A DNA stretch of 64,000 bases from a virus: positions 1-64,000 of the IMG/VR virus record IMGVR_UViG_3300044684_000361; one strand, given 5' to 3'. Below, in pieces: positions 1-64,000 of this stretch; the first letter of the stretch is position 1, and every line of letters begins with the position of its first letter. The position numbers and the translations under genes were made by a program. Under the pieces are notes generated by a model. That model had not been told where the DNA came from. It did not search any database and saw nothing but the letters and a program-made list of their open reading frames with translations.

Positions 1-34
1 GCTCCTAACCAAGTATGGCCATCCTTCTACGCTG

Positions 35-1192
35 GTGCGCGAGATGCGCAACGGGCAGCTAGGTAAGCAGATATATGAGGATGTTAGAGACGGCAAGATA
101 CCGAAGGATGAGGCAGTAGCCGCAGTCTCGGTCGCCGATACTCCTCCTCAGCAGCAGGAAGAAACAACGCCTGCGCAGACAGTTTCCAGCGAATCGCCTC
201 CCGCGATGCCTTCAGAAATCAATATTAACCCTCCTCAATCGGAGCAAGCCGTGTCTGCAATGCCACATCAGGAAGTCTTAGGCGCAGCTAATCAAATGGT
301 TGATATTCTCGAGCAACTAATGGCGAGCGCGGCTAGCGCGGGATCTAAGGCAGTGCTAGACGCTGATACCGTTCGTTCTATCGTTAAGGACGTTCTAAAG
401 ACTGAAGCGGTCGGAATTCACACGGTAGAGATTAAGACGGGTGATAGCGTCATTGGCAAGGTAGAAGGTAAGACACATATAAAGTTTGAGCATGTGCTCA
501 AGACCGTCTCAACAAGAGTTCAGGGACGTAGGCTACATGTCTGGGCTGTAGGCCCGAGCGGCTCCGGTAAATCGTATTTGGCTTCTCAAGTCGCCAAAGC
601 ACTGAGCTTGAACTATTACAGTACCTCGGCCATCCAGTCGAAATATGATCTTATCGGCTTTGTATCTCCGACCGGAGCGGAAGCCACGCTCAGAACTCCA
701 TTCCGCAATGCTTTCGAGAATGGCGGATTGTTCGCTTGGGATGATATCGATGCTAGCGACCCTCGTGCGTTTGTGGCGTTCAATGAGGCTTTGTCTAACG
801 GTCGCTTTGCTTTTCCCGACAAGGTAATAGAGCAACATACTGATTTTGTCTGTATGGCTAGTGCTAATACGTGGGGTAGTGGTGCCACGGCTGATTATGT
901 TGGCCGCAACAAGATTGATTCAGCTACTCTCTCGCGATTCGTACGCATCGAGATTGGATACGATGAGCAGCTAGAGCGCGAGATAGTAGGAAATCACGAG
1001 TGGGCTACATTCATTCAGCAGATACGTGCAAAGGTACAAAAGGAGGGGGTTAAGATTCTGGTAACTCCGCGCCATACGCTGCAGGGAGTAGCTCTGCTAG
1101 AAGCTGGCATGTCACGCACTGATGTAGAGAGTTACACAGTCTTTGCCGGGCTGGACAGTGACACTGTAGCTCGTCTACGCCGTTCTGTCTAA
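35..1192 (+). CDS. MoxR/CobS/CbbQ-like AAA+ ATPase
   Basis: Walker A GPSGSGKS, Walker B FAWDDID, sensor ASANT, YVGRNKIDSATLSRF motif typical of phage AAA_5-type ATPases. Confidence 0.85.
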   Translation: MREMRNGQLGKQIYEDVRDGKIPKDEAVAAVSVADTPPQQQEETTPAQTVSSESPPAMPSEININPPQSEQAVSAMPHQEVLGAANQMVDILEQLMASAASAGSKAVLDADTVRSIVKDVLKTEAVGIHTVEIKTGDSVIGKVEGKTHIKFEHVLKTVSTRVQGRRLHVWAVGPSGSGKSYLASQVAKALSLNYYSTSAIQSKYDLIGFVSPTGAEATLRTPFRNAFENGGLFAWDDIDASDPRAFVAFNEALSNGRFAFPDKVIEQHTDFVCMASANTWGSGATADYVGRNKIDSATLSRFVRIEIGYDEQLEREIVGNHEWATFIQQIRAKVQKEGVKILVTPRHTLQGVALLEAGMSRTDVESYTVFAGLDSDTVARLRRSV

Positions 1193-1202
1193 GACATGAT
1201 GG

Positions 1203-2057
1203 ATGGGCACTAACATGCAGAACGTCATTAATCTAGGACTACATACCTGGCATGATTTTGTCGATACTGCTGCTAAGCGTTTGAGAGAGCCGCAAATATC
1301 CGGGTATGGAGCTAGCACTGCAGTACACAGGGGTTATGAATGGGATCTTGGAATTGATCTTGCTAAAGCTGTCAAAATGGCCAAAGAGGGTTGGCCAGAA
1401 GGGGTTAAAAACATCTCGGCTCAATTAGACAAGTTACCTCCGGAATCTGAGGTTTTGCCGGAATGGGAAATGTCCGTAGCGGGTGCAATCTGTAATGTAC
1501 CGGCATTTATTGCTGGTGAACCGGAATGCATGTTCGCTCTTAATGATTGTCGCCGTCACGCTAGACGCATTGCATTAGCGTTGGATGGTGTGTTTGCAGC
1601 TGCAGTTAATGCCACGGCGGTTAGGAACTACGCGACAGCTGTAGCTGCTACCGCTAGATATTTGGAAGCTAGCGGCATAGATGTAGCCCTTTACAACGTT
1701 AATACAGCAGACATAGTTGCGCCGACCATTTATGGAATCATAATAAAAGACTTAGGGGAGCCGTTGGATGTAGCCAAGGTAGCCTTTGGATTCCATCCTG
1801 CATTTTTTAGGCGAATCGGTTTCGCTTGGCGCGAGATCACTCCTGCCGCATGCAGCGCCAAAATATGCGGGCAGAGTGGCGCCCGCTACGGACATTCACT
1901 TAAATTGACCAACGAGCTGCTGCAGCCGTTGATTCAAGCTGATACGCCGATTGTTCCACTACGTGGGTTTTACGACAACATTCCGCAGCGTGGATCAGTA
2001 AAGCAATACGTGGAAGTAATAAAACAAGATATTGCCGGGGCTATCGCTGCGATGTGA
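1203..2057 (+). CDS. VWA-like partner of the AAA+ ATPase
   Basis: Directly downstream of the ATPase; VAGAxCNVPAFIAGEPECM motif followed by a beta-alpha Rossmann-like pattern; MIDAS motif degenerate. Confidence 0.55.
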   Translation: MGTNMQNVINLGLHTWHDFVDTAAKRLREPQISGYGASTAVHRGYEWDLGIDLAKAVKMAKEGWPEGVKNISAQLDKLPPESEVLPEWEMSVAGAICNVPAFIAGEPECMFALNDCRRHARRIALALDGVFAAAVNATAVRNYATAVAATARYLEASGIDVALYNVNTADIVAPTIYGIIIKDLGEPLDVAKVAFGFHPAFFRRIGFAWREITPAACSAKICGQSGARYGHSLKLTNELLQPLIQADTPIVPLRGFYDNIPQRGSVKQYVEVIKQDIAGAIAAM

Positions 2058-2084
2058 TCGCACATATCGAGTGTGACACGAGGG

Positions 2085-2112
2085 GGGCGGCTTAGTGCCG
2101 CCCTTTTTGTTT
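2085..2112 (+). terminator. Rho-independent terminator
   Basis: GGGCGGC-TTAGT-GCCGCCC stem-loop followed by TTTTTGTTT. Confidence 0.85.
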
Positions 2113-2188
2113 CTTACATTGGTCTAGCCTTTCGTGTTGCTTTCAACTTTGTAGATGCCGCTATAGCTCTGAATTTCCTTCAATTATT

Positions 2189-2221
2189 TAGGTGTACGTT
2201 TTAGCTATTTTGTGGATACTA
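2189..2221 (+). promoter_or_regulatory. Candidate phage-sigma promoter, copy 1
   Basis: TAGGTGTA-N5-TAGCTAT-N6-GATACTA, matches 4316-4348; intergenic, just after a terminator. Confidence 0.6.
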
Positions 2222-2275
2222 CAGCTATACGGCATAGCAATATCGCTATTAACCGGAAACAGGAGCTTCCCAAAA

Positions 2276-2743
2276 ATGCTATTACGGAAATTCGATTACA
2301 CCGTCGATCCGACTGCTCATGTAGTCAGCGCAGGTACGGCTGCGGATACCTTTCTGGCAAAGCAATGTCCTGTACTCGTCGGCGCGTTACGGGAACAGGC
2401 GGAACGCACCAGCAGTGCAAAGCTGTACAGCATGAACACGCGTGCGAGGAATGACGCTAAAGCTGGCATCTTGCTGGCGGCGCTGTTCGGATTCAAGAAG
2501 GTTTCCGACATTCCCGACGAGTCCGTGCGGCAGCATGTTGCTGAAGCTGGACTGATTATGGCGGTCACTACATCTGAGATTGCTCGCCGCTACCTGAACA
2601 ACACTCTGGAACCGGAGCTGCACGCTGGCGATGAGGCGTCGAATGAATGGGCGGCAGCCCATGAGGAAGAGAATGGCGGCGACATAGGACCTACGGAGTC
2701 ACAGCCTGCCGTGGTCAATGGCGCTTCTGACGGGATCGTTTGA
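2276..2743 (+). CDS. Hypothetical protein with acidic C-terminus
   Basis: ORF; AGGAG RBS upstream of ATG 2276. Confidence 0.65.
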   Translation: MLLRKFDYTVDPTAHVVSAGTAADTFLAKQCPVLVGALREQAERTSSAKLYSMNTRARNDAKAGILLAALFGFKKVSDIPDESVRQHVAEAGLIMAVTTSEIARRYLNNTLEPELHAGDEASNEWAAAHEEENGGDIGPTESQPAVVNGASDGIV

Positions 2744-2749
2744 GCCGCC

Positions 2750-3247
2750 ATGTTGCTCAGGGAGGCATTTTGCGGAGGGATGGGTAGCACAGATGCTGCC
2801 TCCCTCCTGGCTCGTCTAACACTTGGGACGTTCTACTTGCTGGCTCGCTTCCGCAGTTTCTACGATCCAAGCAAGCCTCCTGGCTGCCGTCTCTTTAATC
2901 CAGACAGATTCGGTAGCCTGTCTAAAAAGCTCTGCAGCTGCGGATTCTCAAGCAATCTGCGGCTGTGGACTTGGGTAACTGCCTCTGTCGAGGTTTTTGG
3001 CGGGCTAGCCCTGATCACTGGATTGCTCACGACAGCTGCCGCTGTCGGTCTACTGATTCTGACGCTACGTGCAACGGTATGCACGGCATGGGCAAAGATC
3101 AGCGAACAGAATCCGGTAGACGGGATTGATTGCGTAGCCTGCTACTTGTGGCGAGTCGAGGGAGTCTACATAGCACTGGCCCTTGTAATTCTGATGTTAG
3201 GGCCAGGTAGATTCTCAATTGATTGGTTGCTGTGGGGAGTGCCTTAG
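2750..3247 (+). CDS. DoxX-family membrane protein
   Basis: LLARLTLG, EVFGGLALITGLLT and GPGRFSID motifs; several hydrophobic helices. Confidence 0.8.
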   Translation: MLLREAFCGGMGSTDAASLLARLTLGTFYLLARFRSFYDPSKPPGCRLFNPDRFGSLSKKLCSCGFSSNLRLWTWVTASVEVFGGLALITGLLTTAAAVGLLILTLRATVCTAWAKISEQNPVDGIDCVACYLWRVEGVYIALALVILMLGPGRFSIDWLLWGVP

Positions 3248-3270
3248 GGGAAGGGAAGAGAAGAGGGAAC

Positions 3271-3318
3271 AGGGGGCTAGGGTAGAGACTACGTGCAGGA
3301 TCTTAACCTTAGCCCCCT
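3271..3318. repeat. 13-bp inverted repeat (hairpin) between convergent genes
   Basis: AGGGGGCTAGGGT (3271-3283) pairs with ACCTTAGCCCCCT (3306-3318). Confidence 0.75.
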
Positions 3319-3326
3319 ATGGAACA

Positions 3327-3653
3327 TCACGCAGATCCTTTCATGATGTATTCACGGAAAATCCATAGGGCTATTTCCTTCTTCTCATCCTCTGAGAGCT
3401 GCATACCACCGCTTGTAAATCTAGTCATAGCTATAGGCGTACTCAAGTTGCCTCCCGCAGGAGCGCTGTTATCTACCTTATCGACCATGTATTGCCCAAT
3501 CCACGCATACAGCTGGTATGGCTGTATTTCGAGCTCGCGTTTAATACGTTCGTATGCCTCCCGTCGATCTTTAGCCGACAGTATTTCTTCAGCCTTAGCC
3601 AATTTGGTTTTGTCATCCCATGACTTTCTCCTATCCTGAGACGCATTAGCCAT
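3327..3653 (-). CDS. Hypothetical protein divergent from the sigma factor
   Basis: ORF with GAGG RBS; fills the gap between DoxX and the sigma gene. Confidence 0.5.
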   Translation of the reverse strand: MANASQDRRKSWDDKTKLAKAEEILSAKDRREAYERIKRELEIQPYQLYAWIGQYMVDKVDNSAPAGGNLSTPIAMTRFTSGGMQLSEDEKKEIALWIFREYIMKGSA

Positions 3654-3687
3654 GCATAGTACCTCGTTGTCGCCCTCTGGCGACGCT

Positions 3688-4293
3688 ATGTTAAATAGCT
3701 CTGAAAAGACCGTAGCCGATATTATTGCTATTGTCAACTACGCGATCGGCAAGCTACGTAGATCCTGGAATATTACAGATTTAGAGAGAGATGATCTACA
3801 GCAAGACGGATACATAGCCGCAATAGCCGCTAATAAGACCTATGATCCACGACTATCGGCCTGGAGCACGTGGATACTCAAAAGGGTAAATGGGCAGCTC
3901 AAAACCTCTCTAGCTCGGTTACGCAGTTGCGGCATTACGGGCAGTCGCTTACGGACGTTACAAATGAACGAGATCCGTCAGCCGCGCATTGACTCTATTT
4001 CTTCTTCTTACATGACTTGGGACAGGGATGACGAGGAGTCTGATCACGAATTTGAAATAGCGGACGAGAGCCAAGTAACAGACGAGGCTGCTGACACTAC
4101 CTCGATTATGGAAGCACTGGGTAACTGTGTATCTGAGCGTAGCCGCCAGGTACTAACCCTCTACTACGGACTAGACGGAAGTCCGTCCCTGACGACTGTA
4201 CAGCTAGCCGAACGTCTGGGGTTTTCCAAAAAACATGCCTTTGCTCTGCTGCAGCGTGCCCAGAACGAGGCGCGTGCCTGCCTGGCTCATTAG
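3688..4293 (+). CDS. Sigma-70-family RNA polymerase sigma factor
   Basis: Region 2 DDLQQDGYIAAI..YDP...WSTW; region 4 ERSRQVLTLYYGLDG..LTTVQLAERLG. Confidence 0.8.
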   Translation: MLNSSEKTVADIIAIVNYAIGKLRRSWNITDLERDDLQQDGYIAAIAANKTYDPRLSAWSTWILKRVNGQLKTSLARLRSCGITGSRLRTLQMNEIRQPRIDSISSSYMTWDRDDEESDHEFEIADESQVTDEAADTTSIMEALGNCVSERSRQVLTLYYGLDGSPSLTTVQLAERLGFSKKHAFALLQRAQNEARACLAH

Positions 4294-4315
4294 AGCCGGG
4301 CGAGCTAGCTACTGG

Positions 4316-4348
4316 TAGGTGTATAAAAATAGCTATCTACAGATACTA
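4316..4348 (+). promoter_or_regulatory. Candidate phage-sigma promoter, copy 2
   Basis: TAGGTGTA-N6-TAGCTAT-N5-GATACTA, upstream of the replication genes. Confidence 0.6.
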
Positions 4349-4393
4349 ACAATAGGAGACCTGAAAAACATAGCAATCAAACCCTGTTAGGAG

Positions 4394-4660
4394 ATGTCCA
4401 TGGCCACTGCCAAGCGTATCAAGTCCGATCCTCTGCCTCCCCCGCCCGATAAAATACAACTAACTCTGAGCTTGCCAGAAGCCAATACGCTTAAGGCACT
4501 GACAGGGAGTGTCATCGGCGGCATGGATACACCACGCAAGCATACGGATGCAATTTACGATGCCCTACATCAGGCTGGCGTTGACGAATTGTTCCATCTC
4601 GTTGTGCGCAACATAGAATTTGTGCCTAACGCTTTGGATAAAGTCGAGTCTAATGATTGA
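4394..4660 (+). CDS. Hypothetical protein
   Basis: ORF with AGGAG RBS. Confidence 0.65.
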   Translation: MSMATAKRIKSDPLPPPPDKIQLTLSLPEANTLKALTGSVIGGMDTPRKHTDAIYDALHQAGVDELFHLVVRNIEFVPNALDKVESND

Positions 4661-4925
4661 GAGGCATGAGCTTTGGGATGAGCTCGAAGCGTTTGATCCC
4701 AAATGGCAGCAGCACTATGCCACCACGGAAACAGCAGCAGCAGCAGCTGGCGTATGTGCTCAATGGCATGACTACTGCCGTACACGTAGGCAGACAATGG
4801 CCTGCAATCCTAGACAAGTCGCTGATGTAGCCGGAACGATTCGACGAGAGCAGGAAGCAGCTGCCTCCAGCAGTCTCCCCTATCGACTAGACACAATCGG
4901 GACAGTGAAGGAGATAGCGGAATGA
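4653..4925 (+). CDS. Hypothetical protein
   Basis: Overlaps its neighbours; ATGA coupling to the primase. Confidence 0.55.
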   Translation: MIERHELWDELEAFDPKWQQHYATTETAAAAAGVCAQWHDYCRTRRQTMACNPRQVADVAGTIRREQEAAASSSLPYRLDTIGTVKEIAE

Positions 4926-5569
4926 GTCAGAAATGGGAACCAACGCCTAGAGCTAGCAAGACTCCTACTCTGCGGCCATTCGACGGCGAGATAGTCGAGT
5001 TGCCTGATGCAGACGTAGAGTTTTTCCGGGCTGTCTACGAAATATATACTCCATTCTCTACTCGGTACATAAAGCTCAACCCTCATTCTCAACGGTATGT
5101 GCTGCCTATTCTGTCGCCCGAGGGAAAGCTGAGAGGACATGTGCTTAGACAGCCATGGAAGGGAGCGCCGCAGAAACGTCTGCTGTTCTACCCGAAGGCA
5201 GACACGTACATGTCTACTTTCGAGCCGGTGCAGAGCTTCTACGGAGGATGGGATGCGCCGCTCATAATGGTTGAGGATCAGCTGTCTGCAATAAAGCTAT
5301 ACGCCCTTGGCTATCGGTCCGTTGCTGTTCTAGGAACTCCCTACGCTAATGATCCTTTCGGATTCCAGCAGGGAGACAGAGTTGCAGAGCTCGCCAGAGA
5401 GGCAGGTGACAAGGGGCTGATAGTTGCATTAGACAGCGATGCCACTGAATCGGCTTTCATGTTCGCCAAGAAATGGGGCTATGCCTTCAAGAAGATCCGC
5501 GTAGCCATCCTGGACAAGGATTTGAAGGATACGCCGGCCGGCGAGTTTGGGAGGGTGCTCAATGTTTGA
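4922..5569 (+). CDS. Toprim-domain DNA primase
   Basis: LIMVEDQLSA and IVALDSDA Toprim motifs, DKDLKD tail; upstream of the helicase. Confidence 0.8.
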   Translation: MSQKWEPTPRASKTPTLRPFDGEIVELPDADVEFFRAVYEIYTPFSTRYIKLNPHSQRYVLPILSPEGKLRGHVLRQPWKGAPQKRLLFYPKADTYMSTFEPVQSFYGGWDAPLIMVEDQLSAIKLYALGYRSVAVLGTPYANDPFGFQQGDRVAELAREAGDKGLIVALDSDATESAFMFAKKWGYAFKKIRVAILDKDLKDTPAGEFGRVLNV

Positions 5570-5717
5570 GGTTAGGTCGCAATGTATACACGAGCCGCAA
5601 AGCCCCGGCTGCTATTACGTAGAAACCAAGCGGACGGAGCGTAAAGACGCTGAGCAGGACGCAGACCTACTCAAGCTGTTCGGCAAGAAAGCTTGGATTA
5701 CCGAAGTAGATGAATGA
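5562..5717 (+). CDS. Small hypothetical protein (51 aa, MFEVRSQC...)
   Basis: Translated by hand; bridges primase and helicase with overlaps at both ends. Confidence 0.5.
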   Translation: MFEVRSQCIHEPQSPGCYYVETKRTERKDAEQDADLLKLFGKKAWITEVDE

Positions 5718-6924
5718 TGCAAAGCTTATAGCTTCTGCCATTGCTAGCAGAGAGGCATACGAGACGGTAGCGCCGCATCTGGCAGAAACAGAGTTCAGCC
5801 CGCCTGCACAATTCTGGTGGAAGCTGATAGGGGAATACTATGCGAGAGATAGGAATACTAATAGGGTCGATCTGGATGCTCTCCATACTTTGGGGAGCAC
5901 TCGCGTGGCTAACAACCCCAAGACACGCGAGTTGGTCAACGGTTTTATTCGTGACCTTCCTAATGGTGTCAGCCCTGCTAATGTTGCCCAAGTGGCACTC
6001 GAGCAAAAGCGTCACTCGATCGGAATGGAGCTCGCAGCAGCCATTGCCGCAGGAGACCAAAAGAAGCAAGCAAAGCTCCTGCCTGTCTACCACGAGCTTG
6101 CACAGGCAACCTCATTAACCTCACGGAGGCAGGTAAAGTATGAAAGAGCTACTAGCGTGGATGATTTGTTTAGCAAGGTGGGGGCTGGAAATAGGATTCC
6201 CCTTGCGCCTAGTCGGCTCAATTCCCGCATTAACGGAGGAGCGCTCCCTGGTCACCATATCCTCGTCTTCGGTAGACCGGAGGTAGGTAAGTCCGCTTTC
6301 GCTATCAACTTCGCGGCTGGCATGGCTGTAGCTCAGAACCAGCGGACATTGGTAGTTGAGAACGAGGACCAGATAGACATCACCAAAGCGAGAGGTGTTT
6401 CGAGAGTTACGGGCCTAACAGCGGAGGAGATTGAGGCTGATGTCGCAAAGGCAATTGCCTTATACAAGGACCGCGGAGGGGAGGAACGCCTACAATTTGT
6501 GCAGATGTATCACGGCGGTCCTGATGATCTCATCCCTGTCATTGAGGAGTTTGAGCCGGCAGCTATTGTGCTTAATCAGATTCGTAATCTGGCAGGTGCG
6601 GCTGATGGCATGGTGCAGAGGCTTGAAGAGAACGGGCAAAGGTTTCGAGAGCTGCTGATTAAGTACAGGCTAGTAGGGCTGTCTGTTACGCAGGCTGGCG
6701 GATCTGCTCATAACAAGGCTTGGCTAGACGAGATGGACTTAGACAGCAGCAAGACCGGTCTAACGGGTACTACTGATTTGCAGCTAGGTCTAGGGGCTGA
6801 CGCTGCCATGCTGAGTAAGGGGCAGCGCGCGCTGTCTATCATCAAGAACAAGCTTTCATCAGCTCCTAACTCGAAAGAGGGGCTGTTACTAGAAATCGAC
6901 CCAAGTAGGAGCAAGTTGACATGA
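5710..6924 (+). CDS. DnaB-like SF4 replicative helicase
   Basis: Walker A GRPEVGKS, ENED motif, IVLNQ in the Walker B position, SVTQA, SSKTG and IIKNK motifs. Confidence 0.85.
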   Translation: MNDAKLIASAIASREAYETVAPHLAETEFSPPAQFWWKLIGEYYARDRNTNRVDLDALHTLGSTRVANNPKTRELVNGFIRDLPNGVSPANVAQVALEQKRHSIGMELAAAIAAGDQKKQAKLLPVYHELAQATSLTSRRQVKYERATSVDDLFSKVGAGNRIPLAPSRLNSRINGGALPGHHILVFGRPEVGKSAFAINFAAGMAVAQNQRTLVVENEDQIDITKARGVSRVTGLTAEEIEADVAKAIALYKDRGGEERLQFVQMYHGGPDDLIPVIEEFEPAAIVLNQIRNLAGAADGMVQRLEENGQRFRELLIKYRLVGLSVTQAGGSAHNKAWLDEMDLDSSKTGLTGTTDLQLGLGADAAMLSKGQRALSIIKNKLSSAPNSKEGLLLEIDPSRSKLT

Positions 6925-7148
6925 ATGCTACAAAGCAATGTGCTGCAGAGACATTCGATATCACTGGTTTGACCAGGGATCAGTTCCTAGCTATTTCCCA
7001 TGCGTTAGGATCAGCATACGGAAACATCGCTTTCGATCTGTATTCGAAGATATGGCCACAGCTGGCGTCTAGCCACTCAGACTACCTTGAAGAAGTGCGC
7101 AAGCGATTTCCTATTGAGCGTGACGGCAAGCAAGTGGAGCTGACTTGA
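6921..7148 (+). CDS. Hypothetical protein
   Basis: ATGA-coupled ORF. Confidence 0.6.
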   Translation: MNATKQCAAETFDITGLTRDQFLAISHALGSAYGNIAFDLYSKIWPQLASSHSDYLEEVRKRFPIERDGKQVELT

Positions 7149-7408
7149 TGACTCTTGACAAAGCGAAGCAAATCATTCTGGAGATAGCTGCAGCCCGCAG
7201 GAAGTGGGGTAAGCAGGCGAATCCTCCATACAAGTTGGATGTAATTATGGATGCGCTCGTAGCCATCTCTCCGGAGCTGTCTAAGAGCTGTCCGGAGCAG
7301 CTTATTTCGGCTGAGGAGCTCACCAAGCTGCGAAGGCAGTACGCTGCCTGCCAGAACCGTGAGAAGGCCCGAAACGGTAACGGAGCTGGCTCTATGGGAG
7401 ACCAGTAA
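7145..7408 (+). CDS. Hypothetical protein
   Basis: Coupled ORF. Confidence 0.6.
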   Translation: MMTLDKAKQIILEIAAARRKWGKQANPPYKLDVIMDALVAISPELSKSCPEQLISAEELTKLRRQYAACQNREKARNGNGAGSMGDQ

Positions 7409-7834
7409 ATGGTCTGGCTTCGATTCTTTGCCATACAGCTCATAATGCTGACGGCTACTGTGTTGGGCTGGCTGATCCTGATTCCGTTCTGCCTGGCACA
7501 TGCATGGACCGGCTCGTGGGCCGACGAATCTATTAAGGACAAGCGGCCTATAGACCGGTGGGCGTGGCCACCGCTGAACTACGTCTACGGCAATCCAGAG
7601 GACGGAGTATCCGGACAGCAAGCCCTAATCCATGGAGATCAGCCGTACATGCCTAACGCCTGGGCTCCCTGGAGAGCCTACCTGTGGAGCGGCTGGCGTA
7701 ACTCTGCCGATAACCTGAAGTACGTCTTTGCCTGCTCAAGCTGTCCGCTCAAGACGTTCACGCTGTTTGGTAGGCCAGGGAAGATAGGCTGGCAGGAAGA
7801 GAACGGCTACAAAGTTCCGGTTATTGGAAGCTGA
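7409..7834 (+). CDS. Phage membrane-anchored protein
   Basis: N-terminal TM helix; GNPEDGVSG and YLWSGWRNSADNL motifs. Confidence 0.65.
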   Translation: MVWLRFFAIQLIMLTATVLGWLILIPFCLAHAWTGSWADESIKDKRPIDRWAWPPLNYVYGNPEDGVSGQQALIHGDQPYMPNAWAPWRAYLWSGWRNSADNLKYVFACSSCPLKTFTLFGRPGKIGWQEENGYKVPVIGS

Positions 7835-7838
7835 AGTC

Positions 7839-8519
7839 ATGACCAAGGAACAGAAAACCTGTCGCGGACACATGAGCGAACTGCATCGCCTTGCTTGTCC
7901 TATCTGCAACCCAGAGAAATCGACATGTACAACGCCCCTACCGACCGACACGACCCAAGATACTGGCCGAGTCAAGACTACACCTGAAGCGCTCACCTCA
8001 AATGAGCAGGTCTATCGCGACGCGCTTGTCGCCATCCGGGATAGACTCCAATTGCGGCGTAAAAGTCACGAAGACACTCAACGCGACAATGACTACGCAT
8101 ACCAGAACGCGAATGAAGCGCTGTTCGCAACAGGGGCGGGATTCGCCCGAGTCTCTGACGAGACGGCATGTCGTCATGATTGGGTATGCCTGGTCGGTGG
8201 TATCCGCTGTACCCAGTGCGGCGAGCAGATAGCTGCGCGAGAAGTGGAAACGGCGGAATCTAGGGACTATGCGGCCGTTCGGGACGCCCACGACAAGACC
8301 ACCCTAGAGTTGGGGCGCTACAAGAAGGCGCTCTACACCGCTAACGGCTTTCTGATCCAGCTCGGCCGGGAACCGGTCAAGCTCGACTACTCATCCGTGG
8401 AAACGACTGCACCACCAGTGAGCGCACCTGAGAAAGCCTGTGACCACTACTGGCACACAGACGGCTACTGCGTGAAGTGCGAAATGCCACAACAGAAAGC
8501 CTCTGGAGAGCAGAAATGA
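7839..8519 (+). CDS. Mosaic accessory protein with Zn-ribbon modules
   Basis: CPIC, CRHDW..CTQC and CDHYW..CVKC modules joined by xET linkers. Confidence 0.6.
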   Translation: MTKEQKTCRGHMSELHRLACPICNPEKSTCTTPLPTDTTQDTGRVKTTPEALTSNEQVYRDALVAIRDRLQLRRKSHEDTQRDNDYAYQNANEALFATGAGFARVSDETACRHDWVCLVGGIRCTQCGEQIAAREVETAESRDYAAVRDAHDKTTLELGRYKKALYTANGFLIQLGREPVKLDYSSVETTAPPVSAPEKACDHYWHTDGYCVKCEMPQQKASGEQK

Positions 8520-8561
8520 TCTACTACAAAGCGGGGATCTGTTACCGCTGGAGACCAGAGA

Positions 8562-8867
8562 ATGACGACCGAAGCACAGATCGAACAAGAGATCCAAGCC
8601 AAGGGCCTGAACGCCCCTCGCCTCACGCCTGCCCTGATCGACGCCGCCATCGCCAAAGAGCAGTACCACGTTTTCGAGGGCTCCTGCCTCACCGTGTGCT
8701 GCCTGACGCTGCAGAACGGTTTCACGGTTGTGGGTGAGTCGGCCTGCGCGAGCCCGGCGAACTTCAACGCCGAGCTTGGCCAGAAGATCGCCCGCGAGAA
8801 GGCGCGGGACAAGATCTGGGCGCTGGAGGGTTATCTGCTCAAAGAGAGGCTGTCTGGCCGTGTCTGA
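8562..8867 (+). CDS. Phage gp49/66-family protein (PF13876; Acb4-like nucleotide sponge candidate)
   Basis: LTVCCLTLQNGFTVVGESACASPANFNAELGQKIA..KIWALEGYLLKE signature. Confidence 0.85.
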   Translation: MTTEAQIEQEIQAKGLNAPRLTPALIDAAIAKEQYHVFEGSCLTVCCLTLQNGFTVVGESACASPANFNAELGQKIAREKARDKIWALEGYLLKERLSGRV

Positions 8868-9036
8868 AACGCTGTCATCGGAGGAGAGCCTCGAAGTGGC
8901 CGACTTGATTGCAAGAATCGATCGCCAACACCCAGACCGGCCGATGGTCGATCTCTATTCGTTGGGCGACGAGATGACTCTGACGATCGAGGAGGCTCGC
9001 GGCCTCCGTGATTGGCTCAACAAGGTGTTGCCATGA
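8860..9036 (+). CDS. Hypothetical protein
   Basis: GTG start overlapping the upstream stop. Confidence 0.5.
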   Translation: MSETLSSEESLEVADLIARIDRQHPDRPMVDLYSLGDEMTLTIEEARGLRDWLNKVLP

Positions 9037-9302
9037 CAGACACTCACCCGACCGAGAATCTGCACCGCTGTCCAGACTGCAAGAATCAGTTTGTCCAGCC
9101 ATTCGTCTGCACCACCTGCGGCGCGCAGAAGCTGTACGACGAGACTGTGAGGCAACAGGCCCTAGAGATCGAACGCCTGCGCAATCACATCTTCAACGGC
9201 CAAGGGCTCATGCAGTACTACCTCGATCACTACGGTTCGACAGACGCGCAGTCGCACGAGGCACGGGTCTGGCTTGCAACCAAGATTGGAGATGCGACGT
9301 GA
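9033..9302 (+). CDS. Zn-ribbon protein
   Basis: CPDC..CTTC; ATGA coupling. Confidence 0.55.
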   Translation: MTDTHPTENLHRCPDCKNQFVQPFVCTTCGAQKLYDETVRQQALEIERLRNHIFNGQGLMQYYLDHYGSTDAQSHEARVWLATKIGDAT

Positions 9303-9793
9303 CCAAGGAAAACCGCCTCACTCTCGACACTGACAGTCGGGTGTTCTTTTACGAGCAAGACCATTACTACCTGTCGAACTTCTCGGCGTTCTGTATCCAT
9401 TGGCGCGGGTACGCGTTTTTTACCTCGGAGCATGCCTATCACTGGGCTCGCTTTGATCTGCCGGAGGGGCGCGGTCTGCTGCTGCAGGATTGCGTGCAGC
9501 GCGCACCCTCCGCTCACGCGGCGTTCCAATTCGCCCAAGCCGAGAAGCATAAGCAGCGTTCCGACTGGGATCTGATCAAGGTCCCGACGATGAAAGAGAT
9601 TCTGCTCGCGAAGGTCGAACAGCACGAGTATGTGAAGCGAAAGCTTCTCCAGTCGGCCGGGCGCGAGTTGGTTGAGAACTCCTGGCGCGACGCCTTCTGG
9701 GGTTGGGGTCCGAATCGGGACGGAAGGAACGAGTTGGGCAAGCTCTGGATGGAGATTCGCACAGAGCTTCTAAACAGGAGCGATGCACAGTGA
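9299..9793 (+). CDS. NADAR (YbiA/DUF1768)-family hydrolase
   Basis: LSNF, SEHAY, RSDWD..K..M, LVENSWRDAFWG and GRNELGKLWM motifs; GTGA overlap start. Confidence 0.9.
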   Translation: MTKENRLTLDTDSRVFFYEQDHYYLSNFSAFCIHWRGYAFFTSEHAYHWARFDLPEGRGLLLQDCVQRAPSAHAAFQFAQAEKHKQRSDWDLIKVPTMKEILLAKVEQHEYVKRKLLQSAGRELVENSWRDAFWGWGPNRDGRNELGKLWMEIRTELLNRSDAQ

Positions 9794-10920
9794 CCTCAAA
9801 CCAGCAGTTATCCGAAAGGCTGAACGCATTCGTTCGCAACATATGGTTCAGCCTCAGCCAATCGGAAAGGGAACTCCTGCAGGAGGCAGTGGCAGCCCTC
9901 AAGCGTTCTAATGGTGAAGCGTGTCCCACGTGCGCAAAGCTACGCGCCGAACTGGCTGATCCTCCTCCCGATGTGCAGGAGTTGGTCTTGCGTAAGCAAG
10001 GACTCTGGCCGCCAGCATCACCTGTCGAGACGAAAACACGTCACCTGCCACAGCACGAACAGTATTCGGTGCCGACAGTCGAGCGCATTCGGGAGGCGCA
10101 CAGTCAGGTCCCCACCGGCTGGTGGCAGTCACCCGGCAAAGTCAGCCCGGGACATCCGGTCTACGCCCAAGGCAACGACCCCTGCTATCTCTGTGTGCTT
10201 CTCGCGGAAATTGATCGGCTGCGTGCTGACTTGGAACGGCTCTCTATCGGTAGTCGTGGCAACGTCTGGGAAGAGGTTCGGGCGCTGCGATCAGCCCTGG
10301 ACCGCATCCGGGGGTTTCGTTGCTCGTCGTTCCGAAGTTACAAGGAGGACTTAGACGATATACGGGCGATCGCCCGAGAAGCGCTGTCAGATGTACGACA
10401 AGGCGAGACGTCCGGCGAGGAAGACGCGACGAAGCTACGTAGGCTCCTGGCCTTCTGCTACAGCAGCCACCGCCTGTATCTCGATGACGGGGAGATGCAG
10501 GACAACAGCGTACAGCCGTTCATTGACTGGAAACGGGACTCCGTGGATGAGATCGTTCGCAAGATTCATGAACGCGGGCTCGCGCAGATCATGCGATCTG
10601 TGGAAACGACTTCGGTTCCTGCCGCGCATCGCGCCGGGACTGAACCGCTGTCACGTTTGGCTGGCGATATCGAGTGGTGCCTTACCAAGATAAATCCCGA
10701 TACAGATGTCTATGCCACGCTACATCGGGTACAGACGGCGTTGAGAGGCGCAGTAGTGGAAACGACTGCGACTGTGGAGGATCGGGTTACCACCGAGGAT
10801 ATCAAAGTGGGCGCAACTGTCTTCAAGGCTGGCTGCCAGGTGCAAACCGTGCTCTCGCGTATCTACAGGGGGCTCAATCCGATGGAGAGAGCCGCTGAGA
10901 AAGCCAGAGGTGACGAATGA
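9790..10920 (+). CDS. Mosaic accessory protein
   Basis: Several short modules joined by VET/GET linkers. Confidence 0.6.
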   Translation: MTSNQQLSERLNAFVRNIWFSLSQSERELLQEAVAALKRSNGEACPTCAKLRAELADPPPDVQELVLRKQGLWPPASPVETKTRHLPQHEQYSVPTVERIREAHSQVPTGWWQSPGKVSPGHPVYAQGNDPCYLCVLLAEIDRLRADLERLSIGSRGNVWEEVRALRSALDRIRGFRCSSFRSYKEDLDDIRAIAREALSDVRQGETSGEEDATKLRRLLAFCYSSHRLYLDDGEMQDNSVQPFIDWKRDSVDEIVRKIHERGLAQIMRSVETTSVPAAHRAGTEPLSRLAGDIEWCLTKINPDTDVYATLHRVQTALRGAVVETTATVEDRVTTEDIKVGATVFKAGCQVQTVLSRIYRGLNPMERAAEKARGDE

Positions 10921-11102
10921 TCCTCGCAAAGCTCGGCGATGTCGTGAAGGTGAACGTCACACAACCGATTCCGCAGACATACGCGCTGACACTCGCTACA
11001 CCCGAGTCCGTCGCCTACGCCAACGAGCTATTGAACGATCCGGACAAAAGTGGCTGGTGGCTCGATAGCGGATCAGAGAACGGGAGAGATGAGCATGGCT
11101 GA
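10917..11102 (+). CDS. Hypothetical protein
   Basis: ATGA-coupled ORF. Confidence 0.5.
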   Translation: MILAKLGDVVKVNVTQPIPQTYALTLATPESVAYANELLNDPDKSGWWLDSGSENGRDEHG

Positions 11103-11328
11103 TTTGCCACTGATCGCAGCCATCAAAGCCGAAGGCATCCGCAAGGAGCTGTTTGACCGTTGTCGTCAGTCTCTCTATGGCGCGCAACGTGCCTCGGAAG
11201 AGGCAGCCAAGGATTCCTTTAAGAAGTTCACCTTGGAGTTGGCGAAGGCGCGGGCATTTCTGGACGAGGCTGACCTGATCCACGCCGAACTGCAGAAATG
11301 CTCATCCGAGAGCGAGTCAGCGCTATGA
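11095..11328 (+). CDS. Hypothetical helical protein
   Basis: Coupled ORF. Confidence 0.5.
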   Translation: MADLPLIAAIKAEGIRKELFDRCRQSLYGAQRASEEAAKDSFKKFTLELAKARAFLDEADLIHAELQKCSSESESAL

Positions 11329-11537
11329 ATTTCAGACTCGTTTGCCAGGCGCGTGAAAACCATCCGCACGGTGTCTACAGCGGCACGGATCGAAAGTACG
11401 TGCTGCAGTGCCGTCAGTCCGATCAAGAGCGCTGGCAGACAGTGCCGATCGCGGACTGGGATGAACTGCCAAGGCAGGAACAAGACGACATAGCGAGTGA
11501 CCTGAGAAGCGCACTGGGCAAGGCAGGTGACGTATGA
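11325..11537 (+). CDS. Hypothetical protein
   Basis: ATGA-coupled ORF. Confidence 0.5.
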   Translation: MNFRLVCQARENHPHGVYSGTDRKYVLQCRQSDQERWQTVPIADWDELPRQEQDDIASDLRSALGKAGDV

Positions 11538-11540
11538 AAC

Positions 11541-11614
11541 GGGCCCGTAGCTCAAAGGCAGAGCAGAGGAACTTCAAGTCCAAAGACGTGGGTTCGAATC
11601 CCACCGGGCTCTCC
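11541..11614 (+). tRNA. tRNA-like gene with an atypical anticodon arm (TCA-centred; possibly degenerate)
   Basis: Acceptor GGGCCCG/CGGGCTC, D arm GCTC-AAAGGCA-GAGC, T arm GTGGG-TTCGAAT-CCCAC; anticodon arm GGA(A)CT-TCA-AGTCC; ends TCCG rather than CCA. Confidence 0.75.
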
Positions 11615-11928
11615 GAATTCGAGGCCGTGGTGGTGCTGCGGGTCCGTCAACTTGGAGCCGATGCGAGCGATGCAGCAAACAGAATAGAGGCAAGCCTCAA
11701 AAGTGCGTTATGTGGAAAGCTTTTATTCCCGTCGAGGGAATCCCGTTCCGGTTTTTGGACCGATGCCTGCGCGACTCGCGTTCAGGCTCAGGGTCATACT
11801 GGCCAGGTGACCACGGTGTTGATGACAAAGGAGATCAGGGAAATGAGGTGAATTCCATGCTAGAGACCCTCCTGACAACCCTGAAGCGGATCGTGTTGTT
11901 TCCTTTCGTTCCTACTCAAGAGGTTGTC

Positions 11929-12363
11929 ATGAACAAATGTCTGTTTTTGAAGGTCAAGTTGAAATCGCTCATGGCCGAGGCGCGGATTATCCGCAAGGAG
12001 GAGCGGAAGCTCCTGCCCCCTCCGTTACCAAGGCCGCCAAAACAGGGATGTCCATCCGAGGAGTTGGTCCAGTATCACCTTGATAAGGCAACGGCCCGGG
12101 CCAGGCGAGCGGCCTGGAAGTACGATCATGAAAAGCGCGAAGCGCTCTACTTCCACCGCATCCGTGATGTCCGGGATGAGGCGCGGGCCACTCTCCTGGC
12201 CTATGGCTTCCTACGAGGACGTAAGTACCGCCAGATGGAAGCGCGCACGCGGGGCTTGGGCGAACCGACCTGGGGCCGGGTGATGAAGATGGTGGAGAAG
12301 TACGGTGGGAAGAGCCCGGAAGAAGCCTTCAAGGCGATCGAGGCCTGGAAGAAGGTCAAGTAA
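11929..12363 (+). CDS. Conserved basic phage protein of unknown function
   Basis: LKVKLKSLMAEARIIRKEE...VRDEARATLLAYGFLRGRKY motif; GAGG RBS. Confidence 0.7.
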   Translation: MNKCLFLKVKLKSLMAEARIIRKEERKLLPPPLPRPPKQGCPSEELVQYHLDKATARARRAAWKYDHEKREALYFHRIRDVRDEARATLLAYGFLRGRKYRQMEARTRGLGEPTWGRVMKMVEKYGGKSPEEAFKAIEAWKKVK

Positions 12364-12371
12364 AGCCGGAG

Positions 12372-12472
12372 ATATCTCACGGCCAGGAAGGCCGTGAGAT
12401 ATGGTGGTTGCGGGGGCACCCCCGCCAGACGGACGGTCCGGGTACTTGTCCGATGTCAGTCTACCGCAGACT
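12372..12472. other. Cluster of four hairpins between convergent genes
   Basis: ATATCTCACGGCC/GGCCGTGAGATAT, GCGGGG/CCCCGC, CGGAC/GTCCG, AGTCT/AGACT. Confidence 0.65.
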
Positions 12473-12742
12473 TTACCCGGCGCAAGAGGGCGCCTTCTCC
12501 TCTTTCTCGGCTCCCACGAGGACCTCCCGTTCGATCTCGGCATCGATCTCGGCCACGAGCTGGCGGATCATCTTTCTGGGCGGGATAGTCCACAGGCCCA
12601 CCACCAGTAGGCTCCTGGCTTTGAACAATAGCTCTCGCTTCTTGTCCTTCGACAGCTCTCCCAGGATCTCTATCTTGCTTTTCACCGGGACTGGGGGTTT
12701 CTCCGTTTCCCCCGCTGCCCGAAAGCGTTTGGGCCGTCCCAA
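12473..12742 (-). CDS. Hypothetical protein
   Basis: ORF downstream of the Cro-like gene. Confidence 0.45.
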   Translation of the reverse strand: MGRPKRFRAAGETEKPPVPVKSKIEILGELSKDKKRELLFKARSLLVVGLWTIPPRKMIRQLVAEIDAEIEREVLVGAEKEEKAPSCAG

Positions 12743-12748
12743 GGCTCG

Positions 12749-12994
12749 CTAATGCTTGCCGTGCCGGATCGCCCGAGCGCGTTCCAGCTGTCGCAGCCGC
12801 TTGCGCTCCTGGCGTTCGTAATGGTCCATGTTCAGCTCCTTGCCGGCCTTCCTCGCGAGGATCAAGGCGGCCCCCAGAGGAACCAGCCTGTCTTCGTCCC
12901 ATTGATAGACTGCCGAGCGATGTCGCGCCCCTTCTAATGCCTTGATGACCCCGGGGCGCCCATTGAAGATCTTCAAGGCTTCTCGCATATACAT
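12749..12994 (-). CDS. Cro-like HTH regulator
   Basis: EALKIFNG...IKAL....SAVYQW....VPLGAALIL resembles P22/N15 Cro; divergent from the early promoter. Confidence 0.7.
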   Translation of the reverse strand: MYMREALKIFNGRPGVIKALEGARHRSAVYQWDEDRLVPLGAALILARKAGKELNMDHYERQERKRLRQLERARAIRHGKH

Positions 12995-13039
12995 ATGGAT
13001 CACCATCTTACCTGATCTAGAAATTTTGCAAACTGACGT

Positions 13040-13068
13040 TTGACATGTTGTCTATGTATCTGTACATT
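13040..13068 (+). promoter_or_regulatory. Sigma-70 promoter overlapped by an operator (13049-13066)
   Basis: TTGACA-17 bp-TACATT; operator TGTCTAT-GTAT-CTGTACA. Confidence 0.85.
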
Positions 13069-13075
13069 CTCACCA

Positions 13076-13280
13076 ACGCGGCTGAGTCGGAAAGGTTCCC
13101 CTTTAGGCCTCATGGCCTACCGGAAACCAACTTCAGTTAGCCCCTGCGAAGCGCTTTCGACCCCAATCCTAGGCACACCGAAGTCGGCTTGGAGTTACGC
13201 TCCAGCCGAACCAGAGGTGAGCTGGCTCTTGTGGGAGGACCAGTAGCAGATGGAGGGACTAGGAGTCCTCCCAGCCGCGT
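13076..13280 (+). ncRNA. Candidate ~205-nt structured RNA / 5' leader
   Basis: Starts at the expected TSS; ends closed by ACGCGGCTG/CAGCCGCGT; at least five internal helices. Confidence 0.65.
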
Positions 13281-13315
13281 CCTTTGAGTGGTCATCATTT
13301 TTTAGGAGGGTCAAG

Positions 13316-13759
13316 ATGTCAACTGAGTCGGCGGCCGTGCAGTTGGTGGATTCCGCCTTCGCCCATGAGCAGGGGCCCGCAAAAGCCTATTCCTGCCTGT
13401 ATGAGTGCGGGGCCTTGGTCGCACAGCCGGGCTATGCCTGCGAGGCCTGCGCTGAAGCTGCGCTGCCCTTTGAGCTGCAAAAGCGCGAAGGGGATCACGT
13501 CTTTCTCAGCCGAGAACGCCTGGTCAAGGCGGGGTCTTATAAGGGGCAAGAACGTCGAATTCTTCTACGGCCCAGGAATCAGGAAGAAAAGAACGATCTC
13601 AAGAAAGCCTCCATCGCGCTCCTGGCGGCAGCCAAACATATCAACGCCAATTTTTCCTTCGCTACCTCCGCCGAGGGTCGGGATTTTTGGGAAGCCATAG
13701 TTCATATGCTCTGGGAGAAGGCTGGCGAGATGGAAGAGGCCCTGAAGAAGAAACCATAG
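13316..13759 (+). CDS. Early protein with N-terminal Cys motif
   Basis: AGGAGG RBS; CLYECG..CEAC. Confidence 0.65.
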   Translation: MSTESAAVQLVDSAFAHEQGPAKAYSCLYECGALVAQPGYACEACAEAALPFELQKREGDHVFLSRERLVKAGSYKGQERRILLRPRNQEEKNDLKKASIALLAAAKHINANFSFATSAEGRDFWEAIVHMLWEKAGEMEEALKKKP

Positions 13760-13761
13760 CC

Positions 13762-14040
13762 ATGCCGCAGCTCTATCCTTGTGTGACCTGCGGTCAGCAG
13801 TTGAACCTCCTTGAGGGACTCAACTGCCAACGTTGTGCCGCCCAAGAAAATACCCAGCAGGCTGCGAATATACCACTGGGGGATGAGTCTTTGGCGGCGC
13901 TCCGGAAGAAGAGGGCCCTGGCTTTGGCAACTGATCTCGCCACGGCGTTTCCTTGGGTCAGTACGAAGCAAGGCACTTACTATTGGGGGGAAGTTTTTTC
14001 CCATTTGATGTCGTTGTCGCAAGGGGAGGGATGGGAATGA
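13762..14040 (+). CDS. Early Zn-finger protein
   Basis: CVTC..CQRC; C-terminus (F-x-(F/W)...(E/Q)G..(F/Y)W) resembles the upstream ORF. Confidence 0.6.
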   Translation: MPQLYPCVTCGQQLNLLEGLNCQRCAAQENTQQAANIPLGDESLAALRKKRALALATDLATAFPWVSTKQGTYYWGEVFSHLMSLSQGEGWE

Positions 14041-14546
14041 CCGCTGCAGAAGAGGCCCTGAGAAAAGGGGTGTTGGACAAACTTGAGATCTTACGTCACG
14101 CCATGGAACGCCAAGGCTATCTGCACCCCATGGCGATCGTAGAGAACTGCGATGGTCAAACAGCTCTAATGGTATTCCCCGATGGGCCACCCCGGACGGA
14201 AGCACTCATTGCCTTGTGCCGGAGCCATCAATGCTCCCGCCTTTATGTGGCCGGAGAGATGTGGAAAGTGCGTCGTGCTGGCCTCAAGGAGGCCCTCAAG
14301 GCGGTTCCCTCCAAGTGCGAGGATCGTGAGGAAATCATCGGCGTACAGGCGATCGATCGACATTCGTCCATTGTGGTATGCGCCTCCTTGACCATTGACC
14401 GCCGTGGAGATGGCTCCCCGTTTTTCCCAAGGGAGCCGGAACTTTTGTTTTCCCCGAAAGGGGCTTTTTTTGGCTCCATGCCAACGCATGAGCAGCTCTG
14501 GGGTGATGAAAAAGTCCATTCAATACCAAAAGCGAGGGTTAATTGA
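14037..14546 (+). CDS. Hypothetical protein
   Basis: ATGA-coupled ORF. Confidence 0.6.
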   Translation: MTAAEEALRKGVLDKLEILRHAMERQGYLHPMAIVENCDGQTALMVFPDGPPRTEALIALCRSHQCSRLYVAGEMWKVRRAGLKEALKAVPSKCEDREEIIGVQAIDRHSSIVVCASLTIDRRGDGSPFFPREPELLFSPKGAFFGSMPTHEQLWGDEKVHSIPKARVN

Positions 14547-14797
14547 TGAGCATAAGCAATTATATCTGCGCAGTGGAGCGCTGTGGCAACAAGCTCTCTG
14601 GTCGCGCTCGAACCAACATCTGCCCGAGGTGCCAGGCCGTGGCCCGCTACTGGCGCAATCCCGAGCGCGGGCTCGATGCCATCCTGACACGCCAGATCAA
14701 GTTGGATCTGTGGCAAGCCCGTATGATTTATCTAGGAGGTGTAGACAAGTCCTATGCAAAAGCCCGAAAAGTCATTAGTGCCTCTCGGTCCGCGTGA
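14546..14797 (+). CDS. Cys-rich small protein
   Basis: CAVERC..CPRC. Confidence 0.55.
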   Translation: MSISNYICAVERCGNKLSGRARTNICPRCQAVARYWRNPERGLDAILTRQIKLDLWQARMIYLGGVDKSYAKARKVISASRSA

Positions 14798-15284
14798 AAA
14801 AGAGATTCTCGCGCATATCAAGGCTGGCAAGAACGTGAAGGAGATCGCCGAGGCCATGGGGATCATGACCAAGAGCGTGCCGGCATATGCTTCCATGCTC
14901 CGCGCAAAGGGATACTTGCCGCCTATTCCGCCGAAGGACGGAAGGCGCAGGCGTACGGAACCTCCGGTGACTCGTGAGGAGGTGGAGAAAGAGAAACTTG
15001 AAAAGGTGCGGGCGAAGGAATCCACGGGGCTTGCGATCCAGCAGGTGGAATCGCGAATGCCCGCTGAGCCGCCTCCGGCCGCTATCGCGGATGTGGAAAC
15101 CCATAATCGCCGCAGGCGGCGTGGCAGTGGCGACGGCGACTATCGCTCGTCGAAGGTATCCATCACGACGCGTGTATTGGCAGAAGAATTGGATAAGTCA
15201 ATCCAACAGTACATTGCTGAAGGGGGGCGCCTGGAAAAGTGGCACCGCTGGGCGATCGTGCTGTGCGGATCGATCCTTGAGTGA
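14754..15284 (+). CDS. LuxR-type HTH DNA-binding protein
   Basis: LGPREKEILAHIKAGKNVKEIAEAMGIMTKSV. Confidence 0.7.
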   Translation: MQKPEKSLVPLGPREKEILAHIKAGKNVKEIAEAMGIMTKSVPAYASMLRAKGYLPPIPPKDGRRRRTEPPVTREEVEKEKLEKVRAKESTGLAIQQVESRMPAEPPPAAIADVETHNRRRRRGSGDGDYRSSKVSITTRVLAEELDKSIQQYIAEGGRLEKWHRWAIVLCGSILE

Positions 15285-15290
15285 AAGCAG

Positions 15291-15320
15291 TTGAACTTAT
15301 TGTACAGCCCGCTGTACTCT
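15291..15320 (+). promoter_or_regulatory. Promoter with operator TGTACAG-CCCG-CTGTACT (15301-15318)
   Basis: TTGAAC-18 bp-TACTCT; intergenic, before a strong RBS. Confidence 0.7.
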
Positions 15321-15342
15321 AACATTGTAGGAAGGAGGAGAT

Positions 15343-15588
15343 ATGGCTCTCACACGAGCCCAGATCGATGTATTACGGTATGCCCTGGCTGACTCAGTCT
15401 ACGAAGCCGATGGCATCACCTTACATGCCTGGATGCCTTTCAAGGGCGCGCCGGGCCGTGCTGTTATCAAGGCGCTGAAACGAAAGGGATTCCTGGGGGA
15501 GAATGGTCGCGCCACTGAGGCCGGGCGGGGGGCGCTGCTTACCTCTCCCGAGGCCTCCTCAGAGAGGAGGTCCGATGATGCGCTTTGA
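15343..15588 (+). CDS. Small winged-helix-like protein
   Basis: AGGAGG RBS; LTRAQ..L...KALKRKGFL....ATEAGRGAL. Confidence 0.55.
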   Translation: MALTRAQIDVLRYALADSVYEADGITLHAWMPFKGAPGRAVIKALKRKGFLGENGRATEAGRGALLTSPEASSERRSDDAL

Positions 15589-16399
15589 GGTGCAAAAGGT
15601 TACTCCTGAGCAGGCTGAGAAGTGGCTGACCCGCAATGAGGGTAATCGAAAGCTACGCGAGGCGCGAGCCGCTGGGCTATCCAGAGCGATCCTGGCCGGC
15701 AAATGGAGTCTGACCCATCAGGCTATTGCCTTTTCCAAACGGGGCCGGCTTCTGGATGGGCAGCATCGCCTGCGTGCCATCGTGCTCGCCAGACAGCCCG
15801 TTGAGGTGGTGGTGGCCTATGACGTGCCTGATGAGGCCTTCGCCTATATGGATGCGGGTCTCCCCCGGCAAATGTATGAGCGTTTGCGCAAAGACAAACG
15901 GCATACCGCCATCTGCTCCACGGTCTTTCGCCTCCTACAGAGCAACCGCGTACCCCAGGAGCACGAAGCGGAGCTGCTCATGGAAACCTTTGGCCCCGCG
16001 ATGCTGAAGATGGACCAGATCACGCGTCCCACGACGGCTCGCAATGTGATCAAGGCGGCCCCCTATGAAGGGGCGATCATGCTGCGGATCAAGGAAGCGA
16101 TGATGGACAGCGATGAGGACCGGGTCCAGAAAATCAACTTCCACATGGAAAAGCTGCGCAAGGGAGAGATTTCGCTCCTGCCGCCGATCCTACAATCCTT
16201 TTACCGCCAGACCGCTGAAGGGGTGAAGAATCCTGAGATCGGCGTCTCACCCGTGACAGACAAATTTGTGCGTACATGGATCGCTTTTGATCCAGCCAAG
16301 GAGGATACTTCGCGCCTTCAGGTGAGCGACCATCGTACCGCCACACTGGAAGCGCAGGCCGTATTTCACGAAGCCACCCAGGGGATCTTTGATGACTGA
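15575..16399 (+). CDS. ParB/Srx-like (DGQHR) domain protein
   Basis: VTPEQAEKWL..N..NR and GRLLDGQHRLRAIV motifs. Confidence 0.75.
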   Translation: MMRFEVQKVTPEQAEKWLTRNEGNRKLREARAAGLSRAILAGKWSLTHQAIAFSKRGRLLDGQHRLRAIVLARQPVEVVVAYDVPDEAFAYMDAGLPRQMYERLRKDKRHTAICSTVFRLLQSNRVPQEHEAELLMETFGPAMLKMDQITRPTTARNVIKAAPYEGAIMLRIKEAMMDSDEDRVQKINFHMEKLRKGEISLLPPILQSFYRQTAEGVKNPEIGVSPVTDKFVRTWIAFDPAKEDTSRLQVSDHRTATLEAQAVFHEATQGIFDD

Positions 16400-16850
16400 T
16401 TACGAAGGTATCTTCATGAAGGCAGCCGAGCAGGCCCGTGAGGGACTGGGGAAGGTGGAGCTGTTGATCCCTTTTCTCGCGATGTCGATGCTGCAGGCGG
16501 TAGCTCACTTCCAGAAAACCGGTGATCCGGTGGGGGAGCAGTTGTTAGGTGGGCTCTACCATATCCTCCAAAAGGAAGTTATACAGCCTGGGAGCCTATG
16601 CTTGGAATGTACCACTCGACGGATGAAGGGGAGGCAGAGCGCTGCGTTCGAGATCACGGTCACAGCGATCGCGATCGCGATCGGTAACTACTTCGGTCAT
16701 TCTGGCGACTGTCAGAAAGCCTTCCGGCAAATGCAGGATCGGATGGATCGAGAGGCGGTAGATCCAGCAAAAACGCGCGATGCGGCACAGCGCTTTGGAC
16801 AACAGCTGTGCGCGCTCATGAGTAGTAAGTTCGGCATGCAGCAGGGTTGA
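16392..16850 (+). CDS. Hypothetical protein
   Basis: Overlapping ORF within the operon. Confidence 0.55.
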   Translation: MTDYEGIFMKAAEQAREGLGKVELLIPFLAMSMLQAVAHFQKTGDPVGEQLLGGLYHILQKEVIQPGSLCLECTTRRMKGRQSAAFEITVTAIAIAIGNYFGHSGDCQKAFRQMQDRMDREAVDPAKTRDAAQRFGQQLCALMSSKFGMQQG

Positions 16851-16857
16851 AAAAACA

Positions 16858-17412
16858 ATGGCGGATGTAACCGTTTCAGAAGGCGTAGTGGAAGAATTCG
16901 GCGAGTCGCAAAAGAGGAAGCCGAAAGTCAAGATCGGGGGGCAGTGGTATTTCCTGGGAAACACCCGCCTGGACGGGGTGGCGACCGGCGATAAGCTTTC
17001 GTTCGAATGGTCCACCTTCAAGACCGACGATATGCGCTATCCCATCAAGGTGCTGGAGGGGTGGGGGTTTGTCGCCAAGCAGGAAGCCAGATCCGCGCCG
17101 CCGCCCCCTCCTCCCAGTTATCCCCCACAGCAGGGAGGAGGGGGAAATTGGCAAGCGGGCTACCCGCAGGCGCCCCCACCACCGGGCTATCCACAGCAGC
17201 AGCCAGCATACGTCCCGGCATCCCCACCAGCGCAGCCACCCCCGACTCCTGCGTATGACAGTGATCAGCTGCGGCTGATCAGTAACTTCATGGCGGCGGT
17301 CGCGCCCAAGCTCGATAGGCCCGCCCAGGTCGGGGAGTGGTTCCGCGCCATCTCCTGCGCGGTGCGTGGACAGGAATATTTTGAGGAAAGGGTGCCTTAC
17401 TCATCACGATGA
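16858..17412 (+). CDS. Possible ssDNA-binding protein (OB-like N-terminus, P/Q-rich linker)
   Basis: Beta-rich aromatic N-terminal ~75 aa followed by a Pro/Gln low-complexity stretch. Confidence 0.4.
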   Translation: MADVTVSEGVVEEFGESQKRKPKVKIGGQWYFLGNTRLDGVATGDKLSFEWSTFKTDDMRYPIKVLEGWGFVAKQEARSAPPPPPPSYPPQQGGGGNWQAGYPQAPPPPGYPQQQPAYVPASPPAQPPPTPAYDSDQLRLISNFMAAVAPKLDRPAQVGEWFRAISCAVRGQEYFEERVPYSSR

Positions 17413-17756
17413 TCGTCCTTCCGGGGGAGCAAGGGGTGATCGATTTTCTCTTTGTGTGTAGCCAGAACTACCAGCGTAGCCCCACGGCCGAGCACGTGGC
17501 GCGTGCGCTTGGCTACCTGGCGGATAGCGCAGGCTCGGATCGCCCCTGTGCAGGGCGGCCACTGACGCCAGCGGCAATAGCGCGAGCCGATCGGATTGTA
17601 TGCATGGAGGAATGCCATGCGCAGGCTGTCGCAAGAATGGTTCCTGCCCGCGCTCAGGATATCGAGGTGTGGCACATCTCAGATGAGTACGAATACTGCG
17701 CGCCGGAACTGATCCGGCTCATCCAAGAGCGTCTAGGAGCAAAAGATGTGGGTTGA
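17409..17756 (+). CDS. Low-molecular-weight protein tyrosine phosphatase family protein
   Basis: FLFVCSQNYQRS P-loop (CX5RS), SAG, ADRIVCME, ISDEY. Confidence 0.85.
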   Translation: MIVLPGEQGVIDFLFVCSQNYQRSPTAEHVARALGYLADSAGSDRPCAGRPLTPAAIARADRIVCMEECHAQAVARMVPARAQDIEVWHISDEYEYCAPELIRLIQERLGAKDVG

Positions 17757-18339
17757 AAGAAGTCCGCGCCGGTTTGATTTCTGTGGCTGCCCTCCGTGTG
17801 GCCTGTGCTATGTCTGGGTGGATGAGGCCCCGCCTGATGCCGTGACCACGAAAAAACCGACCTTCGAGGAGCAGATGATCGCGCTCTATGGCGCGGACAA
17901 GCCCCGCCCTGCCACTCCCGAGGAGTATGAATTGGCTCATGCGTATCGAGCCAAGGCGCGCAAGGAGTTCGATGACAAGATCGATGCCATGATGCGCAAG
18001 CAGGATGAGGAACAAGGGTGGCAACGCTTCCTCGCCCAGAAGCCAAGGAAGGTTACGGTGTACAAACCTCTGAATGCGGTCACGTTGGATTCCATCGGAG
18101 GCGAGGAGTTGGAGCGACGGATCGCAGCCGAGCAGGGAAAGAAGCAAGAACAGAAAGTTGAGCAGCAGCAAGCATCCAGGCCTTTTCCTGCCCAGCAGAC
18201 TATGCAGAGACAAATGCAGAGCGTCGCGATCGGAGTCTTGGGTGGCGGGGCTTCCCCTGCCTGTGGAACGACGCGCTATGACTATCAGAGCGACAGGATG
18301 CAGGTGTGGGATGGATACCGGTGGGTCCCGCAGTACTGA
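17746..18339 (+). CDS. Hypothetical protein
   Basis: ORF in the operon. Confidence 0.55.
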   Translation: MWVERSPRRFDFCGCPPCGLCYVWVDEAPPDAVTTKKPTFEEQMIALYGADKPRPATPEEYELAHAYRAKARKEFDDKIDAMMRKQDEEQGWQRFLAQKPRKVTVYKPLNAVTLDSIGGEELERRIAAEQGKKQEQKVEQQQASRPFPAQQTMQRQMQSVAIGVLGGGASPACGTTRYDYQSDRMQVWDGYRWVPQY

Positions 18340-18345
18340 AATAAG

Positions 18346-18373
18346 TTGATTCGTGTACAGATACCTGTACACT
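18346..18373 (+). promoter_or_regulatory. Promoter with perfect operator GTGTACAG-ATAC-CTGTACAC (18353-18372)
   Basis: TTGATT-16 bp-TACACT; palindrome in the intergenic gap. Confidence 0.75.
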
Positions 18374-18409
18374 TTGCGCGCGCGGATTGTTATTTCTTTA
18401 TAGGAGGAA

Positions 18410-19876
18410 ATGCACTTGTCAGAAACACTACAGAACGTCGGCCGCAAGCTGGTGGCGGACGTGGAGCGTACTGGCGATAAGATCATCATCCCAAGCGGGG
18501 TGACAATCGATCAGGTCATCGACCTGCTCAATCGCCGCAAGAAGTTCGAGGAAGAAGAGACCGTCATCCGCCGCACTTTTCCGGTGTTCCCGCTGGATGG
18601 TGCCGTGGCGCTCGATCGCGCGCTGAACTCTCTTTACGGCTGGGCCCCGGCGATCGCAACGCCCGGCTTCTTCACCAGTAACCCACCGCAGCTCATTCAG
18701 GTGAACGTGGGTCCCAATGAGGTGAAGTCTGTCCCCTGGGGACGCTTCAAGCTGCCCAATGTCGAGGGCCACGTGGATACCTCGATCGATCGCGGCGACA
18801 GCGGCTGCCTCGTATTTCAGGTCGTGGCGACCGTGAAGCGCAAGAATGAGCCCGAGATCAACAAGCTCTTCGAGGTGATCGGCCAGGAGATCAAGGCGCA
18901 CAGCATCTACCGGGGGAAGGCGATCAAGATCCGCTTCCGCGACGATGAGGGTGAGCCGCTGCCCATGCCGAAGCCTGTCTTCTTGGATACTTCGTACATC
19001 AGAGAGGACCAGCTGGTGTATTCCCGCCATGTGATGGATGCGGTGAACACCAATCTCTTTACGCCGATCCGGCGTGCCGCCGACTGCATCCGCAATAAGA
19101 TCCAGTTGAAACGCGGTGTGATCCTGGGTGGTGTGTATGGCACCGGCAAGACCCTCGCGGCAGCAGTCGCGAGTAAGATCGCGGTCGAGACCGGCATCAC
19201 GTACGTCTATGCGGAACGCGCCGATGAACTCAAGGACGCCTTGGAATTTGCCAAACAGTATCAGTCGCCGGCTTCCGTGGTGTTCGTTGAGGATATCGAC
19301 CGGGACATCACTGGCGAGCGCACCCATGAGATGGATGCCGTCCTCAATACCATCGATGGGGTGGACGGCAAGCACCATAACATCATCGTGGTGCTCACCA
19401 CGAACGCCCTGGATAAGGTCCACAAGGCCATGCTTCGCCCTGGGCGCTTGGATGCGGTGATCAATATCACTCCTCCGGATGCAGAGGCCGTTGCTCGCCT
19501 CATCGTCAATTACGGTGGTGGCTTGATCCGCAAGGATGCCAACCTGACTGAGGTGGGTAAGGTTCTGGATGGCCAGATCCCTGCCGTGATCGCGGAAGTG
19601 GTGAAACGAGCCAAGCTCTCGCAGTTGGCGATCCAGCCAGAGGGCACCGAACTGAACGAGATTACCCCAACGGCCCTTCTGGAGGCGGCGCACACCATGG
19701 CGATGCAGATCGATCTGCTGCGCGGTGAGCAGCCTCGCAAGGATCACTCCTCGCTGGAGGAACGCATCATCAAGGTCATTCAGGATGGGCTGTCGGAGAC
19801 GGGCACGGTCACCGAGGAGACCCAGGGTCGTTTGCGCAAGCTCGACAAGGACATTCGCCAACGGCTGGAGATGTAA
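18410..19876 (+). CDS. Classic-clade AAA ATPase
   Basis: RGVILGGVYGTGKT, VFVEDID, LTTN, second region of homology MLRPGRLD. Confidence 0.9.
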   Translation: MHLSETLQNVGRKLVADVERTGDKIIIPSGVTIDQVIDLLNRRKKFEEEETVIRRTFPVFPLDGAVALDRALNSLYGWAPAIATPGFFTSNPPQLIQVNVGPNEVKSVPWGRFKLPNVEGHVDTSIDRGDSGCLVFQVVATVKRKNEPEINKLFEVIGQEIKAHSIYRGKAIKIRFRDDEGEPLPMPKPVFLDTSYIREDQLVYSRHVMDAVNTNLFTPIRRAADCIRNKIQLKRGVILGGVYGTGKTLAAAVASKIAVETGITYVYAERADELKDALEFAKQYQSPASVVFVEDIDRDITGERTHEMDAVLNTIDGVDGKHHNIIVVLTTNALDKVHKAMLRPGRLDAVINITPPDAEAVARLIVNYGGGLIRKDANLTEVGKVLDGQIPAVIAEVVKRAKLSQLAIQPEGTELNEITPTALLEAAHTMAMQIDLLRGEQPRKDHSSLEERIIKVIQDGLSETGTVTEETQGRLRKLDKDIRQRLEM

Positions 19877-19971
19877 AGACACTCCTGGGGATTAGCTTTA
19901 TTCGAGTGTCGCACTGGACCGCCCGGAGGAGGCCCCAGCTCCGGGCCGTTCCAAGAGAGAGGACAACAACC

Positions 19972-20151
19972 TTGTCATTGTCTGAGGAACTGGTTCATTT
20001 TCGATATCCACTCCCTGTCTGGGCAGCCATGCGGGATCGGGAGATGACTGCCGCCTTGATCAAGGCCGAAGAAGAACATCTGGCCTATCGGCGATTTCGT
20101 ATCGGATTGGCTCATATCTTCGCGATGCCTCAAAGATTGGAGAAACGCTGA
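19972..20151 (+). CDS. Hypothetical protein
   Basis: TTG start after GAGAGGA. Confidence 0.35.
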   Translation: MSLSEELVHFRYPLPVWAAMRDREMTAALIKAEEEHLAYRRFRIGLAHIFAMPQRLEKR

Positions 20152-20484
20152 ATGCCTGCTTACCTTGTCACGAATCGTGAAACCGGCTCCCGCGATCTGG
20201 TGGTGGCTGATACGCCCGCACAGGCTCTTCGTTTTATCTCGGAACGGGTGTTGACCGTGTCTACCCTGAAGGGTGAGGACGTGGCTATCCTTGTTGCGGA
20301 GGGGCTTGCTCCTCAGAACGCCAGGAAGGCACAAAAGGAGATGGACTTGACGCCGCCTCCTGCTGGGCCCACGACGTACCTGCCGATGTACACGCATAAG
20401 ACGGGCTGCGCGGCCGATCCCTGGACCCCGATAGGCCAGAAAGATTGCCGCTGTATGAAGCTCGATATCCCTACGGTGATGTAA
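20152..20484 (+). CDS. Hypothetical protein
   Basis: YLV...LVVADTPAQALR pattern. Confidence 0.55.
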   Translation: MPAYLVTNRETGSRDLVVADTPAQALRFISERVLTVSTLKGEDVAILVAEGLAPQNARKAQKEMDLTPPPAGPTTYLPMYTHKTGCAADPWTPIGQKDCRCMKLDIPTVM

Positions 20485-20567
20485 GCCCCGTCAGGGGCGC
20501 AAGAAGAATTTCTTTATAGGAGGACGCAACCGATGAAGTATGACCTGCACACAAGGGGCGGGAAGCC

Positions 20568-20765
20568 ATGGGCGAAAGTTCTCCAGAGACCGAGGCCATT
20601 CAACACGGGATACGCAGCACGTATGTCAATCTGAAGTGTCGCTGCGCGACCTGTAAGAAGGCCAATTGTGACTACATGCGCCCCTACATGAACGAGTGGA
20701 AGCACAAGCGTTCACCACGGGGGTATCCACAGAAACGTAACCGCAAGGGGAATAATGATGGATGA
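20568..20765 (+). CDS. Small Cys/His-rich protein
   Basis: HG..STY...KCRC..C motif. Confidence 0.5.
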   Translation: MGESSPETEAIQHGIRSTYVNLKCRCATCKKANCDYMRPYMNEWKHKRSPRGYPQKRNRKGNNDG

Positions 20766-20786
20766 ACTTCAACTTCTGCAGACCGC

Positions 20787-21098
20787 ATGATTCGGGAGAC
20801 GTTGATGGCTGACGACAAGAATCTCCGGCCTCTCTATTCGCATCTGTACTTCGTGCAAAATGAGACCGATAGTCGAATGGAGATGCGGATCATGATCCCG
20901 GAGGTCTTCGGCAAGGATGCCGAAGATTATCGCGTGATGTGTTCCATTCCCATCTCTCTCTATGAGATCCCTGGCGTTCCGCAGCTCTTTGCCGAGGCCG
21001 GCGCCAAGATCGCCCAACAGTATTTGGCGGTGGCCTGCAATATTCAGTTCGAGGGCGGGCTACAGACCGTTGTTGTAGACAAAAATCCCTCCAACTGA
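20787..21098 (+). CDS. Hypothetical protein
   Basis: ORF. Confidence 0.55.
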   Translation: MIRETLMADDKNLRPLYSHLYFVQNETDSRMEMRIMIPEVFGKDAEDYRVMCSIPISLYEIPGVPQLFAEAGAKIAQQYLAVACNIQFEGGLQTVVVDKNPSN

Positions 21099-21113
21099 CG
21101 AGGAGACAGTCCA

Positions 21114-21503
21114 TTGTATTTTGCATTGGGTGTGTTGAGTTTTGTAGTGGCGTTTCTCTTCGGGGTGGCGCTGGGGCAGGGGATGCATCGCAAGGAGGTG
21201 ATGGATCTGAAGCTGGAGATAAGCCGTCTTGAAAAGTACCGAGGGGCCTGGATTGATCAGGCCATGAAGTACCGCCTGGAGTTGCGTAAACTTCAGGTGG
21301 CTCTGGAACGGCGACAGAGAAAGATTGAGCGGTTGAAGGTCAGGATCGGGCAGACGGTGACGGACTTGTCCTGGCTGAATCGAAAGATTCAGGAAGATCT
21401 AGCCCCAACTCTACCGCCTCCTCCTGAGACAGCCTCGACCGCAAGCGGTCAATTGCCCCTTGAGCAATCCGCCGATGCAGCTCACAGCAGGGGCATTGGG
21501 TAG
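21114..21503 (+). CDS. Membrane-anchored coiled-coil protein
   Basis: N-terminal TM helix plus heptad repeats; AGGAG RBS. Confidence 0.6.
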   Translation: MYFALGVLSFVVAFLFGVALGQGMHRKEVMDLKLEISRLEKYRGAWIDQAMKYRLELRKLQVALERRQRKIERLKVRIGQTVTDLSWLNRKIQEDLAPTLPPPPETASTASGQLPLEQSADAAHSRGIG

Positions 21504-21542
21504 CGCAGGAGGCGATCCCGCGCAGCGCGAGGAATAGCTCCC

Positions 21543-21674
21543 TCACACCTTGGGCATCACCTTCTGGATCTCTTCTTTGAGGCTCCTTTCGATGTCGGCC
21601 AATTTGCCGGCCAGCTTCTGATCCGCAAGCCACCCGGCCGCGAAGCCGATCACGAAGATGATCACTGATGTCAT
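21543..21674 (-). CDS. Small membrane protein (43 aa)
   Basis: MTSVIIFVIGFAAGW; ATGA overlap with Rz. Confidence 0.5.
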   Translation of the reverse strand: MTSVIIFVIGFAAGWLADQKLAGKLADIERSLKEEIQKVMPKV

Positions 21675-22180
21675 GGGTAATGCCTCTGATATTCGCGAAG
21701 TTGGCTGCTTACTTGGTCGGCGCTCGCTCCAAGAGCTTGGAGCATTGCGAGTCGATCGAGGGAGACTGTAGGATCTCCCGCAGGCACTGACTGAAGAGGT
21801 TGGGCGGGGGTGCCGGGAGGCGCATCTCCGGGCTGGGCGGGGTGGGCCTCGGGCAGATCGGCGCTCCCACCGTGTGTATCGTGGCACAGCTCGCGAGCAG
21901 TGGTAATAGGATGCTGGCCTTGATAAGCGATGCTGTCTGCACGTTCTTTCGCATAAGCCGCTTCCGCTGCCTCCGCCCGCTGCTTCAATTGCTCGGTCAC
22001 CTGCGTGGCCGCGTCCTTCAGCTGCTGGAGGGCCTGATCATCGCGATGCTGCTGCTCGCTGACTCCTTCATCGATCAGGTGATGCTCCCACAGATGTACC
22101 GCAAGGGCCACCAAACCGATCATGATCACCTCCAAGATCCACCCCGGGATGCCGGTCTTCCCGATAAGCCATGCGATCAT
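21671..22180 (-). CDS. Rz: Inner-membrane spanin (Rz-like)
   Basis: N-terminal TM helix, periplasmic coiled coil, downstream of the endolysin. Confidence 0.75.
   Translation of the reverse strand: MIAWLIGKTGIPGWILEVIMIGLVALAVHLWEHHLIDEGVSEQQHRDDQALQQLKDAATQVTEQLKQRAEAAEAAYAKERADSIAYQGQHPITTARELCHDTHGGSADLPEAHPAQPGDAPPGTPAQPLQSVPAGDPTVSLDRLAMLQALGASADQVSSQLREYQRHYP
21709..21954 (-). CDS. Rz1: Outer-membrane lipoprotein spanin embedded in Rz
   Basis: Lipobox LLAS-C, Pro-rich mature part, fully embedded in another frame of Rz. Confidence 0.75.
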   Translation of the reverse strand: MRKNVQTASLIKASILLPLLASCATIHTVGAPICPRPTPPSPEMRLPAPPPNLFSQCLREILQSPSIDSQCSKLLERAPTK

Positions 22181-22190
22181 ACTCTATCCC

Positions 22191-22385
22191 TCACTTCTGG
22201 GTGGCACGCCAAAAGATCGCTGCCGCCCCGACGAGGCGCAGGACCGCATGCCAGTGTGGCCAAGGCAGGAGATCCTTGAAATCCTGTTCATAAGGGGTGA
22301 GATCCACGACCGCGAGCGCCCCCAGGATGGTGGCGACAGTTTTCTGTCCGTGAGCGGCCCAGTAAGCCTTGATCGTCTCGATCAT
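22191..22385 (-). CDS. Holin-like membrane protein
   Basis: Two hydrophobic segments, between endolysin and spanins. Confidence 0.5.
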   Translation of the reverse strand: MIETIKAYWAAHGQKTVATILGALAVVDLTPYEQDFKDLLPWPHWHAVLRLVGAAAIFWRATQK

Positions 22386-22810
22386 GAGGGTGCCTTCAAG
22401 GAGAGGTTAAAGATCTTCAGGAGCCGCCTGGACCAGCCTCTGGCATTGTGGGCCCAGTTCGGAAGGCTGGCCAGATATTGGATATGCTCGGCCTGGAAGC
22501 CGACTGCGAACTCCAGCGCAGGCAGGCCCGAATACATCTGAAGCCATCGCTGGGGATTGCCTCCATTGATGGCGCTGTCAAACACGAGGAGCGCCTCTGT
22601 CCAGGGAAGCTTCTCACAGCCATGGGTAGCCCAGTAGTCCCGCTGGTAGAGAAACTTCGCGCGCTCCAAGGTGAGATTCGCGATGTCCTCATTCGGGTAG
22701 CGTCGCTTGGATATCCCGTACTTGGTCTCGCCTCCGGGGTCTTGTGGATCGTTGACATAGCCGCCCTCGATCCCCACGACCATGGCGAAGGCGGCATCAA
22801 AGTAACTCAT
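22382..22810 (-). CDS. GH108 endolysin (N-acetylmuramidase)
   Basis: EGGYVNDPQDPGGETKYGI; GWSRR. Confidence 0.9.
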   Translation of the reverse strand: MSYFDAAFAMVVGIEGGYVNDPQDPGGETKYGISKRRYPNEDIANLTLERAKFLYQRDYWATHGCEKLPWTEALLVFDSAINGGNPQRWLQMYSGLPALEFAVGFQAEHIQYLASLPNWAHNARGWSRRLLKIFNLSLKAPS

Positions 22811-22980
22811 GGCCTTTGCCTTTGTAGGTTATTTCGTTCCAGCGTTTTCCTTCGACTAGCCACTCCTGCCTGATGATGACATTTCATGCAAACGTGGCTT
22901 ACTTTGTTCTCTTCCGGTTTGAACCGGAAAAAAGCCGCTATATCTTTCTCTTTCCAACATTTGCGACAGATCAGCCTCAT
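22807..22980 (-). CDS. 57-aa double-CxxC protein (MRLICRKC...CMKC)
   Basis: Translated by hand; ATGA overlaps on both sides. Confidence 0.55.
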   Translation of the reverse strand: MRLICRKCWKEKDIAAFFRFKPEENKVSHVCMKCHHQAGVASRRKTLERNNLQRQRP

Positions 22981-23153
22981 TTCTTGGTGTTACTCGTGTA
23001 ATAGCGATAACTCGCCCGAGCCACAATCAGACCCGCCACGGACAGCGCAATCCGCAGGATCATGTCAACCGCAGGTAACCAACTCACAATCGCTGCTGCC
23101 CCCGTGAATGTCAATCCAATTGCTGCGAGCCAGTGGCGGATGTGGTCCATCAT
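22977..23153 (-). CDS. Holin-like two-TM protein (58 aa)
   Basis: Two hydrophobic helices, basic C-terminus. Confidence 0.55.
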   Translation of the reverse strand: MMDHIRHWLAAIGLTFTGAAAIVSWLPAVDMILRIALSVAGLIVARASYRYYTSNTKK

Positions 23154-23491
23154 CGCAGCCCTCCGGTCATGGGCTGCTGTTGGCTCACTGGACTCCCTTG
23201 GGGCTTCGCTTGGGGCCCCAATGCCGAGATCTCCTTCTGGAGCCTCATCCACCATGAGCTGGCTGGTCCCCCAGATGCGTATTTCCCAGCGAGCTGTCGC
23301 CGTTTCTCGGACAAGGCGATGGCGATTGCCTGCTTGCGATCCTTGACGATCGGGCCCTTCTTTGACCCGCTGTGCAGTTCGCCATGTTTGTACTCGTGCA
23401 TCACCTTCTGCACCTTGCCCCCCACTGCATACTTCCTCTTCAGTCGAGTCAGTTGAGGACTCACCAGCGGACCCAGATTCGTGCTGTTCAC
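23150..23491 (-). CDS. DUF6496-domain protein
   Basis: KVQKVMHEYKHGELHSG....VKDRKQAIAIALSE. Confidence 0.75.
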   Translation of the reverse strand: MNSTNLGPLVSPQLTRLKRKYAVGGKVQKVMHEYKHGELHSGSKKGPIVKDRKQAIAIALSEKRRQLAGKYASGGPASSWWMRLQKEISALGPQAKPQGSPVSQQQPMTGGLR

Positions 23492-25446
23492 GGTTGCTCA
23501 CCTTGGTCTACCCCATACTTTTGGGCTAGCGCTGCCTGTGTGCCCTTCAGCGCCGCCACCCCAGCCCGTTGGTACCGAGGAGTTTTCGCTAACAAATTCT
23601 CCAGAGTCTGTAGGGCCTGGGCGGCCTGTTCCGGATCGGGAGAAGAAAGAATCCGCCCCGCCTGGGAGGCCACACCTTGATTCCACATCGAGCCACTCAT
23701 CATGCGGATGATCCCGTGGATGGCAGCGCCGGTCCAACTGTGGCGTAGTTGGGAGGCAATGGTGGCCATCTTGCCGATGTCTTCCGGAGTTGAATTCTCA
23801 AAATCCTGCGCCGCCTCCAGACGGCGGAAGGTCTGCGAGCCACTCAGAAGTTGCTGGTTATTCCTAAAGATCTTGCTCTCCAGCTGCAGACCCTTTACGA
23901 AGGTATCGAACTTGGATTGATCGTTGTCGAAGAGCGTGCGCAGGAGCTTCTGCTTTTCTGGGCCACCCAGGATATCGGAAGCGATGTTGGTGTTGCGACC
24001 GCTCATCTGGTATTGAGTGAGGAGCCGCTCAGCCACTCCCTGGCGCAGGGCATTCTTGGCTGACTCTGACAAGCCGGAAACATACTTTTGGGCCTGCCCT
24101 TGCGACATGTTGAAGAAGCTGTCCTTGCCGGTGCCCTTGCCGAACTGGTTTGCATCGATGACCTCTGAGTCATCCCCATAGGTCTCGGAGGCCTTCTTGA
24201 AAGAAGGGCTGATCTCCTTCAGACGATCTACCAGCTCGTTCTTGGCGTTCTTGAGAGCAGCCGCGAGGTCCCCTTCACCACCCTGGGCTCCCTGGCCTGA
24301 CTGAGCCCGGTTATAGAGCTGTCCGATCTTGGTGTTGAGAGCCCGCTGGAGGAAGTCGAGGCTGCGCACGTCGGGAGCGGTCCCGGTACGCACCCATTGC
24401 GGCTCTCCTTGAGGCGGCGGCAGGAGGTTCTCGCCTTGAGCCCCGGGGCGCGGCATGATCGATGGTGATGGAGCATAGATATCCGCCAGTGGCGGAGTGC
24501 TCTTGCCCATCCGGGCGTCCAGTGACCGGACCGAGGCATTCATCTGCTTCGCTTCCTGATAGACCCGTGCGATGTTCGGATCTTCCAGCAGATTCCAGAT
24601 CTTCTCATCCATGACGGGCTGAGGATCATTGCGTACCGCCTCGTAGTTGGCTTTGGCATTGCTGCTGCGGGCCTGGGCGAGAGCATCGCCAAACAAACCG
24701 GCATCGGAATTGGCCCCTAGCGCATCGCGCGTCATCTGCGGGACCCGCGTCTTGGTATCCGCGAGAGTGCCCAAGCGATCGGCTTGGATCGTCGTGGCTG
24801 CCCCGCCTGGCTTATTGGCCAATACCTCACCTGTAGCCCGGATGTTGGGCCCCACATCGGTGAGACGCATGGGGATACCTTCCTCATTCGCCGCCTTCAC
24901 ATCCTGAGTGGCCGCTGACCAAGGCCGATTGTCCTTCTCAAGGCGCGCCTGGATCTTGGCGAGAGCTTTGGCCGTATCCCCACGATTCATTCCGCCTGGA
25001 GCCGCAGCCGGATTGAAGGAAACATCCCCATAACCACCGGGGATCGGCATCTTGGCCCCGGCCAACATGGATTCCACTGCATGAGTTACCTGCTCTGTCG
25101 GAGTCTCCGGATGCGGCAAGACCTTGTTCATGTAGCCTGCGACAGCCTGGGAGGGGAGTTGCTGCTTGTATTTGTCAGGCAGAGCGTAGTTGAGCGTCGC
25201 CATCGCGGCATCGGGGATGATGTTAACCAGCTGATTGGCGGCGTCCGGAACCGCGCGAGCGGCCAATACAGCCTGCCGGCCATAGCCCCCTAAGTACTTC
25301 TGATCGAGATCGCGCAGCTGTTGCAGAAAGCCAGGAGACTGCTGCTGAGGCTGCTGTTGGGGTGCAGCTCCCACGGGTTGGGCCGAGGCGAGATCAAACC
25401 CCCCCTGGGTGACCGGCTGAGCAGAGCTGAGATCAAAGTCACTCAT
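23488..25446 (-). CDS. DNA ejection / internal virion protein
   Basis: Large helical A/Q-rich protein at the end of a podovirus tail module. Confidence 0.6.
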   Translation of the reverse strand: MSDFDLSSAQPVTQGGFDLASAQPVGAAPQQQPQQQSPGFLQQLRDLDQKYLGGYGRQAVLAARAVPDAANQLVNIIPDAAMATLNYALPDKYKQQLPSQAVAGYMNKVLPHPETPTEQVTHAVESMLAGAKMPIPGGYGDVSFNPAAAPGGMNRGDTAKALAKIQARLEKDNRPWSAATQDVKAANEEGIPMRLTDVGPNIRATGEVLANKPGGAATTIQADRLGTLADTKTRVPQMTRDALGANSDAGLFGDALAQARSSNAKANYEAVRNDPQPVMDEKIWNLLEDPNIARVYQEAKQMNASVRSLDARMGKSTPPLADIYAPSPSIMPRPGAQGENLLPPPQGEPQWVRTGTAPDVRSLDFLQRALNTKIGQLYNRAQSGQGAQGGEGDLAAALKNAKNELVDRLKEISPSFKKASETYGDDSEVIDANQFGKGTGKDSFFNMSQGQAQKYVSGLSESAKNALRQGVAERLLTQYQMSGRNTNIASDILGGPEKQKLLRTLFDNDQSKFDTFVKGLQLESKIFRNNQQLLSGSQTFRRLEAAQDFENSTPEDIGKMATIASQLRHSWTGAAIHGIIRMMSGSMWNQGVASQAGRILSSPDPEQAAQALQTLENLLAKTPRYQRAGVAALKGTQAALAQKYGVDQGEQP

Positions 25447-26909
25447 CGCACAGGCTCAAAGCTCTTTCCATCTGGGGCTACATAGGCCATGTTGCCTTTA
25501 GCATCCTTGTGCAGCGCCCAGCCCTCGGCATTGGTCAAAGGCGGGGTGGCATGCTGGCCGCCCAGGACCTTATTGGTGATCGGGTTGTCAGTCACCTGGG
25601 ACATCAGGAGCTTCTCGAAGGGCCCGTAGTGTTTGTCCAGTTCCGCTGACTCGTACTGGTGTTTCAAGCCGCCCAGCTGGCCTGCCAGGAGCTTCTGTTC
25701 GGTATCGATGGCCCCACTCATGACGGCGGGGCTGTTCATGTTGGGGACGTGCTTGGCCGCCTCCACACGATCGGTCACGCCCCCGCTTCGGGCCACGATC
25801 GCATTGATCAACTCATCCTGAACGATCTGCTTGGCGGTATCGAAGTTGGTCGGGGCGGGATTGCCGGTCTCAGCGGCCCACCACTGGCCGACTTGGTTCA
25901 CGCGCTTCATATCGCCATTGTTCAAGGCATCCGACAGCTCACGCAGGGTGTCCAAGTGCGACATCGCAACGTTCATGGAGCGCACCTTGGACCCTGGGCT
26001 ATTCTGTGCCCCGCTGAACCATTCCTTGGCGGCTGACTGGATGGTGGGATATTTCGTGGCCTGGTAGTCCGGATTGATCTCCATCACCCGGCCATTCAAG
26101 GCAAGACCCATCGGGGAGCGGGCAACCATGCCACTGGGAGGGGGCATCTGATAGTGCGCAATCGCCTCGGCCTGCTTCTCCAAGCCTCCCGAGGCATCCA
26201 TCGCTTCCAACTGGGCCTGCAGTTTGCTCTTGGCGACAGCCCCGGCCTCCTGGGCCTTCTCATTGATCAGTGCCTGGTTTGGCGTGGCCTGACCATTGAC
26301 ATTGACTTGTACGGGCTTGTTCTGCGCGGCCATGATAGCGCTCTGCATGGCGGTATCGCGCCCCAGGGCCGCATTCATCGCGGTGGAGGCATTGCCCGAG
26401 AGCTGCTGCCCGCGTTGGATCATGTTCTGGGCGAGTTGGGCTTGCAGCTGATGCGCCATCATGCCGGCCTGGGCCGCATCGATGCCGTACTTCGCCATGA
26501 GTTGCTGCTTCATCAGCTCCCCCTGGCGTTGCTCCTGTAGGTTCTGAGCCGCTGCCTGGCCTGCAGCAGCCCCTACTCCTGCCATCCCCTGGAGAGAGGG
26601 CTTCTCGCCCGCCATGGCGCTCATGACCCGTAGCGCCTGCTCCTTGGGGCCTGGAGAGTACTGCAAGCTTCCCAGGCGCTCCTGGGTCTTAAGCAGCAGG
26701 TCTTTCAACGCGGAATAGTCCGCGCCTTGCTCGTTGTACGCCTTGGTAGCTTGTTCATATCCCTGATTGGCAATGCCTTGCCCCTGCTCCATCCGTTGCC
26801 GCTGCAGCTCATAGCTCTGATTCGCCGCCTGCATCAGCGGCAGAAGGTTGGTGCGGGTATCAGCCGTCGCCTGAAGTGGACTGTAGCCCGGATCGGTTAT
26901 GTCAACCAT
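25443..26909 (-). CDS. DNA ejection / internal virion protein
   Basis: Q/A/M-rich helical protein; position in the module. Confidence 0.6.
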   Translation of the reverse strand: MVDITDPGYSPLQATADTRTNLLPLMQAANQSYELQRQRMEQGQGIANQGYEQATKAYNEQGADYSALKDLLLKTQERLGSLQYSPGPKEQALRVMSAMAGEKPSLQGMAGVGAAAGQAAAQNLQEQRQGELMKQQLMAKYGIDAAQAGMMAHQLQAQLAQNMIQRGQQLSGNASTAMNAALGRDTAMQSAIMAAQNKPVQVNVNGQATPNQALINEKAQEAGAVAKSKLQAQLEAMDASGGLEKQAEAIAHYQMPPPSGMVARSPMGLALNGRVMEINPDYQATKYPTIQSAAKEWFSGAQNSPGSKVRSMNVAMSHLDTLRELSDALNNGDMKRVNQVGQWWAAETGNPAPTNFDTAKQIVQDELINAIVARSGGVTDRVEAAKHVPNMNSPAVMSGAIDTEQKLLAGQLGGLKHQYESAELDKHYGPFEKLLMSQVTDNPITNKVLGGQHATPPLTNAEGWALHKDAKGNMAYVAPDGKSFEPVR

Positions 26910-28398
26910 AGCTGGCCGCCAGTGGCGAGTAGGTGCGCCTGGGGAGTGTCAGGGTCTTGCGGGGCTGGCCACCCCGAGCGGCCGGATAGGGCGCAACGCG
27001 GGTGCCATAGGGGATGACGCCTTGGATGCCCCGCCAGCCAGGCAGATAGGAAGGGCCGCCGCTTGCCATCTTGATATGGCCGCCCTTCTTGGCGCCGCCG
27101 AAGATGTTACCGAGGTTGCCGATGATGCTCCCCAGCTGCTGGCCCGAGACCGCGCCCCCAACGAGGTTCTGGAGGCCGCTGGAGGATTGGGCATAGGGCG
27201 AGTAGTTGTAGTTCGTCACTCCATAGGGAACTTGGATGCCCTGCAAGGCCCCTTGCATGGCCTGGGAAGCGGCCAGCGGGAAGTTCGCCTGCTGTTGGAA
27301 CTGCTGGTAGGGGACGTTGTAGTTCGCCTGGGTCTGAGCCTGCTGTTGCTGGCCCATCTGATTCTGCAGCGTCGCCTGGTTCAGGGTGTTGTTGAGCGCC
27401 GTGGTGCCGAGATTGCCAAGAGTATTCGCTCCAGCCAGTTGAGTCCCCACCCCGGCGTTCTGGAGGTTACCCGCGCCCAGGCCCAGGTTGCCGTAGAGGC
27501 CCGCTCCCGATAGGCCAGTTTGTTGGGCCGCGTTTTGAAGTCCGCCAGCAGTGGACCCCAGCCCCGCCGTAAGACCAGCCCCGTAAAGCCCCGTGCCTTG
27601 AGCTGCATTAGCCGCGTTAGCGGCAGTGCCAGCCAGGCCTGCGAGAGCCTGCTGTTGGGCCTCGGCCCCTCCCAGGGCGGTATTAAAGCCACTAGCCAGG
27701 AGGGAAGAGTTCGCCATCTGCTCATTCAAGTTCTCCGCAGCTCCGAGTTTCTGAGCATACTCACCCTGACGGGTGCTGCCCAACACCTGGCCGGCTTGCG
27801 TGAACTGATCCTGTAGAGCAGGCAGCACGTTTTGATTGAAGTTCTGCGCCGAGAGTTGGTCGGTCGCATTCACCACATCCTTCATGTAAGGGTTCATGAA
27901 CTGCCCCATCTGAGAGGAGATGGGAGCTGCTGCCCCTTGAAGATATGGATTCGCCGCCTGCATGGCATTGGGTTGCCCCAATGCGCTTTGGATACCGCTT
28001 TGTGCCGACTGCAGGTAAGGATTGGCCGCCTGAAGCGCATTCGGCTGACCAAGAGCGCTTCCTGCCGTATTGCTCGCGGCTGACAGAAAAGGGTTCGCGG
28101 CCTGGAGCGGGGACTGCTGCCCCAGCGCATTGGTCGCAATGTTCGCTCCCTGCAGCGCCTGGTTCGTTCCCAGGCCCTGGGCCCCCTGCACTGTCTGATA
28201 GGACTGTTGTTGGTCGCCTGAGAGGGGCGCAACCTGGGGGCCTCCGTAGATCTGCGGACCTTGGTTCGCCCACTGAGCCGCATTCTGGAGGATGCCCTGG
28301 GTGTAATCCGTATACCACTGAGGAAGAGTGGTCGAGGATTGGTTCAGCGTCTGCTGATACTGCATCGGCTGCTGCGAAAGAAATGACGTCAAACTCAC
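26902..28398 (-). CDS. DNA ejection protein with internal repeats
   Basis: Q/G/A-rich; FMNPY motif; 24-aa repeats. Confidence 0.65.
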   Translation of the reverse strand: MSLTSFLSQQPMQYQQTLNQSSTTLPQWYTDYTQGILQNAAQWANQGPQIYGGPQVAPLSGDQQQSYQTVQGAQGLGTNQALQGANIATNALGQQSPLQAANPFLSAASNTAGSALGQPNALQAANPYLQSAQSGIQSALGQPNAMQAANPYLQGAAAPISSQMGQFMNPYMKDVVNATDQLSAQNFNQNVLPALQDQFTQAGQVLGSTRQGEYAQKLGAAENLNEQMANSSLLASGFNTALGGAEAQQQALAGLAGTAANAANAAQGTGLYGAGLTAGLGSTAGGLQNAAQQTGLSGAGLYGNLGLGAGNLQNAGVGTQLAGANTLGNLGTTALNNTLNQATLQNQMGQQQQAQTQANYNVPYQQFQQQANFPLAASQAMQGALQGIQVPYGVTNYNYSPYAQSSSGLQNLVGGAVSGQQLGSIIGNLGNIFGGAKKGGHIKMASGGPSYLPGWRGIQGVIPYGTRVAPYPAARGGQPRKTLTLPRRTYSPLAASYG

Positions 28399-30269
28399 GG
28401 CTTGCCCCCGTTCGCATAGGCCAACGGATCTTTCTTTGCCTTCATGAATTGCTCACCCTTCACCAGCTTCTTGCCCGCATCCATCCGCAGCCGTCTGCGT
28501 AGCTCATCCAGCTTCTTGGCGCCCGCCTCATTCGATCCATTTCCCAAAAGGGCTACGTCCTGAGCTGTCATGACATATTCCCCATTCGACAGCTTGGCAT
28601 CGATGTCATCTGAAGTGCCATCCCCGGGCCCCTGGATGTAGTTGGGGCCGCCTTTACTGGCTGGTGTCAGATGCGGATTCATCGAGGCCGCGAGCGGCCC
28701 TTGCTGATGGATGGCTCCGCCATGAGCCTGCAGCATTGGATGCACGATGGGCCCGGAGGAATTATTCCCCAGGAGAGCGATCAGCTGGCTCAGACTGGGA
28801 GAGGTCGTGCTCTGAGTTTGAGTGGGCGACTGGGCTCCATACTGTTGCATGGGCGAGGATTGAGAGGCAGGTGCGGTAGGGCCTCCCGAGTTGTTCGAGA
28901 AGAATTGGTACGGCGTATGCGCTTGCTCACCCGCATGGGCATAGTCGATTGTCGGACTCAAACGGGTCCTGGGATCGGAGGTAAAGTTGCCGTACATATT
29001 CGAGGCCGAAGGGCCCGATCCTTGGAACATCGGCGGTGGAGTTGGCTTGTAATTGGCCAGCATCTGCTGCTGCCCGTTATTGCTGCCCAGGGCGCCGGCA
29101 AGCCCAACCCCGCCTCCCAGGAGCGCTCCCAGGAGAGAAGGATTGCTGAGAAGGCTACTCAAGGCCCCGGAGAGGCCGCTGCCATTGATCCCAGGGATAT
29201 GGCTCGGGGTCTGCAGGCTTTGCAGAGCCGGAGACCCGGCCTGTAGAAGATTGTCCCCGTAGGGCTTCACGTTCTCGTTGACATTGAACGAGTTGCCGTT
29301 CAGGTCATAGCCCGTGCTCGGCATATTGTTCTGCAAGGCCTGCTGCAGAGACTGCTGGCTGTCGTTGGGCAGCACAAACTGCTGCATGTCCGGGGTGTTT
29401 TGTGAGATCGAGCTGCCCTCGTTCAACCAACCCGGCGAGGTGTAGTAATTGACATACCCACCACCGTCGAAATGCGGGGTTGCTGCCCGCTCCGAGAACA
29501 TCGGGCCATTCAGGATATCTGCCAGGGAGTGCGTCACCGTTCCACCTTTCGCCATATGGCCATGAGGCCTTACGTTGGACATCCCATGCTGACCCAGAGC
29601 CGTGTTGAGTTGCTCGTAGGATATATCATGGAGCGCAGGGGTCATTTGCTGGATACCCAACGCCTTTAACATGCCAGTTTCCGCAGGGTCCCCTGAATTG
29701 CTCGCCTCTCCAACAGCCCCCCAGTAGTTCGCTTCCCGCTGCAGGTCCTGTGGCGTTGCGTTGTAGCTGTGATTCGCGGCCGGTCCCGGACCATTGACCA
29801 ATGACTTGGCCATGTTCTGGTAGTAGCTCGGTTTCAAGACATAGGCCGGGGTCTGCGCATCCATATAGGCAGACAAGGCCATCCCGATAATCGGAGCATA
29901 CTGAGAGACCGCCGAGGCCAGTTGGGCAGCCCCGGTCACTCCCGCCTGGGACGCCGCCTGGGACGCCAACTGCGTGGCGGCCAGGGCCGCCTGCGTGTCC
30001 CCGGCCACACCTCCGCGTTGGATTCCTCCATACACACCGAGGCCAGCTCCGAGATCCCCGCCAAACTGAGAGGCTTCCGGGGAGCCGCTGATATTTCCAT
30101 AGAGTTTCGCCGCGTTAGCGGCAGCTCCGAGATCGCCTTGCAGGTTGCCCTGACTCAGACCCCCATAGATCCCCAGGCCCAGATTCGCGTCTGTGGCGCC
30201 CTGCCCTGCGGCCCCATCCAGGGAGCTGGCGGGGCGTAGGAAGCTTTGAAGTTGCCCTGGATTGATCAT
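28395..30269 (-). CDS. Internal virion protein with GPGDGTSD-LSNGEYV domain
   Basis: GPGDGTSDDIDAKLSNGEYVM..DVALLGNGSNEAGAKKL. Confidence 0.65.
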   Translation of the reverse strand: MINPGQLQSFLRPASSLDGAAGQGATDANLGLGIYGGLSQGNLQGDLGAAANAAKLYGNISGSPEASQFGGDLGAGLGVYGGIQRGGVAGDTQAALAATQLASQAASQAGVTGAAQLASAVSQYAPIIGMALSAYMDAQTPAYVLKPSYYQNMAKSLVNGPGPAANHSYNATPQDLQREANYWGAVGEASNSGDPAETGMLKALGIQQMTPALHDISYEQLNTALGQHGMSNVRPHGHMAKGGTVTHSLADILNGPMFSERAATPHFDGGGYVNYYTSPGWLNEGSSISQNTPDMQQFVLPNDSQQSLQQALQNNMPSTGYDLNGNSFNVNENVKPYGDNLLQAGSPALQSLQTPSHIPGINGSGLSGALSSLLSNPSLLGALLGGGVGLAGALGSNNGQQQMLANYKPTPPPMFQGSGPSASNMYGNFTSDPRTRLSPTIDYAHAGEQAHTPYQFFSNNSGGPTAPASQSSPMQQYGAQSPTQTQSTTSPSLSQLIALLGNNSSGPIVHPMLQAHGGAIHQQGPLAASMNPHLTPASKGGPNYIQGPGDGTSDDIDAKLSNGEYVMTAQDVALLGNGSNEAGAKKLDELRRRLRMDAGKKLVKGEQFMKAKKDPLAYANGGKP

Positions 30270-31813
30270 AGGCGCCTCGCCGTATCCACATCGACGTAGA
30301 GCACGTTGCGACCCGCCTGATAGTTACCCCCCTGGGCATTACTCACGAACTGCAACTTCATCTGCCGCGCACTTGCACGGGTGGGCACGATGGTGGAGAA
30401 CTCCCCCGCCGCCGTTGTCGGCGGCGATGCAGAAATTGTCTGAGAGCTGACGGTAGTGTAGGGACGCTTGGAGTTCGCCCGAGTCAGTATGTTAACCGTC
30501 ATATCCCCCGCCTGGATGAAATCCGGCTCCAGGGAGTCAAGGTGGAGCGTCTTATCCAGAGGTTGCTGGAAGGTCGTGGGCGAGATCACTCCGGTCGTGA
30601 AGGAGCTGTTGATCGCAGAGGTGGTCGCCCCATCGATCTGGTCTGTCCCAACCTCGTGTTGCCAGAGCCGATAGGTGGTGTTGTTGTAAAGATCCACTCC
30701 GGTCATCAGCAACCCCGCCGAGCTGATCTCGTTAAAGACCGCCGCCGAGCGGCCAGAATTCGGCAATGGGGTGTCATACCAGGTATTTTCACGATGGTTA
30801 TAGATGACCGCCCAGTTGCATTCTGTGGCGCCAAAGAGCGGCGCACAGAACCAGATCTCCCCCCAGCGGGTATTGCGCACCGCGAAGGCCTTCTGGGAGT
30901 ACTTTCGATTGAGATTGTCGAAAAAGAAGTTGATATTCCGTGGATTGGCAACTTCTTGGAGCACGCCGTTGTAGGTCAGGAACCGATCCTGACCGATCCA
31001 GAAGAATACCCCCTCCACTTCCACCACCGACTGGTAGGAGAGGATCGAGGAGTTATCCGTCAGTATGTCAAACGAAAATACCGGCGCCCCGCCAACAAAA
31101 TACATCCTGATGACGGAGTCGATGGACCATAGTAATGCGGATGGGGAGAAGCCGCCGCCGCCGCGCAAAGGCATCGCCTTCACAATCTTCTGATCGGTTA
31201 CCCGAGCCGCGCCTGATCCTGCATCCACAAAGTCCAGAGGTTTGTTCGCGACCGACCATTGCACGAGCCCATTGGAGCCGTAGACGAGCGTATAGGGCGG
31301 GATGACCAGCACCCCACCGGTTGCATCAGTGGCAAGCCCCGAGACCGAGGTCAGGGCTGCCGTGGTGTAGATCGGCCCTGCATAGAGGTTCCCGGTAGTA
31401 GCCCCATAGGCGATATCCGCAAGCCCAGGGATCACAAAGGCCAGCACCTGCTGCGTGCTGGAGTTGATGTCGTAATAGGAGGTGATCTGCCAGATGTTAT
31501 TGGCGTTCGATGTGAAGCCTCCCGGCGTTCGGTTCGCCGGTACCGAGGTGTTCCCATTCTGGTCGATCGTGTACAGCTCGATGCCACCCGCGTATCCGGA
31601 ATGGATGTAGGACTGACCGCTCAACGTCTGCGAGTGTAAGCCTCGGGATATTCCCGTCATGCTTTGCGAGAGTGTCTGATAGCCGCCCATCTTCCTGGGC
31701 AGGCCTCTCTGGAACCGCATCCACACGCCATCCGTGTAGGCCTTATGACTCAACTCCGGACCATCGCGCTGGATGGCAGGCTCGAAGATGAGCGGAAAGG
31801 GCTGCGTCGCCAT
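30266..31813 (-). CDS. Tail nozzle (P22 gp10 / tubular protein B-like)
   Basis: Beta-propeller-like composition; RFQRGLPRKMGG N-terminal motif; position. Confidence 0.7.
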   Translation of the reverse strand: MATQPFPLIFEPAIQRDGPELSHKAYTDGVWMRFQRGLPRKMGGYQTLSQSMTGISRGLHSQTLSGQSYIHSGYAGGIELYTIDQNGNTSVPANRTPGGFTSNANNIWQITSYYDINSSTQQVLAFVIPGLADIAYGATTGNLYAGPIYTTAALTSVSGLATDATGGVLVIPPYTLVYGSNGLVQWSVANKPLDFVDAGSGAARVTDQKIVKAMPLRGGGGFSPSALLWSIDSVIRMYFVGGAPVFSFDILTDNSSILSYQSVVEVEGVFFWIGQDRFLTYNGVLQEVANPRNINFFFDNLNRKYSQKAFAVRNTRWGEIWFCAPLFGATECNWAVIYNHRENTWYDTPLPNSGRSAAVFNEISSAGLLMTGVDLYNNTTYRLWQHEVGTDQIDGATTSAINSSFTTGVISPTTFQQPLDKTLHLDSLEPDFIQAGDMTVNILTRANSKRPYTTVSSQTISASPPTTAAGEFSTIVPTRASARQMKLQFVSNAQGGNYQAGRNVLYVDVDTARRL

Positions 31814-33048
31814 CAGAAGATGATCCCCCAGATCGTGGAATCCTCGGACGACAGGACGCCCAAGGCGCTTTGGGCCGCTGCCTGATTGGCGGCAGTGAAG
31901 ACCGCTACGCCAACCGTCGTGCCGCCCAGATTGGTGAGCGCATTACTTGGGGTGGTCGCGCCGGTTCCTCCCTGGGAGACCGCCAGCGGAATACCGATAC
32001 CAGCGGTGGCCGCATTCACAACGTTGGTGCCGTCGCAGTAAAGGATGAACCGGGCGGCGGAGGTGATCGTAAACTGGGTACTCCCACTGATCTGGGCGCT
32101 GGTGCCAATCCCGAGCGTCCCGCCGCTGGTCTGGTTATCGACCCAATACTGCTGTACCGTGGTAGGGACCTGAATGTTGGTGTTCCCCGCCAAAGCCCCC
32201 GTGAATCGATAGGCGACCTTGTTCTGCAGGTTCGAGGGCAGCACGTAGGTCCCGCTTTGCCCTGCGAGATTCACCACTTGGAAGTTGAAGATATTGGTGT
32301 TGATCGATCCCAAGCCGATCGTCCACCAGCCCGTTCCATCCGTGACCAGAAAGCATGAGTCATTGACATTCATCGAAAGGCTATTCGCCCCATTGATGAG
32401 ATCAGACCCGTTAGGGGCAATGGTAAGGGTGCCGGAGCCAGAATTACGGACTTGGATGTAGAAGTTCGACCCCACCGCGAGAGCGGCCGGAAGCGTGATC
32501 GTGCCGGCGCCGCCCACCCAGTTGAGGAGGTTATCCCGATCATTGACGCCCACCGTGTAAGCGGCATTGAGCGTCGTAACGGCCATCACCTGCTGCAGGA
32601 AGGGACCGTTCGCACTCAATCCCGCCCCAGCCAAGGCCGCCGCATTGGCGGCCGAAGTTCCGGCACCAAACTGGAACGTGAGCCACGTCCCATTGGCAGT
32701 GAGATTGTTGGTGAGCGCGAAGTAGATCGCAGCGCCTGGGTTGATGCTGGCAATCGTATTGCCCAGGTTATCGGCCACTGTGAAAGCAGTCGATCCGGAA
32801 TTGAAGACTAGAGCCTTCTCACCCAGCGAAGTATTCGTGGCGGCCGGCATCTGCAGCGTGCAGCCCGTGCCCAGCGGCGTGATATTCATCAGCTCCGCGA
32901 GCACATTCGAGTTGGCCGGGAAGTTATCCGTAGCCCACTGCAATTGCGTGGTGGTCCCTGCGATCAGGGAGTACGCCGTAAAGGTTGTCGGGCTCGGAAG
33001 AATCGTGAGCCCGTTCGTCAGTGGTGAACCATAGCCTTGCCCAGCCAT
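31813..33048 (-). CDS. Tail structural protein
   Basis: TITLP..A and GGTGATT motifs of fibre proteins. Confidence 0.65.
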   Translation of the reverse strand: MAGQGYGSPLTNGLTILPSPTTFTAYSLIAGTTTQLQWATDNFPANSNVLAELMNITPLGTGCTLQMPAATNTSLGEKALVFNSGSTAFTVADNLGNTIASINPGAAIYFALTNNLTANGTWLTFQFGAGTSAANAAALAGAGLSANGPFLQQVMAVTTLNAAYTVGVNDRDNLLNWVGGAGTITLPAALAVGSNFYIQVRNSGSGTLTIAPNGSDLINGANSLSMNVNDSCFLVTDGTGWWTIGLGSINTNIFNFQVVNLAGQSGTYVLPSNLQNKVAYRFTGALAGNTNIQVPTTVQQYWVDNQTSGGTLGIGTSAQISGSTQFTITSAARFILYCDGTNVVNAATAGIGIPLAVSQGGTGATTPSNALTNLGGTTVGVAVFTAANQAAAQSALGVLSSEDSTIWGIIF

Positions 33049-33729
33049 TTACGGAGGCCCTCCAGTGGATACGCTTTGCCGTGTCTCAGTGGCGCGACCC
33101 ACGAGATCCTGAATGTCTTCATTTGAGAGAGCCTTCATGCCCTCATTGAAGAGGCCCTCCCAGACCGGTATACGCTCATCGTTCTTCAGAAACGGAGCGC
33201 ATTCAAGCAGGCTCGAATACAACAGAACCTCCGGGGCATAGATGCTGATCCAATTCTGCTGGTTCGCATTATCAAGGAGCGCTGGCATCTCCCAGAACAT
33301 CACCTCGAATGGATAGTTCTGATCTGGAGTGGGAGCAATCACCCAGTTGTTGTAATCATAATCAGCGAAGTAAAGCGGCGCGCCAGTCACCGAGTCATCC
33401 GGCCAGTGGCGACGAATGAACTCATATGACCGATTGAACATGGGCGTGCGCCTGGTGTACTGCCCCGTCTTCGGATTGAACCGGCCGAAGTTGAAGGAGA
33501 TGGTCTCACGCCATCGATCAGGCTTTGGCATGAGAGGCGTGCCGGCCGTGAAGTTGTTCGTAAGCGGCCTTTGGAATCCCAGGATCTTGACGCCACGGGA
33601 GATCCGTCGCTCAGCATTGTTGATGAGCTTCGGCAGCTGCTGGTAGACGATGGGGTCAGATACCTGACCGCGCTCCAGATAGTTCCGGATGTCTGCCTGC
33701 AGAGAATTGAATGTCATCCCGTCCGGCAT
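33049..33729 (-). CDS. Head-tail adaptor (tubular protein A-like)
   Basis: TFNSL..DI.NYLER, LINNAERRI, APTPD, LLYSSLLE..FLK. Confidence 0.75.
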   Translation of the reverse strand: MPDGMTFNSLQADIRNYLERGQVSDPIVYQQLPKLINNAERRISRGVKILGFQRPLTNNFTAGTPLMPKPDRWRETISFNFGRFNPKTGQYTRRTPMFNRSYEFIRRHWPDDSVTGAPLYFADYDYNNWVIAPTPDQNYPFEVMFWEMPALLDNANQQNWISIYAPEVLLYSSLLECAPFLKNDERIPVWEGLFNEGMKALSNEDIQDLVGRATETRQSVSTGGPP

Positions 33730-33732
33730 GGG

Positions 33733-33894
33733 TTACTCAGGCTTCTTGGCCTGTTCCTCCACCTGTTTGAGGATCGCTCCCTCCACAGGGCCGGCGATTT
33801 TATGAGGCAACTCGCCAAGACCGGTGACGAGAACTTGCAGCTCAAGCCCGGTCACGGCGAGCATGAATTTATCTTCTGGTTTGACTTCAATCAT
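33733..33894 (-). CDS. Small tail-associated protein (53 aa)
   Basis: Translated by hand (MIEVKPED...GELPHK...); ATGA overlap. Confidence 0.55.
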   Translation of the reverse strand: MIEVKPEDKFMLAVTGLELQVLVTGLGELPHKIAGPVEGAILKQVEEQAKKPE

Positions 33895-34214
33895 GGTTGA
33901 ACGTGTACTCCGATATCGTCTTTCACCTGATCGGCCAATTCTGCTGGCGGATCAAGAAGGAAATGGATGACCCTGGTGTGATCCTCCAGGGCCTGGATCT
34001 CATGCATGGCCGTGCCATCGAAATCAAATATCTCGCCGGCCAGGAGGATGTGCCTCAGATCACCGGATTGGACACTGACAGAGCCCTTGAGCACGACGAC
34101 GTTGTGACATAGCTCAGGCGTATGTTTATGAGAGGCAAGCGTGTCACCGGATGCATCAAACTCGTAACGCACCCCAACAAGCTTCCCGGAAACGTAATAT
34201 GAGTAATGAATCAT
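33891..34214 (-). CDS. Cupin-domain protein
   Basis: HKH....H.VVVLKG and HEIQALED motifs. Confidence 0.75.
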   Translation of the reverse strand: MIHYSYYVSGKLVGVRYEFDASGDTLASHKHTPELCHNVVVLKGSVSVQSGDLRHILLAGEIFDFDGTAMHEIQALEDHTRVIHFLLDPPAELADQVKDDIGVHVQP

Positions 34215-34846
34215 GTATATGAAAAGATGATTCCGCCAGCAGCTCCAACACCAGAGGTTCCAGCGCCAATGCCTGCCCCCGCTCCGCCTGCGCCGTAGGG
34301 ACCTCCATTGACGCCTGAAACAGCAGAGCCGCCATTACCGCCGCCTGATCCGGTGGTTCCTGAAGTGCCGGCCCCTCCCGTGGCATTAGCCGCATTGCCT
34401 CCCGAGGCTGTTCCGCCGCCTCCGCCGCCTCGGCCGTTGTTGTAAGCCTGGCCGCCCGAGCCGCCATTGCCTGTCAGCGTGGTGATGGACTTGGTCCCCG
34501 AGGAGACACTCGATCCATTGCCATTGTTGCCGTTTGCTGTGGCGCCGCTTACTCCTGCAACCTGACCCCCCACGGAATAGTTCAGGGTCAGATTCCAGTC
34601 AGGACCAGCCAGGGAAATAGAGGAGCGTGAGTAGCCTCCTGCGCCTCCGCCACCCCCTCCATTATTCGCGCAGAGGCTGCCTTGCCCGCCGCCACCAGAA
34701 GCCCCGCCACCCCAGACTTCGATCACGACGTTCTTCGCTCCTACCGGGATCGTGTCCGCTCCGGAACCGGAGGTATAAGTACGCTTGACCGGAGAGAAGG
34801 CCACGAACGGGAAAGCCCCCGCCAGGATGTTGAGGATGCCGGTCAT
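34211..34846 (-). CDS. Glycine-rich tail fibre tip / adhesin
   Basis: VWGGGASGGGG and further polyglycine runs. Confidence 0.7.
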   Translation of the reverse strand: MTGILNILAGAFPFVAFSPVKRTYTSGSGADTIPVGAKNVVIEVWGGGASGGGGQGSLCANNGGGGGGAGGYSRSSISLAGPDWNLTLNYSVGGQVAGVSGATANGNNGNGSSVSSGTKSITTLTGNGGSGGQAYNNGRGGGGGGTASGGNAANATGGAGTSGTTGSGGGNGGSAVSGVNGGPYGAGGAGAGIGAGTSGVGAAGGIIFSYT

Positions 34847-36222
34847 GAGAGGCCGGCTCCTGTGATCAAACAGGCGTTGGTTGATTGGAACTGAATCGTG
34901 GCGATTCCGACGCTAGTTAAAGTCCGGCTGCCGTTTGTCGTGCCATTCCCAGCCCAGTACATTGTCATCCCGCCGCCCGGGGCGATCGTGTAGTTGTTCG
35001 TACTGTTGAGAGCTGTAATGGTCACAACGTCTCCAGCGCTGAAGACGTTGGCGGGCACGGTGATGGTCGATCCAGCTACTCCGACCTGCTGGATTTCCTT
35101 GCCACGATCAGAGAGACCCAGCGTGTAGTTACCAGAAACTTGATTGACAGGAGTTCCGAGCCAGCCCAGGGTCCATGCGCTTCCGCCCGCATCTTGTGCC
35201 TGGACAGTGCCCTTGAAGAGGGACACGTTGGAGCTACTGATGTACAGCGCCTCCGTGCCAGCATTGATTACCAGGGCAAGTCCAGCCTGTCCACGGATCG
35301 CGATATCGCCAATCGTCCCCGATGACAGCGCATTCCGATCTCCTATATAACCAAACGATGTTCCATTGCGCTGGAATGCTATATACGGTGGGGCAGTGGA
35401 GCTGACAGCCAGTGCCTGTCCCTGGTTGCTGTTGATCTGCGTAATCGACGAGGTGATACTCAGTGGAGGATAGGTACCGTTATTGCCAATCCACGTTGAG
35501 CCATCACCAAAGATCCTGAAGAAGGAAATGGTAGCAGCCCGATTGAGAACGTAGAAAGCCGTATCACTTGCAGAGGTGCCAGCTTCAACAAGAAGCCCAA
35601 AAGAAGCAGATCCCGCGTTGGCTCCGCTGACAAAGGTGGTCCAGTTGCCTACTGGACCGTTTGCAGTGATCGGAATTCCGCCCCCTGGATTGAAGGTCCA
35701 AGGGCCATTTACCGATCCAGATCCAGTGCCGAGGAAATTGAAGGTTGGATTGTTGGTGGTATCGCCAAAGGAATATAGCGCGGCGCTCACCACCATCTGG
35801 GCACCACCGGTACCTCCATTTGGGGCGAAAACGATAGACCCATTATCCGATGAGAGATAGATGTTCTGGTCGCGAGAGTCGGCGTCGCCAAGGTATCCAG
35901 TCCGGATGTTGTTCGAATCACGGAAGGCCAGGTAAGCGATATTGGCCGAGCCTGCTGCCGCTCCTTTCAAAGAGACCAGTTCCCCGCCAGAAGGGCCCGT
36001 AACGGCAAGGGTCCGATTGGCAGCAACCAGACCATTGACCGTGACTGTCCCGGTGCCCAGAAAGTTGACCGGCAGGTTGTCGTTGGCATTGCCGAAGGTA
36101 AGCCCGTTTTCGGATGCCACAATCAGTCCCTGGCCTGATACCCGATTCACCAGAGAGAAATTTCCGACCCAGCGAACTACCGGATTGCCCCCGGAAGCCG
36201 GGCCTTGGAATTTCATACTCAT
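34843..36222 (-). CDS. Tail fibre protein
   Basis: Repeated YIAF..GY(I/L)G beta modules; C-terminal YTL..SD.G...TITVP domain. Confidence 0.75.
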   Translation of the reverse strand: MSMKFQGPASGGNPVVRWVGNFSLVNRVSGQGLIVASENGLTFGNANDNLPVNFLGTGTVTVNGLVAANRTLAVTGPSGGELVSLKGAAAGSANIAYLAFRDSNNIRTGYLGDADSRDQNIYLSSDNGSIVFAPNGGTGGAQMVVSAALYSFGDTTNNPTFNFLGTGSGSVNGPWTFNPGGGIPITANGPVGNWTTFVSGANAGSASFGLLVEAGTSASDTAFYVLNRAATISFFRIFGDGSTWIGNNGTYPPLSITSSITQINSNQGQALAVSSTAPPYIAFQRNGTSFGYIGDRNALSSGTIGDIAIRGQAGLALVINAGTEALYISSSNVSLFKGTVQAQDAGGSAWTLGWLGTPVNQVSGNYTLGLSDRGKEIQQVGVAGSTITVPANVFSAGDVVTITALNSTNNYTIAPGGGMTMYWAGNGTTNGSRTLTSVGIATIQFQSTNACLITGAGLS

Positions 36223-36563
36223 GTGATTTCAGCCACCGACATGGTGATATCCAATGAACTGGCAAGGCTGGAAGCCGCCTGGACAACATTAGTGGCATTC
36301 AATGTGAGCCTATTCCCCTCGTCAGCGAGCGTGAGGGACCCCCCGGGCAAAATTGAGCCTCCACTAACCAGAAAAGTCCCATTCTGAGTATCACTGCCTG
36401 GAGAGATCGATACGCTCACCGTGATGGTAGAACCAGATCGGTTGACGCAAAGCAACCCTGTGATCACAACTCCCGTTGTTACACTTGGGGCCGTGTAGTT
36501 GCCCACATTGACCGTGCTCGTACCAATGGCTGAAGAGCGCAGACTGCGAAGAACAGTTGACAT
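36219..36563 (-). CDS. Virion structural protein
   Basis: Beta-rich; lies in the tail module. Confidence 0.55.
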   Translation of the reverse strand: MSTVLRSLRSSAIGTSTVNVGNYTAPSVTTGVVITGLLCVNRSGSTITVSVSISPGSDTQNGTFLVSGGSILPGGSLTLADEGNRLTLNATNVVQAASSLASSLDITMSVAEIT

Positions 36564-36564
36564 A

Positions 36565-36885
36565 TCAGGTTCCTGGGATAAAGGTCACGCCATCAGGCGA
36601 TACGGAGTCAGCTGGGGGCCAGCCAGGATTTTCCGGAGCAGTTGTAGGAAGTGGCGTGGCCACGGGGGAGTCGGGGCGCACAAACTCCAGCGTGATGTTG
36701 TCCGGCTCACGAGGTGGCAGACGATAGGGATCGTACTCATCCACATCGTCGTTCTTCATGCAGACCTTGAGGCCTGGATAGTTCGGATCATCCACCAACT
36801 CATCCAGCGGGAACTTGAGCCCGCAGCGGGCACACAGTCCGATGCCGTAAGAAGGATGATTGCGAGGATCGATGAAGCGTGGCAT
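36565..36885 (-). CDS. Conserved Cys-containing virion morphogenesis protein
   Basis: GLCARCG.KF.L..L...GLKVC...D..DP. Confidence 0.6.
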   Translation of the reverse strand: MPRFIDPRNHPSYGIGLCARCGLKFPLDELVDDPNYPGLKVCMKNDDVDEYDPYRLPPREPDNITLEFVRPDSPVATPLPTTAPENPGWPPADSVSPDGVTFIPGT

Positions 36886-36887
36886 GG

Positions 36888-38354
36888 CTACCTCGTATAG
36901 CAGTAGATACGCGGTTGGATGCGCATGGGAGCGTTCTCACGCTCTTCCATTCGGGCGTTATTCAAGCTGCGCTCGGCCTTGGCCTCCAAGATCGGGATGA
37001 GCTGAGGGGAGACTTCCTGAATCACATAGGCCAGGCGCTTGGCGAGGCCATCCACGATCGCCTCCAGCCATCGGTTGGGCACATCCACTCGTTGGGCGAG
37101 ATCCCCGAGATCCATGATCTGGCGGTGCCGCCAGATCACAAGGCAAGCGTTGTTCTGCTCATTGAGTCCTGGGGTGGGCCACAGACGCATGATGGGCCAG
37201 GGCTCCTGGCGGTCCAGCCAATACTGGAATGGGCGGCTCTCGAAGAAGGTATTATTCAGGTTCGCGAAATCATCCCTGGAATAGGGGGCCAATGGAACCT
37301 GAAAGAGGGTCTGATAGAACGCCACATTGGATGTCAACAGCTGACCCGCCGCCAGAGGATTCGGCGGAACGGGATCGGCGACGATTGACCAGCTCAACGC
37401 GGTGGGCGCTCCGTCCAGATCAACCAGGGTTGTCTGACCTGCGGACGCATTGGGTTGGGAGGAAGCTACCAATTGGCCATCCGCCCAGACTTGTATGGGG
37501 ACAGCCGGACCCGCCCAAGTAACCCCCACGGTATTGATCCGGATCGGGGTGGCTGCCGTGTACGTGGTCGCGGCACTCGACTGTAGCGCACTCTGCTGGC
37601 GCAGATTGGCGTTGAGGACATCGATCGTGCCGGCCGGCATGGGCACTGCCGCCAAGTGCGCGGTGAATGGCAATACCTGTATGTCAACCGCAAAGAGCTG
37701 CGGGCCGCGATTGGCAAGCTCTGAGGTGAGGAGCATGAACAGCTCCTCACGGGCAATCCGGATCATCTCTTCGGAGATGATCGACGTACGGATCTTGCAG
37801 CGATTGAAGGCGCGCTCAATCACTTGCGTGAGATTCAACGTCTCCTGGCCGATCACCCCGCTGGTGGTGATCACCTGAGCCTGGGCGTTCCCATCGGCGA
37901 AGAAAGTCGGCGCGGCATACACGCTAGTTGTGCCGCCTGAGAGGATCGTAGGAGGCACAGGGAAGGTGCTATTGGCTCCTATGACATGGAGCGCCCCTGC
38001 CACCCCCGTGGTATCCGTGCCGAAGGTGAAGCCTCCAGAACTCTGGGGCGCGAACAGAACGATCTGGTAGGCCTGGCCAGCAATGACCGGGGTCGCTGTC
38101 ACCCGAAAGGCCGTAAGCCCTGCGTTGGGCTGTACGGTGATTGGAGCGGAATACACCAATAGCTGCTGGACGCCATCATAGAGCGCCATGACAAACTGCT
38201 GAGCAGAGGCAGGATTCAGGTAAGCATAGAGGGTGGAGACCGTCCCCGAGGACGTGGCGATGAACGGGATCGGCGCAAGGTATGCCCCATCAGAGCCGGA
38301 GGGCCCCGTTGAGGTATAGGTGGAGAAGGTTGGGTCGCCGCAGAGTACGGTCAC
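36888..38354 (-). CDS. Head-tail connector with extra N-terminal beta domain
   Basis: VIERAFNRC, ELANRG, RP.QYW, LWPTP, DVPNRW..AIV.GLA. Confidence 0.65.
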   Translation of the reverse strand: MTVLCGDPTFSTYTSTGPSGSDGAYLAPIPFIATSSGTVSTLYAYLNPASAQQFVMALYDGVQQLLVYSAPITVQPNAGLTAFRVTATPVIAGQAYQIVLFAPQSSGGFTFGTDTTGVAGALHVIGANSTFPVPPTILSGGTTSVYAAPTFFADGNAQAQVITTSGVIGQETLNLTQVIERAFNRCKIRTSIISEEMIRIAREELFMLLTSELANRGPQLFAVDIQVLPFTAHLAAVPMPAGTIDVLNANLRQQSALQSSAATTYTAATPIRINTVGVTWAGPAVPIQVWADGQLVASSQPNASAGQTTLVDLDGAPTALSWSIVADPVPPNPLAAGQLLTSNVAFYQTLFQVPLAPYSRDDFANLNNTFFESRPFQYWLDRQEPWPIMRLWPTPGLNEQNNACLVIWRHRQIMDLGDLAQRVDVPNRWLEAIVDGLAKRLAYVIQEVSPQLIPILEAKAERSLNNARMEERENAPMRIQPRIYCYTR

Positions 38355-38427
38355 GAAAGCGCCTCAATGATGGATACACTGAGGCCGCTCAACCCGAGGG
38401 GAACATGCCCGCGAAAGCTAGCGGACT

Positions 38428-39372
38428 TTACCCGATAACATCATCCGGATGCACCCTCCAGGGCTGGTAGCCGATGTTCAACCGGACATCTGTCACAGCC
38501 CGCATGGGCACCAGCGGGATGAATGAGCCACCAATCCCCTGCATCTCAAAGAGGGAGTTGCTGATGGAGAGCCCGGCCAAGGCCCCCACTCCAACAATCG
38601 AGCCATAGACCGTACTGGAAGAGGCCAGGAAGCCCGGGATCGATCCAGCCGGAACGAATTGGAGATTGCCATAGGTCGTTGTGGTGATCGGAGTGAGCCC
38701 GAACAGGGCTCCTGCCCCCACAAGTTGCCCATAGGCTACAGACTGGCTCTGAAGCGTCTGCCCATAGATAAAGGCGACGAGGGCCGACGAATTGCTCGTA
38801 TCTCCCGGAGGAGATACGAACTGATTCATATTGAGCGGAGAGGCAAGTCCAGGCCCTGGAGCCGGGATAAAGCCAACCAACGGGGGGCTCGGAATAAGAG
38901 CCCCTGAGATCAGCGATCCGGAGGCGATGACTCCAGACAGCGGCCCAACCGTGGTAGGAGGCGAATAGGACAGCGGGGGCCCGAAGAACAGGAAATCCCC
39001 GCGAGGCTGGGCGCCTCGACCCGGTGGGTCCGGTATCCATCCATCATTGACCTGCGTGACGTTCTGTCCCTGGGCAGATCGGAACAGAAACAGTAGCGCC
39101 GTGCGATCCGGCTGCCTCGGGAAATCCGGGCTCTCAACCAAAACAACTTGGTTGTACGGCCACAGAGCCTGTCCATTGGGTACCTGAAAGCCAATCAGGT
39201 TGCCCAGGACAGTCGAAGAGGAAACCAGGGTCCCATTGATGGGACCATTCGGCGTCACGGTCTGCCGGAAAGCCTGCAGCGCCTGCGTCGAGTTGTAGCG
39301 GGCATCCGCCCAGCCATCCCCCTGGACCAGCACGGTGCTGGTGACGGGGTACAGCACCATGCCAGAGGCCAT
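38428..39372 (-). CDS. Repeat-containing virion protein
   Basis: Repeated G-x-L-x-S-S-S-T-V-x-G-x-L-like strands. Confidence 0.55.
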   Translation of the reverse strand: MASGMVLYPVTSTVLVQGDGWADARYNSTQALQAFRQTVTPNGPINGTLVSSSTVLGNLIGFQVPNGQALWPYNQVVLVESPDFPRQPDRTALLFLFRSAQGQNVTQVNDGWIPDPPGRGAQPRGDFLFFGPPLSYSPPTTVGPLSGVIASGSLISGALIPSPPLVGFIPAPGPGLASPLNMNQFVSPPGDTSNSSALVAFIYGQTLQSQSVAYGQLVGAGALFGLTPITTTTYGNLQFVPAGSIPGFLASSSTVYGSIVGVGALAGLSISNSLFEMQGIGGSFIPLVPMRAVTDVRLNIGYQPWRVHPDDVIG

Positions 39373-39392
39373 AAGGGGGCTACCTCAAGGGA

Positions 39393-39869
39393 TCAGATTT
39401 CCTCGAAATAGACTTCTGACGAGGCGCTGTAAGAGGCCCCGGGAGCGGCCACCAGCGTCAGATTCCACCGCGAGCCTCCGGAGATCGGAATTCTCTGATC
39501 CGGAGTAAAGATGCGCTCGTATGGGACGATGATCGAGACCAGATCAGAGCCCCAGGCGTTGCCTGCCGTGCCGGGTGTGGTCACGCCTGAATTGCAGGTC
39601 GTGGCTGCCGCAACCGTGTTACGGCGATTGACAGCCCGAGGGGTCTGGCCCGTACCGCCCGAACCTGTGGTACTGCGTTGCTGCATCTGCAGGCGAATGC
39701 GCACATCCTGCGCAACACCTGAAGTGATCGTGGGGGAGACGGTAAAGCGAACCGAATGGATGAGGATCGAGACGCCCGCTGCGGCCACGAACTCCCAGAT
39801 GTCCTGTACGGCATTGGTGACCGTCAGGTTCTCGAATCCCACTACGTAAAGCAAACCGGAAGCGGCCAT
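39393..39869 (-). CDS. Virion structural protein
   Basis: Beta-rich; lies in the structural operon. Confidence 0.55.
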   Translation of the reverse strand: MAASGLLYVVGFENLTVTNAVQDIWEFVAAAGVSILIHSVRFTVSPTITSGVAQDVRIRLQMQQRSTTGSGGTGQTPRAVNRRNTVAAATTCNSGVTTPGTAGNAWGSDLVSIIVPYERIFTPDQRIPISGGSRWNLTLVAAPGASYSASSEVYFEEI

Positions 39870-39877
39870 ACTAACCT

Positions 39878-40501
39878 CTAGGTATAGACAAACCTGTAAG
39901 TTGGAATCGTAATAATTCCAAAAGTATTCGTGGCGACGACCCCAGTTCCTGTGAACTGGGAAAGATACAAACTGTTGTTGTTGAACGGCTCAAATCCACC
40001 CCCGGCTGCCAGGGACGCCTCCCCGGTATAGGTCGTGGTGGTATTCGCGTTGAAGGTGACGGAGGAGCCATTCTGGAGAGCTGTAATGGTCGCGGTGCCG
40101 CCACTGATGGATACCGTGACAGACCAAACGTCATTGTTTGCCCGAGTGATACTGGTAGACGAGCTGATATTCGTCTCCAACCCGGTTGGATCCCAGGTCA
40201 CTACGTGCGAGGTGAAAGCACCAACAACGATCCCAAGTCCAGCCCCGGCATTTACTCCAGAGCGAACCAACGCGCCTAGAACGATGTCATCACCATTGCT
40301 CGCCCCTCCAGAGGCGATGGTGAAGGTAGTCGTGATTGTCGACCCGTAGGTGGCATTGTGGGCAAAGCATGCATACGTGCCTGCCGCACTCGCGCGCCAC
40401 CCGGTCGCATCTGACTTGATCGTGGAAACCGGGATAATCACATTGGCCGGAGTCCAGGGATTATTGGTCGTTCCAGGGGCGTTTAAGGTGAAATCGGCCA
40501 T
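39878..40501 (-). CDS. Beta-sandwich virion protein (lectin-like?)
   Basis: T/S/G-rich beta strands. Confidence 0.5.
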   Translation of the reverse strand: MADFTLNAPGTTNNPWTPANVIIPVSTIKSDATGWRASAAGTYACFAHNATYGSTITTTFTIASGGASNGDDIVLGALVRSGVNAGAGLGIVVGAFTSHVVTWDPTGLETNISSSTSITRANNDVWSVTVSISGGTATITALQNGSSVTFNANTTTTYTGEASLAAGGGFEPFNNNSLYLSQFTGTGVVATNTFGIITIPTYRFVYT

Positions 40502-42159
40502 CAGAGCACCTGATGCCCAACAGTTCCAAGCGTGATGCCATGGGCGTTTGCATAGGCCGTCAGGACGTACCCGGTCGAGGGGTCCACCACGTTGCCCCTA
40601 TTGGCATACGAGTCCACGACATCACCACTCACATTCAGCGTGAGGTTGGTAGCGCCATAATGCGTGGCATCGTTCTCAACGCCATGTTCGCTGCAAATGA
40701 CGTTATTGATTGAGAAAAGCGTACATGTCTGCCCTGACGCTCCGCTCGCCCAGCGAGGCCCAACCACCGTGTTCCGATACTCCCATCCGGTCCAACTGGA
40801 GAAGCTCGCATTGCCGTATACCGTGGCAGAAGGGAAGGCTCCATTGTTCGGCCCGATGGTGTTGAACATCATGTTCCAACAGCTCTCGTTCTGATCTGGG
40901 TTGTCGCCCGAGCCGCCGTCATTTCCCTGGTACATCACCATACCACCGGTGCTTATCCCAGCTGCCGGAGATGTGAAGGTGCCTCCTTGTACCCAGGCAT
41001 GATTGGCGCGCACGCTGCCTTTGGAATTGTGGCCTTTGATGAAAATCCCGGACTGGATGTTCTTCGGATTCGAAAATCCAGTTATGGTGTTATTTTCCAC
41101 CACATAGGCACGCATGGAATAGGCAATCAGCCCCCCGCCTGACTGCATATTCTGCATGTTGGAGCAGGTGTTGTTTGTAAAGACAAAGTAGTTGTGCATG
41201 GTGCCCGTGGCGGCAGGGAAAACGCCTTGCCAGTTTGACCAGTTGCCGTTTGTGTTATATCCGTTCAGATTGGTGAACGTGCATTCGTAGTACAGCGCTC
41301 GGTCGCCGTAATGGAAAATGTGAAATTGATCGTGGTTGTTTCCCGAATTGACGGTCGCCCAGTTGGACGGACTGCCGTTGAAGGTGATGTTATGAGTGCA
41401 GCAGCCACCGCTTCCCACGCCACTTGAGCCGTTGAACAAGATCCAAATATCTGTGCCACTCCAGGCACCGGTGTAATCGATCGTGACGGACTCGCCCGGG
41501 TAACCTACCCAGACCTTTGCTCGGCTGGTCAGGTCGAAGATGGCCGAGAACACATTCATGGCATAGGTGCCATTGCGCAGGAATAGCTGCTTCCCTGAGG
41601 TGCTCGCCGCACTGAATCCGGAAAGAGTCTTCCACGGTGAACCGAAGGAGCCATTGTTGGCGTCGTTGCCATTGACGGCATCCAGCCAGACAAACTTGGT
41701 TACATCTGTCTTGTCCGCGACCACCAAGGTCCACGAGACGCTATATTGGCCAATGGGGTCGGCAGAGCCCGCTGTGCGGCCGAAGTCCTGCGTGGTGACC
41801 TGCACCGTGATGGTGTAGGTTCCGACCACCGGATTGGCCCAGCTCAGAATTCCGTAGTCAGGATCTCCGTAGTGCTGTCCGATGGACATCCCGGCAGGGC
41901 CTGAGATGAGCTGATATTGGAAAGGCCATGCTCCGTACCGCATCCGGATCGGAATCCGCCAAGGAACCCCACTGGGGGCCAGACGAGCCCGCTCCCAGGT
42001 ATTGGGGTTGCCACCTGCCAGGCCACCACTATCATTGTCCGGGCGCGGATGAACAATGTCCGGCACAGCAACAGACTGGACGTAATGGCCCGTCTGGAGT
42101 TGCCAGTTTGGCGGAGCGGCAGTGGGGGTGTAGCCCCGATAGGCGCCGAAAAAGCTCAT
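40501..42159 (-). CDS. Ig-like plus right-handed beta-helix protein (depolymerase/adhesin candidate)
   Basis: GPAGMSI..G.LSW Ig unit; DAVNGNDANNGSFGSPWKT; GESVTID; Asn-ladder repeats. Confidence 0.65.
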   Translation of the reverse strand: MSFFGAYRGYTPTAAPPNWQLQTGHYVQSVAVPDIVHPRPDNDSGGLAGGNPNTWERARLAPSGVPWRIPIRMRYGAWPFQYQLISGPAGMSIGQHYGDPDYGILSWANPVVGTYTITVQVTTQDFGRTAGSADPIGQYSVSWTLVVADKTDVTKFVWLDAVNGNDANNGSFGSPWKTLSGFSAASTSGKQLFLRNGTYAMNVFSAIFDLTSRAKVWVGYPGESVTIDYTGAWSGTDIWILFNGSSGVGSGGCCTHNITFNGSPSNWATVNSGNNHDQFHIFHYGDRALYYECTFTNLNGYNTNGNWSNWQGVFPAATGTMHNYFVFTNNTCSNMQNMQSGGGLIAYSMRAYVVENNTITGFSNPKNIQSGIFIKGHNSKGSVRANHAWVQGGTFTSPAAGISTGGMVMYQGNDGGSGDNPDQNESCWNMMFNTIGPNNGAFPSATVYGNASFSSWTGWEYRNTVVGPRWASGASGQTCTLFSINNVICSEHGVENDATHYGATNLTLNVSGDVVDSYANRGNVVDPSTGYVLTAYANAHGITLGTVGHQVL

Positions 42160-42163
42160 TCGA

Positions 42164-42721
42164 TCAGGTGCAGTATGTCAACGAATACTGCTGACAGGTC
42201 AGGGAGCCGGTGGCCACGGTCTGCGTGAAGAAACAATCGATCACGTTGGAGACGGTGGAATCAAAGCCGGCGCCCACCACCACGCCGCCCGAGACCGGCA
42301 GAGCAAATACGCCGTTCCCACCGGCAGAACTGGCAGGCGAGCCAACCACAGCAGGGGATGTCCATGTGCCCTGGCCAATCATGGTGGCGTTGGTGGAGTT
42401 TCCGATCGAGCGCACGGTCAACTCGATATCCAAAAACCAGGGAACGTTGGTCTGGGCCGTGGTATTGAGGTTCATGGCCTGGGAGTCGAACACGACGGCT
42501 GAACCCACACGCACGTCAAAGCGTGCCGTGCCTGGGGTGGTGACCACACAGGAGATGATCCCAGCTGCGCGGATGTTGAAGCGATCACCGATCTTCAGGT
42601 AGTTAGCCGGGAAGGTGAACCGGGCCGCAGGAGGCAAATAGGAGGCAGCCGAGGCGGCCGTCAGGGCATTGCCCGCCACCTGCGCGGTGATCAGTGTTTG
42701 AGCCCAACTATTGGATGACAT
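42164..42721 (-). CDS. Virion structural protein
   Basis: Beta-rich; lies in the structural operon. Confidence 0.55.
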   Translation of the reverse strand: MSSNSWAQTLITAQVAGNALTAASAASYLPPAARFTFPANYLKIGDRFNIRAAGIISCVVTTPGTARFDVRVGSAVVFDSQAMNLNTTAQTNVPWFLDIELTVRSIGNSTNATMIGQGTWTSPAVVGSPASSAGGNGVFALPVSGGVVVGAGFDSTVSNVIDCFFTQTVATGSLTCQQYSLTYCT

Positions 42722-42733
42722 AGAGAGAGTTCC

Positions 42734-43432
42734 TTACCAGAGCTTGGCGACCATCGCGGAGATGGCAAACGAGGGGGTGATGTTGGTGGAAACCACCAGC
42801 GGGGTCTGCAGGATGATCACGCCCGCGCCCACCGAGCTGGTGTTGACGGGCGAGCCGTTGGCGGAAGTGGTCGAAAGGGTAACGGTGGTACCGGAGACCG
42901 TGCCCACAAAGTAGACCGTCCCTTCCGTGAAGCCGGAAGGGAGCGTGCCGGTCGCTGTGGGGTAAACCGAAACGCGGTTATTCACCGCGAAGGAGGAGTT
43001 CGGAACAGTCAGAACGCCTGGGGAGGCGGAAGTACAAGTGAACTCCAACGCGGGACCCGCACCCACTGGGCCTGATGCGAGAAGCGTGCCGGCGCCAGAA
43101 GAGGCCAATCCGATCCCAAAGTGAGTGATCGTGTCGCCTGTGACTCCGCATTGGGGAAAATTGACTGCCGCTGCGTTAGAAACGGTGGCCGGCGAAGTGC
43201 CCGAGACGTTGAACCCACCCGTGGTCCGGGCTACCGCAACCCGTGCATAGTTGGTGTAGGCTGTCTCGTTGGTCGATTGAGTGCCCGCTTCACCCGGATC
43301 AGCATTGTGAAGCGAGATATATAGGCTGGTGGCGGGAGAAGTCGCGGTGTTATCAGCGATATTCGCCCAGTTCACGGCCTGAAACATCAGCTTCAGGACG
43401 TTGGATTGTGTGCCGTTGGCAAAACTCGCCAT
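42734..43432 (-). CDS. Fibre/decoration protein
   Basis: LYISLHNADPGEAG..NETAYTNYARVAV motif with an inserted small beta domain. Confidence 0.65.
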   Translation of the reverse strand: MASFANGTQSNVLKLMFQAVNWANIADNTATSPATSLYISLHNADPGEAGTQSTNETAYTNYARVAVARTTGGFNVSGTSPATVSNAAAVNFPQCGVTGDTITHFGIGLASSGAGTLLASGPVGAGPALEFTCTSASPGVLTVPNSSFAVNNRVSVYPTATGTLPSGFTEGTVYFVGTVSGTTVTLSTTSANGSPVNTSSVGAGVIILQTPLVVSTNITPSFAISAMVAKLW

Positions 43433-43507
43433 GCAGGGTGACTCCGTAAGGAACCGAAGTGGCGTAGGCCCTGCATGGGGCAGCCATAAAGATGCGGTAC
43501 TGTACCG

Positions 43508-43825
43508 CTATAGCCCGGCGTTCGTCGATAGGGCGTTATTGACGCCAATCGCCCATTCCTGCCAGGTCTTCCCAGTCGGATCAGGGAGATTGAATGGCAG
43601 CAGCTGCGGCTCCTGCATCACCCGTGTGGCCCAGGCATGGAAACCGTCCTCACCGAGGAGAAAAGGCAGCGCTACCGTATGAGAGATGACATAGACGAAG
43701 GCTGCGGCCCAACTCATCAGGTCCATCCCGTTGGGATTGACGATGTCAGCCTGAAAGGTTGCCCCATAGGGGCCGGTAAGCCCGCCGAGGACTGTTGAAC
43801 TAGAAGCGAGTATCCCCGAGGACAC
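43508..43825 (-). CDS. Virion-associated protein
   Basis: P.GM....WA and PDP....WQEWA motifs. Confidence 0.5.
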   Translation of the reverse strand: MSSGILASSSTVLGGLTGPYGATFQADIVNPNGMDLMSWAAAFVYVISHTVALPFLLGEDGFHAWATRVMQEPQLLPFNLPDPTGKTWQEWAIGVNNALSTNAGL

Positions 43826-44587
43826 TTAACACTTGCCGCCCTTCTTCATCGGCGTGCCAACCATGGAGCCCATCTGACCGCCCATCCCGCGAGGTTTCAT
43901 CGGCTGCTGACCCATTGCGGCCGTGCCAGCCTGGGGTAGCCCAGGAATGCCTGGCTGAGGGCGGCCCATACTCTTGCCTCCCGTCATCCCAGGCGCATGG
44001 CGGATACGCTTCATCCCGAGCACCGGGGCCCGAGGCATCCCCGTTGGCCGGGCAATCCCGCCCACGGCGAAATGCTTATGCCCGTGCTTACCATGAGGCG
44101 GGGCCAGATGGTGATCCTTTCCATGGGCTCCGGACTTGTGACCGTGTTGAGGATGATGGATGCCCATGCCATGGGGATGGCTTTCAATCCGATGCCCGGG
44201 CTTGAAGTGGTTGTGAACCGGGCCACCTTTGGCCTTATGGACCTTGCCGCCTCGGCGAGCCTCCATATGTTCGTGGGCCTCGTGGTCCGAATGAGAATAG
44301 CCAGTCTGGCTCTCATGCGGCTCTGAGTCCTCACTAATGAACCCACCCTTGGCATATGCCAGATGGTTTCCCGCAGCTTTGATGTTGAGGTCAGGACCCT
44401 TGGCACCAACTGTTGGAGTGGGGATCTTGGCGGCCGGGAAAGACCGCCCAGGTGGCTTGACTTCGCCGCCCTTGGCAAACTTCGGCTTGTGGCGACTGTA
44501 ACCGGATACGTGGGTCGTGCCCTTGGATACAGAACCATGGAAGCCATGCTCGGGCAGGAAGTCCCAACCGGATCGCATCTTACCCAT
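43826..44587 (-). CDS. Basic His/Lys/Gly-rich internal protein
   Basis: Low complexity; six AxGG-type motifs. Confidence 0.6.
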   Translation of the reverse strand: MGKMRSGWDFLPEHGFHGSVSKGTTHVSGYSRHKPKFAKGGEVKPPGRSFPAAKIPTPTVGAKGPDLNIKAAGNHLAYAKGGFISEDSEPHESQTGYSHSDHEAHEHMEARRGGKVHKAKGGPVHNHFKPGHRIESHPHGMGIHHPQHGHKSGAHGKDHHLAPPHGKHGHKHFAVGGIARPTGMPRAPVLGMKRIRHAPGMTGGKSMGRPQPGIPGLPQAGTAAMGQQPMKPRGMGGQMGSMVGTPMKKGGKC

Positions 44588-44590
44588 ATG

Positions 44591-44911
44591 TCAAACTCCC
44601 AAGGCGCTGCTGGTAACGATTTCCAGGGACAGCGTACCGGTGCCCGAGGAATAGGTCACGTTCAACGCGGTAGCCGGCACGTTGACCAGTGATCCTTGTT
44701 GGCTGGTGGTGGCGGCAGCGAAGTTGCTTCCTACCGCAAAGAAGTTTGTCGGTGCCGAAGCCGCGTATGGATCATCCAATGTCTGCGTGATGGTGTAGGT
44801 GACTGTCCCTGAGACCACCGCATTGATAGCCACGTTGATAGGACCGGCACGCCAATCCAGCGGAACCAGTTGGCTACCTGCCGCCGACAATGTAAAGCGC
44901 ACCGGGCGCAT
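44591..44911 (-). CDS. Virion structural protein
   Basis: VSGTVTYTI..T.DDP beta-sandwich pattern. Confidence 0.6.
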   Translation of the reverse strand: MRPVRFTLSAAGSQLVPLDWRAGPINVAINAVVSGTVTYTITQTLDDPYAASAPTNFFAVGSNFAAATTSQQGSLVNVPATALNVTYSSGTGTLSLEIVTSSALGV

Positions 44912-44922
44912 TCAAAGCTCCC

Positions 44923-46251
44923 TTAGAACTGGGTATTACCGAACACCAGATGAGGCGTGAGGTTGGTGGCCTGCGACCAGTTGTACTGCGACGGATTCAC
45001 CGCGATGTAAACGCGCGTGGTGCCATTGGCAGCCGCCTGGAGCGCATAGGTGCCTCGAACATCACCCGTGGTTGCCGTGGTGGGCCAGGTCAGGTCTGCC
45101 TTGGTGAAGCCCGTATTGGCACCCACCTGGGCATCTGCTACTGCCACGTTCAGATACGAAAAGGTATCCGTACGGATGTTCAATCCAACTACCCCGTTGG
45201 AGGTGGCCTGGGTTCCAATGCTCACGTTACCCACCAAGCTGGCCGCGCCCGTAACGGCGGACTTGATGGCCTTGAAGGCCTTCTTGCCCGCCACAGCGGT
45301 AGTGCCGTTCAAGGTGATGGTCTCGGTCATCGGAATGCCGTAGACGTCCCATCCAGAAACCGTCACGGTCACCGTGGTATCACCCGCGTTGGAGCTGACA
45401 TAGGACAGCACACGCGAGATGCCTTGGCGAGGATCGAACAAGAGCGTCGCGCCATCCACCTGATACGGCCAGTACGCGATGCCCACGGCGGGTCCGTAAG
45501 GGTTGGCATTGCCGATACCCCCATTGGTCACAGCCGATTGTGCCGCCGCATTGATGTACAGATAGTGGTTGGCGTAATCGATCGCCAGGATCTGAGCGAT
45601 CAGAGGGGCCGTGCCGCCCGCATTGCCGGCATTCGCGACAATGATGTACTGCCCGGGGACGAACATGGTCTCCGGCTGCACATGGTTGGTGGTCTGTAGC
45701 TGAACGATCTGATTCTTATTGACCGTCTGCCCCGCATACTGGTTCGGCACCACCCCGTAACCCGGACCCGTCGTGGTGGAGAGCGTGACCGTCGAGGAGG
45801 TGAAGGTCGTTCCCGCACACATTCCAAAGTCCAAAGTGAGACCTGCGGTCACCACGTTGGAGGCTAGTATCTGTGGAGGGGTGAAGTATCGATTGCCGTA
45901 GACATCCGTTGTCAACGTCCAAGGCGCGATAGGAACGTTCGAGACAGCCGACTGTACCGTACCAGTCGCCAGGGTAAGGGACGTACCGGCAGCACCTCCC
46001 GCGCCCTGGGCGTTCACGATGTTGTTCGTGGCCGAGGCGGTTGGGAAGCCATCAACCGTGCAGATGAAATCACTCGCGTTCAGCGCGTAGAAGCGATTGG
46101 GGAAAGCGCCCTGGGCGATGACAAAGCGATCATCCACGACAGCCGTGCCGTCATTGAAGGCACTGGGCCCGGACTCGTAGTCACGGTTTTGGATCGGGCT
46201 TTGGTTCCCGATCGCGACCAGCGGGCCGGGAACTACTGTTGGACCTGCCAT
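44923..46251 (-). CDS. Capsid decoration / structural protein
   Basis: VSGWDVYG.PMTE.I, GKKAFK and TATTGDVRGT motifs; follows the capsid gene. Confidence 0.6.
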   Translation of the reverse strand: MAGPTVVPGPLVAIGNQSPIQNRDYESGPSAFNDGTAVVDDRFVIAQGAFPNRFYALNASDFICTVDGFPTASATNNIVNAQGAGGAAGTSLTLATGTVQSAVSNVPIAPWTLTTDVYGNRYFTPPQILASNVVTAGLTLDFGMCAGTTFTSSTVTLSTTTGPGYGVVPNQYAGQTVNKNQIVQLQTTNHVQPETMFVPGQYIIVANAGNAGGTAPLIAQILAIDYANHYLYINAAAQSAVTNGGIGNANPYGPAVGIAYWPYQVDGATLLFDPRQGISRVLSYVSSNAGDTTVTVTVSGWDVYGIPMTETITLNGTTAVAGKKAFKAIKSAVTGAASLVGNVSIGTQATSNGVVGLNIRTDTFSYLNVAVADAQVGANTGFTKADLTWPTTATTGDVRGTYALQAAANGTTRVYIAVNPSQYNWSQATNLTPHLVFGNTQF

Positions 46252-46263
46252 TCGGGTCTCCTG

Positions 46264-47193
46264 TTAAAGGCCCGGCGTGCCCCAAAGAGCGCGCGGGTCG
46301 GTCCAAGAGTGAGGAGCATAGCGCTCGCCCAACTTGTACCGGGCGGAATCGGTCTCGAAGTCGCCCTCCATGGAGCGCTCCACACCACGGCGACGAACCA
46401 TCTGAAGGCCCATCTTCACCGTCTCCTTGCTCGCCAGGATGAACCAGGCAGTGTTGGAGGTGAGACGCGCCAGATTGGCTTGGCCGCCCTTGAGCAGACC
46501 CATGGCCGGCACCGGGTTGATGTCATTCACCATTGCGCCGGTACGCAGGACGCTCTTGAGCAGCACCTCACCCTGCAAGAGGTTCGAGGGGCTCAGGACG
46601 AGCTTGTAAGGCTCTACGCGGATTTTGCGGCCCGTGGAGTCCACCGCCGAGCGCATTTGGATCAGTAGCTGTTCCAAGGAGGTCTGGGACAGGGCCGCTG
46701 CCGAGGCCAGCTGGTTGGAGAATGTCAAACCGCCGTAGATCGGGTGCGCGGTATTGATAAGCGAGACGCCGTCGCCGCCGACATACGCGGAGTTGAAGGC
46801 GCGGTTGATCGCGTTCGCTCCCAGCAGCTCTTGAGTCTCGATCAGGGACTGGGTGGCATGCTCGGCGAAGATCTTGCCGATGCGGATATGATCACCGTCC
46901 TCAGCCAGGACTTTGGTGATGGCGAAGGCCATGCCATAGACCTTGTAGACGTATCGCTGAATGAACAGCGTACCGCCTTGCTGGTAGACATACGGCTGGC
47001 CGTCCGGGACTTCCGGAGCTGCCGTGAAGCCAAACAGCATCGGCTCCTCGTGATAGGCGCGGGCGGTGCCCTTCACTTCCGTGAAGACCTCCTCCCACTC
47101 GTTCTTACGCTGGAGCATGACGCCGTCATGGACCTTATTCAGGATCGGCTCGACAACCGCCTTAAGGTCTGAACTCCGAATTGGTGCGGCCAT
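46264..47193 (-). CDS. Major capsid protein (HK97 fold, Mu gpT-like)
   Basis: 309 aa; GGDGVSL..TAHP, AWF, DFETD..RYK..ERY, DPRALWG. Confidence 0.85.
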   Translation of the reverse strand: MAAPIRSSDLKAVVEPILNKVHDGVMLQRKNEWEEVFTEVKGTARAYHEEPMLFGFTAAPEVPDGQPYVYQQGGTLFIQRYVYKVYGMAFAITKVLAEDGDHIRIGKIFAEHATQSLIETQELLGANAINRAFNSAYVGGDGVSLINTAHPIYGGLTFSNQLASAAALSQTSLEQLLIQMRSAVDSTGRKIRVEPYKLVLSPSNLLQGEVLLKSVLRTGAMVNDINPVPAMGLLKGGQANLARLTSNTAWFILASKETVKMGLQMVRRRGVERSMEGDFETDSARYKLGERYAPHSWTDPRALWGTPGL

Positions 47194-47208
47194 TTACAGC
47201 TACTCCGA

Positions 47209-47988
47209 TTAGATAGCAACCATGGATCGGCCAACTTGACTGAAGGCGATCTTGACGTAGAGATCCGGGAAGGCATCCATGACATTGCCTACCGGGCTGG
47301 AGAAGTCCGGCGCCTGGACCACCATGAGCTGGCCCTGGTTACCCGCCGAGTTGAGCAAGCTGATCGCCAGGCGCTGGGCACTTTGGCCAACGGGGACCGC
47401 GTTACCGGCCGGGTTGCCACCAACGCCCAGATCCGCTGCGTTCAGGTTGAACTGCAGGCCCGTGAGGGCCGGGAAGTTGGTCGTGGTCAGGCCCGAAATG
47501 GTACTGACTGCCGCATCCGCCTGGATCTGATACACGTTCTCCGGATCGTCCCAGACATAGGCGATCGTGTAGGTCCCAGGGTAGGTTTGCTGGCCCGAAG
47601 TCCAGAACTTCGAGTATTGCCGGCGACCATTGAGATCGGTGTATTCGACGCCTGCGAAGGAGCCCAGGAGCTTGCAGAAGCCGTTACCAGCGGCCGACCC
47701 CGAGTTGTTACCACCCGAGGTCATCTGGGCGGGCAACAGAACCAGCTGGTTAGTGGCCACCGTGGCACCGACTGCGACCGATACGGCAGTGCCCGCAGTG
47801 CCCGCAGACTGGAAGGTCGGAACGGAGACCGTGGTGGAGTTGGCACCACGCGCCAACAGCACAGGGGAGCCGTAATAGATGGCCGGAGTCTGTCCTGAGA
47901 GCAGGACGTTCTCATATTGGTTGGAACGCGCCTGACCGCTCGGGTGCCACCGCGCCAGCAAGCCATAAGGGGTCTGAGTCGATGCCAT
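47209..47988 (-). CDS. Minor capsid / head protein
   Basis: PYGL, GSFAGVEY and DDP..VYQIQAD motifs; precedes the capsid gene. Confidence 0.6.
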   Translation of the reverse strand: MASTQTPYGLLARWHPSGQARSNQYENVLLSGQTPAIYYGSPVLLARGANSTTVSVPTFQSAGTAGTAVSVAVGATVATNQLVLLPAQMTSGGNNSGSAAGNGFCKLLGSFAGVEYTDLNGRRQYSKFWTSGQQTYPGTYTIAYVWDDPENVYQIQADAAVSTISGLTTTNFPALTGLQFNLNAADLGVGGNPAGNAVPVGQSAQRLAISLLNSAGNQGQLMVVQAPDFSSPVGNVMDAFPDLYVKIAFSQVGRSMVAI

Positions 47989-47994
47989 TTGAGG

Positions 47995-48576
47995 TTACTC
48001 GAAGGTTGGTTCGCGGCGCTGCCGCGCGTTGATGAACTCACTCGTACCATCGCCCAGGTAGACAGCTGCCCCGCCTTCGCGGGCTGTCTCTTGGATGTAC
48101 CGGGCCGTCTCGCGTACGCGCTCCTCTTGCTCGTAGGGACGCTCGTGGTGCGCGATCTTCATGTATTCCTGATAGAGATCGATCGGGAGCTTGAACAACA
48201 CCATCTCCTTATGGCCGATGCAGCCAGCGAACTGGCCTGAATCGATGGTGATGTGCTGCATTCCCGGCATCTCCTCCGGAGTCACTCGCTCGTATCCCAT
48301 GGCCTCGCGATGGGCGATCGGGTCGTATTGGTTGGTTGTGGATAACCAGCAACAGTGATAGCCCGGGATCTCCGGAGGTTGCGGAAGAACGTTGTTGAAC
48401 ATCTCGGTGCGAAAGCGCGCAATCATCTCGGCCTTGGAGAGGCCGCGCGCATCGGAATGCGTCTTGCGGGCTTCTGCGGCTTTGGTCTGATCATGACGCT
48501 CGTTGGTTCGCCCGAGCCGCTGGCTCTCGATCAGCCGCTCGCTAGCGTCAGTGGTATCGATGGTGTTCTTGGCCAT
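47995..48576 (-). CDS. Conserved head morphogenesis protein
   Basis: LP.PP.IPGYH.CW, GYERV, LFKLP. Confidence 0.6.
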   Translation of the reverse strand: MAKNTIDTTDASERLIESQRLGRTNERHDQTKAAEARKTHSDARGLSKAEMIARFRTEMFNNVLPQPPEIPGYHCCWLSTTNQYDPIAHREAMGYERVTPEEMPGMQHITIDSGQFAGCIGHKEMVLFKLPIDLYQEYMKIAHHERPYEQEERVRETARYIQETAREGGAAVYLGDGTSEFINARQRREPTFE

Positions 48577-49748
48577 TAGTTGGCTCCATTCGCACGGTTG
48601 TGTTGTCGGAAGTACTTGATCAGCTCATCGCGCTCTTTCTTGTCAGCCGCATTGAGGTTGTTTCCCCATAGGCCCTCTTCTTTCAGATGGGCCACCTGCG
48701 CTGGTAGAAGGTCGTGATGAGCACTTCCACTTGCATTCGCTTGCCGGCCGGAGCCAGCCACAGCAGGACCACGGGCAGTACGCTGGGCCTGCGGGGCCTG
48801 GCGCTGCGGAGGAGCCTGTTTGTGTTGCGTTTGCTGAACCGTTTCCACTTCGTCACCATCGCCCAGATCGACATCGTCTTCACCGAACAGGTGCGGGAGG
48901 GCGGAACGTCCGCGCCTGTCGAGTTCTTGCCAATACTCCGGCTCGTTGGGGGTGAACCGGGCTTCGGCCTGCATCGCCAGATCTATCGCGTGATAGACGG
49001 CGGTTTCTCGGTTTGCGGGCGAGCCATCCTGGCGGAATTGGAGCCAGGGCTTGTTTGCCTTGAACTGAGTTGCGAGTTGATTGATCTCAGCCTGCCCAGG
49101 AAGAGGGCGTTGCTGTGGTCGCTGGGGCTGGGATGCCCGGGCATTGATCGCGGCTTGGACGCGACCTTTTTCCGATTCCAGTACCGTCTTGCGTGACAGC
49201 GCCTGTTCTCGGATCAACCTTGCTTGCCGGAGAGCCTCCTGATCGCCCTGGGTAAGGGCCTGGGTCTCCAGGCTTAGAGCTTGGTCAGCATCATTCTGGT
49301 ATTCGGCAATGCGTCCGTCAATAGTCAGAAGTCGAGTTTCGAGTGCAGTTCCCTCGACAGCGGCCAATCGCTGGAGGATTTCGAAGTTCTGCTCCAGAGC
49401 AAAATCCCGCTCTTCCCGGAGACGCCGGGCAGCTCTACGATATTGATCCTGCCGTTGTTTGCGGGTCTTCTTGCCATCATGACGGTGATGTTCGTCCTTT
49501 CCTTGGCCCTGGGAGCCCTCTCCCTCCTCATCCAGATCTGCCTCGCCGCCTTCAGCCAGCCGCGCCTCGTGGACTTTCTTCGTGGCGCCTTCGCCATCTT
49601 TGGTGGCGCCTTCGTCCTCGTGGGAACCTCCACCATCCTCACCTTGGTGTTGAAGGCTCTCGTTGCCCTCTTCACCTAGAGCCTGATCGAATACCAGATC
49701 CTCGTCATCGCCAGCCCCTTCTTGTGGGGCGGCTCGTGCAGTTGCCAT
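48576..49748 (-). CDS. Scaffolding protein
   Basis: Acidic N-terminus, coiled coil, NKPW and EYWQELDRR; lies between portal and capsid. Confidence 0.65.
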   Translation of the reverse strand: MATARAAPQEGAGDDEDLVFDQALGEEGNESLQHQGEDGGGSHEDEGATKDGEGATKKVHEARLAEGGEADLDEEGEGSQGQGKDEHHRHDGKKTRKQRQDQYRRAARRLREERDFALEQNFEILQRLAAVEGTALETRLLTIDGRIAEYQNDADQALSLETQALTQGDQEALRQARLIREQALSRKTVLESEKGRVQAAINARASQPQRPQQRPLPGQAEINQLATQFKANKPWLQFRQDGSPANRETAVYHAIDLAMQAEARFTPNEPEYWQELDRRGRSALPHLFGEDDVDLGDGDEVETVQQTQHKQAPPQRQAPQAQRTARGPAVAGSGRQANASGSAHHDLLPAQVAHLKEEGLWGNNLNAADKKERDELIKYFRQHNRANGAN

Positions 49749-49818
49749 GACTCATTCCCGTGGTTGATAATGTTGCCGCGCGAGCAGCTCATCAAACCCC
49801 TGAGATGAGTGAAGCGAG

Positions 49819-49853
49819 AAAGGCGGCCCATCCCCTGGGTCGCCTTTTCTTTT
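49819..49853. terminator. Terminator-like hairpin
   Basis: AAAGGCGGCCCA-TCCCC-TGGGTCGCCTTT followed by TCTTTT on +. Confidence 0.6.
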
Positions 49854-50289
49854 ACAAGTAGCTCGTGATGGCGAGCGCCACGTCCGCATCCTCGATCTTG
49901 CAGATCTGTTGCAGGTGATCGAATACGACGAACACGATCTCTTCCTCCTCGTTGAGCTTCACCGAGAAGCGATTGCCGCCAAAACGCGGGATCTGCAGGA
50001 AATCCCCGACCTTGAAAGAAGGGCCTTCCGGCCACGGGCGTCCATCGGCGAAGTGGAAAGCCATCGGGCTGATAGCCACCACTTTCCCTACCGTGCAGAG
50101 CTGCACTTCTGATTCCTTCGCGGACTGGGTAAGCACAATGCCCCCTTTGGACTTTGACATCGCGCGCCTGACTTGCACGATGTAGTTGTTCAGTAGGGGT
50201 ACTCGTCCATGACGAATCTTGGGAAAGGCCTCATCCACACTCCGGTAGTCGTACTCGATCGCATGCGCGAGATTCACACCTGATGGCAT
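49852..50289 (-). CDS. GroES-like co-chaperonin
   Basis: PL...I.V, SKGGIVL, GKVVAI, KVGD motifs. Confidence 0.8.
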   Translation of the reverse strand: MPSGVNLAHAIEYDYRSVDEAFPKIRHGRVPLLNNYIVQVRRAMSKSKGGIVLTQSAKESEVQLCTVGKVVAISPMAFHFADGRPWPEGPSFKVGDFLQIPRFGGNRFSVKLNEEEEIVFVVFDHLQQICKIEDADVALAITSYL

Positions 50290-50299
50290 AGCTGCTCCG

Positions 50300-50497
50300 T
50301 TATTTGAACTTGTCCGCTTCCTCGTCGGCCGAGAGGTAGTCGCGGATGATCCCCAGGGCATCGTTCAGCCCCGCGTAGTAACCCTGTACATAGCCGAACA
50401 TGTAGCCCTCTGACTTGGAGCCATCGGGTTTCCAGGCGACCGCTTTCAACTTCGACTGCTCGATCGCCTTATGCATGTTCTCAATCAGTTGCCTCAC
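50300..50497 (-). CDS. Small conserved protein
   Basis: FGYVQGYYAGL..AL; GTGA overlap. Confidence 0.55.
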   Translation of the reverse strand: MRQLIENMHKAIEQSKLKAVAWKPDGSKSEGYMFGYVQGYYAGLNDALGIIRDYLSADEEADKFK

Positions 50498-50778
50498 TGG
50501 AAGAGCTTCTCCAGAGCCTCTGTTTTGGCTGCCTGACCTTTTTGGTATGGCATCCATTCACAGAAGTACCCGCCAGGACGGGCAGCGTCATCCTGAATGA
50601 GCAATACTGAGGTGCGATTGGTCGCAACCCCATTTGCGTCAAAAACGGCGAGATTTACGCAGGTGTCGCTCCATACACAGGTGACGATAGCAGCCAGCGG
50701 CTGTGTTCCATTACGAACGATCGTGTCATCAGCGGATGGTGTGAACCACACCACTCTGCCAACTGTAGGAGAGATCAT
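50494..50778 (-). CDS. Conserved phage protein (PTVGRVVW family)
   Basis: PTVGRVVWF..AAIVT.V...VNLAVFD.NG. Confidence 0.65.
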   Translation of the reverse strand: MISPTVGRVVWFTPSADDTIVRNGTQPLAAIVTCVWSDTCVNLAVFDANGVATNRTSVLLIQDDAARPGGYFCEWMPYQKGQAAKTEALEKLFQ

Positions 50779-50924
50779 TTCCCCCTCCCCCGCATGTGGG
50801 GCCGCATGCTCTTGGGAAGCGTTGAGCCTTTGGGTTGCGAATACGGTTTACCCGTAGTCGCATACTTGTAGCGTTGCGGAACCTTCTCGGAAGGGACGTT
50901 CTTTGCTTTGGGGACATCAGCCAT
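50775..50924 (-). CDS. Small basic protein (49 aa, MADVPKAK...)
   Basis: Translated by hand; GGAG RBS; overlaps the portal stop. Confidence 0.5.
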   Translation of the reverse strand: MADVPKAKNVPSEKVPQRYKYATTGKPYSQPKGSTLPKSMRPHMRGRGK

Positions 50925-53730
50925 TGGAATCTCCACTTTGTTTGGCCGCCTTCTGGGCGGAAATCTGTTGCTGCTTCAATTCGTTCTGATCCTTGGCCTG
51001 CTGGGCGGAGAGGTCGGCTTTCTTCTCCTCCATGGCCATGGAGTCCTGATGCTCCTGCTGCCGAGCCTGGTGCTCCATCTGCATCGATTGCTGTTCGTGA
51101 GCCATCCTCTGGCCCTCCACCTGCATCTCGTTGCTCATCCGTTGACCCTCTAGATGCATATCCGCCTGGAGCTGTTGCTGGGTCTGGATCTGCTTCGCCT
51201 GCTCCTTCATCTGAGTGCGAGCGGTCTCGGCCTGCTCGTGCTCGCGGGCAATCGCCAACTTGGTCTGCTGGTTGCCCTGGCTGTCTTGCTGTTTGACTGT
51301 GTTCGCCTGCTGACGATCGGCATGCTCCTGCTCGGCCTGCTTTGCTTTCTGCTGCACTGAGGCCATCTGGGCATGCGAGGGGTCCATCATCGGCGGGGGA
51401 AGCATCGCCTGGAGCGCCTGCTGGATCTTGCCCATGGTCTGGATAGCTCTTTGCAGGGTTTGGTCCTGCTGGGCGAGCTGCATGACCTGGGTGGATGTCT
51501 TGGCGAGCATCTGGTCATAGAGTTGGCTCAACTGGGGATCATGCTGGGAGTGTTGCGGCAACTCGCCTATGTCAACCTCACCAGCCTGCGGGTCCATGCT
51601 TTTTGCCACCTGGGTCGCATGCTCAGAGGCAATCTGATGCACCTTGGTGGCGTACCAGAAGATGACATGCTCTTTGAGATTGCCCATGAGCCCCTGCATG
51701 GCCTGGGGGTTGGAGCTGACCACGGCTGAGAAGAAGGGGTTCTCGTAGAAGTCGCAATGCGCCTGGATATGGGCTTCGTGATCCTGCTGCGGGAAGGCGA
51801 CGATCGGGCGGCCGAGGCAGACCGCCACATTCTCGTTGATGGGGTTCATCTGCTGTGGTTCAGGCTTCTGAACCAGAAGATCCTTACCATCGTTGGGGAG
51901 CTTCATCTGCTTGAGAATCAGCTCCTCCACCTTGCGCATGTCGTAGATGCCCGCGCCGCCCGGGGTGACAGCGAGCTGTAGCGCGCGTTGAGCAACTGTC
52001 TGAATCTGGCCGTAGCGCTGAACTTCGCAAAAAATGTTTGGGTCGGAGACCGGAATGACATCATTCGGGCCCTCGAAATCCTTCTGCGTGACCAGCTGTT
52101 CGCCCAGAAGCTCTGTGACGACATGGTCATCCAGCCACGTCTTGTTGATACGGTGAAGGATCTTGAGCAGCCGATCCATGGCGTTGTGCATACGCCCATG
52201 AATGGCTGAGAAGGCCACCATCCCTTGCTCAATGCGGGCGAGGGTCGTGCCCACGGGCACATCACCATTGGCCTGAGCCTCCTCGATCGTGGTCCGGATC
52301 ACATCCTCGGCTTGCTCGCCCAGGAGCCCCAGGAGATTCAGAAGGACCGGGGAAGGCGGCCCGAAGGGCACCGGCATGATGATCTTGCGGATGTCATCCT
52401 GATCGCCCGAGCCCTCGATCTCGGTGACCTCGGTCGGGCCCACCCGGATGTTCTGGCCAGTCCCTGCGGCGGACTTGATCTTGATCATCCCCGCCAGGTT
52501 GTTGATATGAGCACTGTCCAGCAGTGCCCGCAGGGCCCCCGTGGCGGCGATCGACAGGCCCCCAATAATATGGGGCAGCCCGAGTGCATAAGCGCCACGG
52601 AATGGGATAAAAGGGAATTCAGCGGCCCAGTCGAGGCGCTCCCGGTAGTTGTCGGATTCTTCCCAGTTACGATAGACGGCCAGCAACTCCTTGGTCGTTA
52701 CGTCAATCGAGATGAGATACGGCAGCGGACCCACCTCGGTGGCTTCCTCCTCGGCAGTCTCGCCTGACTCATCGGGTCGCACATCCTCCTGCAGGCTTTC
52801 AGTGTGGGAGCCCTTTTTCTTAGAATCGCGAATCTCGAAATAGCAGTCGCACTCGTACACCACGCGCAGGCCATCGGGATTGGAGTTATCACTCTCCTTG
52901 CCCTCTACCTTGGAGATAACCTGCTGTGTCTCGGTCTCTTCCGGCTGGATCGGGGCCCCCATCTCTTCGATGGCGCGGTACATCCCCGTGCGAATACGCC
53001 GCTGGAATTCCTGAGCGGTCATCTTCTGCACGTGGGTGCGTCGCTCAGCGGTGTAATAGTTGGTCGCGGCGTAAGGGAGAATCATGTCATCCACAGGAAT
53101 CCACTCGTGGGTGACGTTGCGGATATCGCCGCCTGCCGGAGGCGGGATCAGCTTCATGTACTCATCCCCATCCATGGGTAGGTTCATGAGCATCTGCTCG
53201 CATTCGGAGCGAAAATTCGGCATCAACTGGGTCAGCTGATAGTTCATCCAGCGGGCCTTGCGGCGCGAACGGTCAAGACGGTCAGTCGTGATCGAACCCG
53301 CCATATATTCACGCACGGGCCCGCCTGGCGGAAACAGCTCTTTGATCGTACGAGCCTCGAAGTCGATCGAGGCTTTGGTATACATGGGGTGCGTGACATG
53401 GGAGGCGCCCGAGAAGTTAGCTCCGCCAATGGTCTCTTTCTCAAGACCCATCCGCTTCTTACCCTCGGCGACCTGCTCATCCCGTCGCTTACGGTCTTGG
53501 ATGTCCTTCTCAATCAACTCCACGAGGGTTGTTGAGATGAGTGCTCGCTCCTCCTCGGTCAGCTCTTTGGCAAGGTTGCGATAGAAGTCTTTCGACTCCT
53601 CAGATTCGCCGCTTTTCTTTTCAACGAGACTCGCGGACCCATCCGGGTTTTCCGTGATCTCATAGTCAGATTCTCCGGTATTGGTCTGATCGACCATGCC
53701 AGAGAGTGTTTGATCATTCTGGTCAGGCAC
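50917..53730 (-). CDS. Portal protein with long Q-rich C-terminal coiled coil
   Basis: GASHVTHP, ELFPPGGPV, MNYQL, LRALLDSAH..N, PVGTTLA, PVSDPNIF. Confidence 0.85.
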   Translation of the reverse strand: MPDQNDQTLSGMVDQTNTGESDYEITENPDGSASLVEKKSGESEESKDFYRNLAKELTEEERALISTTLVELIEKDIQDRKRRDEQVAEGKKRMGLEKETIGGANFSGASHVTHPMYTKASIDFEARTIKELFPPGGPVREYMAGSITTDRLDRSRRKARWMNYQLTQLMPNFRSECEQMLMNLPMDGDEYMKLIPPPAGGDIRNVTHEWIPVDDMILPYAATNYYTAERRTHVQKMTAQEFQRRIRTGMYRAIEEMGAPIQPEETETQQVISKVEGKESDNSNPDGLRVVYECDCYFEIRDSKKKGSHTESLQEDVRPDESGETAEEEATEVGPLPYLISIDVTTKELLAVYRNWEESDNYRERLDWAAEFPFIPFRGAYALGLPHIIGGLSIAATGALRALLDSAHINNLAGMIKIKSAAGTGQNIRVGPTEVTEIEGSGDQDDIRKIIMPVPFGPPSPVLLNLLGLLGEQAEDVIRTTIEEAQANGDVPVGTTLARIEQGMVAFSAIHGRMHNAMDRLLKILHRINKTWLDDHVVTELLGEQLVTQKDFEGPNDVIPVSDPNIFCEVQRYGQIQTVAQRALQLAVTPGGAGIYDMRKVEELILKQMKLPNDGKDLLVQKPEPQQMNPINENVAVCLGRPIVAFPQQDHEAHIQAHCDFYENPFFSAVVSSNPQAMQGLMGNLKEHVIFWYATKVHQIASEHATQVAKSMDPQAGEVDIGELPQHSQHDPQLSQLYDQMLAKTSTQVMQLAQQDQTLQRAIQTMGKIQQALQAMLPPPMMDPSHAQMASVQQKAKQAEQEHADRQQANTVKQQDSQGNQQTKLAIAREHEQAETARTQMKEQAKQIQTQQQLQADMHLEGQRMSNEMQVEGQRMAHEQQSMQMEHQARQQEHQDSMAMEEKKADLSAQQAKDQNELKQQQISAQKAAKQSGDSNG

Positions 53731-54130
53731 GCGGGTAGGGCTCCACTTCTGGCTTATAGCCGTTATGCAAACGAAGGTTTTCTTTGGCTCCTACACGCAC
53801 CCTGACCTTAAAAAGGTGCTGCCGGCTTTCCATGCAGTACCCATATTCAACTTGGGGCCATGTCCGGATATAGATATCTTGTGGCAGCTGATCGATGGTG
53901 GATCGCATAGCCGCAAGACAAGCCGACAGGCTTTCTCCGATCCATCCCAGAGTTATGAAATCAATACGGTGAGACTGCCAATCGTCCGGCAAGAAGCCGC
54001 CTTTGCCAGGCATAACCTCTTGTATCACTGCATAGGCAGTAGTAAATCCATCAACACAACGATGAGTCCGATGCATGTATTCCCTCAGCAGCGCCTGAGC
54101 GCGGAACACTGCAAAGCCATTAATAGGCAT
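53723..54130 (-). CDS. Hypothetical protein inserted between TerL and portal
   Basis: Overlaps both neighbours. Confidence 0.5.
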   Translation of the reverse strand: MPINGFAVFRAQALLREYMHRTHRCVDGFTTAYAVIQEVMPGKGGFLPDDWQSHRIDFITLGWIGESLSACLAAMRSTIDQLPQDIYIRTWPQVEYGYCMESRQHLFKVRVRVGAKENLRLHNGYKPEVEPYPRA

Positions 54131-55757
54131 AGGGATTCGCCGTGGCTGGAGTGGATCTGCGACCCGCATACTTCTCTTGATAGACCGGCATGCGCAGCCA
54201 GTTACGAAAGAGCCACAGGAGCGCCTGAGTGGCAGAGTCCATCAGGTCATCATGGGGAATGGAGTATTCCCCGGCATAGGCGCACATCTGGCCGATCAAG
54301 GGCTCGGCCCAGGCGGAGAAGGTGTTGGCACTACGAGCCTGATCAGCCATGCCCTGGGGAGCACCGCAGGAGGGACAGGTTTCCTCATCTTTGCGGCCGA
54401 TCTGCCATTGCTGGTGACAGCTGCCGCAGGTGCGGATCGCAGTAAGCGGAGCCCAGACGATCTGCTGCACGAACATGGGCGCCACGAGGTTCAACCGCAT
54501 CAACTTGTCAGCCTTACCGGGGTTGTAAGGCATGACAGGAACCCCTTCCCGGCGTAATTGCTGGCGCAGGGAGATCCCGGAATTCTTGTCTTCGATCAGG
54601 ATCAGGTCTGCTTTGCGACCCTGGTTGAACATCCGCTTCGGACCAAAGAGCGGGGTGATCTTGGGCACCAAGGCATCAAGCCCATAACGTTTCTCCTTCT
54701 CCTTCTTCACCCGCGCCACGAGATCAGGGAATCCCAGACGATCCTGCCAGGCATCCAGAAGAAGGATCTGAGGGCGGCCACGCTTCAACTGCTGGATTTC
54801 CTGATAGGAGAGATCCCGCCGCCGATCAAGCGCATCCTGCTCCTCCTTCGGCAGCGGCTCCTTCCAGGCTCCCCAGACAGAGCAGGCGGTGTAGTCGGTC
54901 TTGCGTCCTTCCGGGTCCTTTTTGACATCCACCGCATCCTCGGAGAGGGCGGTATCCAAGGACATCAGCACCACTTCGAAGTCAGGGAGCGGCTCGTTAT
55001 GGGGCCAGCGCTGCCATTGGGAGCGCTTGATGACGCCCAGTTCCTCGGCATCCAGCAGCTCACCGGCCAGCTCCTGGCGGCCCAGGCGCGTGCCTTTGAG
55101 CACGTTCATCTGCTTGAGGAAGTTATCCGAGAGGTTGGCTCGGTTCTCTTCCGTGTTGCCGCCGATCTTCTTGATGGTCTTGTCGGCGAAGAAGGTCTTG
55201 ATCAACTCCTTGGGCTTTGGAGTGGATGTGATGACGCAGGTGGTGCGCTTGCCGAGGCGGTGGCCAAACTTGGCCTGCTCCCAGGCGGAAACATCATCGA
55301 TCCAGGCCGCTACCTCATCACAGGCGAGAAAATGGCACTGCGGGCCGCGTAGGCGCTCCGATTCCTCGGCGGAGAAGCCGCGCAGAACGGAGTCGTTGTA
55401 GAACTGAATGACCGAATCTGTCTTGTTGTAGTATTTGATCAGACAGGAGGGAACCTGGCGAATGATCCCCGATTCCCCTTCGAAATTGACATACCTGATG
55501 TCATTGTGGGTCGGAGCGATGATATGGCCGAAGGCCTTGGGATGCTCACATAGCTCCCAGGCGATCCATTGACTCAGGGTGAGGGACTTGCCGAAACCGC
55601 GTCCCGCATGGATGAAGACCGTGTCATATGTCAATTTGTTGAAATCTATGACCTGCTTGGGCCTCGCCATCTGCAGCCAGCGGGTTCGCCATTCCAACTT
55701 AGCGAGATCCCATAAGGAAAGGGAACCCAGAGTGGCGCGTAGCTCAGCCTCACTCAT
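54120..55757 (-). CDS. terL: Terminase large subunit
   Basis: AGRGFGKS, LRGPQ..CDE, TSTP; nuclease SLDTA, DYTA, IEDK.SG, HDDLMDSATQAL. Confidence 0.92.
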   Translation of the reverse strand: MSEAELRATLGSLSLWDLAKLEWRTRWLQMARPKQVIDFNKLTYDTVFIHAGRGFGKSLTLSQWIAWELCEHPKAFGHIIAPTHNDIRYVNFEGESGIIRQVPSCLIKYYNKTDSVIQFYNDSVLRGFSAEESERLRGPQCHFLACDEVAAWIDDVSAWEQAKFGHRLGKRTTCVITSTPKPKELIKTFFADKTIKKIGGNTEENRANLSDNFLKQMNVLKGTRLGRQELAGELLDAEELGVIKRSQWQRWPHNEPLPDFEVVLMSLDTALSEDAVDVKKDPEGRKTDYTACSVWGAWKEPLPKEEQDALDRRRDLSYQEIQQLKRGRPQILLLDAWQDRLGFPDLVARVKKEKEKRYGLDALVPKITPLFGPKRMFNQGRKADLILIEDKNSGISLRQQLRREGVPVMPYNPGKADKLMRLNLVAPMFVQQIVWAPLTAIRTCGSCHQQWQIGRKDEETCPSCGAPQGMADQARSANTFSAWAEPLIGQMCAYAGEYSIPHDDLMDSATQALLWLFRNWLRMPVYQEKYAGRRSTPATANPYAY

Positions 55758-55857
55758 GGAAGTGGCATCCCATCATCACTGGCCCGATCCCAGGCCAGGA
55801 TCTCCTGCCGAAGCTCCTCCCACAGGATTTCAATGAACCGGTGAAACTCAAGGAAGT

Positions 55858-56265
55858 TCATGTAGGAACCGTCTCCTTGAGTTTCTCCGCCAGAATCCGC
55901 TCAGTAAGCTGATCAATGAGCTTCTGTTTCTGCTCCTCGGGGAGATCCTTCTGAGTGGTCTCAACAGCGCGGATGTCACGCCAGCCGCCTCGGGCCCGAA
56001 GGACGAAGGAGGCGCACTGGAAGAACTGGGGATGTTTCTTGTCGATCGCGGCGGCGATCACTTCCGAGCCCACCGCCACCACCATCTCGGAGGTGCCCGT
56101 GTCATAGATACGTCGGTAGTAGCGCTCGAAGTCCTCAAGAGTGATCGAGAGGATGGCGCAGCATTGGGCGGGATCGAGCCCGCAAGCGGCCATTTTTCGG
56201 ATGTACTTTCTGAACTCGTCAGTCGGCTCGTGGGGCGGCCGAAGGATGACATCTTGCGAGTTCAT
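55858..56265 (-). CDS. terS: Terminase small subunit
   Basis: HEPTDE.R.....AACG HTH, F.L.ARGGW; upstream of TerL. Confidence 0.7.
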   Translation of the reverse strand: MNSQDVILRPPHEPTDEFRKYIRKMAACGLDPAQCCAILSITLEDFERYYRRIYDTGTSEMVVAVGSEVIAAAIDKKHPQFFQCASFVLRARGGWRDIRAVETTQKDLPEEQKQKLIDQLTERILAEKLKETVPT

Positions 56266-56558
56266 GCCAACGGCTCCCTGGAGCGGGAGCAAAGGGGCAT
56301 CTGATTGGAACTCGCAAGGCCCGTGAGGGCGCGATGGGGCCGGAGTCTATACTTGCCCTATGTCGCCAAACAAGATGTGCCCTGACTGCGGGAAGTCGAT
56401 GAGGCCTGGGCCGCCTCGGTGTGCAGAGTGTCGGCTGTACCTGAAGTTGTTGCGAAAATCGGCGTGGAAGATCTATCGGGCGATGGGATCACCCGGAGAT
56501 TGGTACTCGTTCTTTGCCAGTTATGCTAACCAGAAGATGCCGAACCGGCCGGAGCATC

Positions 56559-56822
56559 TCAGAATTCGGGGGCGGGCGGGTAAGGGGCGGGTTCGGCCTG
56601 CCACTCCTCCAGGGTCTTCACAGGGGCCGTCTGAACGTAAAACCACTGACGCACCCAGTGGACCCACTCATCCGGAGTCAGATCATTCAAAGGCAGATTG
56701 ACCCAGATCATTTTGCCGGTGTCCTCATCCTGGCGCTGAACCCTGACATAGAGCCCTGCTCCGTATGTCAAACAATATCGGACGAATTCCCATACATCGT
56801 AGGTTTCAGGTCTTTGTGCCAT
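56559..56822 (-). CDS. Hypothetical protein
   Basis: ORF. Confidence 0.5.
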   Translation of the reverse strand: MAQRPETYDVWEFVRYCLTYGAGLYVRVQRQDEDTGKMIWVNLPLNDLTPDEWVHWVRQWFYVQTAPVKTLEEWQAEPAPYPPAPEF

Positions 56823-57006
56823 GGGGTTCTCGCAGATGGGCATAGCACTGCATGACGCAGTTACAGATCGCTTGCTCGGGGCGCCAATCGCTCTTGCTGT
56901 AGAGGTGATTCACGATCGTGATCTCTTCCCCGGCTTTTTCATCTACGCTCGAAACTTCGACGAAATACCCTTCCGGGTAAGTCGTCATCGTCACCTTGAT
57001 CATCAT
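56806..57006 (-). CDS. Hypothetical protein
   Basis: Coupled ORF. Confidence 0.5.
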   Translation of the reverse strand: MMIKVTMTTYPEGYFVEVSSVDEKAGEEITIVNHLYSKSDWRPEQAICNCVMQCYAHLREPHGTKT

Positions 57007-58682
57007 CAGCCCCGCAGGAGAATGATCCCGTCTCCGTCTCCCAGTGTAACACCGGCAAAGAGAGCCCCTGAGTTGATAGTCGGTTGCTGGCTACCGGTGA
57101 GGAAATGCCACACCCCGGGGAGCATGGAGGTAGTCACAGTCTGGGAGCCATTGCCCCTCGGATTCACGATCGCAACCCCGCCCGTGAACTGGCGTGACCA
57201 GATCCCGAACGTTCCCCCTGCCCAGGTAGCCGTGCTGGGGCGTGTGGTCAGGGGAAAGCCGAGGTAGCCCCTCGGGACATTCACTTGGGTGAGAGAGTCA
57301 TCCCCGTACTCGTCATACCACCTGAGTGTCGCATAGTCGTACGTGCTGATTGTTCCGGGAGCAAAGTAACCATCGTCCATGAGCGCGGTGCAGAGCCCAT
57401 AGCGCAGAGTCTGATACTCCAGGGCGCTGCCGGCCGTGACGTTGGTCGGGGTCCCGTTGACGGGGAAGGAGGAGGGGTGATTGCCATCCGTGGTCGGAAA
57501 CCGGCATCCCAGGCCTACCATCTTGGGCGGCAGGCAGAAATCCATCCCCAGGTAGTAGTTGGCGAGCGTATTGGCCCACCCTGAAGGATCGAGCTTCCCG
57601 GTGCTGAAATTACCCGTCTGGAAAAACTCCCAGGCATTTCCCCCGGCGAACATCGCGCTCTCCAGCAAGCCACCCTGGAGGTTGTCCAGGCCGGAATTGA
57701 GGAGGGCCGTCCGGCCAAACTGATAAGCGTTGGCGTACTGGCCAAAGTTGCCGAATGCATAGGTGACCGCTCCAGGCTGGTAGAGACCCACCATGATCTG
57801 GAACTGGTCGAAGGCGTTTCGATTACCGCGCGCCATGAGCGGCTGCACGGTGTCGAAGTTGGGGAATCCACCGCCTTGCTGGGCGCCAGGAGCCAGAGTG
57901 AGACCATCCAAGGAGGAATTTGGAACCGTCCCTGAGCCATCAAGGGCGGCGAAAACGTTATCGAGGAACATTCCTCCACAGGAGGGGGAGGCCATCTGCG
58001 GATTGAAGCTGAAGCGACTGTCTACCCCGGCAGAGGGTCGAACGACGTATTTGAGCGCAGCATAGTTTCCAAGAGAGCGCGCAGGGCCCTGTGCTCCTGT
58101 AGGTGAGCCGGAGGAAGTCGAACCGTAATTCGACCCACAGATGGATGCCCCCACTCCAGCGTTACCGACTCCGGTAGGCCATGCTGCCGAATAATTGACA
58201 AGATTAGTGCCTCCTCCAGCAGGAGTGATGGTGCCCGTGCCCCCGGTTGATTCATAAAGCCACCAGTTATTGTTTTGGACCAATGTGAAATACTGTTGAT
58301 ACGCCGATCCAGTGGCCACCCCGCTCATCATCATCTGGTAGTAGAAGGGCAGACAGCGGCGTGTCTTGGACTTCTGTACCGTATAGCTGGCGTTCTTCAA
58401 CAGCGCCTGTGTGAGATTCTCGCGGTCGCGATTCCCGTTGGAATCCCAACCTTCCGTACTGCCATTCAGGATGGCAATGTCGTAAGCCCCGATGGCCTGG
58501 ATTGCGTTGTAGGCAGCGGTCCCATTGGCAGCCGTGGTCCAGGCCGGGAATCCAGTCCCAGCGCTTGATCCGTAGCTTTGGTCTCCACCAACGAACACCC
58601 CCATGACACGGGGGAAGGCGAGACCTACTGAAACGACAGTGGTGTAGGCTCTATTTTTTGGCCCGAACCATCTTTGAGTCAT
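57006..58682 (-). CDS. Putative glycoside hydrolase (GHL15-like TIM barrel)
   Basis: GGMFLDN, RYGLCTALMDDGYF, WYDEY, YLG.P, WSRQF.GG.AIVNP. Confidence 0.7.
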   Translation of the reverse strand: MTQRWFGPKNRAYTTVVSVGLAFPRVMGVFVGGDQSYGSSAGTGFPAWTTAANGTAAYNAIQAIGAYDIAILNGSTEGWDSNGNRDRENLTQALLKNASYTVQKSKTRRCLPFYYQMMMSGVATGSAYQQYFTLVQNNNWWLYESTGGTGTITPAGGGTNLVNYSAAWPTGVGNAGVGASICGSNYGSTSSGSPTGAQGPARSLGNYAALKYVVRPSAGVDSRFSFNPQMASPSCGGMFLDNVFAALDGSGTVPNSSLDGLTLAPGAQQGGGFPNFDTVQPLMARGNRNAFDQFQIMVGLYQPGAVTYAFGNFGQYANAYQFGRTALLNSGLDNLQGGLLESAMFAGGNAWEFFQTGNFSTGKLDPSGWANTLANYYLGMDFCLPPKMVGLGCRFPTTDGNHPSSFPVNGTPTNVTAGSALEYQTLRYGLCTALMDDGYFAPGTISTYDYATLRWYDEYGDDSLTQVNVPRGYLGFPLTTRPSTATWAGGTFGIWSRQFTGGVAIVNPRGNGSQTVTTSMLPGVWHFLTGSQQPTINSGALFAGVTLGDGDGIILLRG

Positions 58683-58983
58683 GCGAGGCACTCCGACTTT
58701 GGTCTGCCTCAAGAGTCTGGATCTTCTTGCGCGCTCCTTCCAGTTGTTCGAGCAGTTGAGCCTTCTCCTCATCGAGGCCCCGGAGCCGCAAGGCCTGGCG
58801 ACGGATCAAGGCAATGGCGTCGCGGATCTCATCTGCGAGCCATGCCTCGATTTTGTCGCTGTCCTTCACCCGTCGCGGGTGAGTCTTCACCATATCCCCC
58901 ACGAGGCGCCTCTCCAGGCGCTCTGTGATGAGGTTGTAGTCAGCATCCGAGCCCTTTGCAGAGCCAGGAGGGGAGCCAACCAT
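58651..58983 (-). CDS. Coiled-coil protein
   Basis: Heptad pattern. Confidence 0.5.
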   Translation of the reverse strand: MVGSPPGSAKGSDADYNLITERLERRLVGDMVKTHPRRVKDSDKIEAWLADEIRDAIALIRRQALRLRGLDEEKAQLLEQLEGARKKIQTLEADQSRSASHDSKMVRAKK

Positions 58984-59001
58984 GCCGGCAGAGCCAGCCG
59001 A

Positions 59002-59406
59002 TCAGGCCACTACAACCGTTGGAGGGTTCGGCTGAACGCTGGCGGTGAATGAGAACTCCGCGCCCCAGGCGGTAGCCCCAAGAGCGGTGACCGCCTGGGC
59101 GGCTGCCTCGTAATTACCCGCCGTGGTGACGCCGAGCGCCGCCAGGGTCACCGCGAGCGGATTCGCCGTGGCCGGGATCGTGGTCATGAAGGGATAGGTC
59201 CCGGCCGTGCCCGTTGAGGGGCGAACGCCCACATTGTAGGAAATGGCGGGAGCAGCCCCTGGAGGACTGTTGGTCGCGGGGACTACGGTGACGGAGGCCG
59301 ATGCAACATTGACGGTAGGTGAACTCACGAGAATGATTCCTGAGTGAGGCGTTGAAAAGTCAGGGCCCACGGCAAACACGGGCCCCGTATGTGCGAATGG
59401 GGTCAA
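59002..59406 (-). CDS. FN3/Ig-like beta-sandwich protein
   Basis: SYNV, GNYEAAAQAV...G.TAWG.E..F, PNPP. Confidence 0.5.
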   Translation of the reverse strand: MTPFAHTGPVFAVGPDFSTPHSGIILVSSPTVNVASASVTVVPATNSPPGAAPAISYNVGVRPSTGTAGTYPFMTTIPATANPLAVTLAALGVTTAGNYEAAAQAVTALGATAWGAEFSFTASVQPNPPTVVVA

Positions 59407-59657
59407 GAGACAGACTTCGCAGAAGGAGGGCGTAGATTGACTTCTTCTTCCTGAACATGCTTCAAAGCATCCTTCACGCAGAATTCAAAGAATTCTGCAT
59501 CATGGATGTTGGTCAACATGGATGCGTCCGGCTGTTCAGGCACACCAGGCAGGAGCAGGATGTATGGATAGCCTTTTCCGAAGATATCCTCTACGAGTTT
59601 CTGGATCTGCGGAGCCATGATATCGGTGGCCCGAGCCAGGGATTTTTCATCCAGCAC
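59403..59657 (-). CDS. Hypothetical protein
   Basis: Coupled ORF. Confidence 0.5.
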   Translation of the reverse strand: MLDEKSLARATDIMAPQIQKLVEDIFGKGYPYILLLPGVPEQPDASMLTNIHDAEFFEFCVKDALKHVQEEEVNLRPPSAKSVS

Positions 59658-59829
59658 TTTGCTTACTCCTCGCGAATTCAGCCAGGACGCGATTGCGAAA
59701 ACGAATGGCCTCGGCCTTGCTCATCGCGGGAGGCAGCTTACCATGGCGTCGATAGTAGTCAGCGGCAAAGAGCGCCATCCTGGCCGCCTGTTTGGCGGCC
59801 TTCACTTTTCTACGAATCCCCTTACGCAT
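59647..59829 (-). CDS. Small basic protein
   Basis: Coupled ORF. Confidence 0.45.
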   Translation of the reverse strand: MRKGIRRKVKAAKQAARMALFAADYYRRHGKLPPAMSKAEAIRFRNRVLAEFARSKQSAG

Positions 59830-60136
59830 GAGCCTTGATCCTGCTCGGTGGCACGTAGAAAGGCATGGCGCTCCAGTCCCCCAGAGGCTCCTTCGGTGGC
59901 TTCTTCTTGCGCAGAAAGCACACCGGAATGTAGAGCTTGCCTGCCACCCCGCAATAAGTTCTTTCAATGGGATGAGAGATGCGATGGCACTGTGTGGGAC
60001 CTGCGGTCCGAAAGCTTTCAATATTCGTTCCGCCCTTCATCTCAAGGGGACCCATGATGGTCACTTCATCCCCATGAAACCGGGAGCCAGGATTATGCAC
60101 GATGGCGATCTCGCCCACTTCGAAGTTCTCACACAT
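59822..60136 (-). CDS. Hypothetical protein
   Basis: FEVGEIAI...LRKK pattern. Confidence 0.55.
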   Translation of the reverse strand: MCENFEVGEIAIVHNPGSRFHGDEVTIMGPLEMKGGTNIESFRTAGPTQCHRISHPIERTYCGVAGKLYIPVCFLRKKKPPKEPLGDWSAMPFYVPPSRIKAHA

Positions 60137-60554
60137 ATTCCAACACCTTCTGGCCAGCAACAGCTTTGTTGATATCCGCGATGAGCTTGTCCAACTCATC
60201 AGCACGCGGCTTGGGCTTCTCGTGGCCATGGTACCTTTCCGCGTACTGGCGTAAGGCACGTGCGCAGGCAGCGGCATCATTTTTCCAGTCTGGCTCAAAC
60301 CCGTGGAGCCGGACATAGATCTCATAGGCCGTAAGCCCGAATGCCGTGTAGGCGACACCATCCCACCAATGATATTGGCGAGAGCCAACCTGACGATTCA
60401 GAAAATATCCAATCCAGGCCAATGCACAAGCGGAGCAGAAAGAGTCAGTCGAAGCATCTGACTCAGGGACCGCTCCAGATTCGAAAAAAAAGTCAGCCGG
60501 ATTGCGCTCGATGTGATCAGCCGCTTCCGTGATCGCCGTATAGAGATTGGTCAT
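60129..60554 (-). CDS. Hypothetical protein
   Basis: AADHIE..P, CALAW, ARALR.YA. Confidence 0.55.
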   Translation of the reverse strand: MTNLYTAITEAADHIERNPADFFFESGAVPESDASTDSFCSACALAWIGYFLNRQVGSRQYHWWDGVAYTAFGLTAYEIYVRLHGFEPDWKNDAAACARALRQYAERYHGHEKPKPRADELDKLIADINKAVAGQKVLEYV

Positions 60555-60724
60555 GATGCCTCGTCCTCCGCAAAGATGGGATGTTTGCCTAAAGTGGCCC
60601 ACTTCAGATAGTGGGCACGAGTGGAGGGATGGAGCCGCTCCCAAGAAGGGCAATCCGTCCATCCCTTGAACTTCCGATCGTTCTCAAACAGCTTCCTCGC
60701 CTTGGTCTCGATGTCCTCGGTCAT
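60551..60724 (-). CDS. Small hypothetical protein
   Basis: GGGGAGG RBS; W..L....R..Y motif. Confidence 0.55.
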   Translation of the reverse strand: MTEDIETKARKLFENDRKFKGWTDCPSWERLHPSTRAHYLKWATLGKHPIFAEDEAS

Positions 60725-60757
60725 CGCGAGCCTCCCCGTGAAGTTGTTAACCGATAA

Positions 60758-60775
60758 TGTACAGCTAACTAGACA
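60758..60775 (-). promoter_or_regulatory. Operator copy overlapping a -10 TACATT
   Basis: Minus strand TGTCTAG-TTAG-CTGTACA(TT), closely resembling the 13049 site. Confidence 0.6.
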
Positions 60776-61146
60776 CGACGGGGTAGTACTTTCGACCCTG
60801 GCCAGGGGCAAGGAAGTCCCAGACGCGCCTGAAGCTGTTCCCACATCTCCCGCTCCGAGCAGAGCGCCTTGGCGAAGGACTTGCGTCCCCCAGAGATCGA
60901 GACACGGTAGCGCTCGGGGAGGTGGGTGAGCTGATGAGCGTCCCAGTCGCCCTGATGGTGGCCTCGACAGAGGAACATGGTGTGGAAGTGGGAGATTCTA
61001 CGCCCACCATCGAGAAGGTGATGGAGTTCAAGATTTTTAACATTCCGAGTTCCTGTGGCCGCCAGGCACGCACAACATCCCATGGGGCGCATCATGTCAA
61101 TGCGCGCCTGTTCCTCCTCGGTGGGAGGAGGTAGAGCAGTCTTCAT
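60769..61146 (-). CDS. Ref-family (HNH-type) recombination enhancement nuclease
   Basis: GCCAC, ELHHL..GRRISH..T..LC.GHH. Confidence 0.7.
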   Translation of the reverse strand: MKTALPPPTEEEQARIDMMRPMGCCACLAATGTRNVKNLELHHLLDGGRRISHFHTMFLCRGHHQGDWDAHQLTHLPERYRVSISGGRKSFAKALCSEREMWEQLQARLGLPCPWPGSKVLPRRV

Positions 61147-61269
61147 GGGGAAGGCAGTGTAGCGCGAAGAGGAGAGCCCCGGTGCCAGCAACCCTGCCGG
61201 GGGCAGGTTTAGGAGGAGCACTGTGTGGGACAGATGCTCGCCCGCTGTGGCTGCGGGACTTCGGAAAGT

Positions 61270-61449
61270 CTAGTGGAAACCTACGATCTGTTTGCGGCTT
61301 TCGATCAGATTATTGGCAGCCTTCAGCGCTTCGCGCATGAGGCCGATGGCCTCTTCCTTGCGCTCCTTGGAGATTTTCTCGGTCAGGAGCGAGAGCGCCA
61401 ATTCCAGCGTGGTCTTGTGATCGGCCAGCAGCTCATCGAGGGTCATCAT
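61270..61449 (-). CDS. Small helical protein
   Basis: Coupled ORF. Confidence 0.5.
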   Translation of the reverse strand: MMTLDELLADHKTTLELALSLLTEKISKERKEEAIGLMREALKAANNLIESRKQIVGFH

Positions 61450-61649
61450 GACTTTCTTTTCAGATTCGGGACGATGTGGACTTCGAGCTGTGGAACGGGA
61501 TGCCGACATCTTTCGCATATCACGCTTCCATCACTGCGCAGAGCAAAGGTGTGATTCTGACAGCTGCAGGTGGCGCAGCCGCACACCCAGATCGTCTGTC
61601 CGGGGTGAGCCGGTACTTTCCGCAGCTCCGGTCGTGGCCCGCCAATCAT
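61446..61649 (-). CDS. Zn-ribbon protein
   Basis: C.C...F.L..DG...C..C. Confidence 0.45.
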   Translation of the reverse strand: MIGGPRPELRKVPAHPGQTIWVCGCATCSCQNHTFALRSDGSVICERCRHPVPQLEVHIVPNLKRKS

Positions 61650-61749
61650 CCTCGTACTCGTGACAAAAGCCACAGTAACGATACCGGATATCGTTTGGGT
61701 TGTAACTGCTACGCTGGCAGCGCGGACACGTGTACGATGGAGGGCTCAA
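61531..61749 (-). CDS. Zn-finger protein
   Basis: TCPRC...SYNPND....YCGFCH. Confidence 0.6.
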   Translation of the reverse strand: MSPPSYTCPRCQRSSYNPNDIRYRYCGFCHEYEDDWRATTGAAESTGSPRTDDLGVRLRHLQLSESHLCSAQ

Positions 61750-62036
61750 GTGGGGATATCCTCCCAGCCCGTCACCTCCAGCTCCACGTGCTTATTGGCT
61801 TCTTCGAGGGAGTAGCGCATGGCCTCTTGAATGAGGGCTTTGTAACGCTGGAACAGCTCCGGGCGCTCATGCATGGGACGCGCTATGATCCGGGCGATCT
61901 CGTAACTATCCACCTTCTTACCCTCATCGCCGATCAGAACGAAGCGGGTCACCAGCTCGCTGCCTTCCGAGCTGAACACAATACGCATATCGGCCTGAGT
62001 GCCTATGGGCTTCGTACTCTCTTCAATCATTGCCAT
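61746..62036 (-). CDS. Hypothetical protein
   Basis: ORF with AGGAG RBS. Confidence 0.55.
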   Translation of the reverse strand: MAMIEESTKPIGTQADMRIVFSSEGSELVTRFVLIGDEGKKVDSYEIARIIARPMHERPELFQRYKALIQEAMRYSLEEANKHVELEVTGWEDIPT

Positions 62037-62359
62037 GACTCCTTCGGCTCCAGGCCCACTCCATCCCGATAGATTTCGCGTTGCTCACGGGAGATGTCAG
62101 CCGGGTCCTCACCCGCATCGATGCGGCGACGGATTTCGGCCTGGATACGATGGGCATCCTGCTCCAGATCTTTGGCCATCGCGCGCAGCACCTGGGGAAG
62201 CCATAGGGCATGGGAAGCCTTGCCATCCATGGCTGCCTGGGAGCCATACTTGCCATCCATGACGATGCATAGCACGCCTTTGGCCTCGCACTTGGCCCGA
62301 AACTCCTCCACAAGGCCTCTATAAAAGGCTGTGGCCTCTTCTTCTGTTTTCAACATCAT
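62027..62359 (-). CDS. Hypothetical protein
   Basis: LPQVLRAMAKDLE motif; AGGAG RBS. Confidence 0.55.
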   Translation of the reverse strand: MMLKTEEEATAFYRGLVEEFRAKCEAKGVLCIVMDGKYGSQAAMDGKASHALWLPQVLRAMAKDLEQDAHRIQAEIRRRIDAGEDPADISREQREIYRDGVGLEPKESWQ

Positions 62360-62928
62360 GGGCTCCTTTGGAACATCCAAGGCTCGGTGCGGAAGGTGGG
62401 AACTACCTTGCCATTCTCCCATGGCTCCAGCATCAGGCTCGTACTTTGGAGCTGTGGCCCTTCAAAGAAAAGGACCTGAGCGCCCCGCTCGAACTTGATG
62501 CTGTGGATCTGCTCATGGGTCATGGAGTAAGTATCACCCGCCTTCCAGTTGTCCGTGGTGGGATACCAGAAAGTGGGCGCGTCATCACGGGAATGGACGT
62601 AGTCCAAGAGGCCGTTTTTGCCACACACCTGATTGATGGTGGAGATACACCAGGGCTCACAGAAGTCGCTTCCTCGGCGGAAGATCGTATTGTGTACCTG
62701 GCCTTTCAGAACAAGGCAGGTGAAGTCGAATCGGTGGCTGTGAGGCGTGATGAATTCCATGGTGGTACGTTCGGCGGAAAAGAGACGGACCTTGCCGAAC
62801 TCCCCACCACCTACAAGATGACTCGTCAGCCCGGGAGCGATGTAGTTGCCCAGACGGTTGTGCTTCATGGGCTGGATCGCGGCCAGGATGGCGTCCAGAT
62901 CCGGGTTCTTGATATCACGATCATTCAT
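62356..62928 (-). CDS. Cupin-fold protein
   Basis: PHSHRFDF..LVLKG...GDTY.M....IHSI. Confidence 0.65.
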   Translation of the reverse strand: MNDRDIKNPDLDAILAAIQPMKHNRLGNYIAPGLTSHLVGGGEFGKVRLFSAERTTMEFITPHSHRFDFTCLVLKGQVHNTIFRRGSDFCEPWCISTINQVCGKNGLLDYVHSRDDAPTFWYPTTDNWKAGDTYSMTHEQIHSIKFERGAQVLFFEGPQLQSTSLMLEPWENGKVVPTFRTEPWMFQRSP

Positions 62929-63133
62929 ATGGAGTTCTCTTGACGCCTTCCTCCACAAACTCAATGGGCCCTCCTGTCAGCTGCCCCTTATCAATCACAG
63001 CCTTGAACGCTTTCCACTCCTCATTACGAAAGACCAGAGTCCCACAGTTCCCCAGGGACAGGGTGCCTTTACCTGCAAAGAGACGTACATGAGTATGGCC
63101 ACCCAGGGTCTCGTAACGGAAACGGAACAACAT
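62921..63133 (-). CDS. Hypothetical protein
   Basis: GGH.HVRLF.G...G.L..R.EEW. Confidence 0.55.
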   Translation of the reverse strand: MLFRFRYETLGGHTHVRLFAGKGTLSLGNCGTLVFRNEEWKAFKAVIDKGQLTGGPIEFVEEGVKRTPYE

Positions 63134-63519
63134 TATTGACTCCCTGACTGTGGTACTTCGGGCATTGGCTCGAACCCCATCGCCTTGTCACGGCTGTCGA
63201 TCGCGGCACGGAGCGCTTGGTTCTCGGTCCTCAGCCGCTCCACCTCGTTCGCCTCTGCGCTCGCGGCAGCCATTAGACGCTCGATGTCATGCTTGGCGTT
63301 CTGCAGCTCCTGCTGGTAGTTCGCCAGCCCTTCCTCGGCCAGGGAGAGCTCGCGGCGGAGATGGTGGCACTCATCGAAGAGGGCGCATGCATTGCGCCCT
63401 TGCTCATCTCGCTCAGCCTTCCACTGGCGGGAGCCGAGTGTGTATCCTCGCCACGCGCTGTAGTAGATCAGCCCAACCACTGAGAGCCCCAGCAGTGAAC
63501 TCAGGGCGATCGCGCTCAT
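63133..63519 (-). CDS. Membrane-anchored coiled-coil protein
   Basis: N-terminal TM helix, EVERLR heptads. Confidence 0.55.
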   Translation of the reverse strand: MSAIALSSLLGLSVVGLIYYSAWRGYTLGSRQWKAERDEQGRNACALFDECHHLRRELSLAEEGLANYQQELQNAKHDIERLMAAASAEANEVERLRTENQALRAAIDSRDKAMGFEPMPEVPQSGSQ

Positions 63520-63701
63520 GGCTTCTCCTGCTGGCCCGTCGTGGGGACAGAAAGTCGCGTATGTTCGGCGGCCAACGCTGCGCACAGAGTAGGGCATTCC
63601 CGCACAGCGGTATTGAAATACCACGCCAAGTCCTTTTCGTCGTCGTACCAGTATTCGACGAACAGCTTCACCAGCTTGTCGCGTTCCTCTAGAGGCGTCA
63701 T
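63516..63701 (-). CDS. Hypothetical protein
   Basis: ATGA-coupled ORF. Confidence 0.5.
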   Translation of the reverse strand: MTPLEERDKLVKLFVEYWYDDEKDLAWYFNTAVRECPTLCAALAAEHTRLSVPTTGQQEKP

Positions 63702-63946
63702 GGCTCACCACTCACGGTTAGAGCGCGCATCTTGTCCGCCGCTTCCTTGGCTGCGTTCCAGATCCAATCGACCGGGCACATGCCAGTGTGGCCACGAGGA
63801 GAGCCGTCACACTCGTCAGTCCAGTCCTGAGTGTGGTGATATGACTTGCCCGCGCACGCGACCGCCGAGAGAATCTTGTCGATCTCCGGAACGCCGGTCT
63901 CGCCGAAACCGTAGTAGTAGGCGTTCATTCGTAGCTTTTCAGCCAT
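63698..63946 (-). CDS. Conserved phage protein
   Basis: RMNAYYYGF..TG..EID.ILSAVACAGK.YHHT..W; AGGAG RBS. Confidence 0.6.
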   Translation of the reverse strand: MAEKLRMNAYYYGFGETGVPEIDKILSAVACAGKSYHHTQDWTDECDGSPRGHTGMCPVDWIWNAAKEAADKMRALTVSGEP

Positions 63947-64000
63947 GCTGATCTCCTGCGCTGTCAGGCTTCTCCTGAGTCGAAGACGACGGGGCAGCGT

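Follow-up and report, generated by a model that had tools for sequence, protein, structure and literature searches.

Phage early operons are the site of the choice between growth and dormancy and of the first moves against host defences, and a new regulatory principle has come to light with each of the RNA elements found in them (nut, put, c4/CI). The immunity RNAs of the P1/P7 c4, P4 CI and N15 type (C4, RF01695) are short species processed out of the leader of an immunity-region operon. The T4 gene 32 leader pseudoknot, an autoregulatory operator, opens with a folded 5' element, after which come unstructured, A/U-rich sequence and, last, the ribosome-binding site. HK022 put, as described in PMC9378689, is an RNA of ~70 nt with two stem-loops that suppresses downstream terminators via the zinc-binding domain of the RNA polymerase beta-prime subunit; it occurs in two copies, one behind each early promoter, putL lying just downstream of its own. 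conAn2 of pLS20-type plasmids is presented in PMC8191782 as a large RNA near the operon start, bracketed by inverted repeats and accompanied by a small co-encoded processivity protein of the ConAn1 type. PMC10690425 adds 8,495 candidate RNAs from IMG/VR 3.0, all of 29-151 nt, and a section on gp32-linked leaders.

The RNA described here is a 205-nt domain on the + strand at 13076-13280 of the window, by which we mean the whole 64-kb stretch of phage DNA analysed (RNA position p is window position 13075 + p). It lies between a promoter and the ribosome-binding site of the gene for a 147-aa orphan protein, and a divergent Cro-like gene adjoins. As with put, this is a folded RNA at the start of a phage early operon, and put acts in cis, as we propose here. 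However, the two differ in size and build (~70 nt and two stem-loops versus 205 nt in a multi-helix junction, whose closing stem, P1, encloses at least four helices) and in copy number (putL plus putR in HK022 versus one copy per record in three of three records here), and put acts on downstream terminators, whereas no clear terminators were found here. No sequence or model match to put was found; the two are set apart by description, put perhaps being absent from Rfam. With conAn the locus shares a long operon that has a large RNA close to its start, inverted-repeat brackets and a small co-encoded protein. The order is reversed, however: the conAn protein gene lies ahead of its RNA, whereas here the RNA precedes the orphan protein in 3/3 lineages; the conAn2 inverted repeats can be mutated without loss of function, whereas the closing stem here covaries; and conAn terminators lie inside the operon, whereas terminator-like sites are not clearly enriched here (20 between 9000 and 28000, against 13.3 +/- 3.7 expected, those on the + strand being weak).

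These comparisons bear on the possibility that the RNA is a processive antitermination element of the put/conAn2 kind, whose nascent transcript would bind the polymerase, maybe together with the first-gene product, and secure terminator read-through across the ~10-kb operon. The RNA does lie immediately behind the promoter, a position described for putL (PMC9378689), and heads a long array of genes that share one direction; its size, flanks and protein partner recall conAn2 (PMC8191782), and its linkage with the orphan first gene is strict in all three lineages. The single copy, the much larger fold and the terminator count argue the other way, as does a P1 that could form only after about 200 nt had been made, and we consider an antitermination role distinctly unlikely.

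The C4/CI-type RNAs are set apart more simply: no RF01695 match was found at E <= 10, this RNA is about three times longer, and the loops of C4/CI-type RNAs complement targets in their own operon, whereas no complementarity beyond chance was found here (exact Watson-Crick, 64-kb window). Similar in layout is the T4 gene 32 leader, with its folded 5' element, A/U-rich stretch and ribosome-binding site in the same order; this RNA is much larger and of another architecture. The downstream protein has no detectable family, so self-regulation as in gene 32 is only a guess.

Results

The promoter claimed by the first-pass annotation (TTGACA-17-TACATT), which is of the sigma-70 type, was found at 13040-13068 on the + strand, and 13076 is the eighth base past it. 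It is consensus-like (10/12 matches) and is the sole + strand site with that many matches in the 9000-28000 interval scanned. Two other phage lineages, L004 and L014, carry TTGACA and TACAnT boxes at the equivalent place with a spacer of 16-17, and the distance from the -10 box to the first base of P1 is exactly 7 nt in 3/3 lineages. The promoter is probably under the control of the divergent Cro-like helix-turn-helix protein (12749-13006, - strand; phrog_409, E 2.6e-5; conserved part from MYM, 12994; PF14549 in 9/25 relatives). The descriptions "early operon" and "made first in infection" derive only from this Cro-like neighbour and the consensus-like promoter, and are best read as presumptive. 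Several short features of the region were set aside. TGTACA, considered as an enriched operator word, has 14 copies in 64 kb, which is about chance level by estimate. The 9-nt repeat CTGAGTCGG, an inverted repeat that connects the start codon with the -35 box, and a 16-nt likeness of hairpin P5 (see below) to the true ribosome-binding site occur in the window only and were taken as chance because the L004 and L014 sequences lack them.

The RNA was found in the same gene order in L004 and L014, as well as in a near-identical relative (L002, 97.6% identity), so that the comparison covers three independent lineages: window/L002, L004 and L014. Model R2 scores the window at 200.3 bits, L002 at 195.2, L014 at 158.1 and L004 at 120.6 and finds a single RNA copy in each of three phage records, two of them estimated complete; the conserved blocks have no further copy anywhere in the 64-kb window. 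Wider searches returned little more. A blastn search of 50,697 phage records gave no match, IMG/VR close-relative scans with both flanking proteins returned only the 97.6% relative, and alignment-based scans returned only that relative and L004. A stem-loop pattern found five stretches in IMG/VR, four of them unrelated, and a two-block motif pattern found two, neither new. In one genome per GTDB species the two-block pattern hit 119 stretches, none with an 8/8 closing stem, and the best R2 score on these GTDB stretches was 14.2 bits, against 120.6-200.3 for true members; the Cro-like profile matched 93 stretches in GTDB genomes, of which none was confirmed. The element belongs to a small group of uncultured soil phages.

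Every sequence feature listed by the first-pass annotation is present at the place given for it: the perfect 9-bp pairing of the two ends (13076-13084 with 13272-13280), the internal pairings GTCGGAAAG/CTTTCGAC, TAGGCC/GGCCTA and TCGGCTTGGAG/CTCCAGCCGA, the complementary stretches TCCTAG/CTAGGA and GGAGGAC/GTCCTCC, the latter reaching 9 bp as TGGGAGGAC/GTCCTCCCA, and the local hairpin at 13252-13271. Among the helices it had proposed, the closing stem, the TAGGCC hairpin and the local hairpin are conserved, and the remaining ones are not all kept. In P1, formed by the two ends, 6/9 pairs have changed on both sides and 97.1% of cells are paired; in L004 two of the pairs are G-U and U-G. P3 (13094-13128, + strand like all elements of the fold) has an outer helix (13094-13099 with 13122-13123 and 13125-13128; 3/6 pairs changed on both sides, 87.5% paired) and an inner helix containing TAGGCC (13104-13109 with 13114-13119; 5/6 pairs changed on both sides, 95.8% paired), and its loop (13110-13113) reads NCAU in every lineage, with C-G as the closing pair. 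The local hairpin, P5 (13252-13256 with 13267-13271), is 100% paired; its second pair, G-C in the window and L002, reads C-G in the other two lineages, its loop measures 10 nt in the window and 11 nt in L014 and ends in GGAGU, and in L014 its pairs run from G174-C194 to G178-C190.

Support for P2 is moderate only. Its 5' strand (13086-13093, comprising 13086-13089 and 13091-13093 with G13090 bulged) pairs with 13155-13161, and C13154, which is T in L002, would there allow a G-U pair with G13094. L014 (GUGAGA/UCUCAC) and L004 (GACG/CGUC) have counterparts at the same 5' place, their 3' partners lying at other distances. In both of these lineages P2 crosses the local pairing CUYC/GRAG described below, and part of the model must therefore be wrong or an alternative. 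The middle domain (13162-13251) is variable: its apex hairpin at 13184-13209 (RNA 109-114 with 129-134 and 116-119 with 125-128), to which TCGGCTTGGAG contributes, is lineage-specific and absent from model R2, and AGGACCAGUAG (13236-13246) is common to L004 only.

The three-partner pseudoknot of the first-pass annotation is unsupported, because TCCTAG/CTAGGA is broken in the 97.6% relative (TCCCAG) and has no equivalent in L014, and GGAGGAC/GTCCTCC is only partly kept (9 bp in the window and 7/8 in L004, but absent from L014). Nor is a switching role for the local hairpin supported, since it is itself the conserved helix P5. A different pseudoknot is possible. The block CCRACUYC (13127-13134), conserved in 4/4 sequences at 52-55 nt from the 5' end, ends in ACUYC (13130-13134). 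This segment can take either of two partners but not both at once, and every lineage has the two. One is GGAGU of the P5 loop (13262-13266), the candidate pseudoknot, which pairs in 100% of cells in all lineages with one one-sided change (U-G to C-G) and none on both sides. The other lies in a second conserved block, GCGRAGYG (13146-13153), whose GRAG (13148-13151) can pair locally with CUYC (13131-13134); a U-A pair in the window, L002 and L004 is C-G in L014, which makes one compensating event.

A riboswitch-like sensor might be sought here, whose ligand, a small molecule or ion, would sit in the junction and pseudoknot and whose switch would be the ACUYC partners. A P1-closed, aptamer-like domain with conserved unpaired nucleotides, a variable peripheral arm and a conserved block with two exclusive partners are what such a sensor would look like. 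Yet no conserved expression platform was found, neither a terminator nor a shared way of hiding the ribosome-binding site, the downstream genes are neither metabolic nor transport genes, and there is no Rfam riboswitch match, which together make a sensor of this kind improbable.

The pairing statistics argue for a conserved fold. In alignment A12, 95.9% of 123 cells pair and 15/31 pairs have changed on both sides; none of 500 shuffles did as well, slid controls paired at 26-46% with 0-3 both-side pairs, and the count in alignment A8 agrees. The counted alignments were fitted to the model and so lean towards structure, and they hold three independent lineages only; RNAalifold, unaided, recovers P1, inner P3 and P5. 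Folding energy, named at the outset as a point on which the claim could fail, is better than that of shuffled controls on the + strand of the window, if modestly (z -2.81, 2/200 shuffles as good), and the same modest advantage is seen in 3/3 lineages (z -2.81, -2.19 and -1.94). Between the window and L002, the RNA differs by 8 substitutions and 3 indels, all within 13154-13248, and the core of 78 + 32 nt shows no difference.

The energies also raise the question of strand. The antisense of the window folds better than the sense (z -4.42, 0/200 shuffles), a promoter-like site with 10/12 matches stands on that strand at 13322-13294, and no convincing leftward promoter was found between 13007 and 13040, all of which would suit a minus-strand RNA that gives the Cro-like gene a long leader, antisense to the present one. 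However, the antisense is better than shuffles in only 1/3 lineages (z +0.67 in L004 and -1.04 in L014), and the site at 13322-13294, which runs across the start codon of the 147-aa gene, has no counterpart in L004 or L014 and was rejected as not conserved. Nine G-U pairs occur in the listed helices, eight in the core helices and candidate pseudoknot and one in the L002 extension of P2; all would turn into A-C mismatches on the other strand, which favours the + strand. Conservation at the DNA level, as of operators, would hardly produce compensating changes in helices 187 nt apart, which are unlike protein-binding DNA sites. We regard a minus-strand or DNA-level origin as very improbable.

Translation accounts for the conservation no better. 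No open frame is kept between relatives: the indels in L002 shift every frame, the frames differ between lineages and no peptide is common to them. An N-terminal extension of the 147-aa gene was rejected, the in-frame extension being broken in L002 and stopped in L004, and so was a coding leader peptide, since, although the P3 loop has a conserved ATG, the peptides have in common only the part encoded by CCRACUYC. The view that no known RNA family is involved held against Rfam 15, in which the only match of the 64-kb window is a tRNA at 11541-11612; the 12900-13450 interval gave no match at E <= 10 on either strand, including ribozymes, riboswitches, C4 (RF01695), phage pRNA and 6S. Part of the element may already be listed among the candidates of PMC10690425, and "uncatalogued" here refers only to Rfam 15 and a literature search.

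These data establish the element with its strand, core helices, position, copy number and gene linkage. They agree with the initial reading of an unrecognised, discrete-looking structured RNA domain, which starts at the predicted transcription start and shows real covariation, and in the element we see a new RNA family with good support. Because the shape has survived changes of sequence, the RNA very likely does something.

Downstream of the domain, an A/U-rich, single-stranded linker (13281-13303, + strand) leads to the ribosome-binding site AGGAGG (13304-13309), which serves the ATG at 13316-13318 of the operon's first gene (13316-13759, + strand; 147 aa, four conserved Cys). The linker (23 nt in the window, 15 in L004, 12 in L014) is A/U-rich and followed by AGGAGG in each. 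The gene stands directly after the RNA in 3/3 lineages, and at one more distant Cro-relative locus examined (L015) both are missing; for a fourth lineage of the protein (P0028), the DNA was not found in IMG/VR. The protein is an orphan: of 1.84 billion representatives, only three clusters reach E <= 1e-30, neither Pfam nor PHROG has a family for it, PDB sequences gave no match (best E-value 0.61) and the ESM Atlas gave nothing usable (best feature score 0.84; structure TM-scores by query all <0.5). A LuxR-type protein is encoded further along, at 14754-15284.

The linker is also where a separate, stable ~205-nt RNA could be released, an A/U-rich single strand right after the domain being a possible cutting site. 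It would then work in trans and could, for instance, be a decoy that occupies a host factor or a defence protein. The paired ends of the domain, the start of P1 at the predicted first base in 3/3 lineages, and conserved unpaired blocks beside a middle arm that changes much faster than its surroundings would all be in keeping with this. Against it, a pattern scan found no terminator-like site in 12500-13900, so that nothing visible would end a separate RNA; the longest exact Watson-Crick complement in the 64-kb window is 14 nt, a length equalled or exceeded in 7/200 shuffles, and sits opposite a minus-strand gene; and the window holds no further copy of the conserved blocks. A trans-acting RNA of this kind therefore appears unlikely.

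Discussion

A unifying model, to which we assign a probability of about one half, is that the mRNA of the rightward operon carries this RNA at its 5' end as a self-contained, folded leader domain that acts in cis. We infer transcription from this promoter, attachment of the domain to the mRNA and the nature of what it controls. The consensus-like promoter would place the start of the transcript at about 13075-13076, and the first 8-9 bases would pair ~195 nt downstream in P1, closing a multi-helix domain that contains P2, P3 with its NCAU loop, the fast-evolving middle arm, and P5 stacked beside P1. With the first bases paired in P1, the 5' end of the mRNA would be buried in a helix, and the A/U-rich linker and strong AGGAGG would stay open for the first gene. 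The domain may set the stability and/or translation of the first gene or genes. The unpaired blocks (GAG, GARWGG, NCAU, CCRACUYC, GCGRAGYG and GGAGUCCUSC) could form a tertiary core or a factor-binding site, and the toggling of ACUYC between GRAG and the GGAGU of the P5 loop would be the likeliest moving part, if there is any switching. Folds of the leader together with the gene start revealed no conserved pairing by which the ribosome-binding site would be hidden; in each lineage the site pairs with non-homologous partners. Weighing against a cis leader, a plain stabilising 5' stem needs neither 200 nt nor conserved unpaired blocks.

A more far-reaching reading, which we hold to be rather doubtful, is that the element represents a phage regulatory RNA of a new class with a tertiary fold all its own, either an ACUYC-toggling sensor of a small molecule or of a host or phage protein, or a released ~205-nt trans RNA. 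The new RNA family itself has a defined start and a closed junction, together with a candidate pseudoknot, a hypervariable arm and a tie to a gene family without assigned function. So far it extends to three lineages only, and structured leaders as such are nothing new among phages. The promoter looks near the sigma-70 consensus, so the element may be testable in a laboratory host. If the RNA acts in trans, the fast-changing middle arm would carry its specificity, which would explain why phages that are 97.6% identical differ within the RNA almost only in that arm. A listing of sequencing runs gave nine rows, none of RNA, and in the reads of four DNA runs the window type and the L002 type were the only ones seen.

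Results

The RNA at 13076–13280 (plus strand, 205 nt) is a real family with a well-supported core fold, uncatalogued as far as we checked; its kind is known, that of a structured phage operon leader, and its architecture is new. It lies in a 309-nt intergenic gap (13007–13315) of an 81,418-base IMG/VR virus record that is complete by CheckV estimate and whose initial 64,000 bases form the window. The gene to its left, on the minus strand (12749–13006), encodes an 85-aa Cro-like protein that matches the PHROG family of transcription regulators phrog_409 (E 2.6e-5), and the P22 Cro family PF14549 appears in 9 of 25 of its database relatives. The gene to its right (13316–13759, plus strand; AGGAGG 6 nt ahead of the ATG) encodes a 147-aa protein of no known family and starts a run of same-strand ORFs, among them one for another small Cys-rich protein and one for a helix-turn-helix protein of LuxR type (GerE, E 4.4e-8). 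Neither flanking protein is common: the 147-aa protein matched nothing but itself among 308 candidates in a set of 5.8 billion proteins, and of 1.84 billion representatives only three clusters reached E ≤ 1e-30. Its C-terminal module (around SAEG..FW..I..ML) was found two to four times within other proteins (P0029–P0035) in a protein homologue search and, by eye, is similar to the C-terminal end of the following gene (13687–14040); it has the look of a small phage repeat domain with no assigned role.

Three further instances of the locus were recovered. A near-identical relative, L002 (the same IMG/VR contig as L009 and L010), is 97.6% identical to the window over 2,923 aligned columns. L004 (also L011, L012, L013 and L016; one phage in three records) has a Cro-like protein 68% identical and a 147-aa protein 47% identical, and the corresponding values in L014, a rhizosphere contig, are 66% (tblastn) and 51%. 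All share the order second leftward gene, Cro-like gene, gap, 147-aa gene and Cys-rich gene, which runs on to the LuxR-type gene in L014. At the L015 locus, whose Cro relative is more distant (43% identical), the promoter is present with a short leader, and both the RNA element and the 147-aa gene are missing. A first covariance model, for which only the window and L002 were used, matched L014 (19.8 bits, E 5e-4) and L004 (14.4 bits, E 0.015) over their full length; R2, the model built from all four sequences, scores 120.6–200.3 bits on its members, which is high by construction. R2 located exactly one copy per phage record in three records, and no further copies were found either with R2 on these records or with the conserved blocks in the window. 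A weak R2 match at 11539–11647 (12.1 bits, E 0.04) is probably chance; a tRNA-like gene lies at 11541–11614, called 'tRNA-???' with a two-letter anticodon by ARAGORN and scoring 48 bits with Rfam tRNA.

The first-pass annotation had described an unrecognised, structured and possibly pseudoknotted RNA, and every helix it listed is present in the window sequence at the positions given. No Rfam 15 family matched the RNA, at gathering scores in a search of all 64 kb or at E ≤ 10 within 12900–13450. The folding energy of the 205-nt plus strand (–85.1 kcal/mol vs –72.2 ± 4.6 for shuffles; z –2.81, 2/200 shuffles as good) is suggestive and, for the window RNA taken alone, not decisive. The A12 alignment was scored on the closing stem P1 (13076–13084/13272–13280), outer and inner P3 (13094–13128), P5 (13252–13271) and a candidate pseudoknot joining ACUYC (13130–13134) to GGAGU (13262–13266): 95.9% of 123 cells were paired and 15 of 31 pairs had changed on both sides, a covariation that rests on three independent lineages only and on alignments fitted to the model. 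Across 500 column shuffles, none of the five measures was equalled. Kinship alone can make sequences beat shuffles without structure; controls with the 3' partners slid by 1–3 columns argue against that here, giving 26–46% pairing and 0–3 both-side changes. Both-side changes affected 6/9 pairs in P1 (97.1% of cells paired), 5/6 in inner P3 (95.8%), 3/6 in outer P3 (87.5%) and 1/5 in P5 (100%); the candidate pseudoknot had none in its five pairs, with one U-G to C-G change (100%). An earlier count on the A8 alignment agrees (98.9% of 93 cells paired, 11/25 pairs changed on both sides), and RNAalifold unaided predicts P1, inner P3 and P5.

The closing stem and TAGGCC/GGCCTA (inner P3) are conserved helices, as is the local hairpin that forms P5, which had been proposed as an alternative fold, a description that did not hold. 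The helix GTCGGAAAG/CTTTCGAC (P2, 13086–13093/13155–13161) has moderate support across lineages, because the 3' strands of its analogues in L014 (GUGAGA/UCUCAC) and L004 (GACG/CGUC, or GAGA/UCUC further off) lie at non-equivalent distances. The two pairings of the originally proposed pseudoknot are not kept: TCCTAG/CTAGGA is disrupted in L002 by an uncompensated TCCCAG and has no L014 equivalent, and GGAGGAC/GTCCTCC forms 9 bp in the window and 7/8 in L004 and is absent from L014. The sole varying position of the latter is compensated in P5 and not in GGAGGAC/GTCCTCC; this helix may be an alternative fold limited to certain lineages. The TCGGCTTGGAG hairpin sits in the variable arm and is not among the held helices.

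Conserved blocks recur at matching places: GCUG-(G)AG after P1, GARWGG, CCRACUYC, GCGRAGYG, a hairpin loop NCAU closed by C-G, and the 13-nt GGAGUCCUSCCAG near the 3' end. ACUYC has two potential partners, which exclude each other. It can form 5 bp with the P5-loop GGAGU in every lineage, a helix that lengthens to 8 bp in the window, 9 in L004 and 6 in L014; from helix geometry, we judged that the longer form could not coexist with P5, because nearly the whole P5 loop would be consumed. Its pairing with the nearby GRAG of GCGRAGYG includes a single compensating event (U-A in the window and L004, C-G in L014).

Discussion

We give about even odds to the RNA being a cis-acting 5' leader domain. 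The reported TTGACA-17-TACATT promoter (13040–13068) is borne out: it matches 10/12 consensus positions and is the sole plus-strand promoter-like site of such quality in 9000–28000, and 12500–13900 holds three promoter-like sites vs 0.3 ± 0.5 expected. TTGACA and TACAnT boxes with a 16–17-nt spacer occur in 3/3 lineages, followed after exactly 7 nt by the first paired base of the closing stem, a constant spacing that predicts an RNA 5' end inside P1. P1 would then bury the 5' end of the mRNA. A paired 5' end protects bacterial mRNAs against 5'-end-dependent decay. The closed domain would also stop 200 nt of leader from interfering with the open, A/U-rich landing zone and strong ribosome-binding site. 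That unpaired blocks are conserved and that ACUYC has two partners suggests modulation of this domain by a factor or ligand. The 147-aa product is one candidate for the factor, because the RNA is strictly linked with this orphan gene.

A separate RNA, released to act in trans, is one rival reading. No terminator-like site was found in 12500–13900, which argues against a terminator-bounded gene, and no antisense targets were evident in the window. The RNA is not a coding leader either, as no peptide common to the lineages was found within it and L002 indels shift the reading frames across it. An extension of the 147-aa gene that begins in frame at ATG 13250 is interrupted in L002, where base 13281 is lost, and meets a stop in L004; the lineages also share no ribosome-binding site for the conserved ATG of the P3 loop.

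Antitermination of the put or conAn2 kind is another rival, in which the RNA would act on the polymerase that transcribes it. As described in PMC9378689, put folds into two stem-loops within about 70 nt and binds RNA polymerase at its beta-prime zinc-binding domain; it lies just after PL (putL) or about 270 nt after PR (putR). conAn combines a large RNA with a processivity protein near a conjugation operon start, and its 20-bp flanking inverted repeats are described as dispensable (PMC8191782). The IMG/VR structured-RNA screen reported candidates of 29–151 nt and required at least three unique regions (PMC10690425).

A riboswitch is also a rival, as is a minus-strand or DNA-level element, on which the folds of the two strands bear. 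The antisense strand beats shuffles in the window only (z –4.42, +0.67, –1.04), and the sense strand does so in 3/3 lineages (z –2.81, –2.19, –1.94). The listed helices contain nine G-U pairs, each an A-C on the opposite strand. L004 accounts for four of the eight that lie in core helices or the candidate pseudoknot (two in P1, one in outer P3, one in the pseudoknot), L014 for two (outer and inner P3), and the window and L002 for one pseudoknot pair each. L002 also has the ninth, G19-T79, within its P2 extension.

Several other features near the promoter were considered. A minus-strand promoter-like site (13322–13294) shares bases with the ATG that starts the 147-aa gene; neither L004 nor L014 has an equivalent. 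Two repeats, by our reading also absent from L004 and L014, are probably chance: the exact 9-nt direct repeat CTGAGTCGG (13082–13090 with 13323–13331, the RNA 5' part and codons 3–5 of the first gene) and an 11-nt inverted repeat (13040–13050 with 13312–13322, the –35 box and start-codon region). In every lineage a TGTACA palindrome lies across or next to the promoter (window 13061–13066; L004 3795; L014 2439; L015 1805 and 1857), which makes it a possible operator of the Cro-like protein; it is not enriched in the window, with 14 copies in 64 kb. No convincing leftward promoter for the Cro-like gene could be placed in 13007–13040. The best candidate by eye surrounds a TTGCAA palindrome (13026–13031) and would yield an mRNA that begins close to the conserved MYM start (12994) and has almost no leader.

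All differences between the window and L002 within the RNA (8 substitutions and 3 indels) fall in 13154–13248, with zero changes in the 78 nt before and 32 nt after, and one change in the following 444-nt gene. No compensating pattern was found among these middle-arm changes, so the arm (13162–13251) is either unconstrained or fast-changing for a reason. Most of the window/L002 differences fall in a patch (12549–12640) of the second leftward gene (12473–12742, minus strand); two hypervariable spots in one region may reflect a recombination mosaic. Further left, a long hairpin (12370–12402) separates convergent genes ending at 12363 (plus) and 12473 (minus). The L002 changes 12377 T>C and 12397 A>G face each other in its stem, turning T-A into C-G, and the hairpin is likely a two-way terminator with a compensating change.
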